A DNA stretch of 64,000 nt, taken from Chiloscyllium plagiosum (taxonomy: Eukaryota). Of this stretch, positions 1 through 64,000 are shown piece after piece; positions within the stretch are counted from its first letter, which is position 1; every line of letters begins with the position of its first letter. Where the stretch lies: contig NC_057718.1 in assembly GCF_004010195.1 (NCBI RefSeq), positions 69,773,213 through 69,837,212 on the forward strand, in the 5' to 3' direction. The notes below the pieces were generated by a model. The model ran no database searches. It saw only the letters and a program-made list of their open reading frames with translations, and had not been told where the DNA came from. The translations under genes and the position numbers were made by a program.

Positions 1-462
1 GGCTCCTATTAACCAAAAGTGCTCAGGCCCACAAGCAATCATAAGAATTTTGGGCATCATGGTGGCTCAGTGGTTAGCACTGCTGCCTCACAGCGCTAGG
101 GATCCAGGTTTAGTTCCAGCCTCAAGTGTTTGTCTGTGTGGAGTTTGCACATTCTCCCCATGTCTGGGTGGGTTTCCTCCCACAGTCCAAAAATGTACAA
201 GTCAGGTGAATTGGCCATGCTAAATTGTCGATAGTGTTAGGTGTGTGAATCAGAAGGAAATAGGTCTGGGTAGGTTACTCTTACTCTGGGAGGGTCAGTG
301 TGGGCTTGTTGGGCCAAAGGGCCTGTTTCCACACTGTAGGGAATCTAACCTAATCTAATTATTTGTTGCTTTTTCAACTGCCCCAATGTCATTTGCCCAG
401 ACAAAAAACATATTCTTTTCATATACAGGATTGAACTGGTCAAGCTTCCTAAATAAAGGCAT
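1..462 (-). mobile_element. Gypsy/Ty3 LTR retrotransposon gag N-terminus, decayed and interrupted by an HE1 SINE
   Basis: Minus-strand ATG at 462 reads MPLFRKLDQFNP, then a ...WANDIGA..EK segment; gag-like coding resumes at 1-50 beyond the SINE. Lies just downstream of the LTR end and a PBS-like TGGTGACGA. Confidence 0.65.
52..358 (+). mobile_element. HE1-type tRNA-derived SINE (elasmobranch)
   Basis: A-box GGTGGCTCAGTGG head, core TGTGTGGAGTTTGCACATTCTCCCC, CR1-like 3' end GGGCCTGTTTCCACACTGT plus (CTAAT)n tail; about ten related copies in the window. Confidence 0.85.
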
Positions 463-535
463 GATCCTAGAAAGGCTTACCACTACTCAAAGATGACTTT
501 TGCAAGCAAAATGTCTAGGAGTGTACAGTTTTATT

Positions 536-545
536 TCGTCACCAC
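536..545 (-). promoter_or_regulatory. Primer-binding-site-like motif of the Gypsy element
   Basis: Minus strand ...TTATTTCA|GTGGTGACGA directly after the LTR terminal CA; same junction on the plus strand near 48883 (TTATTTCAGTGGTGACAA). Confidence 0.55.
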
Positions 546-667
546 TGAAATAACTCCATGAAGGCCGGTATCCCATCACCAAGTCACCCTTAATTTATAT
601 TTGCTCAGTACATGTAGCTGGCTCAGAGCCAATCCCGAGAGTGAACGTAAACTCTGACACTCCTGTT

Positions 668-765
668 TATTTATTTTTTTCTTTTCTTTTTCTTTCAGTT
701 TCTACCACTAGGAAGAAAAGAAACACTCAAGTGGCCAGTGACAAGCAATGCCCTTCACATCAAAA
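668..765 (-). mobile_element. Tx1-clade LINE 3' UTR fragment (array unit 1, more diverged)
   Basis: Matches the 3' UTR at about 59160-59235 (GTGGCCAGTGACAAGCA..GCCCTTCACATCAAA), with a poly(A) tail. Confidence 0.8.
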
Positions 766-775
766 CACTCCTGGT

Positions 776-1094
776 TTTTTTTGTTTGTTTTTTTCTCTTC
801 TTTTTTTCAACAGGCCCTTCGGCCCAACAAGTCCACACTGACCCTTCGAAGAGTAACCCACCCAGACTCCTTTCCCTCTCACTAATGCACCGAACACCAT
901 GGGCAATTTAGCATAGCCAATTCACCTGACCTGCTCATCTTTGGACTGTGGGAGGAAACCGGAGCACCCGGAGGAAACCCACGCAGACACGGGGAGAATG
1001 TGCAAACTCTACACAGTCACCAGAGGCTGGAATCGAACCTGGGACCCTGGTGCTGTGAGGCAGCAGTGCTGACCACTGAGCCACCATGCTGCCC
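776..1094 (-). mobile_element. HE1 SINE with intact 5' end, truncated 3' tail and an atypical poly(A) tail (array unit 2)
   Basis: SINE body 809-1094 ends at GGGCCTGTT and is followed by about 32 nt of A-rich tail; flanked by target motifs at 766 and 1098. Confidence 0.85.
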
Positions 1095-1107
1095 TCACAC
1101 TCCTGTT

Positions 1108-1460
1108 AATTTTTAAAAATTTTTTGCTATACCAATTTCCATTTAATTAGTAGTAAGAAAAAGACTGAGGAATTAGTGACAGCTATTGCGTTTTCATACA
1201 GAAGGCACAGAATATCCCATATGACAGGGAATCACAGATTGCAGTCAGTTCAGTCACTCTCCCCCCACGGTGAGCCTGTCAAACAGGTACTCTCCCAGGC
1301 CATTCTCAGGGGCTCCCAATCTCTTCAGGTTGGTGATATGATCTCCCAGATTCTTGATCATCTTCACTTGCTTATCCAGGTAGTGTCCCTCCAGGAAGTC
1401 ACAAAGATGAGGGTCCATGTGGTCAGAGGAGAATTTGTGCAGATCCAGCAGACTCTAGTT
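1108..1460 (-). pseudogene. 5'-truncated processed ferritin (heavy/middle-chain type) pseudogene
   Basis: 1460->1254 translates [67 protein letters not shown], the ferritin C-terminus. No intron at DPH|LCDF; in-frame TAG at the conserved Gln; likely +1 G near the end (ancestral -GESD*). 3' UTR has ATTAAA at 1142-1147 and an A-rich tail at about 1108-1125. Confidence 0.93.
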
Positions 1461-1471
1461 ACACTCCTGTT

Positions 1472-3225
1472 TTTTTTTGCGGGTGTGAGACACAGTGAGA
1501 GACACAAGGTGTATGAATCTTTATTCAATTTCCACCACCAGGAAGATACACTCCTGTTTTTTTTTCTTCTTATTTTTTAACCCCCACACTACCGCCTAAC
1601 TGTGGTAGTGCTTATTTTTTCCCCAGCACCCATGGTGTGCGTGTGCAGGTGTGAGACACAGTGAGAGACACAAGGTGCATGAATCTTTATTCAATTTCCA
1701 CCACCAGGAAGATAGGAAAACACCCGGGTGGCCAGTGACAAGCACTCCCCTTCACATCAAAGGGCAGTGCTGTGTGATCAAACAGTGAGGGGGAGGGTAG
1801 GGACTAAATCAAAATAGAGTTGGAGGGAGAAATAATGCACTCCACTCCCTGCGGCGCCCACCTCTCCCTGAACAACTCCAGGGTGTTGGTGGACACCCCA
1901 TGCTCCTTCTCCAAGGACACCCGGGCCCTAACGTAACTGCGGAAGAGGGGCAGGCAGTCGGCACTAACGACCCCCTATCACTCCTGTTTATTTTTTAAAA
2001 TTTTTTTTCTTTTTCTTTTTCTTTCTTTTTTTTTCTACGAATCTTTATTCAAATTCCACTCCTATTTTTTTCTTTTCTTTTTATTGTGTATACGTATGAA
2101 ACACAGTGAAAGACACAAAGTGCACGAATTTTTTTATTCAATTTCCACCACCAGGAAGATAGGAAAACACCCGGGTGGCCAGTGACAAACACTGCCCTTC
2201 TCATCAAAGGACAGTGCTGTGTGATCAAAACAGTGAAAGGGAGGGTAGGGACTAAATCAAAATAGAGTTGGAGGAGAAATAATGCACTCCACTCCCTGCG
2301 GCGCCCACCTCTCCCTGAACAACTCCAGGGTGTTGGTCGACACCGCGTGCTCCTTCTCCAAGGACACCCGGGCCCTAACGTAACCGCGGAAGAGGGGCAG
2401 GCAGTCGGCCCTAACGAACTCCTATCACTCCTGTTTATTTGTTTTTTTTATTTTTTAATTTTTTTTTTCTTTTTTTTATATATATTTTTTTTCTTTTACA
2501 AAGTGCACGAATCTTTATTCAAATTCCACCACCAGGAAGATAGGAAAACACCCGGGTGGCCAGTGACAAACACTGCCCTTCACATCAAAGGGCAGTGCTG
2601 TGTGATCAAAACAGTGAAGGGGAGGGTAGGGACTAAATCAAAATAGAGTTGGAGGGAGAAATAATGCACTGCACTCCCTGCGGCGCCCACCTCTCCCTGA
2701 ACAGCTCCAGGGTGTTGGTCGACACCGCGTGCTCCTTCTCCAAGACACCCGGGCCCTAACGTAACTGCGGAAGAGGGGCAGGCAGTCGGCCCTAACGACC
2801 CCCTATCACTCCTGTTTATTTTTTTTTACTTTTTTTTCCTTTTTTACATTTTTTTTCCTTTTTTTTCTTTTTTTTTAAACCCCCACACTACCACCTAAGT
2901 GCGGTAGTGTTTATTTTTTTCCCAGCACCCATGGTGTGTGTGTGCAGGTGTGAGACACAGTGAAAGACACAAAGTGCACGAATCTTTATTCAGTTTCCAC
3001 CACCAGGAAGACAGGAAAACACCCGGGTGGCCAGTGACAAGCACTGCCCTTCACATCAAGGGACAGTGCTGTGTGATCAAAACAGTGAAGGGGAGGGTAG
3101 GGACTAAATCAAAATAGAATTGGAGGGAGAAATGATGCACTCCACTCCCTGCGGCGCCCACCTCTCCCTGAACAACTCCAGGGTGTTGGTCGACACCGCG
3201 TGCTCCTTCTCCAAGGACACCCGGG
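1472..3225 (-). mobile_element. Six 5'-truncated Tx1-clade LINE copies (1472-1548, 1559-1978, 1989-2056, 2067-2425, 2436-2806, 2817-3225)
   Basis: The longer units encode the ORF2 C-terminus (..DCLPLFRxYVRARVSLEKEHAVSTNTLELFRERWAPQGVECIISPSNSILI*) plus 3' UTR, matching 59046-59770. Confidence 0.85.
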
Positions 3226-3742
3226 AGCCGCTGTGTTTATGTGGTGAGTCTCGTTGAGTTACTGGTCAATGATAACCCCAAAAAGTCCGTGATAGTAACA
3301 CCATTAAATGTCAAGGGGAGGCACTGCAGCTAAATCTGGGGCCATCAACAAAACAAGAGACACCTGCTGAGGAGAAACCCACATCCAAAAGGACGTTAAT
3401 TGCCAGGCGCTGGGTGAAGGGGTACACTCTCAGAGATCTGCTTGCTCAGCAGCATGCAGCATATTCTGAGGCGATGGTGGAAGTTTGAGAGTGAGTCGTG
3501 TATTTACTCAAGCGGGGGTTTCTGCGGCACTGTGTGGAGGTTTAAATCAGTTACCAATTCCTGTTCCATTTCTTGTTTCATGATTGCTTACACACAACAA
3601 ACTAAACTGCCGACTGATACAATCCAGGCAGATTGAATTTATGTTTGAAGCATAAACCCTAAAAAGCACAATGATAAAGCCCGCTCTGTGTCATACATTA
3701 GACAATACCGTTACATACAAAAGTGCAGACAACATTCCTGTT

Positions 3743-4004
3743 TATTTTTTTTTTTTTTATTTTATTAAACAAGTTACAAAACAATTTACAAAAAACATTG
3801 ACAGCTGTACACAAAAGACAGCAGTTTTACAAGGGAGGGGAGCAGCAAAGCTAGGCCCCGAACCCTACCGTTCAACCATTTTACAGGGAGAGGAGGACAA
3901 ACCTCAAATCCCAGTTCCACATATGACAAGACAGTGACAATGACATTTGTACATTAGACAATACCGTTACATACAAAAGTGCAGACAATACAAACCCAGC
4001 AAGT
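3743..4004 (-). mobile_element. Second poly(A)-tailed 3'-end family ('family B'), probably a LINE 3' UTR
   Basis: Ends AATAAAATAAAA(A)n on the minus strand; related copy at about 60630-60856 and a short piece at 3694-3732. Confidence 0.6.
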
Positions 4005-4364
4005 CACTCCTGTTTATATTTGTTGGCCAAGGCTCCCTGATTGGCCCAGACCCAGTCCTAATCATACTCAATGAGATCCACCTGGCCAACCTCATGTCAA
4101 TCACTACAGATGACATTGTCATCCATAAACTAAAGTTCCACAAGTGATGCCAGTGTCATTTTCTTCTTGGATTTCAACCAGTTGAGGTTGAAAAGTTTTC
4201 TGCCCATCCTGTGGACAATTTCCACATACTGGGAAACTTGTTTTTGACGAGAAGAAAAATAGTGGCAATGAAAATGGAGAAAAGGGTGGGGTCATGATAT
4301 TTCTGTGCTTTATCCCTGTCTTGACCTCAAAGGATTCTGTAATATTACCGTCTTTAACATTGTA

Positions 4365-4715
4365 TAGAAATTTATAAAATCATGAGGTGCACAGATAGGG
4401 TGAGGAGAAAGGGCAGAGGAGTCTAAAACTAGAGTGCATAAGTTTAAGGTAAGGGAGCAAGATTTAAAAAGAACCTGATGGCAACTTTTTCATGCAGAGG
4501 GTAATGAGTGTATGCAATGAGCTGCCAGCAGAAATGGTGGACGTTGGTACAATTACAACATTTAGCTGGCACCTGGATGGGTACATGAAAAGGAAGGTTA
4601 TTAGAGGGATATGGGCCAAATGCTGTCAAGTGGGACTAGATTTATTTAGGATATCTAGTCAGCATGGATTAGTTGGACCAAAGGGTCTGTTTCTATGCTG
4701 TACTTCTCTATGACT
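4365..4715 (+). mobile_element. CR1/HER1-type LINE 3' end
   Basis: ORF2 end RVMSVCNELPAEMVDVGTITTF..HLDGYM, and 3' UTR ending CTCTATGACT. Confidence 0.8.
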
Positions 4716-4719
4716 TTAC

Positions 4720-5990
4720 CATCTTGTTGTGGTGGAGATATGAGATGTTCATGAATTTCACTGGACAGCTGATCTTTGATAGCATTTTCTATCAAGCTTC
4801 CAAATTGTGTGAGTCAAAGCCTTGGTTAAGTTGATGAAAGCCATGTAGAGTGGTTGGGGTTGTCCCTGGCATTTTTCTTGGAGTTGTTGAGTAGTGAAAA
4901 TTATGTCCATTGTTCTACAGTCTGGTTGGAAATAATACCGGCTTTCAGGAAGTATTTCCTCTGAGTCTGGGAGAAGGCACTTAGCAAGGATTCAGCCAAT
5001 GTAGAGTAGAGGGATTCCTCAGTAGTTTCCATGTTCCATTTGATTCCCCTTTTGAAGATAGTGGTGATGGCAGCATCCCTGAAATTGATAGGGATTTCTT
5101 CATTGTCCCAAATTTTCAGCAACAGTTGTTGGAGAAGACTGATAATATCTCCGCCTGCCAGTTTGAAAATCTCCTCTGGAATCTAGCCTACTCCTGCAGC
5201 TTTTCCATTCTTCATTTGTCGAATGGAGGATTCAGCTTCTGCCACACTCAGTGGGATTCCAAGGTCACCTTTGACTGGGGGGAGGATTTCCTCAATACCA
5301 TTTCCAAAAGTATTCTCTCTATTGGAAGCTTATTTTTTTTCTCTGTCTCTCAAAAGGATGCTTCCTTACTCTTCACCAATTTGAGGCCAAATATATTAAG
5401 TCTGTATATTGCCTTGGTAGCACTGAAGAAACCCCAGGTGCTATGCTTGTCAGCAAGGAGTTGCAGCTCTTAGCTTTCTCTGTTCACCACTGGTTCTTGA
5501 TTTCCCTAGTTCTTTTGTGTAACTCTACCTTTCTACTTTGAGTTCTCCTCTTTGTCTCATTGGTGGTGGTGTTTTGCCAGGCACAGAGAGCTGTCCTCTT
5601 TTTTTCTGAGGTCTTGATAAGTTCAGTCTTGGTCTTGGTGTTTCCTGGTCTTGTTACAGCATAAGATGATGGTTGTTTTTATCTCTTTCCAGATTTTCTT
5701 CACTTTAATAAAATGAACTCTGTGGAAACTTTGGTGAAGATATTCTTGGAAGCTCGCTAGTTTGCATGGCTCTTGAAGCCATTCAATCTGAGCTTTTATC
5801 TGAACCGTTTCTTCATCTTCAACTGCCTTTGTTAGCATTTGATGGACATTGAGGAGCAGATGAGCCAATGTAACTGTCCAGTCGTCCAGTTTCTCTATCA
5901 ACTTAGTGTCAACACATTCCATCCAAACTTTATCCATCACTCTGCCCTTACACCTATAATGGCAACACACCCAGCGTTCACTCATGACAG
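4720..5990 (-). mobile_element. Decayed RTE-like LINE (RT N-terminal region and upstream linker)
   Basis: KIWDNEEIPINFRDAAITTIFKRG motif and nearby AFINLTKA(FD); many stops and frameshifts. Confidence 0.6.
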
Positions 5991-6724
5991 ACCTCAGGAC
6001 ATGTGCTGAGATAAAATTATATCAATTTCCAAGTGTCTGTTGTGAACTTGACTCTCCTTAAAAAGAAAACATTCATACTTTGGGGAAAGAAAAGCATTCA
6101 ATACATTTAATTTTCTTGAACTCCACATTATCTTTTAACCACAGGCATTTAATTCAAATGCATAATGCTTTGAGTTGCAAATCACAATTCACTTTAAAGA
6201 GTCTACCATTAAGAGCTGTAAACCGATATATGAAAAACAGGCACCATACTGTGGTGATGTTTGGTTATGAAATTATGTAGTATCAATATAGCAATGACAG
6301 CCCTCAGGTTTACTTCAACAGACAAAATGTAAAAGCAAGCAGTGACTATTTTCAAACACTCCAAATGTATTTTCAAAAATTTGAAGAGCTAAAATTTTAA
6401 ATCCATTGTCACTTTTGCAATTTCCTTTTGACAGGTTCAATGCATAGCACAGTTTAAAACATTAATGTCTACTTAATGACCTTCCACAAAAACCACTTGA
6501 ATTCTCTTAAAACCACTTGAATTCTCTCAGGTTCAAATTCAAAAGGGTATTTTTTTATTCTCCAAAAGGACACCCTGGCTATTCAAACTGATTTGGAAAA
6601 TTCAGAGCTGCTGCTATGAGATCTAATCTATTTACTTGTTGTTTTAGGTAACCAGGTTTCCAGAATCACACAGGAGTGAAGGCAGTGGCTGATTTGTATC
6701 TGGCAGTAGGCACTATGTACCAGA

Positions 6725-7195
6725 AATAACACTTGAAAAGATTCAGAAAAGATTTATACGGATGTTGCCAGGGTTGGAGGATTTGAGCTATAGGGAGAAG
6801 TTGATTAGGCTGGGGCTGTTTTCCCTGGAGCTTCAGAGGCTGAACGGTGACCTTATAGAAGTTTATAAAATCATGAGAGGCATGGATAGGGTAAATAGAC
6901 AAGGTATTTTCCCTGGGGTGGGGGAGTCCAGAACTGGAAGGCATACGTTTAAAGTGAGAGGGGAAAGATATAAAAGAGACCTAAGGGGCAACGTTTTCAC
7001 ACAGAGGGTGGTATGTGTGGAATGGGCTGCCAGAGGAAGTGGTGGAGGCTAGTACAATTGCAACAATTATATGAATAGCAAGGGTTTAGAGGGATATGGC
7101 CTGGGTGCTGGTAGGTGGGACTAGATTGGGTTAGGATATCTGGTTGGCATGGATGAGTTGTACTGTACATCTCTATGACCCTATGACTCTGTGAC
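6725..7195 (+). mobile_element. CR1/HER1 LINE 3' fragment
   Basis: MLPGLEDLSYREKLIRLGLFSLELQRLNGDLIEVYKIMRG; (CTATGAC)n tail. Confidence 0.88.
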
Positions 7196-7529
7196 ACTCT
7201 TATTAAAACCCCTATGTAAACAGCAAATATCGCATTCAGAGATGAAACTTTGACCACACCTGTATTTAGTGTACTGCATAGACTTCAGTAATGATCAATC
7301 ACTCACTTGACATTCATTTTTCATACACCTCATGTATAGTTCAATCATGATTTTCAGGTGTACCTGATAGAAACCTACTGTAATACACCAGTGATGGTGT
7401 CTGTTCAACTCTTTGTGTCTGCATAAGTACTTTTGACTCCTCTCGTGACATGTTTGGGGCATGTTTAGTGGAAAAGATTGATTTGGCAAGTCTGCAATAC
7501 AGACGTAATGTAACACTAAAATCAAAGAG

Positions 7530-9775
7530 ATGCATATGCTGAAAATCTGAAACAAAAACAGGAAGTGTTGGAGAAACTCAGCAGATCTGACAGTGTTTAT
7601 ACAGAAAGAGAAACAGAGATAAGTCCAGTGACCCTTTGTCAGAACTGGAAATAGCTGGCAGACCGTGATATTATGATGACAACAGAGTGGGGAGAAGGGG
7701 TTAGTGACAATCAATGAAGTACATGGAGACAGTTCCCAGATAGAGAGACAGAGAGAAAAAGAGAAAAATGATAGGCAAACAAAGAGATTGTTGGTGATAA
7801 GCTGACAGAGAGATTAATGCAGTGGAGGCTGCAAATGAGTTAGCTGTGCTGGAAGCAATACATAAAAACCAAGACCTAAGGGTGTTGGGAGGGAGGCTAA
7901 TGAACCTGGAGCAGGGTGTTCACATTCTGAAATAGTCCTGAAAGGTGGAAGGACCTCAGCGAAAGATGACATGTTGTTCTCCAGCTTGCATTGAGCCTCA
8001 CTGGAGCACTGAAACAGGCCTTAGACAGAACTGTTGACATGGGAACACTGTTTTGTTGAAGTGGAAGGCAACTGGAAGTTAGGGTCATTTTTACAGACAA
8101 AGTGTAGGTGCTCAGCAAAGTGGTCAATCAGATTGTGTTTTATCTCCCTCGTGTACAGCAGGCCACATTGTGAGCAGCAAATACCGTAGACTAGATTGAA
8201 TGAAGTGCAGATAAATTGCTGCTTCACTTGGAAGTTTTTTATGGGTCCTTACAACATGGGGTAAACCCCTCTGCTAATTTAAAATAGCAACACAGAAAAG
8301 ATTCACACCATGCTGTAAGCTGTTAAAATTCAAGAGGCAAAGAACTATCCCGACAGTCATTATGTAAAGTAAAAATTATCAACTTTATCTTTTTTAAGTC
8401 TAACAGAGAATAATTAACTAACAACTATTTACAACTCATTTCTCTAAATCTATCTTTTACCTTCCCCTCTACAATACTGGTCTGATAGAAAAAAATCCTG
8501 ATTACAATTTTTAAAAAAAATCATGTTTCAAAATCAGTCAGCTTAGCCGAGTGTCCTCTGTAGATTTTCCTCTGTCTTCTTTTCTTCTTCTTAGGGATCC
8601 TGCCTCACAGATAGATAAAGGTACCTTTAAGAGAGCAGTTCAAACTGTGTGACATTTATACACCAAAACATTGGATTGCTTCATTGGTTAATATTGTCAA
8701 AATACGAAACTCAAACTTGATTGGAGATTGGTGTCTTGAGGTATAATTTAAACTGATTGATTTATTTTTGTGTCCAGGCAACACATCTCTTAGCTAGTTG
8801 TTGGACCAAATGTTGCAATGTTACTTTGTTCAGAAAACTGTGCTAGCCAGATATTTCACTCCCTTAAAGGTACAGTACACCCACAACTTCATAACAATAG
8901 TGAGGAGAGAGTAAGTAAACAGATAAATGTTATATTTTCTGTGATTGCATGGAAAGGTGCCATGGCCATGTGGAGAGGTGCTCAGAGTGGAGGAGAAGTG
9001 GATCAGGGTGTCCTGGAGAAGGCAGTTCCTATGGAATGCTGACAAGGGAGGTGAGGGGATTATGTATCTGTTGGTGGCATCCCACTAGAGGTGGTAGAAA
9101 TAGTGGCTTATGATCCTTTGGACATGGAAAGCTGGTAGGATGGAAATTGAGGACTGGAGGACCCGGTCATGTTATAGGAGGGAACAGGTTGAGGGTAGAA
9201 GTACCGAAAATGGCTCATATATAGCTAAGGACCATGTGAACCACAATGATGGGTAATCCATGGCTTAGGAAAAAGTTGAACATTTCAGAGGCTGTCTGCT
9301 AAAAATGACATTATGAGAACAGATGTGACATAGACAGAGAAACTGGAAGAATGGAATGGAGTCCTTACAGAGTGCAAGAATATATCATCAATATGAATGT
9401 GGGAGTTAACGGGATTGGATTGAATATCGGTGACCAGCATATCCCCAGAAATGAAAACACAGATGTCAAGGAAGGAAAAGGATGAGTGAAAAATGGACCA
9501 GATGAAGGTGAGAGTGGGCAAAAATTGATTAAATCTTCCAGTTCTGGACAAGAAAGAGTGCAGCTTCAGTTAGATCATTGATGAGACAGTGACAGAGCAA
9601 AGTATGATTGCAACAAGGAATGTTTTATGAAAACTCCCAAAAAGACAGACATAACTGGGACCCATGTAGGTAGCCTTGGCTAAAACTTTGATCTGAAGAA
9701 AGTGCAAGGAGTCAAAGGTGAAGTTGTTCAGAATGAGGATGAACTTCATCAGGCAGAGGAGAGTGGTAGCCCTCT
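7530..9775 (-). mobile_element. Decayed Penelope-like element (RT plus GIY-YIG), interrupted at about 8250-8896
   Basis: FICTSFNLVYGICCSQCGLLYTREIKHNLIDHFAEHL (GIY-YIG-like) and FSFLDICVFISGD (PLE RT-like). Confidence 0.7.
8250..8896. mobile_element. Solo-LTR-like insertion within the Penelope-like relic
   Basis: About 650 bp block splitting colinear PLE sequence and ending CATAACA; no clear TSD seen. Confidence 0.35.
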
Positions 9776-10139
9776 ACACACCCAACCCATTAAGATGATC
9801 TGAAGACTCTCTGCTCCTTTCATGAGAAAGTCTGAACAGTCCCCACTCACCCCCAGCTCCTCTACCTGTCTGAGCTCATCCTCACTTTAAACAAACTTTG
9901 TCTTTAGCTCCTCTTGCTTTCTTCAGATCAAAGGGGGTACCCACAAGGGGATACTCACAAGGCTCCCAGTTATATCTGTCTCTTTGTGGGGTACATGGAA
10001 TATGCCTTATTCCAGTGCTACTCAGGTCTCCCTGCAAACCTTTCTCATCACTGACATCATCTGTGCTGCTTCCATCTCTAATCCAGAACTGGAAAAAATT
10101 ATCCATCGTCACACAGTCCATTGCTGATTGTTCCGTCCC

Positions 10140-11180
10140 CCTCCTTGTCAATCAATAAAAATAAATCAATAAGAAGCAATTTTAATGTTACATAAAGAGA
10201 AAGCAGTGGTCAGATGCAATGTTGGCTCACTGAAGAGTGAAAGTGGGGATAATGCCAATAACTATGGGGAAATGACAGACACATTAAATAATTACTTTGC
10301 CTTGTTATTTATAGCATACAAAGAAGGTAGCTTGCCAGACGACCTGAGAAAATTAATAGTAGATTAGGAACAGGGACTAAATAAAATTAACAGAAGTAAA
10401 ACATCAATAATGAAAAAGATTAAAGGAATGAATGAGTGGTAAATCCAGAGGACCGGGTAGTTTCTATCCATTGATGTTAAAAAAAAGTAGGGGAGCACAC
10501 TGTAGTTGCCATACCTATAATCTTTCAGAGTTCCCTAGATTCAGTTCCTCTGGTTTGGAAATTTGCACATGTCACTCTGCTTTTTACAAGGGCCAAAAGA
10601 GGAAAGCCAAGGAATTACAAATCAGTTACCCTGACATCTGTGGTGAGAAACTTGTTGGAGTCTATAATCAAGGATGGGGTAATTGAACACCTTGAAAATT
10701 TTGGGTTGATCGGAAGGCTCCACAATGGATTCATGACAGGTAGGTCATGCCTGACAAACCCATTGGAACTTTTGAAGATGTGACTAAGTTAGTAGACAAG
10801 GGATGTCAAATATGTTGTTTATATGGACTTTCAGAAAGCATTTGATAAAGTCCCACATAAGAGACTGCTAACTAAGGTAGGAATCCAATGGAATTGAGGA
10901 TAAATTACCAACAGAGCTAGGAACTTAGCTGAGTAGCAGGCGACATAGAGTAGGAATAATGGGTGGGTACTCAGATTGGCAGGATATGACTAGTGGTGCT
11001 CCACAGGGTTTATGTTAGTGCCTCAATTGTTCATATTATTTATTCGTGACTTGGATAATGGCATAGAAAGTCATATATCCAAGTTTGCTGATGACACAAA
11101 ATTAGGTGGCATTTTAGATAGTGTAAATGATAATATAAAATTACAAAGGGATATTAATAGATTAGATGAATGGGTAAGTT
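10140..11180 (+). mobile_element. Decayed CR1 LINE ORF2 (RT)
   Basis: YMDFQKAFDKVPH-like segment; LFILFIRDLD..ISKFADDTKLGG. Confidence 0.8.
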
Positions 11181-11199
11181 CAGAACAGGTTCAGAACGG

Positions 11200-11780
11200 T
11201 TTTGAAGAAGAGTCACTGGACTCAAAACATTAACTCTGCTTTTTCTCCACAGATGCTGCTTGACCTTCTGTGTTTCTCTGGAAATTTCTATTTCTGTTTT
11301 GGATTTCCAGCATCTGCAGTTCTTTTCCTTTATTATTCTCTATTTCAAGTCTGCTTCAGTGTTCCAGTAAGACTCAATGCAAGCTGATGGAACACATTCA
11401 GGGCTCGACATTGACTTTAACAATTTCAGAACATGAACTAGAACATGTTCATTATTCTTCCCCACAGATTTAAGTCCTGTGTGCTTGGGTTGCTCCCAGC
11501 ACAGCCAACTCATTATCAACCATTTACAATTCTAGTCAGCACCTTAACCAGCATTTAACACTCTCTCAGCTTATAATCAGCATTTTCAGTTTGTCTATCC
11601 CATTTTTTCTCTCTCTGTCCATTCTCCCCACACTTCCTAATAACACCGCTATGTCATCAGAATGAATCCCACCATTTCCCGGCTATTTCCAGTTCTGACA
11701 AAAGACATTGGACTCAAAATATTTCTCTACAAATTCTGCCAGACCTGCTGAGTTTCTCTAGCACTTTCTATTTTTGTTTG
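11200..11780 (+). mobile_element. Penelope-associated terminal-repeat fragments
   Basis: Two degenerate units of the GAAGAGTCACTGGACTCAAAACATTAACTCTG..CAGATGCTG type. Confidence 0.5.
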
Positions 11781-11949
11781 AAGTGATGGGTGAGGGTGGA
11801 TTTCAACTTGTCCAAAATATTACTCACGCAAAAGTCAAGCCTTGACTTTTTGACAGAAAAAATTGTCTTAGTAACTTAATTTTATATGAATATAAATGGC
11901 AAATTGCTATTGCATGAACAGAGTTCCAATCTTTTACCACACAATAGAC

Positions 11950-13150
11950 AGCTATTGTAATTTCTCTGTAACATTTTGATCTTGCCCTTGAACTGGATTG
12001 TCTGCCTAATGATAATACTTTTACCAATCAACCCTTATTTGGTTTCCTTAACATTGTGATAACTTAAGTCATAACATGCCTTAGCCATCTAGATTTTAGG
12101 GAGTGCAACCCTAGTTTGTTTAATTTCTCTTCGTAATTTAACCCCTGAGGGTTCAGACATCATACTCGTAAATTTGCCCTGAACTGTCTCTAAGATTAAA
12201 ATATCTTTCTTAAAGTGAGTTGGTCAGGACAGCTCACTGTACTCCAGATGTAGTTTAGCCAGGGCTCCTGTATTCAACTTTTCAAAATATGAAGAGCAGC
12301 ATTCCATTGAACGTTTTTCTCATATCATCTGTACCTGTTTATGACATTTTAAGACTTGTTTACAGATTTTTACGTTGCTGCAGGAGGCCTTCATGCCTTC
12401 AGCCCATCATACCTGCACCAACACTCTGAGCATTTTAACCTAGAGCCAATCTTTTGTCTCTTCACAACAATCCTACATACTATTTCTATTGAAATTATTA
12501 TCTAATGCCCTATTGAGTGCCTCAGTTGAACTTACCACCACCTTGTCTCGAAGACAGTATATTCCAGATCTAAACTACTTACTGTGTGAAAAAGATTTTA
12601 CTGACCTACCATTTGCTTCTTTTGCAAATCATTTCAAATTATACTTTTTGATTCTCAATCCATGTACAAGTGTAAACAGTTTCCGCCATGAACTCCATCC
12701 AGACCCTTTATGATTTTGAAAATTTATTTTGAAAACTTCTTAGTCTACTCCGGTCCAAAGAAAACAGTCCTGACTTCTCCAATCAATCTTTATAACAAGA
12801 TTCCCTTGGAACCATTCTCCAATGCATCCACAAACTTCCTTTATGTGGTGCCCAGGACCATATATGATACTGTAGCTAAGGTCTACTTAGTGTCCTACAT
12901 AGGTTCTTCAACACTCCCTACTCATGTACTGTATGCTTCTATTTATGGAGCCTAAAATCTACCATGATTTAACAATGCATTTAAATGGATTCCCAAGTCT
13001 TTTTAAACTTCCATTTTTCCAGCTTTTCACCAGTTACACATATCCCTGTCTATTCTTTTTTTGATCCAAACATGATGATCTCACATTTGCCTACATTGAA
13101 ATACATTTTCTATGTTTTTCCATTTAATTAATCTATCAATAAATCTTTAT
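11950..13150 (-). mobile_element. Old nested CR1-like LINE fragments
   Basis: Reverse-complement matches to CR1 ORF2 C-terminal motifs; heavily decayed. Confidence 0.5.
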
Positions 13151-13609
13151 TACATTTAAGCTTCCATCTAAACTGACTACACTATTGTTTGATATTCACT
13201 CCATTCTAGTCTATTTAACATTTGTCCCATGTTTGATTCCTCATATATTTGAATTTTTCTTTTGAATGCTCTTTCACATACAGTGCATCACAATTTGTAT
13301 GTGAGCAAACCCAAAAGTCAATATGTACACACTGGATTGAGATTGTGACTAATTATTCCGTAATAAAAACAGAATGTGCTGGAAAAGACACCATGGATCT
13401 GGAGAAGCAATAAAAAGATCGGTATTCATAAAATGACTCAAGCAATTCAATGGCATTGCCATCACTGAATCCCACACTATCAAGTTCCTAGGGGCTTACA
13501 GTTGATCAGAAACTAAACTGGATCTTCCATTTGAATTCTGAGGTTATGAGAATTTGTCAGAGGTAAGAAATCTTGGTGAGTAATTTATGTGCTAACTCCC
13601 CAGAGCCTG

Positions 13610-14450
13610 TATTGGATTACACAGTGGAAGATGTGTCTAACCTACCAAGGAAGCAAGAATGACGTAAGGATACGATGGGAGATTAGGACTTCAATTCAAT
13701 TGTTATCACTAAATGGGTAATGTTGAGCAAACTTGAGGGTCTAAAGGTAGATAGGTCCCCTGATCCTGATGGAATGCCTCCCAGCGTTTTGAAAGAAATG
13801 GGGGAAGTTATAATTAATGCATTAGTGGTAATTTACCAAAATTTACTGGACTCCAGGTAGGTCCTAGCAGACTGGAAGACAGCGAATGTCACACCGCTGT
13901 TTAAAAAAAGGTGTAGGCAAAAGACAGGTGATGACAGGCCAGTTAGCTTAACATCTGTAGTCGGGAAAATGCTGGAGGCAATCATTAAAGAAGAAATAGT
14001 GAGACATCTGGATGGAAAGGGTTTCTTCAGGCAGACGCAGCATGGATTCAGGAAGAGAAGATTGTGTTTGACTAACTGGAGTTCTTTGAGGATGTAACAA
14101 GCATGGTAGTTGGAGGAGAACAGGTGGATGTTATATACTGGGATTTCTAGAAGGCATTCGATAAGGTGCTGCATAAAAGACTCATCTATAAGCTAGGAAT
14201 GCATGGAATTGCAGGGCATGTATTAACATGGATAGAGGACTGGTAAACCAATAGAAAGCAGAGAGTTGGGATAAATGGGTGTTTCTCTGGTTGGAGATCA
14301 ATGGTGAACGGCGTGCCACAGAGGTTGGTGGTTGGGTCTGCAACTGTTCATGACATATATATAAATGATTTGGAAGAGGAGACCGGGTGTAACCTGTCCA
14401 AGTTTCTGATAACACTAAATTGAGTGGAAAGGCAAAATTTGCAGAGGATG
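13610..14450 (+). mobile_element. Decayed CR1 LINE RT region
   Basis: DWKTANVTPLFKKxCRQKT..RPVSLTSVVGKMLEAIIKE; VIYxDF*KAFDKV. Confidence 0.8.
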
Positions 14451-14534
14451 GGTACAATTGTATCCCTGTATTTGAATGCACATGACAATAAAACTTAATG
14501 CTAATTCAGGCATTTGTGGAGTAATTTCCTAATG

Positions 14535-16940
14535 ATAGGAACAGGAGTAAACCATTTGGCCCATTGGGTTTGGTCTGCCATTCATTAAGATCTTGGCTGA
14601 TCTTTCCATCATCTCAGCTCCTCCTACTTCCATGATCCCCATAACCCTTAATTCTCCTACCATGCAAAATCCCATCCAACTCTGTCTTGAATATATTTAA
14701 TGAAGCTGCCTTTGCTGCTTCCTTGGCCATGGAATTCTATAGATTCTCTGGGAAAAGCAGTTCCTCCTCATCTCTGTCATAAATCTACTCCCCTTAATCT
14801 TGAGGCCATGTTGGTCTTAGTCTCACCAACCAGCGGAAACAACTTGTCTTCTATTTTACTTACCTGACTCTCTCATAATTTTATATGTTTCAAAAGAACA
14901 TTCTTCTAAATTCGAGCAAGCACAGTCCCAGGTGGCTCAAGCTCTCATTGTAGGGTAACCCCTTCATCTCAGGAATCAACCTGGTGAACCTCTTCTGCAC
15001 CACCTCCAAATTCAGTATATCCTTCCTCAAGTAAGGAGATCAGAACTGTGCACAATACTCCAGGTGCGGCCTCACCAACACCTTGTATAATTGCAGCAGA
15101 ACCTCCCTGCTCTTAAATCCAATCCCCCAGCAATGAAAGCCAATATTTCATTTGCCTTCATGATTACCTGTTGCACTTGCAAATCAACTTTTAGCAATTC
15201 ACGTACAAGCACTCCCAAGTCCCTCTGCACAACTGCATGCTTCAATCTTTCACCATTTAAATAATGCTTTAACCTACTATTTTTAATTCAAAGTGGACAA
15301 CTTCACATATAGCAATATTGTACTCCATCTATTAGACCCTTGCCCACTCACATAACCTATGTAAATCTCTCTGCATGGAAAAAGGACTCCAAATATCCAT
15401 TCAACCCGTGCTCATAATTTTGTAAAATTCTACCAGACCACCACTCAACTTCTGGCATTCAAGTGAAACAAACTAAGTTTGTCGAATGTCATCTCATAGC
15501 TGTCATTGTCCAAACCAGGCAACATCCTGGTAAACTGTATCTCTACCTTCTACAAAGCTTCACGTCCTTCTGGCAGTGTGGTGACCAGAACTGTACACAA
15601 TATTCCAAATTCAGCCTGACAAACATTCAATAAAGCAGCAATATGACTGATCAAGTTTTATACTCTGTGCCGTGACTGACACGGGCAAGCATGCCATGCG
15701 CCTTCATGATCACCTTTCTGTGGACCTGTACAATTAGATCTCTTTGTACATTAATGCTTTGAAAGATACTTGTGTTTACTTCTTCCTTCATGCATTAGAC
15801 CTTCCAAAATGCATCACATTGCATTGGCCCAGATTAAATTCCGCCTGCCATTTCTGTGCCCAAGTCTCCAGCCTATCTAGTTGGTGGGTCCAACAAAGGC
15901 AGCGATGAGATGGTGGAGGTTTCTCTTTCAGTTACTGGAGGCAAGGTGCAGGAGTGGACTGGGTTGGAAAGACTGCTATCCTGAATTTTTTAATTTCTTT
16001 ATTTCACTAATTTATTCCTATGATATGTGAAGCTGGACTTTTTATTTTTTTACTTTTCTAATTTGTTTTCCCTAAGAATTTGTTCTTAAGAATTTGTATC
16101 TCGGTAGCTTTGTACCACAGATGGCACTATAATGTGGCGACTTGTGAACTTTTCATTGTATTCATTTGAGTACATGTGACAGTAAAGTTAATTTGAATAT
16201 CTATATCCTACTGTATCCCCCAGCAATCATCCTCACTATCTGCAGCTCCCCCAGTCTTTGTGTCATGCACAATTTTACTATCAGACCACTTACATTCTCC
16301 TCCTTACATTACAAATGTGCTACGGAGAGCAGAGGTCCCAGCACGGATCCTGTAGAAAACCAAAAGTCACATATCTCCAGTCAAAAAGACACCCTTCCAC
16401 CACTACTCGCTGCCTTCCATGACCAAGCAGTTTTGTATCCGTTTTACTAGCTCACCGTGGATTCCATATGCCTTCACTTGCCCTCAATCATCTTTTTCAC
16501 TTCTTCAGAAAAACTAAATCAAGTTTGTGAGAAACGATTCCCCCCACACTAAGTCATGCTACCTATTGCTGTTAAGTCCATACAAAGAACATTCTCCAGT
16601 AATTTCCCTTCCACTGATGTAACGCTCATCAGCCTGTAATTTCCAAGATAGTCTCTGTAGCCCTTCTTAAACAAAGGAACATCATTGGCTGCTCTCCTCT
16701 GGGACCTCTCCTATGATTAAAAAGGATACAAAGATTTCATACAAGATCCCAGCAATCTCCTCACATGCCTCGCCCAGTTTTCTGGGTAAGATCCCACAAG
16801 TCCTAGGGACTTGTCTACCTTAATGCTTTTCAAAACACTCAACATCACCTCCTTTTTTCAACATGCCCTGGTTTATCAACATGGCCCTCTCTAAATTCAC
16901 CATCCACTATGTCCTTCTCCTTTGTGAATACCAAGGCAAA
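14535..16940 (-). mobile_element. Two adjacent decayed CR1 LINEs (about 14535-15375 and 15400-16940), with an unrelated insert at about 15880-16200
   Basis: Reverse-complement matches to LVRPHLEYCAQF and to RT-region CR1 motifs. Confidence 0.65.
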
Positions 16941-16959
16941 GACTCATTAATAAGCACAC

Positions 16960-17262
16960 CCAAGGGGTGGGGAGTCCAAAACTAGAGGTCACAAGTTTAA
17001 GGTGAGAGGGGATATATTTAAAAGGGACCTGAGGGACAACCTTTTCACACAGAGAGTGGTGCATATCTGGAATGAGCTGCCAGAGGAAGTAGTAGAAGCT
17101 GGTACAATTATAACATTTAAAAGACGTTTGTACAGGTACATGAATAGGAAAGGTTTACAGGGATATGGGCCAAATGTAAACACATGGGACTAGTTCACCT
17201 TAGGAAACCTAGTCAGCATGGACAAGGTGGGCCGAAGGGCCTGTTTCCATGCTGTATGACTC
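16960..17262 (+). mobile_element. CR1/HER1 LINE 3' end
   Basis: FTQRVVHIWNELPEEVVEAGTIITFKRRL. Confidence 0.85.
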
Positions 17263-17500
17263 GATAACAATAAATTCTCTCCTTTGTCCTTGAGGGGACC
17301 CCCTAGCATTTCCTGAGCTACTGCCGTGCTCCTTATGCAAGTATAAAATATCTTGCGGTTTTCCTTCATCAAGTTTGCCATGGAAATTTCATAGCCCCTA
17401 ACTCTTTGCTTTTGTTCTTCCCTGACTTCTTTTTGAGGACTGTCTGTCTTCAGTTTCCTAAACTGTCATAAGCCTCATCTTCTTTTTTGACTAAGCTCAC

Positions 17501-17736
17501 TGAAATAATTCCACACAGGCCAGTATCCTATCTCCAAGTCACCCATTATTTACATGTGGAGAGTTCTTGACATCGATCCAGCTCCCTAAGAGCCAGCTGC
17601 CAGAGTAAACAGGAAGTCTGACACTCCTGTTCTTATCTGTCATCCAGGGCTACCTAATTAGACCAGGTTAACAGTCCCAACTAGGGAACTCATATTCTAT
17701 GAGGTCCACCTGGCTGACCTCATTACAATCACTACA
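17501..17736 (-). mobile_element. Uninterrupted Gypsy 3' LTR (same family as 546-4108) with an empty target site
   Basis: Preceded on the minus strand by a polypurine tract GGGGGAAGGA (17737-17746); single CACTCCTGTT at 17622. Confidence 0.82.
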
Positions 17737-17914
17737 TCCTTCCCCCTGTGAGTTTGAGGACATCGACCAGTTCTTTGTAGCTTCTTCTCGGGCATTTCAC
17801 CACAAAGTCAGGTTCCTCCAATTCTGGCTCTGGTATTGGTGGTGTGTAGAGAACATTTGCTCTCTTCTTGTGCCCAGAGCATTTCAGAAGAAATGAATTC
17901 TCCTCTTCAGGCGG

Positions 17915-19378
17915 CAAAACATTCAGCAAGGCATTTGATAAGGTTTCCCATGGTAGGCTCATTCATAAAGTCAGGAAGTATGGGATACAAGGAGATTTGG
18001 CTATCTAGATTCACAAGTGATTGGCTGACAGAAGGTAGAGAGTGATTGTAGATGGAAAGTATTTTGCCTGGAAGACAGTGTTGAGTGGTGTCCCGCAGGG
18101 CTCTGTTCTTGAGCCTCTGCTCTTTGTAGTTTTTATAAATGACTTGGATGAGGAGGTTGAGTGGTGGGTTAATACATTTGCTGATGACATTAAGGTTGGA
18201 GGTGTCGTCGATAGTGTCTAGGGCTATTGCAGGCTGCAGCACAACATAGACAGGATGCAGAGCTGGGCTGAGAAATGGCAGATGGAGTTCAACCTGGATA
18301 AATGCGAAGTGATGCATTTTGGAAGGTCGAACTTAAATGCTGAATATAGGATTAAAGACAGGATTCTTGGCAGTGTGGAGGAACAGAGGGATCTGGGTGT
18401 GCAAGTACATAGATCCCTCAAAGTTGCCACCCAAGTGGATAGGGTTGTTAAGAAAGCATTCATTGGCTTTCATTAACAGGGGATCGAGTTTAAGAGCTGC
18501 GAGGTTTTGCTACAGCTCTACAAGTCCCTGTCGAGACCACACTTGGAATATTGTGTCCAGTTCTGGTTGCCCTACTATAGGAAAGATACAGAGGCTTTGG
18601 GGAGAGTGCAAAGAAGGCTTACCAGGCTGTTGCCTGGACTGGGGGGCTAGCCTTATAAGCTCGAACTTTTCTCTCTGGAGAGAAGGAGGAAGAGAGGTGA
18701 CCTGATTGAGGTATACAAGATATTGAGAGGAATGGATAGAGTCAATAGCCAGAGACTTTTTCCCAGGGCACGAGTTTTAAGATATTAGGAGAAAGGTATA
18801 GAGGGGTGGCTTTCATTAACAGGGGATCGAGTTTAAGAGCTGCGAGGTTTTGCTACAGCTCTACAAGTCCCTGTTGAGACCACACTTGGAATATTGTGTC
18901 CAGTTCTGGTTGCCCTACTATAGGAAAGATACAGAGGCTTTGGAGAGAGTGCAAAGAAAGCTTACCAGGCTGCTGCCTGGACTGGAGGGCTAGCCTTATA
19001 AGCTCAGACTTTTCTCTCTGGAGAGAAGGAGGAAAAGAGGTGACCTGATTGAGGTATACAAGATATTGAGAGGAATGGATAGAGTCAATAGCCAGAGACT
19101 TTTTCCCAGGGCACGAGTTTTAAGATATTAGGAGAAAGGTATAGAGGGGACGTCAGAGGAAGGCTCTTTACACAGAGTTGTGAATGCATGGAATGCGTTG
19201 CCAGCTGTGGTGGTGGAAGCAGAGTCATTAGGGACATTTAAGTGACTGCTGGACATGCACATGGATAGCAGTGAGTTAAGGTTGCGTAGGTTATTTTATT
19301 TTACATTAGTATTAACCCTTGGCACAACATCGTGGGCTAAAGGGCCTGTTCTGTGCTGTACCTTTCTATTCTCTATCC
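17915..19378 (+). mobile_element. CR1 LINE 3' portion with an internal 343-bp tandem duplication
   Basis: QSWAEKWQMEFNLDKCEVMHFG; 18464-18806 repeated as 18807-19149. Confidence 0.88.
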
Positions 19379-20640
19379 TAAGTGGTGACACCTACAATGT
19401 CCACCTCAGATTCCAAGATATCTTGAAAGCTTGATGGAGAGGGAGAACCCACAGGTTCTGCAACAGTCAGAAAAGCTGTTGAGAAGACAGACATGTTTTG
19501 TTCTCTCACTGTTTGCAAGTGTGCAGTTTTCACATGGTCCATGTTCTTATTTAGGACTGTCACACCTACCTGAACTTTATACATCATTGGACCTGACCTC
19601 ATGTTGACTATGCCTCTTACCAATGCAGGGCCATTCCTACGGTTCCTACACCAAACTTCATCTCCTGAAATAAATGTCGTTCTCACTTAGCAGAGCCTTG
19701 TGGCTGGCATTGGTATTCCTGATGTTGTATCACCCTTCCCACTCCAGGTCTGGGAAGATCAGATTTAACTTGGTGTGGATCCTCTCCCCATCAGCAACTC
19801 TGCTGGAGTTATCCCTGTAGTTTGTATGAGGGGTGGTCCTATATTCAAATAGAGACTGGGACAGTTTGGTATCAAGTGAAGCTGTAGGTTGTTTCTTTAA
19901 GGCTGTGTTCAAAGGCTGGAGAGTCAAAGGCTGGTCTGCTCTTTCTGACAGGCCATTTGATGATGGGTGGTATGGAACTGTCCTTGTACGCCTATGCCAT
20001 TTGACTTTAGGAAATACTCAAATTCCCTGCTGGTAAACAATGGCTCGTTATCTGTGACCAACATTTGGGCAGAAAATGTGTGTAGTTTTTCTGTCATTGT
20101 CCCTATGTTGAACAAATTATCTCTATACAACCAGCCACTTTGTGTAGGTATCCACAATGTTTAAGAATATGGAACCCATGAAAGGACCTGATAATCGATG
20201 TGTAATCGAGTCCAGGATTTACTCAGCCATTCCCATGAATGTGGGGGAGTTGATGGCAGTAGTTTTTGTCCAAATTGGCCTTCTGGATACGAACCCAGTA
20301 ATGCAGCTTTGTCTGCATCCAATCCTGGTCACCAGACATAACTTCTCACAACCATCTTTATTTTGGAAACCCCTGGATGACCCTGGTGGAATTCAGCCAG
20401 TATCTGGTGGTGACCTTTGCTCAGATCAATCATTCTTGTTCTCCATAATAATATGCTATCCCTGACTATGATCCGGTCTCCCTAGGTCCAAAAAGGTTTA
20501 AATTCTGGCCTTTCTATTTTCCTCATCGCCACCAGCTGTTCCAGTTCTGCCAGGATCAAACTATTTGTATCCAAAGTCGTCTGTGACTGGAAATTGGATT
20601 GTTAGTATTATTCGGGACACTGGTGTGCACTTCAGATTGA
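19378..20640 (-). mobile_element. Gypsy pol integrase region, decayed
   Basis: LVTDNEPLFTSREFEYFLKSNGI; LSQSLFEYRTTPHT; EVWCRNRRNGP..GPMMYKVQVG. Confidence 0.78.
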
Positions 20641-21970
20641 TGAAGAGAATGACCCCATCACCAAGACCATCTTTCCCTCCCACTCTGCCTTCCGCAAGGA
20701 CCTTTTCCCTTCATCAATCCTTGGTTCGGGCCACTCTCCTCACCAACCCTCCCGAGCCCCCATGTACCTACACCTGCAATCATAAAAGATGCAAAATCTG
20801 CTGGTACATGCAATTCAGACCACAAATGTTCAATAATATCTCCTTGCCTGTTCCTCCTTTTAGGAGAAAGTGAGGACTGCAGATGCTAGATATCAGAGCT
20901 GAAAATATGCGCAGCAGATCAGGCAGCATCCAAGGAACAGGAGAATCGACGTTTCAGGCATAAGCCCTTCTTCAGGAATGTTCCTCCTTTTAACCTTACT
21001 GGTCTTTGTCACTGACTCGTCCTCAGTTATTTTACTTGCTGACATACTGCTCTGGTTCTCGCTTCTGAAACACTAGTCCCGAATGACACTAACAAACCTC
21101 CTGCCAGGATACTGGTGCCATTCCAGTTCAAGTGAGACCAATCCTTCTTGTTCAGGTTCAATTGCCCGAAAAGACATCCCAATGATCCACATGTCTGAAG
21201 TTCCATGTTTTACCATTCCCACAGGACCGCCAGGACCCTGTCCACAAAGTGATGGGACAATTTCCCCTATCTGCTACGTCTAGGGCAAATGTCAGGAATT
21301 GGGCAGAGCAGTTCAGCACTGATGGTACTTGTCCGGGTGCATAACAGCTTATTCAAAATGAAGCAGGCACAAGGGATTGTTTTCTCTGCAGAGAAAGCTA
21401 AGAGGAGAACTGATTGAAGATTTCAAAATCATGAGTGGAATGGGCAGTGTAGACAGAGTGAAGATGTTTCATTTGTTTAAAAAAAAACAAGCGCACGAGA
21501 ACAGTGATATGAGGATAAGGTAGGAGGTTGGCACAAAATAGAGCCAGTGCAGTTATAATGTGATGATCGGATTCCTTCTGCTCCATAATAATTAATTCCA
21601 TGATTCTGTGATTCTGAATGGATGCCAATCTTTCAGCAGATATACTGTTAATAGCAAGTTGGTCTGGGTCATAATGTGGTAAAATGATGCTTGAACCAAA
21701 CACATAGCATCCCATAAGGGCAGGGTAGGTAGGTAATGAGGCATATTTGGCAAGTTACAGATAGAAATCCCACTGTGCGTATTGGCTCAAGAATTCCTCC
21801 AAAAAACCTGATGCAAGTTGAACTTAGCCAAAAATATCAAAGATTATCCCAATAGGTGGAATCTTGCCATGATTCCATGATCTGCAGAAATAACATTATT
21901 AATATTGAAAATAAAGCAGATTCTGCAACCAAGCTTTGAACAGACAGATGAGAATTTTGCTAGTGAACAA

Positions 21971-22635
21971 TGTGACAATGCTGTCATTTTAAAAAAGCTT
22001 ATTTTGTCCTGGGTTTTTTTGAAGAGAGGTTGTAAAGGCAGAGGTACTAAAGTGGCTACGGGACAAGGTATAAATCAATAATCTGGTGAGGTATTTAGGT
22101 GTTTTTTTAAAACAGTTGTAACAATGGAATGGTGTGGCCAGTTCTCACAGATCAAGCTTTCTAGTTTTTTTAGTTGTAGCAGACAGGTGTTTGGGTTTAA
22201 GAAGAGTTGGAGCCATCCTTCAATAAAATAATTCCTAGCCGCTACATTCTCTGAAATCTCTCTTGATGTTGTTTCCTCCTGGATTGGAGAATTGCTTGTA
22301 AGAGTCGGTGTCTGAATTTACCTTTTTGCCAAAGGGTATGTTTATGGAATGTTACTATATTGGAAGAGTTAATTAGTAATAGGCACTGTATCTATTTTTC
22401 AGTTAGATTTTCCAATATTCTCCAAGTTATTCTAAATTACTCTTTCTTTTGTTTGTATTTTAACTATAGTGCTGAGATAATTTTAAATAAATTGTGTTTT
22501 GCTTAATGTCACGTCGTTTGGCCACCTGCATCACATCTGGAACAAGCACTTCACATCTACCATCATAATAAGAAAAAGCTAGGGTCTTGCTACCTTCTTA
22601 ACATATTCTAAGGGGGTTGGGCCTGCTCCATAACA
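21971..22635 (+). mobile_element. Solo LTR of a second family
   Basis: TG...CA termini; homologous along its length to 41276-41927. Confidence 0.6.
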
Positions 22636-22901
22636 ATAGCAAGAGACCTATGTTTATGCATTAGCAGGCAATTAGTATCAAATCTCACCTCATTGATATG
22701 CATTTTTGTAAACTGCCATGCTCTGCAAGAAATTAGATGGCAACAATTGCAAACATGGAAGTCATCGCAGGTATCATCTCATTGCTGTTTCTTTCAGCCT
22801 CCACGTTGAACAACAGTACCGCCATCTCAGGGCAAGCTCCATGTGCAGCAAATGCACACACGGCACACACCCCACTCCCAACACCAGCCCATAGTGGTCG
22901 T

Positions 22902-23280
22902 TGCTGAAAATGTGTTGCTGGAAAAGCGCAGCAGGTCAGGCAGCATCCAGGGAACAGGAGAATCGACGTTTCGGGCATAAGCCCTTCTTCAGGAATGAGG
23001 AACGTTTGTCCAGCAGGCTAAGATAAAAGATAGGGAGGAGGGACTTGGGGGAGGGGTGTTGGAAATGTGATAGGTGGAAAGCTCCAACCGTCGTTTTGTT
23101 GTGGTCTGGCGATGGAGGAGCCCAAAGACCTGCATATCCTTGGTGGAGTGGGAGGGGGAGTTGAAATGTTGAGCCACAGGGTGGTTGGGTTGGTTGGTCC
23201 GGGTGTCCCAGAGGTTGGTTGGGTTGGTTGGTCCGGGTGTCCCAGAGGTTGGTTGAGTTGGTTGGTCCAGGTGTCCGAGT
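22902..23280 (-). mobile_element. Penelope-like element terminal fragment with hammerhead motif and about three 34-bp tandem repeats
   Basis: AQHFNSPSHSTKDMQVFGLLH (GIY-YIG end); GGTTGGGTTGGTTGGTCCGGGTGTCCCAGAGGTT repeats at about 23183-23278. Confidence 0.7.
22961..22996 (-). ncRNA. Minimal hammerhead ribozyme motif (PLE type)
   Basis: AUUC CUGAAGA A GGGC-UUAU-GCCC GAAA CG UC GAUU: catalytic core, stem II and palindromic ACGU stem III. Confidence 0.6.
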
Positions 23281-23330
23281 GGTCGTTATCAATCATGTAC
23301 CAGCCTCTCTCCACCATCATGTCTCATCTC

Positions 23331-23640
23331 CGGTGGCACAGTGGTTAGCACTGCTGCCTCACAGCACCAGAGACCCGGGTTCAATTCCTGACTCAGGCGA
23401 CTGACTGTGTGGAGTTTGCACATTCTCCCCGTGTCTGTGTGGGTTTCCTCCGGGTGCTCCGGTTTCCTCCCACAGTCACAAAGATGTGCGGGTCAGGTGA
23501 ATTGGCCATGCTAAATTGCCCGTAGTGTTAGGTTAAAGGGGTAAATGTAGGGGTATGGGTGGGTTGCGCTTCGGCGGGTCGGTGTGGACTTGTTGGGCCG
23601 AAGGGCCTGTTTCCACACTGTAAGTAATCTAATCTAATCT
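23331..23640 (+). mobile_element. HE1 SINE (young)
   Basis: A/B boxes (GGTTCAATTCC) and (CTAAT)n tail; closely matches 40912-41233. Confidence 0.88.
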
Positions 23641-25029
23641 CTGGTCCACTTAAAATATAATTCTCAACTTCATTGCTGTACTTTGGCAATTTCATTGTAG
23701 TGGTATGGCCAGGATGCTTTGCATGCAGGGATGGCATCCATACGGTTCTTTGGAGCAAGGCTGCACCTCAGATCTTTGATGCTATCTCAGCACTCACTTA
23801 AGTCATGCCTACTTAGATCCCCATGTTATCTCAGAACCTACCTTGCTTTTTTGTGCAGTCCATTTCATTCATTAAATGCTAACAGTACTTCTGAATGCCT
23901 GACAATATAGTGCAGATGCAAAACCAGGCAGCTTGGTGGGCATTTCCATCACAGTCAACCGGGGTAATATCTGATCTCAAATCAGGGATGAATTGGCTGC
24001 TTTGGTCAGGGATTTGTATCACTGAACTTCAGGGAGTGGTTTAAGGTCAATTGTACAGTTCCAATGCAACCAAATTCAGAGTGGTAAATCAGTCAGGGAG
24101 GTGCATAGAGATCATTCAAGAATCTTATCATTCACCAGTTAGGGTTGTCCTTCCATGTCAGTCAGAGAAGTGGTGGGTAGGCCACTCTCAGTCCTCAGGG
24201 CCAGCTTACTGAAAGTCAAGGGGTCACCCTCTGGTAAAAAAACTTTCGGAAGTCACTTGTAGGACTTGGAGGCATGCCAGGATTTGGAGGGGAAAACGAA
24301 TTGTGAATGGAAGCAATATATAACAGTGGAAGACCATAGTTCCAGGGTTACTATGGAAGGGGTTGTCACCAAATTTGGCTGGGTGCTTTTTTTTCAGCAC
24401 AGACAGAATGGGTCAAATGGAATCTGTGATGTAAACTTTCTATGATGTGTGGGAGTGCAGCACCGAAGAGGGGCATCTTTCAGCACCTAAGGTTCTCACT
24501 GCCCTGTCAGGTGATGTAAAAGATTCCCTGGGATCAATTGAAGATAATCAGGGGCGTTCTCTTAGTGTTTTTGACAATATTTATCCAATTTTATAAGAAT
24601 CCTTTGCTAAATTTTTGCTTGTGCAGATATTTTATTATCATTATTGGATATTCCTTTCATCTCTCCTTATTCTTTCAACTTTAGAAAAACCCTGCAACAG
24701 AGGTTAATCAGTAAAAACGTGTCATTTCACTGTTGTTATGAATGTTGTGTTATCCTAGTTTCTAATGGTAGTTATGTGATTTCATGGTATTTCTATTCTT
24801 ATCAGTTGGATATTTCTCGCATTTCTCCTCCAATTAACATTTTGCCTTCATACTCAGGAGGGATTTTGCCATTAGTCTTTCCAGGCCTCCTTTTTAGTGA
24901 TTACACTATTGTTTATACGTTTTGTCATTTGTACTTAGCACTAATTTAATTCATAGAATTTATATATGTCAGCTTTATGTTTCCTTTTAGGATCTCCTTT
25001 TCCTGCCATTTGCAAAGGACTTTTTCATG

Positions 25030-26230
25030 GTTAACTCCTCCATCAGTTATATTTATTTCTCAACTGAAGCTATATTTCTTACCAGATATCAAGAAAGAAG
25101 CATAACAAGAAAGAAGCAGCAGTCTCCAACTTCGAATTACTGGGTGAGTCATGAATGTTTCAATCCCAAGTGCGACGGAAATGAAAGGGAATATAAGGTA
25201 GAACTGAGATCTCTTCTGACCTCAGTGGCAAACCATGTGATAGCTAATAAAATGAATAAGATGCCTGAACAAATAAAAGTGGTATATCTGTTAATAATAT
25301 CAGAGAAAGATTGAATGAAGCAGTAAAGCCACACACTGAAGAAATTTTGAATGACTTGAAGGGTCATTTTAGAGCCTCTTTTGATTATAGTGTATAAACA
25401 GTATAAATTCAAAATCCGAACTCAAAGTGGGAATATATAATAGCATATCTACCTGATATATGTGATTTTGGAAAACTGGAAGATGATGTCATTGAAGGTA
25501 GAATTATTATGGGCAGACAAGATTCTGCCATGAGAGTACATCTGCTGACAAAGGAGGAACTATCTGTTAAGAAAGCTATTGACATGTGCAGAAGCTTTGA
25601 ACTTGTCAGTAATGAAGTACAGTGTATTAATAAGAGAATGTATGAGGCAATCAATTAAGTTAAGAGGTATTCTTAACTTAACAAGGAAACATGTTGGAAA
25701 AAGGAATAGATATTTGCAGAACAGCCAGCAGAAAGGTCAAAGCCAGAGTATAGAATATAAGTATGCAGAGAACACCATACAAAAGAAAGAAAGCATGCAC
25801 AACTGAGGAAAACAATGTTTTAACCACAACAAGCTAAATCACTTTGCCTGCAAAGGTTTAGCTCAACAGAAGCAAAGCAAGCTGACAGACAAAGGGTCAT
25901 TGGACATGCAACATTAACTTTGTGTTCTCTCTCCACTTGCTGCCAGACCTGCTGTGTTCCTCAAGAACTCTGTTTTTAATTTAGATTTCTAGCACCTGCA
26001 GTTCATTGTGCTCATTTAAGCCGATACAGATGTTTGTCAGAGAGAGATCAGTCAATGTTTCCGACAAATTTTAAAGCTAGATAAAAGCAACAATTTTCTA
26101 ACTACATTCCAGATGCCAGTCAGGAAAATTGCATAATTATACATGATGTTTGGTGCATCACTGCTCTGGAAGAGTATCAATATACACATCATAAGATAGT
26201 CCGTGATCTTCCTGGAGCTTAAGTTAAGAA
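25030..26230 (+). mobile_element. Decayed Gypsy-like gag region; RNase H remnant resumes at about 29490-29960
   Basis: RIIMG..LLTKEELSVKKAIDMCRSFE; AVESDHKSLQ at about 29910-29940. Confidence 0.5.
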
Positions 26231-26369
26231 TGATCTGCTAGTCTATGAATGTGGAATAAGGTAGAAGGTAACATTGCAAGGCGCAATCAGAATCTAGTTT
26301 GATTATGAGAAAGAGCTTGCCAGATGAACCTGAAATTGAACATGATGATGCATTTGAAAATGGCTAAAG

Positions 26370-29300
26370 TCACACCTGTAGGTCATGTACCAACAGCGAA
26401 AAGCCTTTGTCTGTATCCTGGGGGTAGTGGGTGCAGTTGCATGGAAAATTATGGAAAAAGCTAAAGGGAGGGAGAGCGCAGAGATTAATAAAGTTTCCAG
26501 AACAAGTAATAGGACGTAGAATGTTGGAAAGGCTCAAGCATCTAATTTTAGGCACAGTAGATATGGGGACAATTATGACAAGAGTGACAGTCAATACAGG
26601 ACTGGGAGTGTTGTACTTAAATGTATGGAGTATACAAAACAAGGTAAATGAGCTTGAAATGGAGATTGAAATTGATGGGTACAATGCTGTGGGTATTGCA
26701 GAGACACAGCTGCAAGGGAATGAGGATAGGGAACTAAATATCCAAGGATATGCATCTTATTGCAGTGTCAGGCAGATGGACATAAGGAGGTGAGGTTGCC
26801 TTGTTAGTGAGAAATTAGGTTAGATTGATAAAAAGAAATGATGTGGAGTCAGGAGATGTAGAATCTGTGTGCAGAGTTGAGGAACTGCAAAGCAAGAAAG
26901 TCGTCAGGATGTGGGGAAGAAGATAAATCAGGAGATAGAAAAGGTAAGTAGGAAAGGAACTATTACAATAATTGTAAGGGACTTCAGCTGGACTAGGAAA
27001 ATCAGGTTGATAGTTGAACCCAAATCATGGAATTCTATGAGATGGTTTTTTGGAGCAGCTTCTCATAGATCTGGCTAGGGAACAGGGAGTTCTAGATCTG
27101 GTGATGTGTAATGAGGCAGATATGATTGGGGAGCTTAAGGTAAAGAAAACACTCAGGGGCAGTGACAATAGTATGATAGAATTCACCCTGCAGTTTGAGA
27201 GGGCAAAGCTGTAATCAGAAGTAACAATATTACAATTGAGTAATGGTACAACAGAGTGTTACAAGGGGACATAAATTTAAGGTGAAGGGTGGAAGGTATA
27301 GGGGAGATTCACCCTGCAGTTTGAGAGGGCAAAGCTGTAATCAGAAGTAACAATATTACAATTGAGTAATGGTTACTACAAAGATATGAGGAAGGAGCTT
27401 GCCTGAGTTGATTGGACAGGGTGCCTCGTAGGGAACACAGTGGAGCAGCAATGGAAGGAGTTTCTGGGGCTCTCCCAGGAGGCATAGCAGAAATTCATCC
27501 CTAGGAAGAAGAAACATACTAAGAGAGAAATAAGCAATCATGGCTGACAAGGGAAGTCAGGGACGGCATAAAAGCAGAAGAAAAGAACGTGGTGAAGATT
27601 AGTGGGAAACCAGAGGATTGGGAAGCCTTTAAAAACCAGCAAAAGATACCTGAAAGAGCAGTAATGGAGGAGAAAATAAACAATGTGAGTACATTAGTTT
27701 GTAATATAAAATAAGTTTACATGAGTTTTTTAAGATATATAAAATGTAAGAGACAGGTAAGAATGGACATAGGACCACTGAAAACCGAAGCTAGAGAAGT
27801 AATAATGAGGAACAAAGAAATGGCAGAGGAACGGAATAAGTATTTTGCTTCAGTCTTCAAGGTGGAAGACACCAGAAGCACATGAGAAATTTAAGAGTCA
27901 GGGACTGAGGTGATTAAAGTGGCCATCATGAAGGAGCAAATGTTTAGGGAGCCTTAAAGTGTGAAGTTGGAAAGATCATCTGCACCATGAACAACATACC
28001 AGAGTTCAGAAGGAAATAGCTGAGGAGGTTGGTGATGATCTTTCAGGAGTCATTGGCATCAAGGAGGGTCTCAAAGGACTGGAAAATGGGCAGATGTAAC
28101 ATCCCTGTTTAAAAATAGAGGGAGGCAGAAGACAGACACACCAGTTAGCCTAATCTTGTTTGTTGATATGATTTTAGAGTCCATTATTAAGGATGAAATT
28201 GCAGTATATTTGGAAATGCCATGAATAAAATCAGATTGAGATAGCACAGCTTCATCAACAGGAGGTAATGTCCGACAAATCTGTTTGAATTCTTTGAGGA
28301 GGTACCAAGTAAGTTTCAAAAAGGAGAGCCAATGAACATGATCTAATTGGATTACTAGAAGGCCTTTGACAAACTGGTGCGTTGGACACTACTAAATAAG
28401 ACAAGAGCAAAAGGTGTTAGGGGCAAGGTACTGGCATAGCAAGAAGATTCATTGGCAGAGGGCAGAAAGTGGGAATATAGGAGTTATTTTCAAAATGGCA
28501 GCTGGTGACTAGTGGAGTTCCACAGGGGTCAGCATTGGGACCACAACTTTTGTGTTATGCATGATCTATCTGGACAAAGGAACTGAGGGCATTGTTGCTA
28601 AGTTGCAGATGACACCAAGGTAGGCAGAGGAACAGGCAGTGATGAAGAAATGGGGAGGTTGCAGAAGGGCTTGGACAGGTTAGGAAGGTGGGCAAAGAAG
28701 TGCAAAAGGAATGAAATGTGGGAAAGTGTAAGATAAATGGTAGGAAGAATAAAAGTATAGACTATTTGTTAAATGGGAAAAGGCTGTGGAAATCTGAAGC
28801 ACAAAAGGACTTAGGATTCCTAGTTCAGGATTCTCTTAATGTTTACATCCAGGTTTCCGTTGGCAGTTAGGAAGGCAAATGCTTTTGTTAGCCTTCATTT
28901 ATAGAGGACTACAAACGAGAGCAGTGATGTATTGCTGAGGCTATATATGGCTCTGGTCAGACTATATTTGGAACATTAGGAGCTGTTTTGGCCTCTGCAT
29001 CTAAGGAAGGATGTGCTGACATTGGGGACATCAAGAGAAATCTTACAAGAATGATCCTGGTGATTAAGAGCTTGACATATCGGGAGCAGTTGATGACTCT
29101 GGGTCTGTACTCAGTGAGTTTAAAAGGATGAGGGGAAAGCTTTCTAAATACTGAGAGGCTTGGATACAGTGGGTGTGGAAGAGTTGTTTCCACTAATAAG
29201 AGATAGAGGACACAGTCTTAGAGTGAAAGGGGTACAACTGAGGAGAATTTTCTTCAGCGTATCAGTGGTGAATCTGTGGAACTCATAGCTGCAGAAGGCT

Positions 29301-29480
29301 CAGGAGGCTAAGTCATTGAGTGTATTTAAGACAGAATTAGATAGGTCCTGGATTAGTAAGGGGATCAAGGATTAAGAAGAGAAAATAGGAAAATGGTGCA
29401 AAATATATCAGCCATAATTAAATGGTAGAGCAGTCTTGATGAGTAGAATGGCTTAATTCTACTCCTATATCTTGTGATCT
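26370..29480 (+). mobile_element. Near-full-length decayed CR1 ORF2 (APE endonuclease plus RT)
   Basis: LYLNVWSIQNKVNELEMEIEIDGYNAVGIAETQL; RT motifs further on; small internal duplication about 27182-27252 / 27308-27377. Confidence 0.82.
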
Positions 29481-30559
29481 GTTGAGCAGAGAGCTGTAGT
29501 AGAGATACAATGGCCAACAGATGTGAAAGTAGAGCAATGATTTTTCGATTTGTGAACTTATTAGCAAAGTGTTTACATAATTTGTTATCTGCAAGTGAAC
29601 CTGTACACAAGCTAAAACAGATTGTACACTGGCATTCAGGCAGAGAACAAGAAGTAGCTTTCACAAGAATCTAACAACTAGTGATTGTAAGACTAGTTTC
29701 TGGATCAGTGGTGCTGGAAGAGCACAGCAATTCAGGCAGCATCCGAAAAGCTGTAAGACTAGTGCTGAGGTACAATGACATTAATGATGAAGTCACTTTG
29801 CCATGTGACCCACTAACACAAACTGAACAATGCTACAGAGAGAGATAGTGCCTGTCTATTGACTTTGATTGTGTACATTTAATCATGCTTGTTGAGGAAA
29901 GAAACATGGCAGTAGAATCTGACCACAAATCACTTCAAAGATTTTCCCTTTCAGGCCGCTCCAAAATTTGATATCAACATGGCGGTTTCAGGATCCTAAA
30001 ACAAGATCCAACACTCTACTTTTCAAAGATCTCCTGCATTAAGTCTTGGCTATAATCTCTCAACAGCTATCTAACTGATCAACTCTATTCAAAATTTAAA
30101 AGAACATTGATGCCATTACATCAAACCTCCCACTTCTCCAAAGAAGAATGAACATTTCTGGTAATTTAAATCCTGACTAATCAAGCATTTTCACCTCTAC
30201 AAACTCAAAATAAATAATACCCATCCAAACAATGGATGTGAATTGCATATAGCTGCCTGATTGGAATTTTGTCAATTGTACTTTGGGTATAGGTGACAAT
30301 GGCATGGAAACCCTGAAGACATAAAATAATACATGTCTTGTTGCCAGCCCTATGTGCTTGACAGGGCATAGCACATGGTTGCCATCTGTGAACTGTTAGT
30401 GTGAGGAGACCTTCATATGCGATTTCACTTAAACCTCCTGTTCATTTCTCGCATGTTTCACAAACTTAATAGATGCATGTCATTGACCATTTGTGCTAGT
30501 CACTCTCAGACAAAAATGGAAGTCCTTCACTTGCAACATTTTAGGAGAAAGCAATGGTT

Positions 30560-32448
30560 TTTGTCACTAGAATAATTGTCCAAAATGTCAGGCAATGCAC
30601 TGGCTTTGAATCAGACCAGGGCAGATGGTAGAATCTGATTTACGTTTTAAAAACTAATAATGACTAAGAAGCCATTGTAAAGATCCACCTGATTCAAGAA
30701 GAAAATCTGCCATTCGTACCTGGTTCAAGCAGAAGGCTAGTAAAACACAGCAAGCCAGGCAGCATCAGGAGGTGGAGAAGTTGTCGTTGCGGGTGTAACC
30801 CTTCTTCACGACCTGGTTCGGCCTACGTGTGATTCCAGACCATAGTAATGTGGTTGACTCTCAACTGCCCTCTGAAATGGTCTCACAAGTTACACTTTGT
30901 ATCAAACTGCTAAAATATCACAAAAAAGGAAATAAACTGGACAGGCCAGCCGGCATAGACCTAGACACTGGAAAAGAATATAATAGCAAACTCAGCCCTG
31001 ACAACCTTGCAGAATTCTTCTTACTATACCTGGGGCCTTGAATCAAAATTAGGAGAGCTGTCTCATAGACTAGTCAAGCAATAGTCTGACATAGTTTTAC
31101 TCATTGAATTTCATCTTACAGACCATGTATCTGACATCACCACTATCACTGGGTCTGTCCTGCCAATGGGCAGAGGTGGCAATACAGAGTTACACAGTCA
31201 GAAGGGAATTTCCCTGGAATCCTCAACATTGACTTCAACCCCATGGGGTCAGGCCAAAATGGGAAAGGAAACTTCCAGCAGACATATCCCAGATTGGCTT
31301 ATGATTCAGTACTTTTCCATGTTGAACACCACTTGGAGGAAGTACTGAGGGTGGCAAGGGCACAAAATATACTTTGGAAGAGGGACTTTAGTGACCATCA
31401 TTAATAGTGGCCCAACAGCACCTCTACTGATCATGCTAGTCAAGTCTCAAAAGACATAGCTGGTAGACTTTGTCTGAGCATGTGGTGAGGAAAAGAACTA
31501 GAAGAAAAAAATCTACCAGACCTCATCCTTAGCAATCTATTTGGTGAAGACAGCACCAATAGGATCAATCACTGCACAAATCTTTGTAGGAATGATACCT
31601 GCCTTCACAATGATAAAACCTTACATCATACTATCACCACGCTTGATGGGACAGAATTCGAGCAGATTTATCAACTAAAGTCTGGGCAACCATGAAGTGC
31701 TATAGGCCATTAGCAGCATCAAAATTATACTCTGTAACCTCATGGCCTGGCATATCCTGAATCCTACCATAACCATCGAACTAGGCAATTAACCCTAGTT
31801 CAATGAAGAGTGCAAGAGAGCATGCCAGGAGCAGCACTAGGTATACCTAAAAAGGAGGTCTCAACCTGGTGAAGCTACAAACTGCTAAAATAGATGCAGT
31901 TAAGTGATGGTTCAGATCTAAGTGATGGGCAGTCCTGACATATCTAGTTGTGAATGGTGGTGAACAATTAAACAACATATTGGAGGATGAGACTCCACAA
32001 ATATCCACATCCTCAATAACTGGAGAGTCCAGCATATCAATGCAAGAGACAAGCCATTTTCAGGCAGAAGTGCCAAATGGATGATCTGTTTCAGCCTTGT
32101 CCAGAAGTCCTCAGCATCATGACACCTGTCTTTAGACAATTTGACTAATTTCACATGATTTCAAGTAACAGTTGGAAGCACTGGATACTGTAAAGGCTGT
32201 GGGCACTGAATATTCTGGCAGCAGGATTGAAGGCTTGGGGCCAGACTTCCCACAGCCTTAAGCCAAACTGTTTTGGCATGGCTGCAATATTGGCATCTAC
32301 CCAACCATGCAGAAAATTGCCCACTGCACAATGAATGTTCTGTAAAGTGCCTTGCCCTGTATACATAAAGCAACCCAGTCAATTACCATTTCATCAGTCT
32401 ATTCTGGATCACCAGCAAAGGGATGATTAACAGCATGATTAACATTGC
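30560..32448 (+). mobile_element. Decayed L2/CR1-group LINE, resuming at about 33690-33850
   Basis: Endonuclease-like start (LVKQ*SDIVLLIE) and later ISLFWITSKGM / VTVLDIK..AFDQ remnants. Confidence 0.5.
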
Positions 32449-33685
32449 AAGGTCCTCACCCTTAACAATTTCTCCTTCGAATCCTCCCACTTCCTCCAGA
32501 CCAAAGGGGTAGCCATGGGCACACGTATGGGCCCCAGCTATGCCTATCTCTTTGTTGGCTACGTAGAACAGTCGATCTTCCGTAATTACACTGGCACCAT
32601 TCCCCACCTCTTCCTCCGCTACATTGATGACTGCATTGGCGCCACCTCATGCTNNNNNNNNNNNNNNNNNNNNNNNNNNNNNNNNNNNNNNNNNNNNNNN
32701 NNNNNNNNNNNNNNNNNNNNNNNNNNNNNNNNNNNNNNNNNNNNNNNNNNNNNNNNNNNNNNNNNNNNNNNNNNNNNNNNNNNNNNNNNNNNNNNNNNNN
32801 NNNNNNNNNNNNNNNNNNNNNNNNNNNNNNNNNNNNNNNNNNNNNNNNNNNNNNNNNNNNNNNNNNNNNNNNNNNNNNNNNNNNNNNNNNNNNNNNNNNN
32901 NNNNNNNNNNNNNNNNNNNNNNNNNNNNNNNNNNNNNNNNNNNNNNNNNNNNNNNNNNNNNNNNNNNNNNNNNNNNNNNNNNNNNNNNNNNNNNNNNNNN
33001 NNNNNNNNNNNNNNNNNNNNNNNNNNNNNNNNNNNNNNNNNNNNNNNNNNNNNNNNNNNNNNNNNNNNNNNNNNNNNNNNNNNNNNNNNNNNNNNNNNNN
33101 NNNNNNNNNNNNNNNNNNNNNNNNNNNNNNNNNNNNNNNNNNNNNNNNNNNNNNNNNNNNNNNNNNNNNNNNNNNNNNNNNNNNNNNNNNNNNNNNNNNN
33201 NNNNNNNNNNNNNNNNNNNNNNNNNNNNNNNNNNNNNNNNNNNNNNNNNNNNNNNNNNNNNNNNNNNNNNNNNNNNNNNNNNNNNNNNNNNNNNNNNNNN
33301 NNNNNNNNNNNNNNNNNNNNNNNNNNNNNNNNNNNNNNNNNNNNNNNNNNNNNNNNNNNNNNNNNNNNNNNNNNNNNNNNNNNNNNNNNNNNNNNNNNNN
33401 NNNNNNNNNNNNNNNNNNNNNNNNNNNNNNNNNNNNNNNNNNNNNNNNNNNNNNNNNNNNNNNNNNNNNNNNNNNNNNNNCCTATCACCTTCATCCCCTC
33501 TCCCACTCACCTATTGTACTCTATGCTGCTTTCTCCCCACCCCCACTCTTCTCTCACTTATCTCTCCACCCTTCAGGCTCTCTGCCTTTATTCCTGATGA
33601 AGGGCTTTTGCCCGAAAGGTCGATTTTACTGCTCCTTGGATGCTGCCTGAACTGCTGTGCTCTTCCAGCACTACTAATCCAGAAT
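32449..33685 (+). mobile_element. Penelope-like element RT fragment spanning an assembly gap
   Basis: QTKGVAMGTRMGPSYAYLFVGYVEQSIF..LFLRYIDDCIG; terminal repeat with hammerhead motif at about 33590-33625. Confidence 0.82.
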
Positions 33686-34190
33686 CCCTTACTGAGAAAT
33701 AACCTACTTACTAGTGCATAGTTAGGGCTCTGCCAGCTCCTAATCTCATTACAGCCTTGGCTCAAACACGAACAAAAGAGATGAACAATAGAGAGACGTG
33801 ACAGTGACTGTCCTTGACATCAAAATGCCCTCAGCATTTGATCAAATGTAACAGCAAAAATTACTGAATAAGGGCTTATGCCCGAAACGTCGATTCTCCT
33901 GTTCCCTGGATGCTGTCTGACCTGCTGCGCTGTTCCAGCAACACATTTTCAGCCCTTTCCACCATTCTAAGGTCAGAAGTGGTGCTTCATTTGGAACCAG
34001 GAATTATTTACCAGGTAGGCAAACGGCAAATCTGAATAGAAAGACTTTATTGATGATCCTCACAATTCTACAGTCTGTTTTTGATTGGATCCCAAGCACC
34101 ACCCCTCTGGGTCACCTTAAAGGGGTAGCACCCCCAACTACGTACATAACACCCTTCCTCCTTTATTTTAAACTTTCATTAATAAACATG

Positions 34191-34495
34191 TGGGCTGCAT
34201 GGTGGCTCAGTGGTTAGCACTGCTGCCTCACAGCATCAGGAACATGGGTTTGATTCCAGTGTTGGGTGACTGTGTGGCATTTGCACATTCTCCCCATGTC
34301 TGCATGGATTTCCTCCCACAATCCAAAGATGTGCAGGCTAGGTGAATTGGCAATGATAAATTGCCTGTAGTGTTCAGGGATGTGGAGGTTAGGTGCATCA
34401 GCCAGGGGTAAATGTAGAGTAATAGGGGAATGGGTCACTCTTCAGAGGGTCAGTGTGGACTTGTTGGACACTGTAAGGATTCTATTCTATGATTC
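34191..34495 (+). mobile_element. HE1 SINE
   Basis: tRNA head and conserved core. Confidence 0.8.
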
Positions 34496-36322
34496 TAACA
34501 ATTATCAAGATCATTTAGACATTGTGGCCAACATATGTATATAGTCAGGAATATTTACAAAAGAATGGCAAACGTGGAAGAATGATCACTCCACTTCATG
34601 TAAGACAGTCTGACCATTGACTACAAAGACATGATCAGTTTCTCAGGGGAGTGGTAATTTCAGATGACCGTTCGGTCATCTCATTACTATTTTCTAATGT
34701 AGTCTCCTGGGCTTCTGGCAGCTCCTATTATTTAGCAGATACATCGTTCTCTAATTGACTGTTTTTGTCCTGTCATGTTGCTGTTGTCTCCTCCTTGGGT
34801 ATGACCAACTCTGGCTCGGCTTAGTCAACACCCTTGGTTCCAACTGGACTGGCTGAGTATTCTGTGGGTCCTGCCCCAGTTGTCGAGGTGCAGCAACCAG
34901 CTGGTCTATGTGTCTCCTCCAGACCAGTTCATCCCTAGTCTGTATCCTGTATTGATAATTGACCTATGTGAACCACCACCAGCACCAGAATCCATTTTCA
35001 CCTCGACATACATTTCTGGGTCAACATGGTCTCTCCTCTGTGGAATAACATAGACCTTGAGGTTACTACTCTGCTGGGCAGCTGTCCTTCTTGATTTCAC
35101 TCCAACACCTCCCTGGTCTCTTTCAGCCGCAGATAGTCAAATATGATTTTCAGCTATTGGTTGAACATTAAGGACCCTGGTGAACACTGGTTTGACACTT
35201 GTGCTGTGATCCCATTTGTGCTGAGAAACTTGTTGATTCACCATCCTAGTGACCTCTCCCTTTGTGAAATCTTTACGGCTTGCTTCAAGGTTTGAACAAA
35301 TTTTTCCACCTGGTCATTTGGTCATCAATCGGGTTATTTTAACATGAAGCCAATCTCACATTGAGTACCTGGAAAACCATCGAGCTCTTCACCACAAACT
35401 GTGGACCAATGTCACTCACAATTGATCGCAGTTCCAAAACCTGGAAAATATTTCATCCAGTCAGATCGTTGCTACTGCCAATACCAACTTCATGACCACC
35501 ACCTTGGGTCACTTGGAGCAGGCATCCATGACCACAAATAAAGTCCGTCTCTCTACAGCTCCCACAAAATCAATCTGAATACACTGCCATGGTGTTTGAG
35601 GACATTCCCATTGGTGAAGGCGCGTAATAGAAGTGTCTTTCTTACTAATCATATAGGATTTGCATGATCGCACTTCTTCCTCAATATGAAAGTCCAGAGT
35701 TAACCACAAAAAATAGTTGCTGGCTATTGACTTGATTCACACCATGTTGGGATGCCCTTGGTACATTGTTTGAGGACCTTTTGTCTTAATGGGGGAGAAT
35801 AACAACTCTTATTCCCCATATTAAACATCCATCCAATGCAGACAACTCCTGGATAGTTAAGGGCATAATTCTGGGTGGTTTCAATGACTGGACCTCACTC
35901 GTAGGCTTAAGACCACTACTTGGCTTGGAACCAGGTTCCAAGTAGCATTCTGCACCTAATTCGTTGCCAATGACCCCCTAACATCCTGGGAAAAATACAT
36001 ATTTTTCAGGTTCCAGTTGGAAATATCTGTATTCTGTGGGAGTAGCAGCATTGACAGAGCGTCTGCATTGCCAAGCTTCTCCGCCTGTTGGTCTTTGATC
36101 TGATATAAGTAGGCTGTCAAAACAACTACTCATCTCTGCAGATACTCTTATACAGACCAGAACTAGAGATTAGAGGCCTGTGGTTTGTCAGAAGCAGAAA
36201 GTGCCTGCTGTAAAAGAAATAGGTAATACTGCACACAATGTTTAATCCTCCTTTTGTGAATTGAGCATAATTCTGCTCCATATTTATTTGTGTGTGGAGG
36301 AGCTGGTGTTGGACTCTGATGA

Positions 36323-36842
36323 ACAAAGTTAAAAATCACACAACACCAGGTTATAGTCCAACAGGTTTATTTTGAAACACTAGCTTTCAGAGCGATGCTC
36401 CTTCAGGTAGTTGTGGAGCAGGACCGTAAGACACAGAATTCATAGCAAAAAATTACAGTGTCATGCGGCTGAAATGACATATTGAACAAACGACTCTAAC
36501 CCCACACCTTTAATGCATTGTCTGAGCTGAGATGTACCTTTTCCATGCTGTACATTTCTATGACTCTATTATCTCGAGATTGTGATGTAAAGAAAGTTCT
36601 GGGATTTGCATATTAATGAACCGAAACCTGCAACCCATTCTAAAAGATGAAAGACTTAACAACAATCTAGGATTGTTCAATATATCATTTCAGTTTTATA
36701 ACACTGTAATTTTTTCTAAAAGTTCTGTGTCTTATGGTTCCACTCTACAACTATCTGATAAAGGAGCAATGCTCCAAAAGCTAATGCTTCCAAATAAACC
36801 TGTTGGACTATAACCTGGTGTTGTGTTATTTTTAACTTTGTC
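36323..36842. mobile_element. Penelope-associated element bounded by about 80-bp inverted repeats
   Basis: ACAAAGTTAAAAATCACACAACACCAGGTTATAGTCCAACAGGTTTATT at the left end and its reverse complement at the right; related to 43380-43830 and 63370-63566. Confidence 0.65.
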
Positions 36843-38145
36843 TTTATTTGTGACCTCCATGCAAATGTGATGAGGCTTTCCTCTCCATTTGGTGATATAT
36901 GACAATATATCACCAATCCCATGAGGCTAGGCATCATACACAAACTGTATTGGCAAATTTGGGTTGAAATGTGTTAGCATTTCTGAACTTTTTAAGCTTG
37001 CTTCACCTCCCTGTAAGCCACCTTATATTCGTGGGTCCTCCTACACTTGCCCTTTTCCCAGCAACTGATACAAGGAGTTGCCAGATCAGACATAGATTTG
37101 CCATAGTAATTTACAAGTTCCAAAAACAATCTAAGTTGACAAACATTCTCTGGTCCAGTGGCTTTCATGACAGCATACTTCTTTGGAACCTTGTGTAGTC
37201 CCTCACCATCAATTACATGGCCCAAGTACTCTCTGGGGTTTTTTTTTAGAAAAACGTGTATTGCTTTCTTTCTACTTGGTGGCCGTACTCCTACAAACAT
37301 TTCAGGGCTCCTTTCTAGATTTTTCAAATGCTCCTCTTCAGAGGATCCAGTAAGCAAAATATCATCTAGATAATATTGGACTCCTGACAACCCACTTAGT
37401 ATTTGATCCATGGCTGTCTGGAACAGAGATAGTGCTGATGTGATGCCAAAAGGAAGTCACTTATAATGGAAATGTCCCCTACATGTTACTATTGTCAGCA
37501 ATGGCTGAAACTCCTTCACAAGCCCCATCTGTAGGTAGGCCTGCGACAGATCCATTTTTGAATCTTTCTTTCCACCTGCCAGTCCACTGAATAGATCTCC
37601 TACAAATGGAAGTGGGTATTGATCCTCACTCAGGGTTGGGTTCACTGTGACCTTAAAGTCACCACACATCCTAACCGCTATCCGTTTTTAAGACTGGATT
37701 GATGAGTGACCCATTCACTGGTGGTTACTGTTTCCAATGTTCCCTGATTCACCAACTGTTCCAGTTCTGCCTCCACTTTAGGCTGGAAAGCATATAGTAC
37801 CAGACAGGCCTTCAGACTCCTGGGACAAGCATGTAATCGGTTGTAATTAAATGTTGACTCCTTTCATTTTTCCCAAGGTTCCTTTGAAGACATCTTTGTA
37901 GTTGTCCAGGATTTCTTGCAAACTTATGTTTGAATCTGCCAACCTTTAACCACACCACAGTTTAACCTTAACTTTTGTAACCAGGAGCATCCAAATAATG
38001 CAAAGTATTTTCCTTTTTCTAGGTAAAATGGCAAATCTGCATAATGGTCCGACACTGTAATTTCACAAATACATAGCCCTTCAATGATACCACTTGTTCC
38101 CTGTATGTCTGTAAGAGTCTTAACAGGCTTCAATGATAGTGCCAA

Positions 38146-40590
38146 CAAAAGTAGAAGTTGCTAGAGAAGCTCAGCAGGTCTGGCAGCATCTGTGAAAAGA
38201 AATCAAAGTTAATGTTTCAGGTTGGGTGACCCTTCCTCAGAACCAGGAACACTACAGACAACCACCTGCAGATTTGACCAAAGAACACGCCCGTCAACTA
38301 AACAGACTGATCAAGGCCTTTGATCCAGACTTTCCGAGTATCCTATGCACTCTTGTCCTGCGTATTTCTCCCAAAGTGAAACTTCTACTGCCTTCTGAAG
38401 ATACATACCTGGGACATCCCATTGTATCAGGCAATGGGACCCTGTGTAAGAACCTCTCTGGCTATGTTGAGGGCATCTTGAAATCCATTGTAAAAGAACT
38501 CCCAGCTTCAGATTTCTTAAAGAAACTCAGCATGCATGGATCCAGTCAAAGTAGAAACATTCCTCATCATTTAGCACTCTACATCAGCATCCCCCACAAT
38601 GACAGCATCACTGCAACAGCCTCAGTACTCAATACTAACAACTTCCAATTGCCAGACACCATCCAACTCATCTACTTCATCCTTGACCATAACGTCTTCA
38701 CCTGCGATAATTAGTTGTTTATCCAGACTCACAGAAAAGCCATGGGCACCAAATTTCACCCCAATATGCCAACATTTTCATGCACAAGTTCAAGCACGAC
38801 TTCTTCATTATACAAAACATCTGACCAATACTATACACCAGATACATTGATGACATTTTCTTCCTTTGCACTCATGGTGAGGAATCACTGAAACAACTTC
38901 ATAGAGATATCAACAAATTTCATCCCACCATAAGACATATCATAGACTACTCTTCAGAATCAGAATCATTCTTGGACACATGCATCTCCATCAAGGATAG
39001 ACGCCACAATACCTCACTCTAGTGCAAGCCCATGGCTAACCTCACGGTGCTGCACTTCTCTAGCTTCCACCCTAAACATGTTAAAGAAGCCATCTGCTAT
39101 GGACAAGCACTCTGCATACACAGCATCTGCGCAGATGAGGAGAAATGCAATGGATAGCTAAAGATTTTGAAGGATGCCTTCATAAGAAAGGGATATGATG
39201 CCAGTTCTGATGTGCCACAGCAAAAATTGCAGTGACCTCCTTAGAAAAAGACACAGCTTATGACCAGTAGAGTATTCTTCATTATCCAGTACTTCCCCGT
39301 AACCTTCAATATGTCATCGATAACAATGAGCATCTCACTAAGATCACCCCTATGTCTCCATTTCATGCTTCCAAACAACCGTCAAACCTTAAACAGACCA
39401 TCGTTCCCAACCTTCAGAACAACATTGACCATAACACCACACAACTCTGCTATGGCAACCTCTGAAAGACATGTCACAGTATCGACATGGATATTACCAT
39501 TACATGTGGGGACACCATCTACCACGTGCATGGCAGATACTCATGTGACTCAGCCAACATTGCTCTATCTCATATGCTGCAGGCTAGGATGCCCTGAGGC
39601 ATGGCATATTACCGAGACCATTCAGATACTACAACAATGGATGAATCGACACCATGCAACAATTGCCAGACAGGAATTGTTCCCTCCCAGTCGGGGAACA
39701 CTTCAGCAGTCAAACACGTTCAGCTTCTGATCTTCAGCTAAGCATCCTCTAAGGCAGCCTTTGAGATACACAATAACAGAATCACTAAGCAGGAATGATA
39801 GCCAAGTTCCATAACCATGAAGACAGCCTCAACCGTGATGTTGGGTTCATGTCGCCCCACATATGACCCAACCATATGGTATCTGTACAATCTTCCTTAC
39901 TGTCCTGTTTTGACATCATCACCTTGATAAGTTGTTATCATCTGTCTACCTTAGTTTGTGCTGTGGATGCTGTAAATCAGGAGCAAGGGCTCAGAATTAA
40001 TATTTTGGGTCAGGTGATGCTTCCTCTGGTTATTCTTCACAAATGCTGCTGGACCTGCTGGGCTTTTCCAGCAGTTTCTGTTTTTATTCCTTGTTATTCG
40101 AGTCATTTGGTTTGTCTCCAGCACCACCCTATTTTTAATCTTTTATAATTATCTCTCTACCTCATTTAATCAGTTGTTATTCAGCTGATGACACTTTACT
40201 CCCACCATCTAACTCTCTTGGTCACCTGCAGAGACTTATTATAGAGTCATAGAGATGTTCAGCATGGAAACAGACCCTTTGGTCCAACCTGTCCATGACG
40301 ACCAAATATCCCAACCCAATCTAGTCCCACCTGCAAGCACCTGGCCCATATCCCTCCAAACCCTTCCTATTTATATACCCATCCAAATGCCTCTTAAATG
40401 CTGCATTTGTACCAGCCTCCACCACATCCTCTCTCACCATTTGTATGATCTTTTGATCTCTCCGCCCTTAAATTCTGTGTGCTTCCCTCTCACTTCACCT
40501 GATGAAGTGGCTATGCTCCAAAAGCTTGTGATTTCAAATAAACATGTTAGACTTCAGCTTGGTGTTGGCTGATTCCTGACTTTGTTTCTT
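38146..40590 (+). mobile_element. Decayed Penelope-like element (RT plus GIY-YIG) with terminal repeats and a CR1 insert at about 40240-40430
   Basis: GHPIVSGNGTLCKNLSGYVEGILK; LYISIPHND; RYIDDIFFL; LLYLICCRLGCPEAWHITETIQILQQWMNRH. Confidence 0.82.
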
Positions 40591-40911
40591 TTTGAATCTT
40601 TGTCCCTGAATCTTGTTCCTTACATTCCTTTAGGTTCTCAGCAATTCCAGGCAATATAACCCACTCAGACTGGGCTTCTCAAATCCAACATGTTGAGTCC
40701 TCATAGCCACTCTTGCCACCTCGCTGGCATTGTACTGCACTATGCCAGGTTTCCACTATTTAATGCATCTAGGGTTGCTTTGCTGGCGGCCAACTCCATT
40801 GAGCTCATAAGGTCACAATTTCAAATGTCGCCTTAAAATCCAGGTCTCATTTTGTAGTAGCTTCTGTTGGATGGCTCTATATTAGAGACCACAACCTAAA
40901 TGCCACCACGT

Positions 40912-41233
40912 GGGCGGCACGGTGGCACAGTGGTTAGCACTGCTGCCTCACAGCGCCTGAGACGCGGGTTCAATTCCCGCCTCAGGCGACTGACTGTGTG
41001 GAGTTTGCACATTCTCCCCGTGTCTGCGTGGGTTTCCTCCGGGTGCTCCGGTCTCCTCCCACAGTCCAAAGATGTGCAGGTCAGGTGAATTGGCCATGCT
41101 AAATTGCCCGTAGTGTTAGGTAAGGGGTACATGTAGGGGTATGGGTGGGTTGCGCTTCGGCGGGTCGGTGTGGACTTGTTGGGCCGAAGGGCCTGTTTCC
41201 ACACTGTAATGTAAACTAAATTAAACTAAACTA
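40912..41233 (+). mobile_element. HE1 SINE (young, full length)
   Basis: GGGCGGCACGGTGGCACAGTGG head, CpG-rich, (CTAAA)n tail. Confidence 0.9.
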
Positions 41234-41275
41234 AAAAACTAAGTGGTCCCGCAAGGCATCTTGTAGCAACCCTCC

Positions 41276-41927
41276 TGTGATGTTGCTATCACTTTAACAA
41301 GGTTATTTTGTTCTGGTATTTTTTTAAAGAGAGGTCGTAAAGGCTGAAATGTCTGTAAAGACCTTACTTTAACAAAGGCAGGGGAGTGTTCAGTTCTCTC
41401 AGATCAGAATTTTTCTAGTTTGGTTTAGGTTATTTTGTTCTGGTATTTTTTTAAAGAGAGGTCGTAAAGGCTGAAATGTCTGTAAAGACCTTACTTTAAC
41501 AAAGGCAGGGGAGTTCAGTTCTCTCAGATCAGAATTTTTCTAGTTTGGTTTTGTTGGAGCAGTCACAGAAGCCGTTGCTATGTAAAATGTTTCCATGCTT
41601 CAATAGATGTTTCCTGGCCGACTTTCCTCTGAAATTTCTCCTGCCTGTAAGAACCTGTTTGAATTTACCTTATGGGATGATATGGGAATTGGAACAGCTC
41701 CTTAGTTAAGTTGTTGTGTAGGGTCAGTTAAGATTTCCAATAGTTAAGTTATTCTAAATTCTGTTTTCTTTTGTTCGTGTTTCATCTGTAGTGTTTGCTT
41801 AAAGCTGAGTGGTTTGACCAGCTGCATCACACCTGGAATATCCACCTCACATCTGCCTTTAAAAAAGTTTGGGTCTGAGCTACCTTCTTAAAATATGTTG
41901 AGGGGGGGTCTGGCCTGGTCAAAAACA
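41276..41927 (+). mobile_element. Solo LTR with an internal tandem duplication of about 127 bp
   Basis: TG..CA termini; flanks CTCC/CTCT; about 41301-41427 repeated from 41428. Confidence 0.65.
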
Positions 41928-42280
41928 CTCTGAATTTGCAATGTTCCACTGACCCCTTTAAGGTGGTCATCAATTGGACAATGGACTTTCCTTTGTGCTG
42001 TACCCATTTGTAAAATGGAAACATTCTGTGATCATCAGCGGCTTGGGTGCGAAGGGTTTAGAGGGATATGGGCCGGGTGGTGGCAGATGGGACTAGATTG
42101 GATTGGGATATCTGGTCAGCATGGACAGGTTGGACCAAAGGGTCTGTTTCCATGCTGTACATCTCTATGACTCTATGACTTAGAATATCTTCTCTTCAGG
42201 TTTTTCTGGTTGGACCAGACTCTGAGAATCGCCAAGGTTTTGCTCCCAGTAGTACTTAAGAAAAACAGTTTTTTCACGTA

Positions 42281-42590
42281 GTGGTTAGCACTGCTGCCTC
42301 ACAGCACCAGGGATCCAGGTTCAATTCCATCCTGGGAAGACTATCTGTGTGGAGTTTGTATATCCTCCCTATCTGCATAGGTTTCCTCCTGTGCTCCAGT
42401 TTCTTCCCATAGTCCATATGCTAAATTGCCCAAAGTGTCCAGGGATGTGCATGTTAGGTGGATTAATCATGGGAAATACAGGGTTACAGGGATAGGGTAT
42501 GAGCGTGGGTCTGGGTGGGGTGCTCTTTGGAGGGGTGGTGTGGATCCGACTGGCGGAATGGCCTTCATCCACACTGTAGGTATTCTATGA
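42281..42590 (+). mobile_element. HE1 SINE (5'-clipped)
   Basis: Conserved HE1 core. Confidence 0.75.
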
Positions 42591-42914
42591 TGTCTTCAGC
42601 CACTTTGTTTGTCTTTAAGAACAAATTAAAGTGTTCCGTGTATAAAGTCCAATTTTTGACTCTACGTGAAACGGTCCCACCACCTCTAATTGGCCCACTA
42701 TTTCTTTTTCCTGTTGGCAGGAATTTTCCCCACCACTCAAATCTAGTAGCCTTTCGCAGCCTGAGTCCTTTTGGTGAATGTGATTGCATTGGTCACTCTG
42801 TCACTTGCTGTACCAGCACGCTGTTCCCCTCTCGTATCACCTGCAGTCTGAGTCCTCTCACGACTGCTCTTCATAACAATTTTAGTCATTCTTGAGTGCA
42901 TACACTCTCCCTGA

Positions 42915-43835
42915 CTACAGCAACGGATGAATGGATACTGTACAACAATCAACAGACAGGAGTTGTCCCTTCCAGTTGGAGAACACTTCAGCGGTCCAGG
43001 ACATTCGACCTTCAGGTGACCATCCTCCAAGGCAGACTTCGAGACAGGCAACAACGAAAAGTGGCCGAACAGAGGCAGATAGCCAAGTTCGGTACCAATG
43101 GGGATGGCCTCTACCGGGACCTTGGGTTCTTGTCACATTACAGGTGACCCCATTGCACTATACACACCACACACACACACACACTCATGCAGACCCTCTC
43201 TCATATGCTCACACTTGCACTCCCACACAGACCCTCTCACAGACTTTTCACTCACACACATACACACTCTCTCTCACAGACACTCATAAACCCCCACACG
43301 CACACACCCACATGAACACATGCACAAGTTTGTGGGGTGAATTTGTACTTGCAGAATTACATTTTACTTTGCTCAAGAACTGCATGAATCCATGTAAGAT
43401 TCTGTAAATCTATTTTTTAGATTAGAATCAGTCTGACCATTGGGGCACAGACAGTCTCACACAGGGCAGCTCACACCTTCAATGCATTATCTGGGCCGAC
43501 ATGACACCAGTTGTTAAAGTTCACTTGAGAATGTAACTTTTAAAAAACGTTTTACGATTTACATATAAAAGAACTGAAACCAACATGGTCATTCTAAAAG
43601 ATGAGAGACTTAACAAACAATCCGGGTCTTTTTCAATATATAATTTCACTTACATCACACTATAAACCTCTGCTATAAATTCTGTGTCTTACAATCTTAT
43701 AGTCCACAACCACCTGATGAAGGAGCAGTGCTTCGAAACCTAGTGCTCCCAAATAAACCTGTTGGACTATAACCTGGTGTTGTGTGATTTTTAACTTTGT
43801 ACACCCCAGTCCAGCACTGCCATCTGCAAATCATG
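42915..43835 (+). mobile_element. Penelope-like element 3' end with CA-rich microsatellite and hammerhead motif (43711-43745)
   Basis: FDLQVTILQGRLRDRQQRKVAEQRQIAKFGTNGDGLYRDLGFLSHY; CAC CTGATGA AGGAGCAGTGCTTC GAAA CCTA GTG. Confidence 0.75.
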
Positions 43836-44269
43836 GTTAGTTATAGAAGCTGGGTTTCTTCCAAAATCCATCAAGATTGTCATGTTCTTTTGTACTCTCT
43901 CAGAGGAAAAACAATTGAGAAAGTTAAAATAATCATAACATTTAACAGCTGTCACAGAACAAGTTTTGTTTCGGTTTCCATGACAACTGGGTCAAGTCAA
44001 CATAGTTAATGCAGATATTGACAGATTCCACCTCAAAACTCAACTATTATTTACCAGCGGGAGATATATTAAAGCAATACACAGCCATGTCTAATGAACT
44101 ACTAAAGGAGTTCTGTAACAAATAGACCACCAGCAGTATTTTCAGTGTCTTATGATTTAACATGCCTAAAGGAAGAATTGAGAAAGTCAAATTCCATGAA
44201 TGGATATAAAAATTATAGTGTTATTCGATGACCACTGCAATTCAAACTTATGGATATGCCACTAATATC

Positions 44270-44605
44270 TGCTGCCTCACAGTGCCAGGGATTCTGGATC
44301 AGTTCTACCTTCAGGCAAATGTCAGTGTGAAGTTTGCATATTCTCCACATATCTGTGTGCGTTCGTTCCAGGTGCTCCTATTTCCTCTCACAGTTCAAGG
44401 TAGTGCAGGTTAGGTGAATTGGCCATGACAAACTGTCCGTAGTATCCAGGGATATGTAGGTGAGGTGTATTTGCCATTGAAAATGCAGGGTTACAGGGAT
44501 AGGGTAGGGAGCTGGGTCTGGATGAGATATTCTTTGGAGGGTCAGCATGAACTCGATGGGCTGATTGGCCTTCTTCAAAACTGTAGGTATTCTATGATCT
44601 ATGAT
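44270..44605 (+). mobile_element. HE1 SINE (diverged)
   Basis: Degenerate HE1 core. Confidence 0.7.
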
Positions 44606-45109
44606 CTGCTTTTTAAAATAGTTGAAGTCTATTCTATAGTTCAGAGGTTATACTGGCTGACTCCTAATCTGTTATTACAATCACAGTTAAAAGCTGTTAT
44701 ATACTGATTGTATGTCACTAAAATGTATATGCTATTGTTAACTCTTCAATTGGAAAACCTCATGCATCATTTGCTCAAACAATGATATAAACTGGTAGGT
44801 AACAAAGAAGATCAATTTGTTTGTTTGAAAGATTCATTAAAAGAAGATTCCTCAAGATTGAACAGTACATTAAAACGTTGAGATTGCTCAATAGTGATCT
44901 TATTTGGAGACAATTTAATGTGTAATTTAGTGTAGAACATTGTCTGGATTGGTGTATAGGTGGGAGGTTAATTTCATGGAAAATGTCAACACGCCTGGAA
45001 GCTGGCTTCAGTACTTAAATCTTAATATAATGTCACTATGTTCTACTGTTTGCATGTGACACCCTTTAAACTAACTACACAAATTCTCAATTAAAGCAAT
45101 ATTGCAATC

Positions 45110-47842
45110 TACTTTTACATAGAATTCTTAGGTGGCTTGACAGGATAGATTCTGGGGCATTGTTTCCCTTCCCTACACAAAGAGAACTAAGGCTCACAGT
45201 CTCAGAATAAGGGGTCAAACATTTAGGACTGAAATGAGGAGAAATTTCTTTACTGATTTGGAAGTGAACATAGGAGGTATGGTTAGTAAATTTGCAGATG
45301 ACACCAAAATTGAAGATGTAGCGGACAGTGAAGAAGGGTACAATGGGATCTTTATCAGGAAGACCAAGGGGCCAAGGAGTGGCAGATGGTGTATAATACT
45401 TACACACTTATTGTAAGTTCTTGAGAAGTGTTACTGAACAAAGAGATCTTGAAGTGCAGGTTCATAGTTCCTTGAAAGTAGAGTCACGGATAGATAAGAT
45501 AGCGAAGAAGGCATTTAGTATGCTTGCCAGTGTTGGTCAGTGCGTTGAGTATAGGAGTTGGGAGGCCATGTTGTGGCTATATAGGACATTGGTTTGGCCA
45601 CTTTCAGTATTGTGTGCCGTTCTGGTCTCCATCCTAAGGAAGGATGTTGTGAAACTTGAAAGGATTCAGAAAACATTTACAAGGATGTTGTCAGGGTTAG
45701 AGAACTTGAGCCTTATGGAGATGCTGAATAGAGTCACAGAGTCATAGAGATGTACTGCAAGGAAAGAGACCCTTAGGTCCAACTTGTCCATGCCTACCAG
45801 ATATCCCAATCCAATCCCACCTGCCAGTACCCAGTCCATATCCCTCCAATCCCTTCCTATTCATATACCCATCTGGATGCCTTTTAAATGTTGCAATTGT
45901 ACCAGCCTCCACCACTTCCTCTGGCAGCTCATTTCATACACGTACCACCGTCTGCATGAAAACGTTGCCCCTTAGGTCTCTTTTATATCTTTCCCCTCTC
46001 ACCCTAAACTTATGCCCTCTAGTTCTGGACTCCCCCACCCCATGATTTTATAAACCTCTATAAGGTCACCCCTCAGTCTCCAATTCTCCAGGGAAAACAG
46101 CCTCAGCCTATTCCTATAGCTCAAATCCTCCTATCCTGGCAACAGCCTTGTAAATCTTTTCTGAACCCTACCAAGTTTCACAACATCCTTCTGATAGGAA
46201 GGAGACCAGAATTGCACACAATATTCCAAAAGTGGCCTTACCAATGTCCTGTACAGCCGCAACATGACCTCCCAACTCCTGTACTCAATACTCTGATGCA
46301 AAATATTTGTTTAGTATCCCTCCCATCTCCTATGGCTCCACACAAAGGCCGCCTTGCTAATCTTTGAGGGGCCTTATTCTCTCCCTAGTTACCATTTTGT
46401 CCTTAATGTATTTGTAAAAACCTTTTGGATTCTCATTAGCTCTATTTGCCAAAGCTATTTCATGTCTCCCTTTTGCCTTCCTGATTTCCTTCTTAAGTAT
46501 ACTCCTACTGCCTTTATATGCCTTGAAGGATTCACTCGATCTCTCCTGTCTGTACCTGACATATGCTTCCTTCTTTTTCTTAACCAAACCTTCAATTTAT
46601 TTAGTCAGCCAGAATTCCCTATACCTACCAGCCTTCCCTTTCAGCCTAACAGGAATATAGTGTCTCTGGACTCTTGTTATTTCACTTCTGAAGACTTCCC
46701 ATTTTCCAGCCGTCCCTTTATCTGTTAACATCTGCCTCCAATCAGCTTTTGAAAGTTCTTGCTTATTACCATAAAAATTAGCCTTCCTCCAGTTTAGAAC
46801 TTCAACTTTTAGATCTGGCCTATCCTTTTTCATTGCTATTTTAAAACTAATAGAATTATAGTTGCTGGCCCCAAAGTGCTCCTCCACTGACACCTCAGTC
46901 GCCTGCCATGCCTTATTTCCCAAAAGTAGGTCAAGTTTTGCACACCCACATACTGAATCAAAAAATGTTCTTGTACACACGTAACAAATTCCTTTCCATC
47001 TAAACCCTTAATACTATGGAAGTCCCAGTCTATGTTTGGAAAGTTAAAATCCCTGACCATAACCACCGGATTATTCTTACAGATAGCTGAGATCGTCTTA
47101 CAAATTTGCTTCTCAATTTCCCTCTGACTATTAAGGTGTTTATAATACAATCCCAATAAGGTGATCATCCCTTTCTTATTTCTCAGTTTCATCCAAATAA
47201 CTTCCCTGGATTTATTTCTGGGAAATCCTCCCTCAGTACAGCTGTAATTCTATCCCTTATCAAAAACGCGACTTCCCTTCCACTCTTGCCTCCCTTTCTG
47301 ACCTTCCTGTAGTATTTGCACCCTGGAACATTAAGCTGTCAGTCCTGAGTATCCCTGAGCCACGTTTTTGTAATTGTTATGATATTCCTAGTTCCATGTT
47401 CCTAACGATGCCCTGAGTTCATGTGCCTTCCCTATTATGCCCCTTGCGTTGAAATACATGTAGTTTAATTTATCAGGGCTGGAGCTATTTTCCGTGGGAA
47501 GTTCGGGAGCTGAGATGTGAACTTACAGATGTTTATAACTCATCCAAAATTAGAGGGCCTAGGTTTAGGGTGAGAGGTAGAGGGGAAAGATTTATAAGGG
47601 ACCTGCGGGCAACTTTTTCAAGCTTAGTGTGGTGCGTGTATGAAAAAAGCTGCCAGAGGAAGGGAGGCTGGTACAATTACAACATTTAAAAGACATTTGG
47701 ATGGGTATATGAATAGGAGGGGTTTAGGGGATTTGGGCCAAATGCAGGCAAATGAGACTAGATTTATATATGATATCTGGTCGGCATGGATAAATTGGAC
47801 TGAAGGGTCTGTTCTCATCCTGTATATCTCTATGACTCTATT
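45110..47842. mobile_element. Cluster of CR1 fragments: plus (about 45110-45730 and 47475-47842) interrupted by a minus-strand copy (about 45730-47475)
   Basis: VSKFADDTKI; EYRSWEAMLWLYRTLV; minus-strand endonuclease VVMVRDFNFPNIDW. Confidence 0.78.
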
Positions 47843-47994
47843 GTGAATCTTTGGAAGTTTTAACCTCAGTGGGCTGTGGACTGCTCAGTTGTTGAGTGTA
47901 AATCCAATCACTCTCAGATTGCTGTTTTCAAATTTACTTTCGTTCTCTGCATTTATATTCTGCATTTCTGGGGTCAGGATCCAATGCCAGAGGC

Positions 47995-48130
47995 GTTTTT
48001 GTAAATTTAACCTATTTTACTAATCAATCTGTTCAGAGGTATTATTCCACACCTTGGAGCAGGTGGGACTTGGACCCCAGCCTCCCAGTCCACATGTAGG
48101 GACACTACCACTGCACTACAAGAGGGTCCT
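47995..48130 (-). mobile_element. Short tRNA-derived SINE or tRNA-like retrocopy with a 10-bp TSD
   Basis: TGCCAGAGGC at 47985 and 48131; minus-strand A-box TAGTGCAGTGG and B-box-like GGTCCAAGTCCC; A-rich 3' end. Confidence 0.6.
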
Positions 48131-48799
48131 TGCCAGAGGCTTTAGAAGGGCAGTGGAGATTCAATCCAGCAGATTCCTCATCATCTAAATTCATAGTCAG
48201 AAGCCAATTAACACCTGACTTTAACAGCACTAACTGCCATATTTCTATCAGAGAAGTGTATCCATGTTCTGAAGCCTCATGGAAAAGCTACAGATAGAAG
48301 ATAAATGTGTCAGTGGGTTCAGGATTACAATGGCTTCTAAATGAGTGAGAGGGTAGGATGACAGGGAAGTAGGTGTGAATGTAGGGTGGTGAGGGATACT
48401 GGACGAATCAAGGGAAATGAAGGTAGTGCAGGAAGTAGGCTTAAGATCAAAGATCAACCATTATCTTAACAGATGACAAAGCACCACTTGAAGGGTCTGA
48501 TGAATTACTCCTTTCCTTGTCCTTGTGTTTGAATTATTCAATGATTTTCCAGGTGGCTTGATGTGTCACTGAAACCAGGTAAAAACACAAAACAAAATCA
48601 TATGGCTTATAAGGTAAATAGAACAATAAGTGCTCAATGTTCACAGCTCCTTTGTGACCTCCAATGGGGAATAGGGTCACAGAACTTGGGATTAGAGTTT
48701 GGTTTCCATGGTTCTGAATGTTTTGAGACTCAGGTACATGGCTGCCTTAGATTGGACCTTAGGGAAGGATTAAAATGAGCACCGTCAGATATTGAAGAA

Positions 48800-49095
48800 A
48801 GATGGAGCACTCAAGTACAAAGTGGCACATGTTAATAAAGAGTGACTTGGTGATGGAATACCGGCCTCTGCAGAGTTATTTCAGTGGTGACAAGAGTGGG
48901 GTTATTTTTTAAGGTCTACCCCAGGTTGCCATTTATCTAGATGATGTATTGTTCACAGGTAAGACCAATGAGGAGTACTTAGAGAACTTGAACATTGTCC
49001 TCAGACATTTCTCCCAGGCGAGTCTATGCCTTAGAAAGGAAGAATGTTTGTTCCATGTAACTGAAGTGAACTACTTGGGCTACAGAGTCGACCAG
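48800..49095 (+). mobile_element. Gypsy LTR 3' end and PBS joined to an RT fragment (internally deleted)
   Basis: AATAAAGAGTGACTTGGTGATGG..TTATTTCA GTGGTGAC; VAIYLDDVLFTG. Confidence 0.65.
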
Positions 49096-49099
49096 TCAG

Positions 49100-49600
49100 G
49101 AATATGATGGAATGCCCTCCGTTTGCCTGGATGAGTGTATCTCCAACAGCACTCAAGAAGCTTGACACCATCAAGGACAAAGCAGCCCACTTGATTGGCA
49201 CCAATCCATAAGCATCTACTCTATCCAACACTGAACTCAGTAGCAGCACTGTGTATTATCTATAAGATGCATTGCAGAAAGTTGCCAAAGATGCTTAGAA
49301 ACCTTCCAAACCTATCCATATTAACTTCTAGAAGGACATGGGCAGCAGGAACACCATGAACTGCAAGTTCCTCTCCAAGTCACTCACCATCCTGACTTGG
49401 AAATATATCGCTGTTCCTTCAGTGTCACTGGGTCAAAATTCTGCAATTCCCTCCCTACCAGCATTGTGGATGAATCTATAGCACATGGACTGCAGTGATT
49501 CAAGAAGGCAGTTCACTTTCACAATCTCAAGGACAGCTAGGGACAGACAGTAAATGCTGATCCAACCAGCGACATCCAAGAAGCATCAGTGAATAAAAAA
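49100..49600 (+). mobile_element. L2-like LINE 3' fragment
   Basis: LKKLDTIKDKAAHLIG motif and tail ending AATAAAAAA. Confidence 0.55.
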
Positions 49601-49676
49601 GGGGGTGAAGCAGAAGGGCTGAACTCACAGAAGGCACAACCAAATCTCAGGGCTTACTTACAGAGGTTTATTCTAG

Positions 49677-50017
49677 GGCAGCACAGTGGCGCAGTGGTTA
49701 GCACTGCTACGTCACAGCAGCAGGGACCAGAGTTAGGTTCTGGTCTTGGGTGACTATATGTGTGGAGTTTGGACATTCTTCCAGTGTCTGCGTGGATTTC
49801 CTTCAGGTGCTCTGGTTTCCTTTCACAGTGTAAAAAGATGTGCAAGATAGGTGAATTGGCCATGCTAAATTGCCCATAGTGTTCAGGGATGTGTAAGGTT
49901 AGGTGGGTTAGTCAGGGTTAAATGTAGAGTAATTGGGTCTAGGTGGGTTACTCTTCAGAGGTTTGGTGTGGACTTGTTGGGCCAAATGGCCTGTTTCCAC
50001 ACTGTAGGGATTCTATG
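49677..50017 (+). mobile_element. HE1 SINE
   Basis: tRNA head, core and CR1-like tail. Confidence 0.82.
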
Positions 50018-50364
50018 ATTTTTCTCAACCCCTGCAGAGTTGTGTTTTCAGGGGAAGTGTTTGTCACATCTGGTGACGGCAGGTAGCTACAGTCTCTGAG
50101 AGAAAGAAAGACCTGTACCCTACTGGATATAATGACCATGTATTATCAGAGGCTGGTAAGTAATCGCTATCTTTTACATTTTTGGTCTTTGGATTCTTCC
50201 AGAGCTTTATTGGAGATGTTCAGGATGATTTCCCACTTTTTAATTAAATAACAATCCTTATGATGTCACCATGCAGAATGAACTGACTTTCCACAATTGC
50301 AGTATATACCTATAGGATTCTGCACATCAACAAGGAGTTGTATAGAGTTTGACAGCATCAAAGG

Positions 50365-51040
50365 TGCAGATTCTAAGTTCTTTGGAAGTGGAGTTTCAAG
50401 CAGACAGGGTAACAAAGAAGGAGTTTGGTAAGCTTTCCTTTATTATTCAGTGCCTTGAGTATAGTTGTGCTGTCATGTTTCGGCTGTACTGGACATTGGT
50501 TAGGCCACTTTTGGAATACTGTGTTCAATTCTGGTCTCCCTGATATAGGAAAGATTTTGTGAAATGTGAAAAGGTTCAGAAAAGATCTATAAGAATCTTA
50601 CCAGGGTTGGAGAGTGTGACCTATGAGGAGACGTTGAATAGGCTGGGGCTATTTTCCATGGAGCTTCAGAAGATGAGGAGTGACCTTATGGAAGTCTACA
50701 AAATCATGAAGGGCATGGATACAGTGACCAGTCAAGGTCTATTCTCCAAGGTAGGGGAGTCCAAACCTAGTTATTTAAAGTGAGAGGGGAAAAATTTAAA
50801 AGGAACGGAAGAGACAACTTTCTCAAGGAAAGGGGCTGCCAGAGGAGGTGGTGGAAGCTGATACAATTACAACATTCAAAAAGCACCTGTATGGGTATAT
50901 GAATAGGAAGGGTTTAGAGTGATATGAGCAAATGCTGGCAAATAGGGCTCTTTTAATGTAAAATATCTGGTCGGCATGGGTAAGTTGGACCAAAGGGCCT
51001 GTTTCTTGGGTGTACACATCTATGGCTGTATGACTCTACT
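50365..51040 (+). mobile_element. CR1 LINE 3' fragment
   Basis: LYWTLVRPLLEYCVQFWSP. Confidence 0.82.
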
Positions 51041-53483
51041 TGACAAGGTCCAGCTTCTTCAGAGCCAGCTCTCAGAGTGAAACCTCTGACAGTCCTGTTT
51101 ATAATCCATATTTGTCAGCCAGAACTCCCTGATTGGGGCTAATAATCTGGTCCAATCAGGGAACTCACATTCTGAGGTCACCTGGCCTCAGGTCATCTGG
51201 GGATATATGCCTGTTCTTTCTCTTGTAGCTTCTCCTGGGGCATTTTCGCATCAGGTTGGGTTTCTCTGAGTAGGCCTCAGATACGGGCAGTGTGTACCAT
51301 ACTGTAGCCTGCTTTTTATGCCCGGACATCTTGGAAGAAATTCATCCTTGTCTCCAGATGGTAAAGATGTCGTAGCTGTGACATCCACCATGTCCATCTC
51401 AGACACTAGATAGATGCATTCTGATAGCCTTTCTGACTGTTCTGAGGGGCCAGGTATGTTTTACTCCTATCCCATTTGCAAGTTTTCAGCTTTCATGTAG
51501 TCCCCACATGCTTGTTCATGACCACCTTACCTACCTGAACTTTATATGTCATGGGACTTGACCTTGTGTCAACCTTGTCTCTTACGCAAGCAAGGCCATT
51601 TCTGTGGTTTTGGCACTAAACCTCGCTGCATGAAGTGAATTTTTGTCTCTCTTGCAAGGAATCTTCAGTATAGAATTGGCACTCCTGATGCCATTTCACC
51701 CTCCCCTCTCCAGGTTCAAGATGATTGGATTTAACATGGAGTCTTCTCCCCATTAACTTCACTGCTGGAGCTATCCCTGTAGTTGCATGAAGAGTGGGCC
51801 AAAAGTAAAATAGGAACCTGGTAAGTTGGGTATGGAGTAAGCCTGCTTTCAATGGTGGTACGGCACTTTCCACCAGACCTTTCGACGATGGATGATATGG
51901 AGCTGCCATTTGACTTTAGAAAATATTCAAAATCCCTGCTGGTAAATCATAGCCCGTTGTCTGTGACCAACACTTCCAGCAGTCTGTGTGTTGCAAAAGA
52001 TACTCACAGCTTTTCTATCATGGTCCCCATATTGACGAACAAGCTTAATGCATGTCCAGCCACTTTGAATGGGCGTCCACAATGACTAAGAACATTGAGA
52101 CCATGAAAGGGCTGGCAGAGTCGCTATGTAACCAAGTACAGGGTTTACCCAACCATTCCCACGAAATTAGAGGAACTCGATAAATTTTGTCCTTGTTGAC
52201 ACTTTGGGCACTGTGGCTATGTTTGCATCCAATCCTGGCCACCAGATATAACAACTCACCAACATCTTCATTATGGACACTGTGGATGGCCTTAATGGAG
52301 TTTAGCGAGGGACAATCATTCTTGCTCCCCATAATAAAATGTCATCTTCTACGGTGATCTGGTCTCACTGGGTCCAGAAGGGTTTCAATTCTGGTTGTGA
52401 AGGCCCTTTTGTTTCCCCCATCACCACCATCTGTTTAAGTTTTCCCGGGACTAGACCTTGTTTCATTCACAGTGCGATATTGTCAGCTGTGATCGGAAAG
52501 ATGTCCAGAAGGTTTAAAATCACTGGCGGCACCATTGATGGTGTATCTATCAGTGGAAGGTGGTCAAGGTGTAATTCCAACTTGTAATTGTAAGCACTCA
52601 GAATGAGAGCCCACTGCTGCATTCAACTTCAAGCTATGGGTAGTGCAGCCTTGTCTTCTTTGGATAGCCCTAGCTTCAGTTTGTGGCCTGTGACCATTAC
52701 AAATTTACATCCACAAAAGGTATTGGTGGAATTTTCTCAACTAAAGATGATGGCCAAAGCTTCCTTCTCGATCTGGGCATATCTGCATTCGGCATCAGCC
52801 AGAGTCTGAGGAACATATGCGAGTGTTCCTCTCCATGGGCCATTTGTGAGCCACACCACCCAAATACTGTGAAGGGAGGCATGGCATGTCGGCACCAGAT
52901 CTTGCTTGGGATCATTGTGTACTAACATCTTAGATGATGAGAGCTACTTCTTCACTTCCCTAAATTCCATGAGACCATTTCCAAGGCTGATCCTTCTTCA
53001 AAAGCAAATGTAATTGTGCCAGGATGGAGGCCAGGTTACATATGAACGTTCCATAATAATTCTCCAATCTCAGGAAAGACTTAAGCTCTAGTACAGACAT
53101 GGAAGCTGGGGCATCTTTGATTGCCCTCTCTTTCTCGTCCATTGGATTTACCCAAGTAGGTCACTTAAGGTGCCTGCAACACAGATTATTCCCTTTTTAT
53201 TCATACTCCCACCTTGGATAAACATCAAAGGGCTATGCCCAAGTTCTCTAAGTGCTCTTTATTGGTACTCCCGTTACTAACATGTCATCTAAATAGATGG
53301 CAATTGGGTGTTGACTCTATAAAATGTTCTGCATCTTCTGCTGAAACATTGCAAAGGCGAATTATATCACAAATGTCAGTTACGTACATCAGTACAATGC
53401 TTATGGGTATTAAATGTAGCATATTTCTGGAAATCCTCACCCTAACCACAACTGAAGGTATGCAATTTGTGAAGGACAGCCCT
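51041..53483 (-). mobile_element. Gypsy element: partial 3' LTR (about 51041-51196, empty site) plus decayed pol (IN, RH, RT)
   Basis: APYHPSSKGLVESAV; FLVIVDAHSKWLD; YAQIEKEALAIIF; ELKSFLRLENYYG; GACAGTCCTGTTTATA at 51088. Confidence 0.8.
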
Positions 53484-56400
53484 TAGAGTCATAGAGTCAC
53501 AGATATGTACGACACGGAAACAGACCCTTCGGTCCAACCCGTCCATGCTGACCAGATATCCCAACCCAAACCAGTCCCACCTGCCAGTACATGGCCCATA
53601 TCCCTCCAAATCCTTCCTATTCATCTTTTAAATGTTGCAATTGTACTAGCCTCTACCACTTCCTCTGGCAGCCCATTCTACACACGCACCACCCTCTGCA
53701 TGAAAGCGTTGCTTCTTAGGTCTCTTTTATATCTTTCCCCTCTCACCCTAAACCTATGCCCTATAGTTCTGGACTCTCCCACCCGATGGAAAAGACCTTG
53801 TCTATTTATCCTATCCATGCCCCTCATGATTTTATAAATCTCTGTAAGGTTACCCCTCAGCCTCCGATGCTCCAGGGAAAACAGCTCTAGCCTATTCAAC
53901 CTATCCCTATAGCTCAAATCCTCCAACCCTGGCAACATCCTTGTAAATCTTTTCTGAACCCTTTCAAGTTTCGGATAGGAAGGAGGTCAGAATTGCATGC
54001 AATACTCCAAAAGTGGCCTAACCAATGTCCTGTACAGCCGCAACATGACCTCCCAACTTCTGTATTCAATACTCTGACCAATAAAGGAAAACATACCAAA
54101 TGCCTGCTTCACTATTCTATCCACCTGTGACTCTACTTTCAAGGAGCTATGAGTTGCTCTTCAGAGGGTCATTGTGGACTTGTTGGGCCGAAGGGCCTGT
54201 TTCCACACTGTAAGTAATCTAATCTAAAAAAAAATTTCACCTCATCAGGCTTGGGCCTGAATCTTTTACTACAGTCAGTGCTAACTGAAACAGCTGCTCC
54301 TCATAGAACCCCTACAGTGTAGAAATAAGCCCTTTAGCCCAACAAGTCCATACCAACCCTCTGCAGAGTAACCCACCCAGATTCATTCCCCTATAATTAC
54401 CCCTGACAAATGCACCTAACCTACACATCCCTGAACACTATAGGCAATTTAGCATGGCCAATTCGCCTAACCTGCACATCTTTGGATTGTGGGAGGAATC
54501 CAGAGCACCTGGACGAAACCCATGCAGACACGGAGAGAATGTGCAAATGCCCCATAAACAGTCACACAAGGCAGGAATCGAATCCAGGTCCAGTGCTAAC
54601 CACTGAGCCACCATGCTGCCTGAGACCAGAACTGAAGTTGTACCTTTAATCTGTAAAGGTTCTCTGGTTTAAATCCTCAGACTAGCTGAAGTCTTGGACA
54701 AACTTAAGAATTGGAGTCCAGAATGAATTTTGATAAAGACCGGTTCTTCAACCACTGATACAGCTGCATTGGTTATCAACTTCCATTAGACTCAGGTAAC
54801 AATTTATCCAGATGTTTACTTTGGTTGGTTCTGATTTGGATGTTGCTAAGTAATGTAACTGTTCCAAGCCAGATATAGGTGGGCTTTCTAGGGTGTGCAC
54901 TCCTCTGGATACTGGCCTAAGTCCTCTTACTGAATTATGCCTAGTGGGGACCAGTATGAGGTCACATACTGACAGCAATTACAAGAGCTTGCTGGCCTGG
55001 TTCCTGAAGAAAATGTTAACCGTTTGACTGAGGTTTGGTTTTGTTTAAGGGTTTTATTTTAGGACCAAGTGTCCCTCTGTTCAAGATATGTCCTCAGTGA
55101 CGCTGTGCAGTTGCCTTCATTCAAGTGGTGTTCCCCAAGCTCAGTCAGCTTGGTGAGGGTGTCCACTTCCATCAGCATACCCTGAAACTCATAGCGTCAT
55201 AGAGTCCTACAGCATGGAGACAGGCCCTTTGGCCCAAACTTGTCCAAGTCAACCAAAATGTTCAACTATGCTAACCCCATTTTACTGCACTTGGCCCATA
55301 TTTTTCTAAATCTTGCCTATCCATATATTTGTCCAAATGCCTTTTAAACGTTGTCAATGTACCCCCCTCAACCACTTCTGTCGGCAGCTCATTCCTCTGT
55401 GTAAAAACGTTGCCTATCAGATTCTTTTTATTCTTCTAGGAGAAAATGAGGACTGCAGATGCTGGAGATCAGAGCTGAAAATGTGTTGCTGGAAAAGCGA
55501 TGTTTCGGGCATGAGCCTTTCTTCAGGAATGAGTATAGTCATTCCTGAAGAAGGGCTCATGCCTGAAACGTCAATTCTCCTGCTCCTTGGATGCTGCCTG
55601 ACCTGCTGCGCTTTTCCAGCAACACATTTTCAGCTCATTTTATTCTTTCCCCTCTAACCTTAAACTGATGCCCTCTAGTCCTTGATTCCCCAACCCTGGA
55701 AAAAAGATTGAGTGCATTCACTTTATCCATGCCTCTCATGATATTATATGCTTCAAGAAGATCCCCCCTCAGGCTCCTAAGTTTTAAAGAAAAAAGTCCT
55801 GGCTTGTCTAACCTCTCCCTATAATTCAGACCTTTGAGTCCTGGCAACATCCTTGTAAATTTCTTCTGCACTCTTTCCAGTTTAATAACATCCTTCCTAT
55901 AACAAGGTGGCCAAAACGGAACACAATACTCCAAATGTGGCCTCACCAATGTCCTGTACAATTGCAACGTAACTTAACAACTTCTATACTCCATGCCCTG
56001 ACTGATGAAGGCCAGTATGCCAAAAGCCTTCTTCACTGCCCTGTCTATCTGTGGCTCTAGTTTCAGAGAATCATGCACCTGAACTCCAAGGTCCCTCTGT
56101 TCCACTATACTCCTTAAGGCCCTACCATTCACCATGAAACTCCTACCTTGATTTGATTTTCGAAAATACAAGACCTCTCACTTATTTATGTTAAACTCCA
56201 TTTTCCATTTCTCAGCCAACATCTCCAGGTGATCAAGGTCCTGCTGCAATTTCTGATAACCTTCCTCACTGTCCATGATTCCACACATTTTAGTGTTATC
56301 TGCAAGCGTACTAAGCATGCCTTGCACATTCACTTCCTCTGGCAGCCCATTCTACACACGCACCACCCTCTGCATGAAAGCGTTGCTTCTTAGGTCTCTT

Positions 56401-58580
56401 TTATATCTTTCCCCTCTCACCCTAAACCTATGCCCTATAGTTCTGGACTCTCCCACCCGATGGAAAAGACCTTGTCTATTTATCCTATCCATGCCCCTCA
56501 TGATTTTATAAATCTCTGTAAGGTTACCCCTCAGCCTCCGATGCTCCAGGGAAAACAGCTCTAGCCTATTCAACCTATCCCTATAGCTCAAATCCTCCAA
56601 CCCTGGCAACATCCTTGTAAATCTTTTCTAAACCCTTTCAAGTTTCGGATAGGAAGGAGGTCAGAATTGCATGCAATACTCCAAAAGTGGCCTAACCAAT
56701 GTCCTGTACAGCCGCAACATGACCTCCCAACTTCTGTATTCAATACTCTGACCAATAAAGGAAAACATACCAAATGCCTGCTTCACTATTCTATCCACCT
56801 GTGACTCTACTTTCAAGGAGCTATGAGTGTTCAGCAACACTCCCTTGGACCTTACCATTAAGTGTATAAATCCTGCTAAGATTTGCTTTCCCATAATGCA
56901 GCATCTTGCATTTATCTAAATTAAACTCCATCTGCCACTTCTCAGCCCATTGGCTCATTTGATCAAGATCCCGTTGTAATCCAAGGTAACCTTTTTTGCT
57001 GTCCACTACATCTCCAATTTTGGTGTCATCTGCAAACCTACTAATCCATATAAATCCTATTTGCAAGGGATTTATCCAGCTGCAAGAAGCGTTTCGCATT
57101 TGTTTAAAATTCCAATTCGGAAAACCAATTCGGCTTCACAATTGGTATGATCAGTTCTGCCCACTCCACATGTACTGATTGGATGATTCCTGTGCTTTCT
57201 GGCCTCCTGGTTCCTGCCTCTATGTTTGCCCACAATGCAAATTCTACTGGATCGGCCATGCAAAATCATGGAAATGCTGCCTGGTGAACATGCAAGGTGG
57301 CCTCCCTAGACCTTGCTAGAAAAGAATGTCCATGTATTTAATTAGAACTTCACTCAAGCAGTCATTTTCTAATGGAGAAATTCTGAGCTAATCAAGGTGA
57401 ATCTTTCTCAACCAATTTCACTTCATCAGGCTTGGGCCTGAATCTTTTACTACAGTCAGTGCTAACTGAAACAGCTGCTCCTCATAGAACCCCTACAGTG
57501 TAGAAATAAGCCCTTTAGCCCAACAAGTCCATACCAACCCTCTGCAGAGTAACCCACCCAGATTCATTCCCCTATAATTACCCCTGACAAATGCACCTAA
57601 CCTACACATCCCTGAACACTATAGGCAATTTAGCATGGCCAATTCGCCTAACCTGCACATCTTTGGATTGTGGGAGGAATCCAGAGCACCTGGACGAAAC
57701 CCATGCAGACACGGAGAGAATGTGCAAATGCCCCATAAACAGTCACACAAGGCAGGAATCGAATCCAGGTCCAGTTCAGAGAATCATGCACCTGAACTCC
57801 AAGGTCCCTCTGTTCCACTATACTCCTTAAGGCCCTACCATTCACCATGAAACTCCTACCTTGATTTGATTTTCCAAAATACAAGACCTCTCACTTATTT
57901 ATGTTAAACTCCATTTTCCATTTCTCAGCCAACATCTCCAGGTGATCAAGGTCCTGCTGCAATTTCTGATAACCTTCCTCACTGTCCATGATTCCACACA
58001 TTTTAGTGTTATCTGCAAGCGTACTAAGCATGCCTTGCACATTCTCATCCAAATCATTGATATAGATAACAAACAGAAATGGGTTGAGCACTGATCCCTG
58101 AGGCACTCCATTAGTCACAGGCCTCCAGTCTGACAAGCATCCTTCCACTATTACCCTCTGCTTCCTACAATCGAGCCAGTTGTGTATTCCATTTGCCAGC
58201 TCACTCGGATTCCATGCGATCTAAACTTACAGAGCAGCCTGTCATATGGAACCTTATCAAATGCCTTACTGAAATCCATATAGATTACATCTACCACCCT
58301 GTCCTCATCAAAAAACTGGAACAAATTTGTGAGGCATGGTCTCCCATGCACAAAGTCATGCTGATTATTCCTAATCAAACTCTGCCTTTCCAATGCATGT
58401 ATGTCATATCTCAGAATCTTCTCAAGTAATTTACCTACACAGATGTTAGGCTTACTGGTCTATAATTCCCACATTTTTGTATGCAGCCCTTCATGAATAA
58501 GAGTGCAATATTCACTACCCTCCAATCTTCCAGGACCTCACCTGTGGCTAACAATGATGCAAAAATATCAGCCAGGGCCC
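53484..58580 (-). mobile_element. Nested CR1 LINEs, HE1 SINE copies (54302-54620, 57483-57775) and Gypsy remnants containing three near-identical duplicated blocks
   Basis: 53657-54154 = 56331-56828; 54233-54594 = 57414-57775; 56062-56331 = 57775-58044; CR1 RT motifs (GVPQGSVLNPFLFVIYINDLD). Confidence 0.8.
55472..55636. repeat. Inverted pair of Penelope terminal repeats with back-to-back hammerhead motifs
   Basis: GAGCTGAAAATGTGTTGCTGGAAAAGCG and its reverse complement; TTCAGGAATGA-gtatag-TCATTCCTGAA at the centre. Confidence 0.7.
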
Positions 58581-58594
58581 CTGCAATTTCTTGT

Positions 58595-58840
58595 CTAATC
58601 TTTTGCTCCCTTTGCATTTTCTAATGACAAAGCCAGTTGTAGTGCCTGTTTGAAAGCGAGCTGGGCTTCAACTATTAGGTGCTTTTCCATGGTAATGTCA
58701 TTAATTCCATATACCAAATGGTCTCTCAGCATCTCATGAAGGGGTAAACTGAAGTCACATGCCTCTGCTATTTGTCTTAACCTCATCAAAACTCCCAACA
58801 CGAATTCCTCTATTTCTCAAACTGTCAAGAATTAGCGTCA
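58595..58840 (-). mobile_element. Gypsy gag remnant
   Basis: RLRQIAEACDF..EMLRDHLVYGIND..LAFKQALQLALSLENA. Confidence 0.72.
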
Positions 58841-59045
58841 TAAAATTCCTAAACTAAATCTGCCAACTCTTTTTGATGTTAGTTTTAGTAACTGGTGTGT
58901 CACTGAGATAGCTCCACAGAGGCTGGTATCCCATCACCAAATCACCTTTTACTTACATGAGCATAGTACAGACATTACTCCGGCTTCCTCAAAGCCAGCT
59001 GTCAGACTGAACAAAACCTCCAGTCCCTCTGACCTTCCTCTTTAC

Positions 59046-59770
59046 TTTTCTTTTTATTTCAAGCCTAACTGCGGTAGTGCTTATTTTTTTCCCCAGCACC
59101 CATGGTGTGTGTGTGTGCAGGTGTGAGACACAGTGAGCGACACAAAGTGCACGAATCTTTATTCAAATTCCACCACCAGGAAGATAGGAAAACATCCAAG
59201 TGGCCAGTGACAAGCAGTGCCCTTCACATCAAAGGGCAATGCTGTGTGATCAAACAGTGAAGGGGAGGGCAGGGACTAAATCAAAATAGAGTTGGAGGGG
59301 GAAATAATGCACACCACTCCCTGCGGCGCCCACCTCTCCCTGAACAACTCCAGGGTGTTGGTGGACACCGCGTGCTCCTTCTCCAAGGACACCCGGGCTC
59401 TAACGTAACCGCGGAAGAGGGGCAGGCAGTCGGCCCTAACGACCCCATCCACGGCCCGCTGCCTCGACCTGTTAATGGCCAGTTTGGCCAGGCCCAGGAG
59501 CAGACCCACGAGGAGGTCTTCAGACCTGCCCTCCCTCCTCCGTACCGGGTGCCCGAAGATCAGGAGCGTGGGACTGAAGTGCAACCAAAAGCAGAGGAGG
59601 AGGCTTTTAAGAAAATCCAAAAGGGAGTGCAAACGCCCACACCCAACATACACGTGGTCCACGGACTCCACAGCGCCACAGAACAAGCAGTTGGGATGGG
59701 AGTCCGTGAACCACCGCAATCTGCGGTTGCAGGGGACTGCAGCGTGCAGCACCGTCCACCCCAGATCCCC
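59046..59770 (-). mobile_element. Tx1-clade non-LTR retrotransposon 3' end (ORF2 zinc-finger C-terminus, open from the gap to the stop at 59276)
   Basis: LGWTVLHAAVPCNRRLRWFTDSHPNCLFCGAVESVDHVYVGC..GLAKLAINRSRQRAV; CxxC-H-C motif typical of L1/Tx1 ORF2; CpG-rich, suggesting a young copy. Confidence 0.85.
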
Positions 59771-60299
59771 NNNNNNNNNNNNNNNNNNNNNNNNNNNNNN
59801 NNNNNNNNNNNNNNNNNNNNNNNNNNNNNNNNNNNNNNNNNNNNNNNNNNNNNNNNNNNNNNNNNNNNNNNNNNNNNNNNNNNNNNNNNNNNNNNNNNNN
59901 NNNNNNNNNNNNNNNNNNNNNNNNNNNNNNNNNNNNNNNNNNNNNNNNNNNNNNNNNNNNNCAATACTCAGTGCCAATATTTTTGGGAATGCTGTCAAAT
60001 AAGAATTAAATCAATTGAATGTGACAATTTCCCAAGGCATTGCTTAATTAAAGCAATGGTGATTCCAAATATCCTGGGCAATATTCAGCCCTCAATGAAC
60101 ACAGCACAGATTAACAGGTAGAAAATTATGCAAAATGACTTCTCCATTTCAACTCTCCATGGTTCATGTCAACAAACAGTATGGGACCAAACAAAAATCC
60201 AGTTACACATTGCGGTAAAAGCATTTTAAAAATTCTTTTTAAAATGGCCTAGCAAAAAGCTATCCCTCAAGCAAAATCATTGGAAAAAATACAGTTATT

Positions 60300-60460
60300 T
60301 TCTCAGTGCTGTCTGTGGGATCTTGCTCTGTACAAATTGGCTGCCACATCTCCCTGAAGGATGACACTGACTATACTTAATTGTGTTTCATTGGCTGTGA
60401 AGTGCTTTCAAATTGACTTAAGGTCATAAATATGTCACAGAAATGCAAGCCTTTCTTTTT
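60300..60460 (+). mobile_element. Deu-domain SINE remnant (SacSINE1/AmnSINE1-like)
   Basis: GCTGTCTGTGGGATCTTGCTCTGTACAAATTGGCTGCC..TTCATTGGCTGTGAAGTGCTTT..AAATGCAAG matches the recalled DeuSINE consensus. Confidence 0.6.
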
Positions 60461-60629
60461 AAATCTGAGGGTTTTTTTTTCTCTAACCAGCGAGCGGTGG
60501 GAGATGGGGAATAAAACTGGTCTCCATCAGAAAGGCAAAAACCTACTGTGGGTCAGCCAGCAATTGGTTTTAACATGACATGCCATTTTATCTCTTTACT
60601 AAAGAAGTAGCCACAATACTTGATGCTCT

Positions 60630-60856
60630 TTTATATTTTATTAAACAAATTACAAACAAATAGTTTACAAAAAACATTTACAGCTGTACATAAGAGACAG
60701 CAATGTTACAAGGGAGAGGAGCAGCAAAGCTAGGCCCCAAACCCTACCATTCAACCATTTTACAGGGAGATGAGGACAAACCTCAAATCCCAGTTCCACT
60801 TATGGCAAGACAGTGACAATAACATTTGTACATTAGACAATACTGTTACATACAAA
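60630..60856 (-). mobile_element. Family B 3'-end copy
   Basis: Colinear with about 3755-3977; abuts the TSD at 60857. Confidence 0.7.
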
Positions 60857-63369
60857 GACCTTCCTCTTTACATCTGTCAACTAGACCTCCTTGATTGGAC
60901 CAGGTTAACAGCTCCCAATCAGGGAACTCATTTTCTACAATGACCACCTGGCTAACCTTGTTACAATCACTGCACTCACAAATCTATCAAAAAGTGCTAG
61001 ATAAAGTGAGTAGGGCATGGTACTTAACTGTGTGAATAGATGCATTGAATAAAAACAATAAGATAATAAATAAGCCAGTTAGCCTGCTCTGCCACACAAT
61101 TATATCATAGCTGATTTTGATCATGAACTTGTAACCACCTTTCCCCATAACCTAAGATTCTCCTATAGGATTAAACACTGCATAGCGCAACCTTGAATAT
61201 AGTCAATGATCCAACACAGACTGATCTCTAAGGGAAAGAATTCAAAAGATAATTAACCCTCAGAAAAAACACTTCTTCTCATTGTTATGATTCAATTAGG
61301 GATCAGTAACACCCAGGAACATCATCAGCAGAACTGAGCCATGTTTTCCATAAAAATATGAATCAATGCCAAAGGTGCTCCACGCATCTCCCTGGTGACA
61401 TGGAATATTCTGGGAAATCCCCAAACAGACCTTTTGGTGAAGTATGTCTTATTAAAATTCCATTGATCTTAACAAATAAATGGATTTATAATGAATGTAC
61501 ATTGACTGGTTCCAACTCCAATAAAAAAAACTCTCTGGATTGCTTTTATTGTAGTGGTCTTGTCTCCATCAAAAACCCACAATGAGGCCAGGCATGGTTT
61601 AAGTTTCTCCACTTGTTTTGTGTCTCCAGTACTCTGATTTTTTTAAGTCAATATGGTCCAGCCTTACTATAAGCATGACAATATTTCAGTATTCATAAAC
61701 TCAGGCTAATTTGAGTTGCATTCACGGCAGATGTTTGAGTATTTAAAATCAAGGTATCCCAGTTATCCACAGTTATATATCAATCGCTAAAACCTCAATT
61801 TATATCCTAAGGCATATAAATTATGAACTAAGTTTTGACACATTCCCCAAGAAAAAAATGAATATGCATCAACCTTGTAATGAGTTTTAATTTCCTCCAG
61901 TTAAAATATTACAACATGTTATATGACTGAACAACTATCCTATCCAATAACCATCTCTCTATTGTCCAATTAAATTCACAAGTCCATCTTAGAAGTACTG
62001 GATCACTGAATCATTGCCCATTAATCACAGTTCCATTTAAAATGTGCAATATTGCTTTATGCAATGTTTTCTCAAAGTTTTCATCTGAGAATGATTAGAT
62101 TCCACAGCTCTATCTGAAAGAGGAGATGCCTTACTGTGAGTTTTCAAGTTCAATCTTTAAAACAGTCTGTTCAGATTTCAGTTTTATTTACTTGACCTAT
62201 CTAAAACTCTTTCCAGATTGTCTGTGTCCTCCTCATATTTTGGTTTCCTTTACATTCGGTCCTTTCATCCAAATAATTAACACAGATTATTAATAATTGA
62301 GGCCCCAGGAATGTTCTCATCTCACTTGTGACAGTTTGTCAAATAAAAAAATGATATTTATTGATTCTTATTTTCTATTTGATAGCCAAATCTCTAGTGA
62401 TAAGAATATATTTTTTCCTAATACCAAATCTCAAAGAGAACAACATTGTATGCTGCATGAAAAAGGGCTTGGCAAGTAGATTCTGATTTGTCAAGGCATT
62501 GTCTTGGAGAATGCACTAGGGAACAGTTATCCACAAACTTTATTTAATTTCAAAAAAAGGCAGGTTCACGCTGAATAGTTGAGGCATTGCCAAGTGAATG
62601 CAATGGTAAATATTTGTCTGACATTCTTCTGTTCAATCAAAAAAAGCACATGTTACAAAGGACATGGCCCTATATATGAATGCATATAGATAGCATCTAG
62701 CCAGCCCATATGAATCACATTGTGAGCCAAGTTAATAACATTAAAATGATTGTTTGTGTTGTGGGAGTTTAGTTTTCAGTCAGTTATACTTTTCACTTTC
62801 AAGTGGTTCAAATAGCTCCCAACCCTTGGTTCTGGACTCTGGACTTATTAATCAGAATATAATAAAAAGGCAGCAAACAGATATCTGAGGGCAAAATGAT
62901 CTCTGCATTTATTTATGTACATAAAAGTAACACAACAATATATCACAGCTATTCACTATTATAGAAGGTGCATTATCATTTATAAATACACTACTAATTA
63001 GAGTTACTATATTAGAATCACAATACACTGATAATACCCACCTCCCACTAGTAACTAAGTTGGAACTCTTGGGTCTCAGGACTATGCTCACCACTTCAAA
63101 TGTGGTTTTGGAGTTCGCTTGATGAAGTTGCTCTGGCTTGCCATCCCCTGGGCATGGAAGAGGATTTTGAGGAGCACAACGATTCAGCCTGGGTTGAGTC
63201 GACTGATGCAGTTGGGTGTGTTTTGGATCTCTCGGATATGTACTTGGTTTTTCTATACTTTGCTGGTTAGTCCGGTTCAGTCTTCACATCAGTTTGTGTC
63301 TGAGGACTTGCAGTGTTGGTCACCTTAGTCAGTGCTTCAAATTTTGTCAGCCTTGGTTCTGGTTGTCAT

Positions 63370-63566
63370 GATTTGGAGATGCCAGCATTGGACTGGGGTG
63401 TACAAAGTTAAAAATCACACAATACCAGGTTATAGTCCAACAGGTTTATTTGGAAGCACTAGCTTTCGGAGCCCTGCTCCTTCATCAGGTGTATAAGCTT
63501 CACAACAAAAGCTAGTACTTCCAAATAAACCTGTTGGACTATAATCTGGTGTGCGATTTTTAACTT
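63370..63566. repeat. Penelope terminal-repeat palindrome (arms of about 60 bp, 63404-63566)
   Basis: AAGTTAAAAATCACAC..TTGGAAGCACTAGCTTT versus AAAGCTAGTACTTCCAA..GATTTTTAACTT. Confidence 0.72.
63457..63491 (-). ncRNA. Minimal hammerhead ribozyme motif (best-preserved copy)
   Basis: CAC CUGAUGA A GGAGC-AGG-GCUCC GAAA GC UA GUG: stem I CAC/GUG, stem II, palindromic AGCU. Confidence 0.68.
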
Positions 63567-63883
63567 GGTTCCAGTTAGTGTAGTCAGTCATGATGGTTGT
63601 TGAGATTTGCTGTCGGGTTTTCTGTCTCCCGATTTAGAAGCTCTCAGTTCAGACACCTCTCGATATGAGATTGGGACCTGTGGTTACGCTAATTGCAGGG
63701 CTTCCAAATCTCTGCCCAAAATCTCTTAGCCCTGTTGTCTTGTCAATGTTCTCTTGGAGTGCTTGATTGCTTTAATTGAATTTCCAATGTTTAAGCAAAT
63801 GACTTTGACTGATGTTGGTTGCTGGTGATTGTCACAGTAACCCTCTTGTCTTCATACTGTCTGCATAAATCTGTTTCTTCGAT

Positions 63884-64000
63884 TAGTCTCACCTGCCAGC
63901 ACCCGGCCCATATCCCTCCAAACCCTTCCTATTCATATACCCATCCAAATGCCTTTTAAATGTTGCAATTGTACCAGCCTCCACCACATCCTCTGGCAGC
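63884..64000 (-). mobile_element. CR1/HER1 3' fragment running off the window
   Basis: Reverse complement of LPEDVVEAGTIATFKRHLDGYMNRKGLEGYG. Confidence 0.8.

Follow-up and report, generated by a model that had tools for sequence, protein, structure and literature searches.

Crocodilian LINEs of the Tx1 clade, together with SINEU, were reported to insert at defined places in the transposons Mariner-N4 and Harbinger, while the families Tx1-8_Crp and Tx1-4_AMi target 'specific groups of LTR retrotransposons' (Kojima 2015, PMC4494074). Their target duplication is of 16 bp, the tandem insertions 'sandwiching a TSD' were interpreted as insertions made one after another, partners lacking autonomy are mobilised in trans, and foreign 5' pieces are added by template switching (PMC4494074). 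In Xenopus, Tx1L inserts into Tx1D at one site (Garrett 1989 and Christensen 2000, as cited in PMC1950540 and PMC4494074), and the Tx1L endonuclease nicks in vitro almost only the Tx1D target site (PMC1950540). The tandem copies of R1 in Drosophila melanogaster are separated by identical 33-nt target duplications (Roiha 1981 in bioRxiv 10.1101/158386), and the arrays have been explained by a double insertion that later expanded by unequal exchange (McGurk and Barbash, bioRxiv 10.1101/158386).

The phenomenon found here in the shark Chiloscyllium plagiosum is already known from these crocodilian Tx1 families (PMC4494074) and fly R1 arrays. The likeness to the crocodilian families includes transposon-targeting Tx1, tandem insertions around a duplication, partners in trans and template switching; the differences are in host, LINE family and target sequence, and the shark stacks reach at least 10 units and contain cellular mRNA, pre-tRNA and ordinary SINE. 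Xenopus Tx1L, the closest named protein (53%, 801 aa), is likewise a LINE inserting at one site of another transposon, but its target is a DNA transposon, whereas that of the shark family, with its predicted endonuclease, is an LTR. R1, too, is a site-specific LINE with tandem copies around target duplications; it inserts, however, into the 28S rRNA gene and makes up almost the whole of its arrays, in contrast to the dispersed LTR and the inclusion of unrelated RNAs here.

Resemblance to L1 concerns the A-tail-dependent trans mobilisation of mRNAs and small RNAs, 5' truncation and template-switch chimeras. The insertion sites of L1 (TTTT/A) are short and very common, so that its products are scattered, whereas here the products gather at one 14-bp site. 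Processed pseudogenes made by L1 and U6/L1 chimeras are summarised in PMC4494074. In the literature searched, no description was found of the present LTR target, nor of Tx1 target specificity in cartilaginous fishes.

Structure of the Insertion Stack

The window, i.e., the whole stretch of DNA analysed, comprises 64,000 nt of C. plagiosum (GCF_004010195.1, NC_057718.1:69,773,213-69,837,212, forward strand). The 10-mer CACTCCTGTT occurs exactly on its + strand at 658, 1098, 1462, 1549, 1979, 2426, 2807 and 4005 (eight copies within 658-4014) and for the ninth time at 17622, also on the + strand, as against 0.27 copies expected by chance in the whole window and 0 of 100 shuffles with nine or more. 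Three one-off variants, at 766 (CACTCCTGGTT, the motif with one additional base), 2057 (CACTCCTATT) and 3733 (CATTCCTGTT), bring the stack total to eleven. A T-rich run, which is an A-rich tail of the minus strand, directly follows the motif in all ten intervals, and the minus strand is the orientation of all recognisable inserts; the LINE 3' pieces among them are co-linear with 59063-59446 at 86-95% identity, where the ORF2 end of the LINE copy is read on the minus strand. The original prediction of eleven motif copies separating ten intervals (eight exact and three degenerate copies), with the recognisable inserts on the minus strand and a tail against the motif, was borne out for all ten, the tails being A-rich; its claim that removal of the stack restores one LTR also holds, as 543-667 and 4005-4108 align to 17498-17631 and 17622-17736 with 71% identity, and the two LTR halves flanking the stack overlap by the motif when aligned to the 17498-17736 LTR.

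On the left, the stack is bordered by the R/U5-side part of the targeted LTR (546..656, with the minus strand as LTR sense), which is a 5' LTR, its left flank matching the PBS-side flank common to other copies, and which is followed by the first copy of the target-site duplication (657..670, minus strand; ACACTCCTGTTTAT on the + strand and ATAAACAGGAGTGT in the LTR/LINE sense). The ten inserts, all of the minus strand, begin with an A-rich tail and a 71-bp 5'-truncated Tx1 LINE 3' piece (insert 1, 671..765, piece at 694-764; degenerate motif at 766-776) and a SINE copy that begins at the SINE head and carries an A-rich tail in place of the usual SINE 3' tail (insert 2, 777..1097, SINE at 809-1097; motif at 1098-1107). 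Insert 3 (1108..1461; motif at 1462-1471) is the 3' end of a processed ferritin mRNA, with 66 codons, stop, 3' UTR with ATTAAA, and tail. A tail with a 71-bp LINE 3' piece (insert 4, 1472..1548; motif at 1549-1558) and a tail with the LINE 3' end (insert 5, 1559..1978, where 1594-1974 corresponds to LINE positions 12-395; motif at 1979-1988) come next, the junction of the latter being ...GACCCCCTAT|CACTCC. Insert 6 (1989..2056) is a long tail with a LINE scrap of about 20 bp, which meets the degenerate motif at 2057-2066 via CAC microhomology. Inserts 7 (2067..2425, LINE 3' piece at 2085-2417; motif at 2426-2435) and 8 (2436..2806, LINE 3' piece at 2498-2802; motif at 2807-2816) have a 5' junction identical to each other and to insert 5. 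Insert 9 (2817..3732; degenerate motif at 3733-3742) is a three-part chimera of a LINE 3' end (2894-3225), a 468-bp segment (3226-3693) and 39 bp (3694-3732), while insert 10 (3743..4004) is a young poly(A) element of 244 bp, full-length and with AATAAA, which together with its poly(A) occupies 3746-4004 of the minus strand. The last copy of the target-site duplication (4005..4017, minus strand) is continuous with the U3-side part of the LTR (4018..4108, minus strand), with CCAAT-like and TATA-like boxes and the + strand end ...CACTACA.

A copy of this LTR family without an insert lies at 17501..17736 (minus strand), with its unoccupied site at 17621-17634; it is a 3' LTR, flanked by a polypurine tract from 17737. 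It and the stack LTR are not the paired LTRs of one element. A second filled LTR is composed of the R/U5 side (58903..59045, minus strand), which ends in its own site variant ACCTTCCTCTTTAC (59032-59045), the Tx1 LINE 3' end (59046..59770, minus strand: tail, 3' UTR and the last 164 ORF2 codons, window:59279-59770:-), an older and 5'-truncated copy of the 244-bp element (60629..60857, minus strand, 91%), which adjoins the second site copy, and this second ACCTTCCTCTTTAC (60858-60871), continued by the U3 side of the LTR (60858..60974, minus strand). The LINE copy is interrupted by an N gap (59771-59961); the window has two N gaps, one of them within this locus. The site of this locus, present twice in its own variant, departs from the first in 4 of 14 positions, so that recognition is not defined by the 14-mer alone. 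The U3-side flank is conserved at this divergent site.

The Tx1 LINE and Its Enzyme

The LINE family belongs to the Tx1 clade, as had been predicted, with the assignment based only on similarity to references. In the long copy L075, an ORF2 stretch of 801 aa aligns over its entire length (100%) with the Xenopus 'Transposon TX1 149 kDa protein' (YTX2_XENLA) at 53% identity, with an E-value of 3e-257 and 874 bits; L063, which has the LINE of the stack as its 3' end, encodes an RT with 50% identity to Tx1; and the ORF2 end in the window (164 aa) shares 48% with the C-terminus of Tx1 (E 6e-33). Among solved structures, the ORF2 reaches only 178 bits with human L1 ORF2p and 72 bits with R2, and by similarity it is closer to Tx1 than to either. 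In L075, an N-terminal APE-type endonuclease (Exo_endo_phos, L075:3493-4590:-, E 7.5e-12) is followed by the reverse transcriptase (RVT_1, L075:1163-3565:-, E 1.6e-36), with one frameshift between them. As regards a Cys/His zinc-binding motif, the zf-RVT matches at the ORF2 C-terminus (21.5-22.8 bits) are under the cut-off of 27.5, and the C..C..H..C residues align with the Tx1 C-terminus. As regards an ORF1 of the Tx1 type, a CX2CX4HX4-like stretch can be seen in L063:3820-4266:+, a decayed copy with no Pfam match there.

The Target LTR Family

The target LTR is about 235 bp long, with at least 5694 candidates in the genome; in an alignment of 30 copies, it has the termini TG..CA, a polypurine flank in 11 copies and a common PBS-side flank in 6. 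The 13-14-bp target-site duplication in the LTR has the motif as its core, and the site is situated near the U3/R border, at a TATA-like box. RT_RNaseH (E 2.6e-20) and then rve (E 7.5e-9) precede the 3' LTR on the LTR sense strand; in L046, RT_RNaseH and rve are at 3025-3243 and 2147-2455, in L051 RNase H and rve are at 3006-3203 and 2424-2654, and in both loci the integrase is the domain nearer the 3' LTR. An RNase H match is found inside the element owning the stacked LTR as well. The LTR had been named 'Gypsy' from the outset, of which an LTR element with the order RNase H, integrase is retained, while the Gypsy identity is made likely only; judged by its domains, the target element is Gypsy-like, Gypsy itself being not proven. 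This order, which is not that of Copia, is also that of retroviruses and BEL/Pao.

The short and decayed RNase H piece gave nothing significant in the PDB search (Ty3 at E 0.9), and the Atlas search returned for it only the Pfam family, with Gypsy not separated from other retroelements. Pfam found nothing relevant in 24 ORFs of at least 80 aa from 4100-17500 of the window and no pol domain in 33 ORFs of at least 110 aa beside 16 LTR loci, such domains being found in shorter ORFs only. The L068 LTR, whose site is empty and which is 68% identical to the stacked LTR, is a candidate 3' end of the stack-bearing element by its flank type and the interior RNase H match only; no clean element duplication was found for this pair. 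If the two do belong together, the empty site of L068 is in keeping with insertion into the LTR after integration of the element.

Captured RNAs

Capture of RNAs other than that of the LINE, an earlier claim, is supported by ferritin mRNA, SINE and the 244-bp element in the window and by a pre-tRNA-Met insert in L011. The ferritin ORF (window:1257-1454:-) matches Pfam Ferritin with E 8.4e-6, above the cut-off, and the insert is continuous where the gene copies are split at an exon junction. The 244-bp element has at least 1843 candidate copies, the best 40 of them at 97-99% identity, the element of the stack being 98-99% identical to other genome copies, and at least 12 of the copies listed continue into the LTR right half. 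The LINE part and the 468-bp segment of insert 9 have two other genome copies, 99-100% identical, and its terminal 39 bp are nt 17-55 of the 244-bp element. The passengers also include short retrocopies of the R region of the LTR itself (L022, L030), which start exactly at the motif. Rfam and ARAGORN over 500-4200 detected no credible RNA family and no tRNA. An origin of the 244-bp element and the 468-bp segment as LINE deletion derivatives was rejected, as neither matches the near-full-length LINE copies.

Proposed Mechanism and Array Growth

By target-primed reverse transcription, a Tx1-clade LINE family very probably enters a single site in the LTR of about 235 bp; in the sense shared by LTR and LINE, this site is ATAAACAGGAGTGT. 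According to nick positions derived from junction sequences only, the endonuclease would nick the + strand of the window after ...CCTGTTTAT, the predicted place being contained in CTGACACTCCTGTTTATATCTGTCAG. The T-rich 3' end would then prime on the A-rich RNA tail, and a cut of the second strand about 14 bases away would leave a copy of the site on either side of the insert. Since the site is duplicated, later insertions adjoin earlier ones in the same orientation and stacks form, as the observed units attest. Because the inserts are mixed, the enzyme would take A-tailed RNAs in trans, such as the 244-bp non-autonomous partner, mRNAs, SINE and pre-tRNA transcripts, and its switching of templates at RNA 5' ends may produce the chimeras. 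Whole-unit copying, through unequal exchange or re-insertion of unit transcripts (the data fit both), also enlarges the stacks. There is no indication that the host benefits from the stack.

An alternative is that one or very few insertions were multiplied by unequal crossing-over or replication slippage between the motif and tail repeats, with no real retargeting; unequal exchange is part of the explanation given for the Drosophila R1 arrays (bioRxiv 10.1101/158386). In its favour, units 5, 7 and 8 have one 5' junction with the same four filler bases, units 7 and 8 have in common substitutions seldom seen among 29 genome copies, and truncation points recur within the stacks of L028 (218, six times), L007 (159, three times, with a fourth at 161) and L006 (481, three times), as well as L017, L014 and L023. 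Such identical junctions and recurring truncation points mean that much of the array growth is copying and not new capture, and local duplication of whole units does contribute to the arrays, as judged from these junctions. As the whole explanation, multiplication is nevertheless improbable: the window stack holds at least seven mutually non-copy inserts (two LINE tips, SINE, ferritin, the LINE cut at 395, the chimera cut at 346 and the 244-bp element), the ages of the inserts differ (identity to other genome copies of 99-100% for the chimera, 98-99% for the 244-bp element and 91-94% for the LINE units), and the identity among units 5, 7 and 8 (91.7-94.9%) does not exceed that among unrelated genome copies (mean 93.5%). 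The predicted pile-up by regeneration of the site therefore stands for the duplicated site and the stacked inserts, but a part of the growth is unit duplication rather than capture. Some identical LINE 5' junctions appear to be common to two loci, L025 and L028 (position 178).

Site Specificity in the Genome

Specificity was assessed at 29 other LINE loci, which are the best-scoring of at least 794 candidates and not a random sample. The 10-mer with at most 1 mismatch is present within 100 nt of the tail in 11 of these 29 loci, as compared to 0.5% of random 100-nt windows, and on the opposite strand near the tail in none of them; with at most 2 mismatches, it is near the tail in 19 of 29 loci against a background of 5%. 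At the LINE 5' junctions, the motif with at most 2 mismatches was found in 37 of 78 cases versus 1.8% of random places in the same loci, although the units within one stack are not independent and such counts overstate the number of events. The targeting is not absolute, since about 6 of the 29 copies have no recognisable motif at the tail. The LTR pieces have the same orientation as the LINE in all 15 loci that contain them, and the LTR halves around the stacks overlap by 14 bp (L014, L019) or 15 bp (L004). As in the window, units of other stacks are of one orientation, with neighbours separated by a duplicated target that matches the local one. Empty LTR sites number 3905 at up to 2 mismatches, at least 474 of them perfect; at 70 right junctions, all four prefix bases are unlike the LTR, which, corrected for chance agreement, gives an occupancy of about 200 filled sites versus the 474 empties. 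The predicted specificity for the LTR family is supported, therefore, by the enrichment of the motif at both LINE junctions (including the junction flanks of other LINE copies, proposed earlier as a check), by co-orientation, by the 14-bp overlaps and by the second filled copy in the window.

The motif adjoins the tail of most LINE copies, as would a terminal tag, and the original prediction had itself named an origin of the motif in the element's own terminus as something that would refute it. That the motif is the 3' terminus of the LINE or a read-through tag on its RNA, and not a genomic target, is nevertheless very unlikely, being contradicted by thousands of insert-free LTRs that have it and by its position at variable 5' truncation points and around ferritin, SINE, tRNA and 244-bp inserts without LINE sequence. 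The locus-specific variants speak against it as well: L028 repeats its own GATACTCC 11 times, and the variants of L007 (CCACTCTATTTAT), L023 (ATCCCATG) and L006 (ACACTCCCC) each continue into the right half of the locus's own LTR. Also very unlikely is an assembly artefact, for which the two N gaps, one inside the second filled locus, and the repeats composing the region could be taken: the units differ mutually by 5-8% and have different tails, 18 of the 29 other loci, on many chromosomes, have stacks with their own compositions, and unique junctions, such as SINE-ferritin and ferritin-LINE tip, are unlike the products of collapse or expansion. Capture of A-tailed RNAs at the U3/R border by the LTR element's own reverse transcription, in the style of retroviral transduction and without a LINE enzyme, is hardly to be entertained, for although the inserts lie near this border in the LTR sense and R-region retrocopies (L022, L030) are among the passengers, it predicts that both LTRs are filled, whereas the candidate 3' LTR of L068 (only 68% identical to the filled one) is empty, the mostly 5'-truncated LINE 3' ends between 14-bp duplications are the mark of target-primed reverse transcription, and the LINE comes from a clade in which site specificity is well known (PMC4494074).

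Implications and Order of the Inserts

Insertion by the LINE enzyme into the LTR site implies an abundant LINE living inside another retroelement, probably with recent activity, given a composite copy found at three loci with 99-100% identity and a partner element whose best copies are at 97-99%. With thousands of dispersed targets, the occupancy, site tolerance and array growth are countable in one genome, and a site-specific enzyme with relaxed template choice would bring mRNA, pre-tRNA and SINE copies to one shared 14-bp address. Retroelement enzymes with site specificity are under study as a means of writing sequence encoded in RNA into DNA at a chosen place, and an enzyme needing only an A-rich template tail and a short DNA site would be of interest in this respect. 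For annotation, the stacks may be mistaken for satellites, new composite repeat families or misassemblies.

More tentatively, and with doubt prevailing, the 14-bp site could be the transcription start region of the LTR, with the inserts placed behind the LTR promoter and the stack serving as both launch pad and landing pad, a reading prompted by the R-region retrocopies of L022 and L030, which begin exactly at the motif. If so, passengers that lack a promoter would be transcribed from the site copy upstream of them and then inserted anew, the 5' bases taken from the site guiding the formation of a precise junction, and this would cover the 244-bp element and the truncated LINE tails with identical 5' junctions. 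Should recognition also require the U3-side flank, additions would be polar and a stack would be a dated record; polar or not, the enzyme would write A-tailed RNAs of any kind into DNA at a defined site of 14 bp.

No significant trend of age along the stacks was obtained with the 29-copy panel: identity to the panel averages 88.4% for units left of centre (n=17) and 90.6% for those right of centre (n=25; p=0.24), and the within-stack rank correlations of position with identity are mixed. The initial view of the stack as a record of RNAs handled by the enzyme is thus upheld for the variety of captured inserts but not for a CRISPR-like order, and, as no age order was found, the 'CRISPR-like record' is only a metaphor. 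In the window stack, a single case, the U3 end holds the two youngest inserts.

Structure of the stack

The 10-mer CACTCCTGTT, the core of a 13-14-bp target-site duplication, occurs in eight exact copies within 658-4014, all on the + strand, with a ninth at 17622; these 9 matches in the window compare with 0.27 expected, and 0 of 100 shuffles reached 9. When three one-off variants are counted, at 766 (an extra G), 2057 (G to A) and 3733 (C to T), the separators become eleven and the intervals ten, as the original prediction had it. Its further claim, that the recognisable inserts lie on the minus strand with their tails against the motif, agrees with the minus orientation of all stack inserts and with the T-rich run found directly 3' of the motif (+ strand) at the start of every interval (ten of ten). 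Removal of the stack does restore a single LTR: in the self-comparison, the flanks 543-667 and 4005-4108 each match one half of 17498-17736 (71% identity), with the motif as their overlap, and thus the stack splits a repeat whose copy at 17.5 kb is intact. Judged on the assembled sequence, the stack is a real feature.

The LINE 3' pieces, at 86-95% identity to the window copy at 59063-59446 (self-comparison), comprise insert 1 (671-765; a tail and a 71-bp piece), insert 4 (1472-1548; the LINE tip), insert 6 (1989-2056; a long tail and a scrap of about 20 bp), inserts 5 (1559-1978), 7 (2067-2425) and 8 (2436-2806), each cut within LINE position 391-395, and insert 9 (2817-3732), in which a LINE 3' end cut at 346 is joined to a 468-bp foreign segment and a further 39 bp. 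Insert 2 (777-1097) is a whole-head SINE without the usual SINE tail, having an A-rich tail at its end; this tRNA-headed family has at least nine further copies in the window, 72-85% alike (such as 52-327, 23332-23611, 40912-41197 and 49675-49995), and the copy at 52-327 retains the usual non-poly(A) tail. Insert 3 (1108-1461) is the 3' end of a ferritin mRNA, with 66 ferritin codons, a stop and a UTR containing ATTAAA (Pfam Ferritin, E 8.4e-6, above the family cut-off); it is continuous over a junction at which the ferritin gene cluster of contig C39 is interrupted by about 265-320 bp, and is therefore a processed copy. That tandem cluster (G000:C39:4.62-4.72 Mb) holds at least a dozen gene copies, and several intron-less ferritin copies lie on other contigs. 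Insert 10 (3743-4004) is a 244-bp element that contains AATAAA and has a pure tail of 15 nt.

Two other loci hold the 468-bp segment of insert 9 along with its LINE part, 99-100% identical, so that the composite of this segment and the last 346 nt of the LINE is present in three copies on three contigs (window 3100-3693; G000:C17:1502863-1503456; G000:C24:15677820-15678413), which points to very recent retrotransposition. Only the first ~95 bases of the segment are a common repeat, the rest being non-repetitive. The homology between insert 9 and the other copies ends exactly at 3693, and the 39 bp beyond are nt 17-55 of the 244-bp element; on the simplest reading, copying of the composite RNA would have reached its 5' end and then continued, by a template switch, on a 244-element RNA.

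The target LTR

At least 5694 candidate copies of the interrupted repeat exist in the genome; the 30 best are 84-87% identical to the 17.5-kb copy, and start with TGAAATAAC and end with CACTACA on the + strand of the window. Of these 30, 11 have in common a right flank rich in pyrimidines (polypurine tract on the opposite strand) and 6 a left flank that reads GTGGCGATGAG... on the opposite strand; in the other 13 the flanks are unrelated on either side. The shared flanks identify the repeat as an LTR with its sense on the window minus strand, which is also the insert sense. Short ORFs on the LTR sense strand, at the polypurine side, match RT_RNaseH (E 2.6e-20 and 2.3e-15) and, closer to the LTR, the integrase core (E 7.5e-9, 1.1e-5 and 6e-5). 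This order, RNase H then integrase, is that of Gypsy, retrovirus or BEL elements and not of Copia; the designation "Gypsy" thus fits the pol order, but the same order fits a retrovirus or BEL, and the superfamily is not fixed by it.

Since the stacked LTR carries the PBS-side flank, it is a 5' LTR, and the interior of its element extends to the left beyond the window edge. The 10-kb stretch upstream (L068) contains homologous interior sequence, an RNase H match (E 4.8e-9) and, on the polypurine side, an LTR copy of the 3' type (L068:4026-4256) with an empty site, AATCTCCTGTTTATATCTGTCAG. The identity of this copy to the stacked LTR is just 68%, and it is not certain from the comparison that they are the pair of one element; if they are, one LTR took up ten inserts and the other none. 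In the LTR sense, the site ATAAACAGGAGTGT is preceded by ...CCAAT...CAGAT and followed by CAGAC..., a context in which it lies at a TATA-like box. The remains of a reverse transcriptase from a different non-LTR family (17850-18400, + strand; RVT_1, E 1.5e-5 and 1.8e-3) begin ~115 bp past the empty LTR, at 17850, and shorten the interior of that LTR element. A partial copy of the targeted family lies at 48825-48891 on the minus strand (84% identity to 538-604).

The LINE and its target specificity

The assignment of the LINE to the Tx1 group was borne out, by similarity, at three places: the last 164 ORF2 codons of the window fragment are 48% identical to the Xenopus Tx1 ORF2 C-terminus (E 6e-33); the reverse transcriptase of L063, a near full-length decayed copy with the same 3' end, is 50% identical to Tx1; and in L075, a better preserved copy with 87-92% nucleotide identity to L063, a stop-free stretch of 801 residues shows 53% identity to Tx1 along its entire length (E 3e-257). 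The next named relatives of the latter stretch are also 'TX1' or 'YTX2' proteins, human L1 ORF2p being a far weaker match than Tx1, and L075 carries both endonuclease (APE-type) and reverse transcriptase domains.

Target specificity was assessed on the top-ranked 29 LINE 3' ends elsewhere in the genome, out of at least 794 candidates, and not on a random sample. On the tail side, the 10-mer lies within 100 nt of the tail in 11/29 copies at ≤1 mismatch and in 19/29 at ≤2, against 0.5% and 5% of random 100-nt windows, respectively, the opposite-strand control giving 0/29 and 1/29; about 6/29 of these best copies have no motif. On the 5' side, the motif (≤2 mismatches) follows 37 of 78 truncation junctions at 24 loci, compared with 1.8% for random positions within these loci, units within one stack not being independent. 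Several LINE pieces in one orientation occur at 18/29 loci and LTR pieces, always co-oriented, at 15/29; the overlap of the LTR halves is 14 bp in L014 and L019 and 15 bp in L004. Within each locus, a form of the motif peculiar to it recurs and continues into the LTR right half of that locus: CCACTCTATTTAT in L007, ATCCCATG in L023, ACACTCCCC in L006, CACTTCTG in L024 and GATACTCC, 11 times, in L028. Sites without an insert number 3905 at ≤2 mismatches (reversed-pattern control: 0) and 474 when perfect. Taken together, the genome-wide results exclude the notion that the motif is the LINE's own end.

All four preceding bases are unlike the LTR at 70 right junctions, about 8 of which resemble a deletion variant of the LTR; with chance agreement taken into account, the estimate of occupied junctions is about 200 against the 474 perfect empty sites, and the occupancy of the preferred site is, as a rough figure, one in three to four. 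In the second filled LTR of the window, ACCTTCCTCTTTAC flanks the insert on both sides (59032-59045 and 60858-60871). An N run of 191 bases (59771-59961) falls inside this locus, and in its part 59962-60628 neither an A tail nor a motif at either end was found; the other N run of the window covers 827 bases (32654-33480).

Relation to known systems

As far as these sequence comparisons reach, the mechanism of the original prediction, a Tx1 LINE that regenerates its target site in an LTR, appears right, and the stack is a new example of an already known kind. The closest parallel, reported by Kojima 2015 (PMC4494074), is in crocodilian Tx1 families inserted in Mariner-N4 and Harbinger and, for two of them, in 'specific groups of LTR retrotransposons', with a 16-bp duplication, template switching, and partner SINEs placed in tandem, 'sandwiching a TSD'. 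A fly R1 array with 33-nt target duplications between units is explained by double insertion and unequal exchange (10.1101/158386), and the Tx1L endonuclease is reported to nick its own site specifically in vitro (PMC1950540). No account of this LTR target, nor of Tx1 specificity in cartilaginous fish, was found in the literature searched. What adds interest to the known kind is the range of different RNAs that were copied into a single site.

Growth of the stacks

The inserts are heterogeneous and of different ages, and repeated insertion is therefore required. Inserts 5, 7 and 8 share the junction ...GACCCC+CTAT+CACTCC, and in other stacks one truncation point recurs with the same filler, so that whole units were also copied. 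Since these three inserts are mutually no closer (91.7-94.9%) than unrelated copies (mean 93.5%), this copying is old; their 3' ends differ. Unequal exchange is the ordinary explanation of unit copying, re-insertion of unit transcripts being the alternative. No age gradient was found along the stacks (left 88.4%, right 90.6%, p=0.24). LINE scraps on different contigs, L025:1424-1454 and L028:264-306, agree in their truncation point (178), private substitutions and motif variant, ..ACAT followed by TGCTGTTT; truncated units may have spread between the loci, or the loci may be duplicates.

Passengers

The 244-bp element has at least 1843 candidates in the genome, the best 40 of which are full-length and 97-99% identical; several copies stand in tandem, and at least 12 among the listed copies pass through the motif into the LTR right half. 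No similarity between it and the LINE was found, and by its distribution it behaves as a non-autonomous partner. In L011, a minus-strand tRNA-Met (2745-2816) with 5' leader, 3' trailer ending in a T run and then an A tail lies between two motif copies (insert 2687-2824); this candidate retrocopy looks like that of a polymerase III primary transcript. A-tailed short copies of the LTR's own R region start right at the motif in L022:1152-1455 and L030:1056-1260, which suggests that transcription of the LTR begins at the 14-bp site or within it. The former ends about 22 nt past the LTR AATAAA and contains a palindromic insertion of about 190 bp, and the latter stops earlier, after about 60 nt.

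What the first reader, a model, noticed from the sequence alone, without database searches (positions are those of the whole stretch)
1108..1460. Cellular ferritin mRNA retrocopied into the specific target site
Seen: an intronless ferritin C-terminus with 3' UTR, ATTAAA and an A tail sits exactly between target motifs at 1098 and 1462. The six-frame track missed it, listing only the antisense ORF 1176-1580. Established: vertebrate ferritin genes have an intron at the DPH|LCDF boundary, and CR1/L2 elements recognise their own 3' ends stringently, whereas L1-like elements mobilise poly(A) RNAs in trans. Inference: the site-specific Tx1 machinery makes processed pseudogenes and delivers them to a fixed address, i.e. 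natural site-directed mRNA integration.
Basis: partly seen in the sequence, partly recalled or inferred. Interest (0 to 1): 0.8.

Follow-up and report, generated by a model that had tools for sequence, protein, structure and literature searches.

The report
Host mRNAs pasted into LTR promoters
In this shark-like genome, spliced copies of host messenger RNAs (ferritin and other genes) sit again and again at one spot in the end-repeat of another jumping gene, right at its likely TATA box, where a Tx1-type jumping gene also piles up and likely pasted them, so a site-choosing element likely delivers ordinary gene copies to a predictable address.

Summary
Confirmed and extended. Window 1108-1460 (minus strand) is a decayed, 5'-truncated ferritin retrocopy, spliced across a junction where 18 of 20 gene-type loci have an intron, A-tailed, inside an 11-bp duplication. 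It is one unit of a stack splitting a ~235-bp LTR (546-4108) at its TATA-like box. The main resident is a Tx1-clade LINE (RT region 62% identical to Xenopus Tx1). The scan had already reported this Tx1-in-LTR homing on other DNA of this genome, and it is in print for crocodilians. New is the cargo: 11 of 22 junction-defined ferritin retrocopies (8 strictly) sit at this target or in its stacks, against 2% or less expected. So do spliced copies of a sorting nexin, a ribosomal protein and ferritin H. Two intact full-length ferritin ORFs lie directly behind the LTR's CCAAT/TATA boxes. Limits: the address is multi-copy and loose, half the ferritin copies and 7 of 8 other Pfam-picked retrocopies lie elsewhere, host RNA is only ~1-4% of stack units, the parent of this copy's 3' UTR was not found, and neither the enzyme nor expression is shown. 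I found no paper on site-directed mRNA retrocopying. New variant; interest 0.68.

The parts
1108..1460 (-). Ferritin processed pseudogene: 5'-truncated, last two exons fused, 3' UTR, A-rich tail
1257..1454 (-). Stop-free ferritin C-terminal frame (66 aa); exon junction at 1407/1406; preceded by a TAG, ends early through one extra G
1126..1253 (-). 3' UTR with ATTAAA at 1147-1142; shared only with the C18 retrocopy L033
1108..1125 (-). Degenerate A tail; also present in a DNA contig of an independent run (1105-1281, 3 differences)
1461..1471 (-). Target-site duplication, upstream copy (11 bp)
1097..1107 (-). Target-site duplication, downstream copy (11 bp)
4005..4108 (-). 5' half of the split LTR (TG start, CCAAT-like and TATA-like boxes, first target word)
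   Evidence: (71% to the empty copy)
546..667 (-). 3' half of the split LTR (last target word, ends ..TTTCA)
   Evidence: (70% to the empty copy)
1472..3225 (-). Five stacked 5'-truncated Tx1 3' ends (ORF2 tail and/or 3' UTR plus A tail), separated by the target word at 1549, 1979, 2426, 2807; the four long ones 92-96% alike
776..1096 (-). tRNA-derived SINE (HE1-type, name recalled), cut short at its 3' end and A-tailed, between target words
   Evidence: read from sequence
668..765 (-). Short Tx1 3' UTR piece with A tail
3743..4004 (-). 3' end of a second A-tailed repeat family (TxB), coding capacity not determined
17501..17736 (-). Empty copy of the target LTR, preceded by a polypurine tract; single target word at 17622
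19733..20481 (-). Broken integrase remnant upstream of that LTR (weak rve and Integrase_H2C2 matches, all under cut-off)
58904..60974 (-). Second LTR in the window split at the same position by TxB and Tx1 copies, with a diverged duplicated word (AAAGAGGAAGGTC)

Best explanation
The insert is a spliced, A-tailed, dead ferritin retrocopy inside an 11-bp duplication at the TATA-like box of an LTR, and it was likely pasted there in trans by the target-specific Tx1-clade LINE that fills the same site with its own copies. Mechanism: (shown) all cargo is co-oriented with the LTR, ends in A and is bounded by a 9-15 bp duplication that begins at the AAA of the TATA-like box; (inferred) the APE endonuclease nicks the bottom strand there, the freed T-rich end pairs with any poly(A) tail and primes reverse transcription, and a second nick about 11-13 bases downstream yields the duplication; (shown) each event regenerates the word, so inserts stack; (inferred) RNA recognition is relaxed, poly(A)-based as in mammalian L1, so abundant host mRNAs are taken at about 1-4% of events; (predicted) full-length copies that land first in an empty LTR would sit directly behind its CCAAT/TATA promoter.
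For: Junction census: 11 of 22 spliced ferritin copies at the LTR site or in its stacks (8 with BLAST-detected LTR halves, 2 in Tx1 stacks, 1 by eye); expected 0.15% by area or 1.9% if any TAAA word were used (P 8e-26 and 8e-14 for 11 of 22). The same mRNA went to this site twice, on C9 and C18, with different 5' ends. Other genes: SNX1/2-type L044 (97% to a parent with two GT..AG introns, no genomic A tract), RPL30-type L227 found by a target-blind Pfam search, ferritin H L241/L242 and L262. A cyclophilin retrocopy (5 introns removed) and a Tx1 copy share one duplicated word at a TATAAA outside the LTR, tying mRNA cargo to Tx1 independently of the LTR. Tx1 identity: Exo_endo_phos, RVT_1, zf-RVT; EN region 45% and RT region 62% identical to Xenopus Tx1 ORF2. 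Near full-length Tx1 inside a split LTR: L186. 107 of 158 stack units end in this family; 12 of 20 ORF2-picked copies show a target-type word at an end (by eye). Precedent for trans use: Tx1-Mar and SINEU share a target (PMC4494074, passages and section 15 read).
Against: No biochemical or cell test. At least two other A-tailed families (TxB 8 units, TxC 1 unit of 158) share the site and their ORFs were not characterised, so the enzyme donor is not pinned. 11 of 22 ferritin copies and 7 of 8 Pfam-picked non-ferritin retrocopies are outside the LTR, so ferritin is the best case and the genome-wide share may be far lower. Only 1 of 158 target-picked units was verified as spliced mRNA. A Tx1 copy also sits in a cyclophilin 3' UTR (L298): specificity is loose. 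On- and off-target ferritin copies do not differ in age (median 94.7 vs 93.9% to the nearest gene, p 0.83). The parent of the window copy's UTR was not found.
Confidence: 0.82

Rival explanations
1. A different target-sharing element (TxB, TxC or another Tx1 family) supplies the enzyme, and the abundant Tx1 family studied here is only a co-resident.
For: TxB and TxC 3' ends occur at the same word; several mRNA copies are directly followed by TxB (L203, L227) or preceded by it (L033).
Against: No ORF was seen for TxB/TxC in the pieces held; the characterised family makes up 107 of 158 units and is young (97-98% between copies); the cyclophilin copy is stacked with it alone. The principle (site-directed mRNA retrocopying) would stand.
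Confidence: 0.1
2. An ordinary L1-type LINE makes the retrocopies and lands at T/AAA words and in A tails of existing stacks; the association with Tx1 is secondary.
For: The nick site reads T/AAA, close to the L1 consensus; stacks are A-rich; off-target copies with A-rich duplications exist (L198), so a second, untargeted route is likely active.
Against: Target words are about 1.9% of TAAA words in 74 kb of control DNA, against 11 of 22 observed. Six ferritin copies (L197, L202, L203, L210, L213, L241) and L227 abut the LTR 5' half directly, with no A tail upstream, and their duplications end at the same place as those of Tx1.
Confidence: 0.04
3. LTR-mediated retroposition: the LTR element captured the mRNA by template switching.
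For: The copies are flanked by LTR sequence, the criterion used by Tan et al. 2016 (PMC5131818, passages read); earlier scan notes report such captures in this genome.
Against: One LTR is split, not two LTRs flanking; each cargo has its own A tail, its own duplication and 5' truncation, the hallmarks that paper assigns to non-LTR retroposition.
Confidence: 0.02
4. The ferritin piece came with a Tx1 RNA in one event (template jump or transduction), not as a separate trans insertion.
For: It lies head to tail with Tx1 pieces; template jumps are known for L1-type elements (PMC4494074 discussion, passages read).
Against: A target word lies on both sides of each cargo; L197, L202 and L213 are the only insert in their LTR, with no Tx1 sequence. 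The enzyme would still be Tx1's.
Confidence: 0.02

Closest known systems
Tx1-Mar LINEs and SINEU of crocodilians (Kojima 2015, PMC4494074; passages and section 15 read)
   Same: A Tx1 group homes to fixed positions in another transposon, stacks in tandem around a duplicated word and likely moves a non-autonomous RNA in trans to the same target.
   Different: Cargo there is a snRNA-headed SINE family; here it is spliced protein-coding mRNA from at least six genes or paralogues, each a one-off event. The passages I read do not report mRNA retrocopies at the target; supplements were not read.
Tx1-8_Crp and Tx1-4_AMi (same paper, section 15)
   Same: Tx1 families that prefer LTR retrotransposons as target.
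   Different: No position at the TATA box and no host-gene cargo given in that section.
Xenopus Tx1L (UniRef name 'Transposon TX1 uncharacterized 149 kDa protein')
   Same: 45% identity over the endonuclease region, 62% over the RT region; target-specific group (PMC3747384, passages read).
   Different: Its target is a DNA transposon (recalled, and from earlier scan notes), not an LTR.
L1-made processed pseudogenes of mammals (PMC3747384, PMC5131818; passages read)
   Same: Intron loss, poly(A) tail, target-site duplication, 5' truncation, T/AAA-type nick, abundant housekeeping mRNAs.
   Different: L1 copies are dispersed; here a large share go to one position of one repeat, in one orientation.
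Stringent site-specific LINEs: TRE5-A (PMC3159450, passages read), SART1 (PMC3747384, passages read), R2 (recalled)
   Same: [quoted passage not shown]
   Different: They need their own 3' end; the TRE5-A paper links this to the absence of processed pseudogenes. Here targeting comes with apparently relaxed RNA choice.
LTR-mediated retrocopies (Tan et al. 2016, PMC5131818; passages read)
   Same: mRNA copy bounded by LTR sequence.
   Different: Those lack tail and duplication and lie between two LTRs; these split one LTR and have both.

Membership tests
Processed pseudogene (TPRT retrocopy) | Intron missing at a junction where the source genes have one | tested here: met
   18 of 20 gene-type loci split at 1407/1406, window copy continuous
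Processed pseudogene (TPRT retrocopy) | Poly(A) tail after a polyadenylation signal, not templated in the parent | tested here: inconclusive
   Tail and ATTAAA present, same tail start in sister copy L033; parent UTR not found. Met for five other retrocopies
Processed pseudogene (TPRT retrocopy) | Target-site duplication | tested here: met
   11 bp
Processed pseudogene (TPRT retrocopy) | 5' truncation and disabling changes | tested here: met
   Starts in exon 3; TAG and one extra G
Tx1-clade LINE (co-resident element) | ORF2 with APE endonuclease, RT and C-terminal zinc motif | tested here: met
   Pfam PF03372, PF00078 over cut-off; PF13966 E 9e-5, under cut-off
Tx1-clade LINE (co-resident element) | Closer to Xenopus Tx1 than to mammalian L1 | tested here: met
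   45%/62% to Tx1 ORF2, E 6e-90; human L1 ORF2 E 2e-23 in a smaller library. No tree was built
Tx1-clade LINE (co-resident element) | Target preference | tested here: met
   12 of 20 ORF2-picked copies with a target-type word at an end (by eye); 107 of 158 units
Tx1-clade LINE (co-resident element) | Endonuclease cuts the target; proteins act in trans on poly(A) RNA | not testable with these tools
   Inferred from junctions only
Stringent LINE/SINE pair | Cargo shares the LINE's 3' end | tested here: not met
   mRNA inserts show no match to Tx1, TxB or TxC 3' ends
LTR-mediated retrocopy | Between two LTRs, no poly(A), no duplication of its own | tested here: not met
   One split LTR, tail and duplication present
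Gypsy-type LTR retrotransposon (target) | TG..CA ends, polypurine tract, adjacent integrase | tested here: inconclusive
   Ends and tract seen; rve and Integrase_H2C2 matches weak, under cut-off; RT order not examined
Functional retrogene (L197, L241) | Transcription from the new locus and selection | not tested
   ORFs intact but 98-99% identical to parents, so youth explains them; no read data obtained for these loci

The most novel reading that the evidence does not exclude
This Tx1 system is a natural retrogene factory: a sequence-preferring LINE that accepts any poly(A) RNA and sets it, in sense, directly behind the CCAAT/TATA promoter of an abundant LTR, so that full-length copies are born with a promoter. 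The two intact ferritin copies (L197; L241/L242, which lacks the iron-response element of its parent) would be expressed, the latter free of iron control.
Probability: 0.25. Interest if true: 0.87.

Novelty: new variant of a known kind. Interest (0 to 1): 0.68.

Why it matters
Site-specific LINEs are generally described as strict about their own RNA and relaxed LINEs (L1) as loose about DNA. Here both traits appear together, in natural products that can be counted. It names a concrete enzyme family for retrocopy formation in cartilaginous fishes, for which a 2026 preprint (10.64898/2026.06.26.734816, passages read) offers only a correlation with CR1/Tx1 content. It offers a testable route by which retrocopies gain a promoter at birth. 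It warns that retrocopies 'flanked by LTR sequence' can be made by a LINE. And a LINE that needs only a poly(A) tail yet prefers a defined DNA word would be a candidate for RNA-templated gene insertion.

Tried and rejected
Parent of the window copy: two DNA searches and 11 fetched cluster stretches gave no gene with this 3' UTR; it may lie in a gap, be lost, or be missed by the seeded search. Sequencing runs: no RNA holder listed. In two raw RNA runs of one sample of a coded organism (about 2% and 6% read) no read lay on the UTR, while Tx1 3' ends were covered several hundred-fold in one run; too thin, and possibly another species, to count. The lay on the ferritin H copy L241 gave no result, so its expression is open. 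Age difference between on- and off-target copies: none. Idea that the Tx1 5' UTR derives from the LTR's transcribed half: only 12-13 nt matches, not supported. Target-blind Pfam searches: TCTP 0 of 1, L7Ae family 1 of 2, cyclophilins 0 of 5 in the LTR (1 stacked with Tx1 elsewhere); intron loss was checked against a parent only for L221, L227 and L281, the rest judged by eye. Further ferritin copies outside the census: on target L033, L241/L242 (one event), L262; off L232, L260, L263, L277; unclear L037. Assembly artefact considered: an independent DNA contig covers UTR and tail, though no piece spans both junctions. The antisense ORF 1110-1580 is the reverse of the ferritin and Tx1 pieces and was not pursued. 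Literature: nine searches listed no paper on mRNA retrocopies at a Tx1 or other LINE target site; subscription papers, Repbase Reports and all supplements were outside what I saw.

Full report
1. Observation. The window is G000:C9:69773213-69837212 of a 3.56-Gb genome. It looks like a shark: the SINEs resemble HE1 (recalled), the closest relative of the LINE is from Heterodontus (66%) and earlier notes say shark. On the minus strand, 1460..1108 lies between two copies of an 11-bp word at 1461-1471 and 1097-1107. It holds a 66-aa stop-free ferritin frame (Pfam PF00210, 26.2 bits, cut-off 24.5), a 3' UTR, ATTAAA at 1147-1142 and a degenerate A tail. Of 20 gene-type loci fetched, 18 are split at the DPH|LCDF junction, with GT..AG in the three printed whole across it; the window copy is continuous. 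It carries a TAG and one extra G and is 94.7% identical to the nearest gene in the last exon. The 3' UTR matches only one other place, C18 (L033), itself a retrocopy with a different 5' end and the same tail start. The parent with this UTR was not found.

2. The site. The stack 668-4004 splits a ~235-bp repeat whose halves lie at 4108-4005 and 667-546. An empty copy at 17736-17501 has TG..CA ends, a polypurine tract, CCAAT-like, TATA-like and AATAA-type signals and a broken integrase upstream (weak Pfam matches under cut-off). The duplicated word begins at the AAA of the TATA-like box; calling it a TATA box rests on sequence alone. Of 30 LTR copies picked by a 35-base word (293 matches in all), 25 were empty, 4 carried inserts and 1 was unclear. 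Control DNA held 7 copies in 136 kb. The word varies by subfamily, and a second split LTR in the window uses a diverged word at the same position.

3. The resident LINE. Young copies (97-98% alike) include a near full-length one inside a split LTR (L186). ORF2 pieces match Exo_endo_phos, RVT_1 and, under cut-off, zf-RVT, and are 45% (EN region) and 62% (RT region) identical to Xenopus Tx1 ORF2; human L1 ORF2 is far weaker. No tree was built. Of 20 copies picked by ORF2, 12 show a target-type word at an end by eye; several others are cut by gaps or other repeats. Eight earlier scan notes describe this homing on other DNA of this genome, and Kojima 2015 reports LTR-preferring Tx1 families in crocodilians (PMC4494074, section 15 read). 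That part is not new.

4. The cargo test. (a) Target first: 129 places match A-tail plus word; I fetched 90 loci covering 92 of the 100 listed. They gave 158 A-tailed units between words: 107 end in the Tx1 family, 8 in TxB, 1 in TxC, 14 in LTR sequence, 1 in a SINE and 27 in other sequence. Among the last, L044 is a sorting-nexin C-terminus (Pfam Vps5; SNX1/2 recalled), 97% identical to a parent with two GT..AG introns removed and no genomic A tract. L047 is a UTR-like piece with AATAAA and four more are short and unique; their sources were not searched. Host RNA is thus about 1-4% of units. (b) Cargo first: a pattern across the ferritin exon junction found 22 places. Eleven are at the target: 8 with LTR halves by BLAST (L197, L200 = window, L202, L203, L206, L210, L213, L218), 2 in Tx1 stacks (L211, L215) and 1 by eye (L217); 11 are elsewhere, one of them (L216) only a 68-bp match kept in the count. 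Outside this census, 3 more ferritin events are on target (L033, L241/L242, L262), 4 off and 1 unclear. (c) Target-blind Pfam searches gave 8 non-ferritin retrocopies: the RPL30-type copy L227 (name recalled) is in the LTR, with one intron removed; the cyclophilin copy L281 is stacked with a Tx1 at a TATAAA in unique DNA; 6 are elsewhere. Ferritin is therefore the best case, and a second, untargeted route likely makes many retrocopies.

5. Mechanism. Shown: one orientation, A tails, duplications of 9-15 bp starting at the TATA-like AAA, regenerated words, independent 5' truncations, and solitary mRNA copies in otherwise empty LTRs (L197, L202, L213). Inferred from established target-primed reverse transcription: a bottom-strand nick frees a T-rich primer for any poly(A) tail; a second nick 11-13 bases on gives the duplication. 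Inferred: RNA choice is relaxed, since the cargo shares no 3' end with the LINE. Not shown: which family lends the enzyme, and whether the endonuclease reads the word or is tethered to TATA-bound factors; the non-LTR TATAAA case fits either. Predicted: a full-length copy entering an empty LTR gains its promoter. Two such intact ORFs exist, L197 (176 aa) and L241/L242 (177 aa; lacks the IRE that Rfam finds in the parent), but both are 98-99% identical to their parents, so youth explains them, and no expression data were obtained.

6. Against. No experiment; half of the ferritin copies and most other retrocopies are off target; a Tx1 copy also sits in a cyclophilin UTR; no age difference between on- and off-target copies; parent of the window copy missing; the on-target calls for L211, L215 and L217 are softer than the rest.

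7. Comparison. It works like L1 processed-pseudogene formation (PMC3747384, PMC5131818; passages read) run by an enzyme with the habits of Tx1-Mar, which likely moves SINEU to its target (PMC4494074; passages read). It is not a stringent LINE/SINE pair and not LTR-mediated retroposition. TRE5-A, a site-specific LINE, needs its own 3' end and its host lacks processed pseudogenes (PMC3159450; passages read). A 2026 preprint links non-mammalian retrocopy counts to CR1/Tx1 content and has no occurrence of 'target site' (passages read; its supplements were closed). Nine searches listed no report of mRNA retrocopies at a LINE's specific target; subscription journals, Repbase Reports and supplements were not seen. 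Scan look-ups showed no note on mRNA cargo at this site among the rows returned and two unverified notes of a similar pattern in a dinoflagellate.

8. Verdict. Observation confirmed; interpretation supported, with a multi-copy, loose address in place of a single fixed one. The window copy itself is a dead pseudogene; its value is as one of at least 16 mRNA insertions at this target. New variant of a known kind. Interest 0.68; 0.87 if the promoter-capture reading (probability 0.25) holds.

Noticed in passing
L241:1524-2335 (G000:C35) and L242 (G000:C19): Ferritin H-type retrocopy (name recalled), intact 177-aa ORF, 99% to its four-exon parent, directly behind the LTR's CCAAT/TATAAT; starts 9 nt before the ATG and lacks the iron-response element that Rfam finds in the parent. 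The same 3.25-kb block stands on two contigs at 99.5%.
   Followed up: partly
L197:1046-1780 (G000:C3): Full-length ferritin retrocopy with 5' UTR and intact 176-aa ORF, 98% to its parent cluster, sole insert in an LTR, 15-bp duplication.
   Followed up: partly
L311:544-2770 (G000:C3, minus strand): Cyclophilin retrocopy (5 introns removed, intact ORF) stacked with a Tx1 copy at a TATAAA in unique DNA, hinting that the TATA word and not the LTR as such is read.
   Followed up: partly
L204, L207, L214, L232, L260, L037: Six ferritin retrocopies outside the LTR have the 5' end of an HE1-type SINE directly behind their A tail, same strand; unexplained.
   Followed up: no
window 776-1096; L105:3290-3507: HE1-type SINE cut short at the 3' end, A-tailed and bounded by target words: possibly SINE RNA taken by the Tx1 machinery.
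   Followed up: partly
L186, L182, L175 (5' ends): Near full-length Tx1 copies begin with about 65-90 nt of their own 3' UTR (87-92%), as if transcribed from the upstream copy in a stack.
   Followed up: partly
14 of 158 stack units, e.g. L041: Units made of the LTR's own downstream half plus an A tail; in L041 it differs from the host LTR, so it looks inserted and not duplicated.
   Followed up: no
G000:C39 4.60-4.75 Mb and 10.58-10.74 Mb; C30 15.43 Mb: Two large tandem clusters of intron-containing ferritin genes, more than ten copies each by the search tables.
   Followed up: no
L022 (G000:C29328): Ferritin copy that appears to lack the first two introns but keeps the third.
   Followed up: no
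L047:1044-1507, L098, L122, L137: Unique A-tailed inserts between target words (L047 with AATAAA), source genes not searched.
   Followed up: no
window 58904-60974: Second LTR split at the same position although its word is diverged.
   Followed up: yes

Follow-up and report, generated by a model that had tools for sequence, protein, structure and literature searches.

At 58904-60974, on the minus strand of the window (the whole stretch of DNA analysed, 64,000 nt long), lies a Gypsy-like long terminal repeat (LTR) that is interrupted by inserts at the position homologous to the split in another LTR at 546-4108. Its 3' part (58904-59045, minus strand, including the left copy of the target) is 74.8% identical over 111 nt to 17501-17611, and its U3-like 5' part (60857-60974, minus strand), in which a CCAAT motif stands upstream of a decayed TATA-like box, is 80.6% identical over 103 nt to 17635-17736. 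Read on the minus strand, the LTR begins with TG and ends with CA at 58904, next to letters (58894-58903) that we take to be a primer-binding site (PBS). An open frame downstream of the LTR (58595-58816, minus strand), for which Pfam returned no family, is presumably a gag remnant, judged by resemblance. Since this gag-like frame lies to the left of 58904, the LTR is a 5' LTR.

Between the two LTR parts follow, from left to right, the left copy of a 15-bp target-site duplication (59031-59045, plus strand), a degenerate poly(A) tail of 14 nt (59046-59059, minus strand), and a unit of family A, a Tx1-clade LINE (59060-59770, minus strand), which consists of a 3' UTR (59060-59275) and the open C-terminus of ORF2 (59276-59770) and is cut by an assembly gap. 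The gap of 191 N (59771-59961; its true size is probably larger) is succeeded by single-copy DNA foreign to the insertion (59962-60632), either a misjoin or a recent capture, by a 5'-truncated, 3'-UTR-like retroposon end of family B with an AATAAA signal (60633-60856, minus strand), and by the right copy of the duplication (60857-60871, plus strand). The window as a whole is repeat-rich vertebrate DNA with two N gaps.

Three further LTR copies on the minus strand serve as comparators: the first 5' LTR (546-4108), with 11 target copies between stacked inserts; an uninterrupted 3' LTR (17501-17736), with a target matching at 13 of 15 positions, which may resemble U2; and an uninterrupted, left-truncated 3' LTR (51039-51196), with a target matching at 14 of 15. 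A fifth LTR piece (48825-48891) lies on the strand opposite to the others. The internal regions show the pol order of an LTR retrotransposon (RT, RNase H, integrase): RT-like frames were recognised by reading, RT_RNaseH_2 was found at 52740-52943 (E 7.8e-9), and rve (integrase) at 19927-20160 scored below the cut-off (E 0.0035) in a region 65% identical to 51475-52450. Pfam gave no family for five of the seven Gypsy pieces in one search and for the single piece in another, and the Gypsy affiliation is presumed from the resemblance of the gag, PBS and pol pieces to such elements. The RNase H and integrase hits mark the internal regions and, together with the gag-like frame, identify 546-4108 and 58904-60974 as 5' LTRs and the 17.5k and 51k copies as 3' LTRs. 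As the 3' partner of the 58.9k LTR, gene order favours the 51k copy, whereas a 5-bp flank match (CTCAC) favours the 17.5k copy; both are 78% identical to it.

Target-site duplication and inserted families

The 15-mer GACCTTCCTCTTTAC occurs exactly at 59031-59045 and 60857-60871; the bases flanking the two copies differ on either side, so that the repeat cannot be extended and the perfect 15-bp duplication of the original prediction stands. A chance 15-mer was rejected as an explanation, because the repeat coincides precisely with the two junctions and lies at the homologous site. Aligned separately, the halves of 58904-60974 meet 17501-17736 at the target, and the halves of 546-4108 meet it at the same target, in agreement with the claim that a different LTR copy had been split at the homologous position. 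The T-rich tail that follows the left target copy on the plus strand places the LTR and all inserts on the minus strand, as the proposed common orientation requires. In the left copy, the C at position 15 might instead be part of a C-interrupted tail. The duplication measures 15 bp here versus about 13-14 bp in the first array, which points to a second-strand break shifted by 1-2 nt between the loci. Compared with the target of the first locus, GACACTCCTGTTTAT (656-670), GACCTTCCTCTTTAC matches at 11 of 15 positions and differs at positions 4, 5, 10 and 15.

The inserts belong, as had been noted, to the same Tx1 family and the same family B as those of the first array: four units in 546-4108 share 93.0-95.4% identity with family A at 59060-59770, and family B is identical to 3760-4003 at 198 of 214 positions. 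On the minus strand, the open ORF2 end of family A shares 48% identity over 158 aa with the Xenopus TX1 149-kDa protein (E 6e-33), a similarity of the kind that marks the Tx1 clade; the protein P0002 is 68% identical to this ORF2 end (full length) and 41% to TX1 over 99%. Among the named protein hits are entries from cartilaginous fishes. A zf-RVT match in the ORF2 end stayed below the curated cut-off (E 0.00039), the frame is continued into the N gap by 915 reads, and no endonuclease or RT domain was found within the 64-kb window, where all family A copies are 3' ends. Judged from sequence, family A would thus owe its place in the Tx1 clade to ORF2 similarity combined with the hallmarks of insertion, namely the 14-nt tail, the 15-bp duplication and the variable 5' ends seen in the first array.

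Family B is represented in the window by 3' ends of 224-257 bp, which there show no similarity to family A and no Rfam match. The copy at 60633-60856 is almost tailless: in place of a normal tail it has four T followed by AT, and the native locus of 59962-60632 also has four T. Raw-read depth relative to five single-copy bins corresponds genome-wide to about 9,600 ends of family A and 1,300 of family B, or to 8,000-12,000 and 1,100-1,600, respectively, for assumed genomes of 3-4.5 Gb. An exact 21-nt word of family A was found at no locus in metagenome contigs and at none in viral contigs.

Outside the target, the host LTRs at 0.5k and 58.9k are identical at 137 of 182 positions (about 75%), whereas their inserts are 93-95% identical; the hosts thus separated long before the inserts arrived, and the second insertion is independent of the first. 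On the same figures, copying of an already interrupted LTR was rejected. A sensitive search of the 64-kb window found family A and family B copies confined to these two LTRs, at the homologous nucleotide, and by BLAST all seven family A and both family B matches elsewhere in the window fall in the first array. The chance of a second locus lying within 2 nt of the homologous site in the right orientation is roughly 1e-4, an estimate that leaves out T-rich bias and the choice of window. With two LTRs hit at the homologous nucleotide despite this difference in age, the target preference is replicated independently, as the original prediction had maintained.

The gap, the middle segment and the two LTR halves

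An N gap within the insertion had been taken to conceal an uncounted number of units. The gap is indeed there, but the interior is not merely units, as it includes 671 bp of foreign single-copy DNA. The segment at 59962-60632 has no counterpart in either family or elsewhere in the window, and a reading of it as further Tx1 units was rejected because it is single-copy and matches no family. Outside data came from four of 23 listed public runs, comprising contigs X1, X5 and X7 (organisms A, B and C) and raw reads X19 (organism A). Single contigs cover the segment in X1, X5 and X7, and their matches all end at 60632, beyond which the contigs run on for 1265 (X1 record 8), 1308 (X5 record 15) and 1105 letters (X7 record 23); none of their listed pieces lies on family B or the LTR. 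Left of 59962, X1 record 8 extends over 543 letters with no listed family A piece, which argues that the 191-N gap is not simply Tx1 sequence. Raw-read depth of the segment was 0 to 0.94 in five bins off a small repeat, and no X19 raw read lay on the junction 60632/60633. The window differs from the X1 copy of the segment at 3 of 671 positions versus 22 of 671 for organism C; on these figures the segment is either species A's native locus or a copy made from it very recently. Old repeats at 53.6-58.0 kb include three near-identical duplications (99.6-99.8% identity, 270-498 bp), which suggest a patchwork assembly nearby.

Most likely, the 671-bp segment stands outside the retrotransposition, as a wrongly placed or wrongly joined contig or otherwise as a later capture. 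We consider it unlikely that it is a genuine part of the insertion, that is, unique DNA copied in either when a family B source carried it along by 3' transduction or when a target between A and B was cut again and repaired from a template. Such an origin would suit its position downstream of B on B's strand, its junction, a T-run microhomology within a loosely target-like word, and the first array, where foreign DNA (3226-3693) likewise separates an A unit from B sequence. However, the native locus is without B in all three contig runs (although contigs drop rare variants), X1 has a single version at single-copy depth (7.32 versus 6.64 for record 1), and family B has no tail of its own. The divergence of 3/671 versus 22/671 would moreover make any capture recent, with p=0.004, a lower-bound estimate, if it were as old as the private changes of the A copy. 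As a main reading, 3' transduction was rejected, since B is missing from the native locus and is itself without a tail here.

Whether the two LTR halves are contiguous was approached through the same runs. Among the contigs and reads of X1, X5, X7 and X19 no record spans the 58.9k locus, the joint 59030-60857 is absent among the 15 listed of 498 joints, and the right junction is not among the individual records. The left junction with its diverged target is present in X1 record 1 (58915-59064, differing by 3 letters and 1 gap). The 1557 letters further left in this record are unlike the window and X1 depth is absent at 58809 and 58837, which means that this individual has a different left flank. 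The difference would be accounted for by a deletion in X1's individual, a chimeric join within the window being another possible cause; in X5 record 9 the window's left flank is continuous with the LTR up to 58930. In organism C, X7 record 17 matches 58914-59030 and stops one base before the duplication with 59 letters left. Given the leftmost placement of joints by the tool, this record is what an empty site would produce, with an end at 60915; its endpoint thus appears to fit an empty contiguous site, the second half not being among the pieces listed. Depth of 0 at 61126-61500 in the three contig runs was left out of the argument, the records being tool-filtered.

These observations bear on a reading in which the halves are different LTR copies juxtaposed by scaffolding and the 15-mer is a shared subfamily variant rather than a duplication. 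We regard it as very improbable. The gap and foreign segment between the halves, the different left flank of X1 record 1 and the patchwork duplications nearby would all be in keeping with it, but the four common changes occur in none of the three other LTR targets of the window, the halves have the correct order and orientation, and the endpoint of X7 record 17 speaks indirectly for a contiguous site.

Recognition of a drifted target

The four changes are shared by both duplication copies, which implies that the target had drifted before the insertion (least securely at position 15), and occupied sites of organism B vary at those positions as well; tolerance of mismatches, as previously suggested, is upheld. 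The joints of a related species were drawn from a table of which 12 of 314 rows are listed, selected by the tool for support and restricted to joints within the stretch of the 58.9k locus. In seven of these 12, which all come from X5 (organism B), the end of a family A unit meets either a further unit or the LTR; the remaining five are internal deletions. A target-like spacer is found in six of the seven listed family A joints, the spacer of one X5 joint being not target-like. Two of the seven run into the other half of the LTR, via GACATTAATATTTAT (11/15) and ATATTCCTGTTTTT (11/14), and four have spacers between stacked units (GTCCCTGTTTA, CACTCCTTTTTAT, CTCTCCTGTTT and GCTCCTGGTCAT); A-target-B joints are present in organism B. 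By hand count over the six spacers and the 58.9k locus, position 4 is changed in 4/7, position 5 in 4/7 and position 10 in 3/7, versus 0/7 for positions 9 and 12. The changes of the 58.9k target thus coincide with positions that vary in other occupied sites of organism B, where the spacers are single copies from one run and some changes may be later mutation rather than old target drift.

Within the 64-kb window, sites with up to four mismatches are occupied in two of four LTRs versus none of 20 non-LTR sites (Fisher p=0.022, on small numbers), and none of the four TCCTnTTTA sites outside LTRs is occupied. Position-specific tolerance explains the first of these counts equally well as does flanking LTR context, the other possibility raised in the original prediction, which may contribute. 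The empty LTRs are the two uninterrupted 3' LTRs, though their targets are better (13/15 and 14/15), an observation that no simple rule accommodates.

That flanking context steers insertion, through tethering by TBP or another promoter factor or through open 5'-LTR chromatin, with the 15-mer secondary, seems to us very unlikely. On the minus strand the target is a TATA-like box downstream of CCAAT, the hit copies are both 5' LTRs and the unhit ones both 3' LTRs (2 versus 2), and the inserts are oriented in the direction of the LTR, all of which such steering would predict. The box, however, reads TATAAA in the 4.0k and 51k copies and TGTAAA at 58.9k, and according to PMC1636458 an A-to-G change at the second TATA base abolishes binding by wild-type TBP; TGTAAA at the hit copy, a single locus, therefore argues against TBP tethering. 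The 51k copy is empty despite its intact TATAAA, and purified Tx1L endonuclease needs no cofactors to nick its target (PMC1950540). A ferritin mRNA piece at the same target within the first array indicates that specificity is carried by protein rather than by LTR read-through RNA. An alternative that dispenses with a specific target is a family with only a loose, L1-like preference for T/A junctions, for which the LTR hot spot would reflect an abundant LTR family with a T-rich TATA-like box. The abundance of family A (the 8,000-12,000 ends estimated genome-wide) and a 58.9k target that matches at only 11 of 15 positions are compatible with it. We nevertheless judge it distinctly unlikely, given that 0/20 non-LTR near-matches and 0/4 non-LTR TCCTnTTTA sites are occupied and that the CTCCTG-like upstream part, not T alone, is kept in spacers elsewhere.

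Taken as a whole, the locus is probably best explained by a Tx1-clade LINE that hit a decayed TATA-like target in an old 5' LTR, the middle segment being extraneous. The endonuclease of this abundant LINE would have cut one old Gypsy-like 5' LTR at its TATA-like box, nicking the plus strand after target position 15, and reverse transcription would have been primed from the poly(A) tail; a cut of the other strand 15 nt away would have given the 15-bp duplication. By then the target had presumably drifted at positions 4, 5, 10 and probably 15. To judge from the changes present in both copies and the six spacers elsewhere, recognition may be degenerate, about TCCTnTTTA, with an intact TATA box unnecessary. 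Since duplication restores the target, families A and B could have been loaded one after the other, a sequence of events suggested by the first array and the A-target-B joints in organism B. Directly established at the 58.9k locus are its position, orientation, duplication, tail and Tx1 ORF2 end and its independence from the first array. More speculatively, the code that a shark-like Tx1 lineage reads at the TATA position of a single LTR family might be degenerate; full-length copies would then come to lie about 13-15 nt downstream of that box, in the promoter direction, and borrow it, and re-cutting of the rebuilt site might also capture unrelated single-copy DNA between units, as both arrays appear to show; we hold this extended scheme to be rather improbable.

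Relation to known Tx1 elements

The element at 58.9k works like Tx1L and the crocodilian Tx1 families that prefer LTRs. Tx1-8_Crp and Tx1-4_AMi, two crocodilian families, insert in specific LTR retrotransposons, and the passages of PMC4494074 consulted name no LTR position or TATA box for them. The same paper sets the criterion for a target-specific Tx1 family at more than 20% of flanks in one repeat type. By this measure, both window loci lie in the LTR, and two of the seven listed X5 joints lead to it, the other flanks being out of view. Also according to PMC4494074, Tx1-Mar families and their SINEU passengers occupy hot spots of a Mariner element in crocodilians; the likeness is that a LINE and non-autonomous passengers share hot spots in another repeat and that stacked copies flank each other. 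They differ in having Mariner-N4 as target, and the 58.9k locus shows no snRNA-derived head, its 5' ends being missing.

Tx1L of Xenopus laevis, whose ORF2 end is 48% identical, likewise has a sequence-specific endonuclease directed at one site in another transposon, but its target is a DNA transposon (Tx1D) and it is described as stringent (PMC1950540), in contrast to 11/15 matches at the 58.9k site. Keno, specific for the U2 snRNA gene (PMC4640811), is similarly a target-specific member of the Tx1 clade. It was rejected as a match, because Rfam returned no hits across the window, with no snRNA-derived head seen among the 5'-truncated copies, and the flanks are LTR. In the literature covered (most subscription papers and Repbase reports fell outside its scope, and the supplements of PMC4494074 may cover a similar site), we found no shark Tx1 family aimed at the TATA box of an LTR.

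The principle that Tx1 families aim at other transposons, LTR elements included, is already published. At 58.9k, the claims of a second hit, of a duplication and of tolerance towards a decayed target are borne out; as a warning, array interiors in gapped assemblies can be misjoined, and the middle of this locus is not to be counted as units. What the locus records is a target that had mutated before it was hit, and which thereby reveals positions that the Tx1 endonuclease ignores (4, 5, 10 and probably the nick base). As roughly ten thousand copies sit in an LTR family that decays slowly, duplications collected across the genome would give a natural specificity map of the enzyme.

Pairing and occupancy of the LTR copies

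The 5-bp sequence CTCAC lies at the outer ends of both the uninterrupted LTR at 17.5 kb (17496-17500) and the minus-strand Gypsy-like LTR at 60.9 kb that is split by the Tx1 insertion (60975-60979). Such a match would make these two LTRs partners, 43 kb apart; gene order, however, favours the LTR at 51 kb as the partner of the 60.9-kb copy instead. Both occupied LTRs (546-4108 and 58904-60974) are 5' copies and both empty ones (17501-17736 and 51039-51196) are 3' copies, a comparison of only two against two, and the targets are better in the empty 3' LTRs than in the occupied 5' ones. A fifth LTR piece, on the plus strand, carries PBS-like letters and is fused directly to an RT-like fragment (the two together at 48825-49079).

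In the 17.5-kb LTR the target is spanned by a near-palindrome (17600-17634), whose minus strand contains a word similar to the diverged target of the 58904-60974 locus. Immediately ahead of that diverged target, the stretch 59012-59042 resembles a short tandem duplicate, since decayed, of the 51-kb type of target.

Left flank of the split LTR

Three pairs of old, diverged repeat pieces, 99.6-99.8% identical within pairs, occur in permuted order at 53657-58044: 53657-54154 with 56331-56828, 54233-54594 with 57414-57775, and 56062-56331 with 57775-58044. This arrangement has the look of a patchwork left by gap filling, or else of a templated rearrangement that happened recently. Closer to the LTR, the contig that carries the left junction in the X1 contig run of organism A diverges from the window at 58915, for 1557 letters, and X1 has no depth at 58809 and 58837; together these possibly reflect a polymorphic deletion or a chimeric join.

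Contents of the first array

The first array contains 468 bp of foreign DNA (within 3226-3732), parallel to the foreign segment of the 58904-60974 locus, between a family A (Tx1-clade LINE 3' end) unit and a 39-bp duplicate (3694-3732) that exactly copies 3950-3988 of the adjoining family B retroposon end. The 3' part of a ferritin mRNA (1110-1460; Pfam Ferritin, E 8.4e-6) is flanked on both sides by target copies, and a SINE-like repeat (809-1095) was loaded as this mRNA piece was. The family A units at 687-3225 begin at differing 3' points, downstream of an AATAAA signal, which suggests alternative polyadenylation and separate insertion events.
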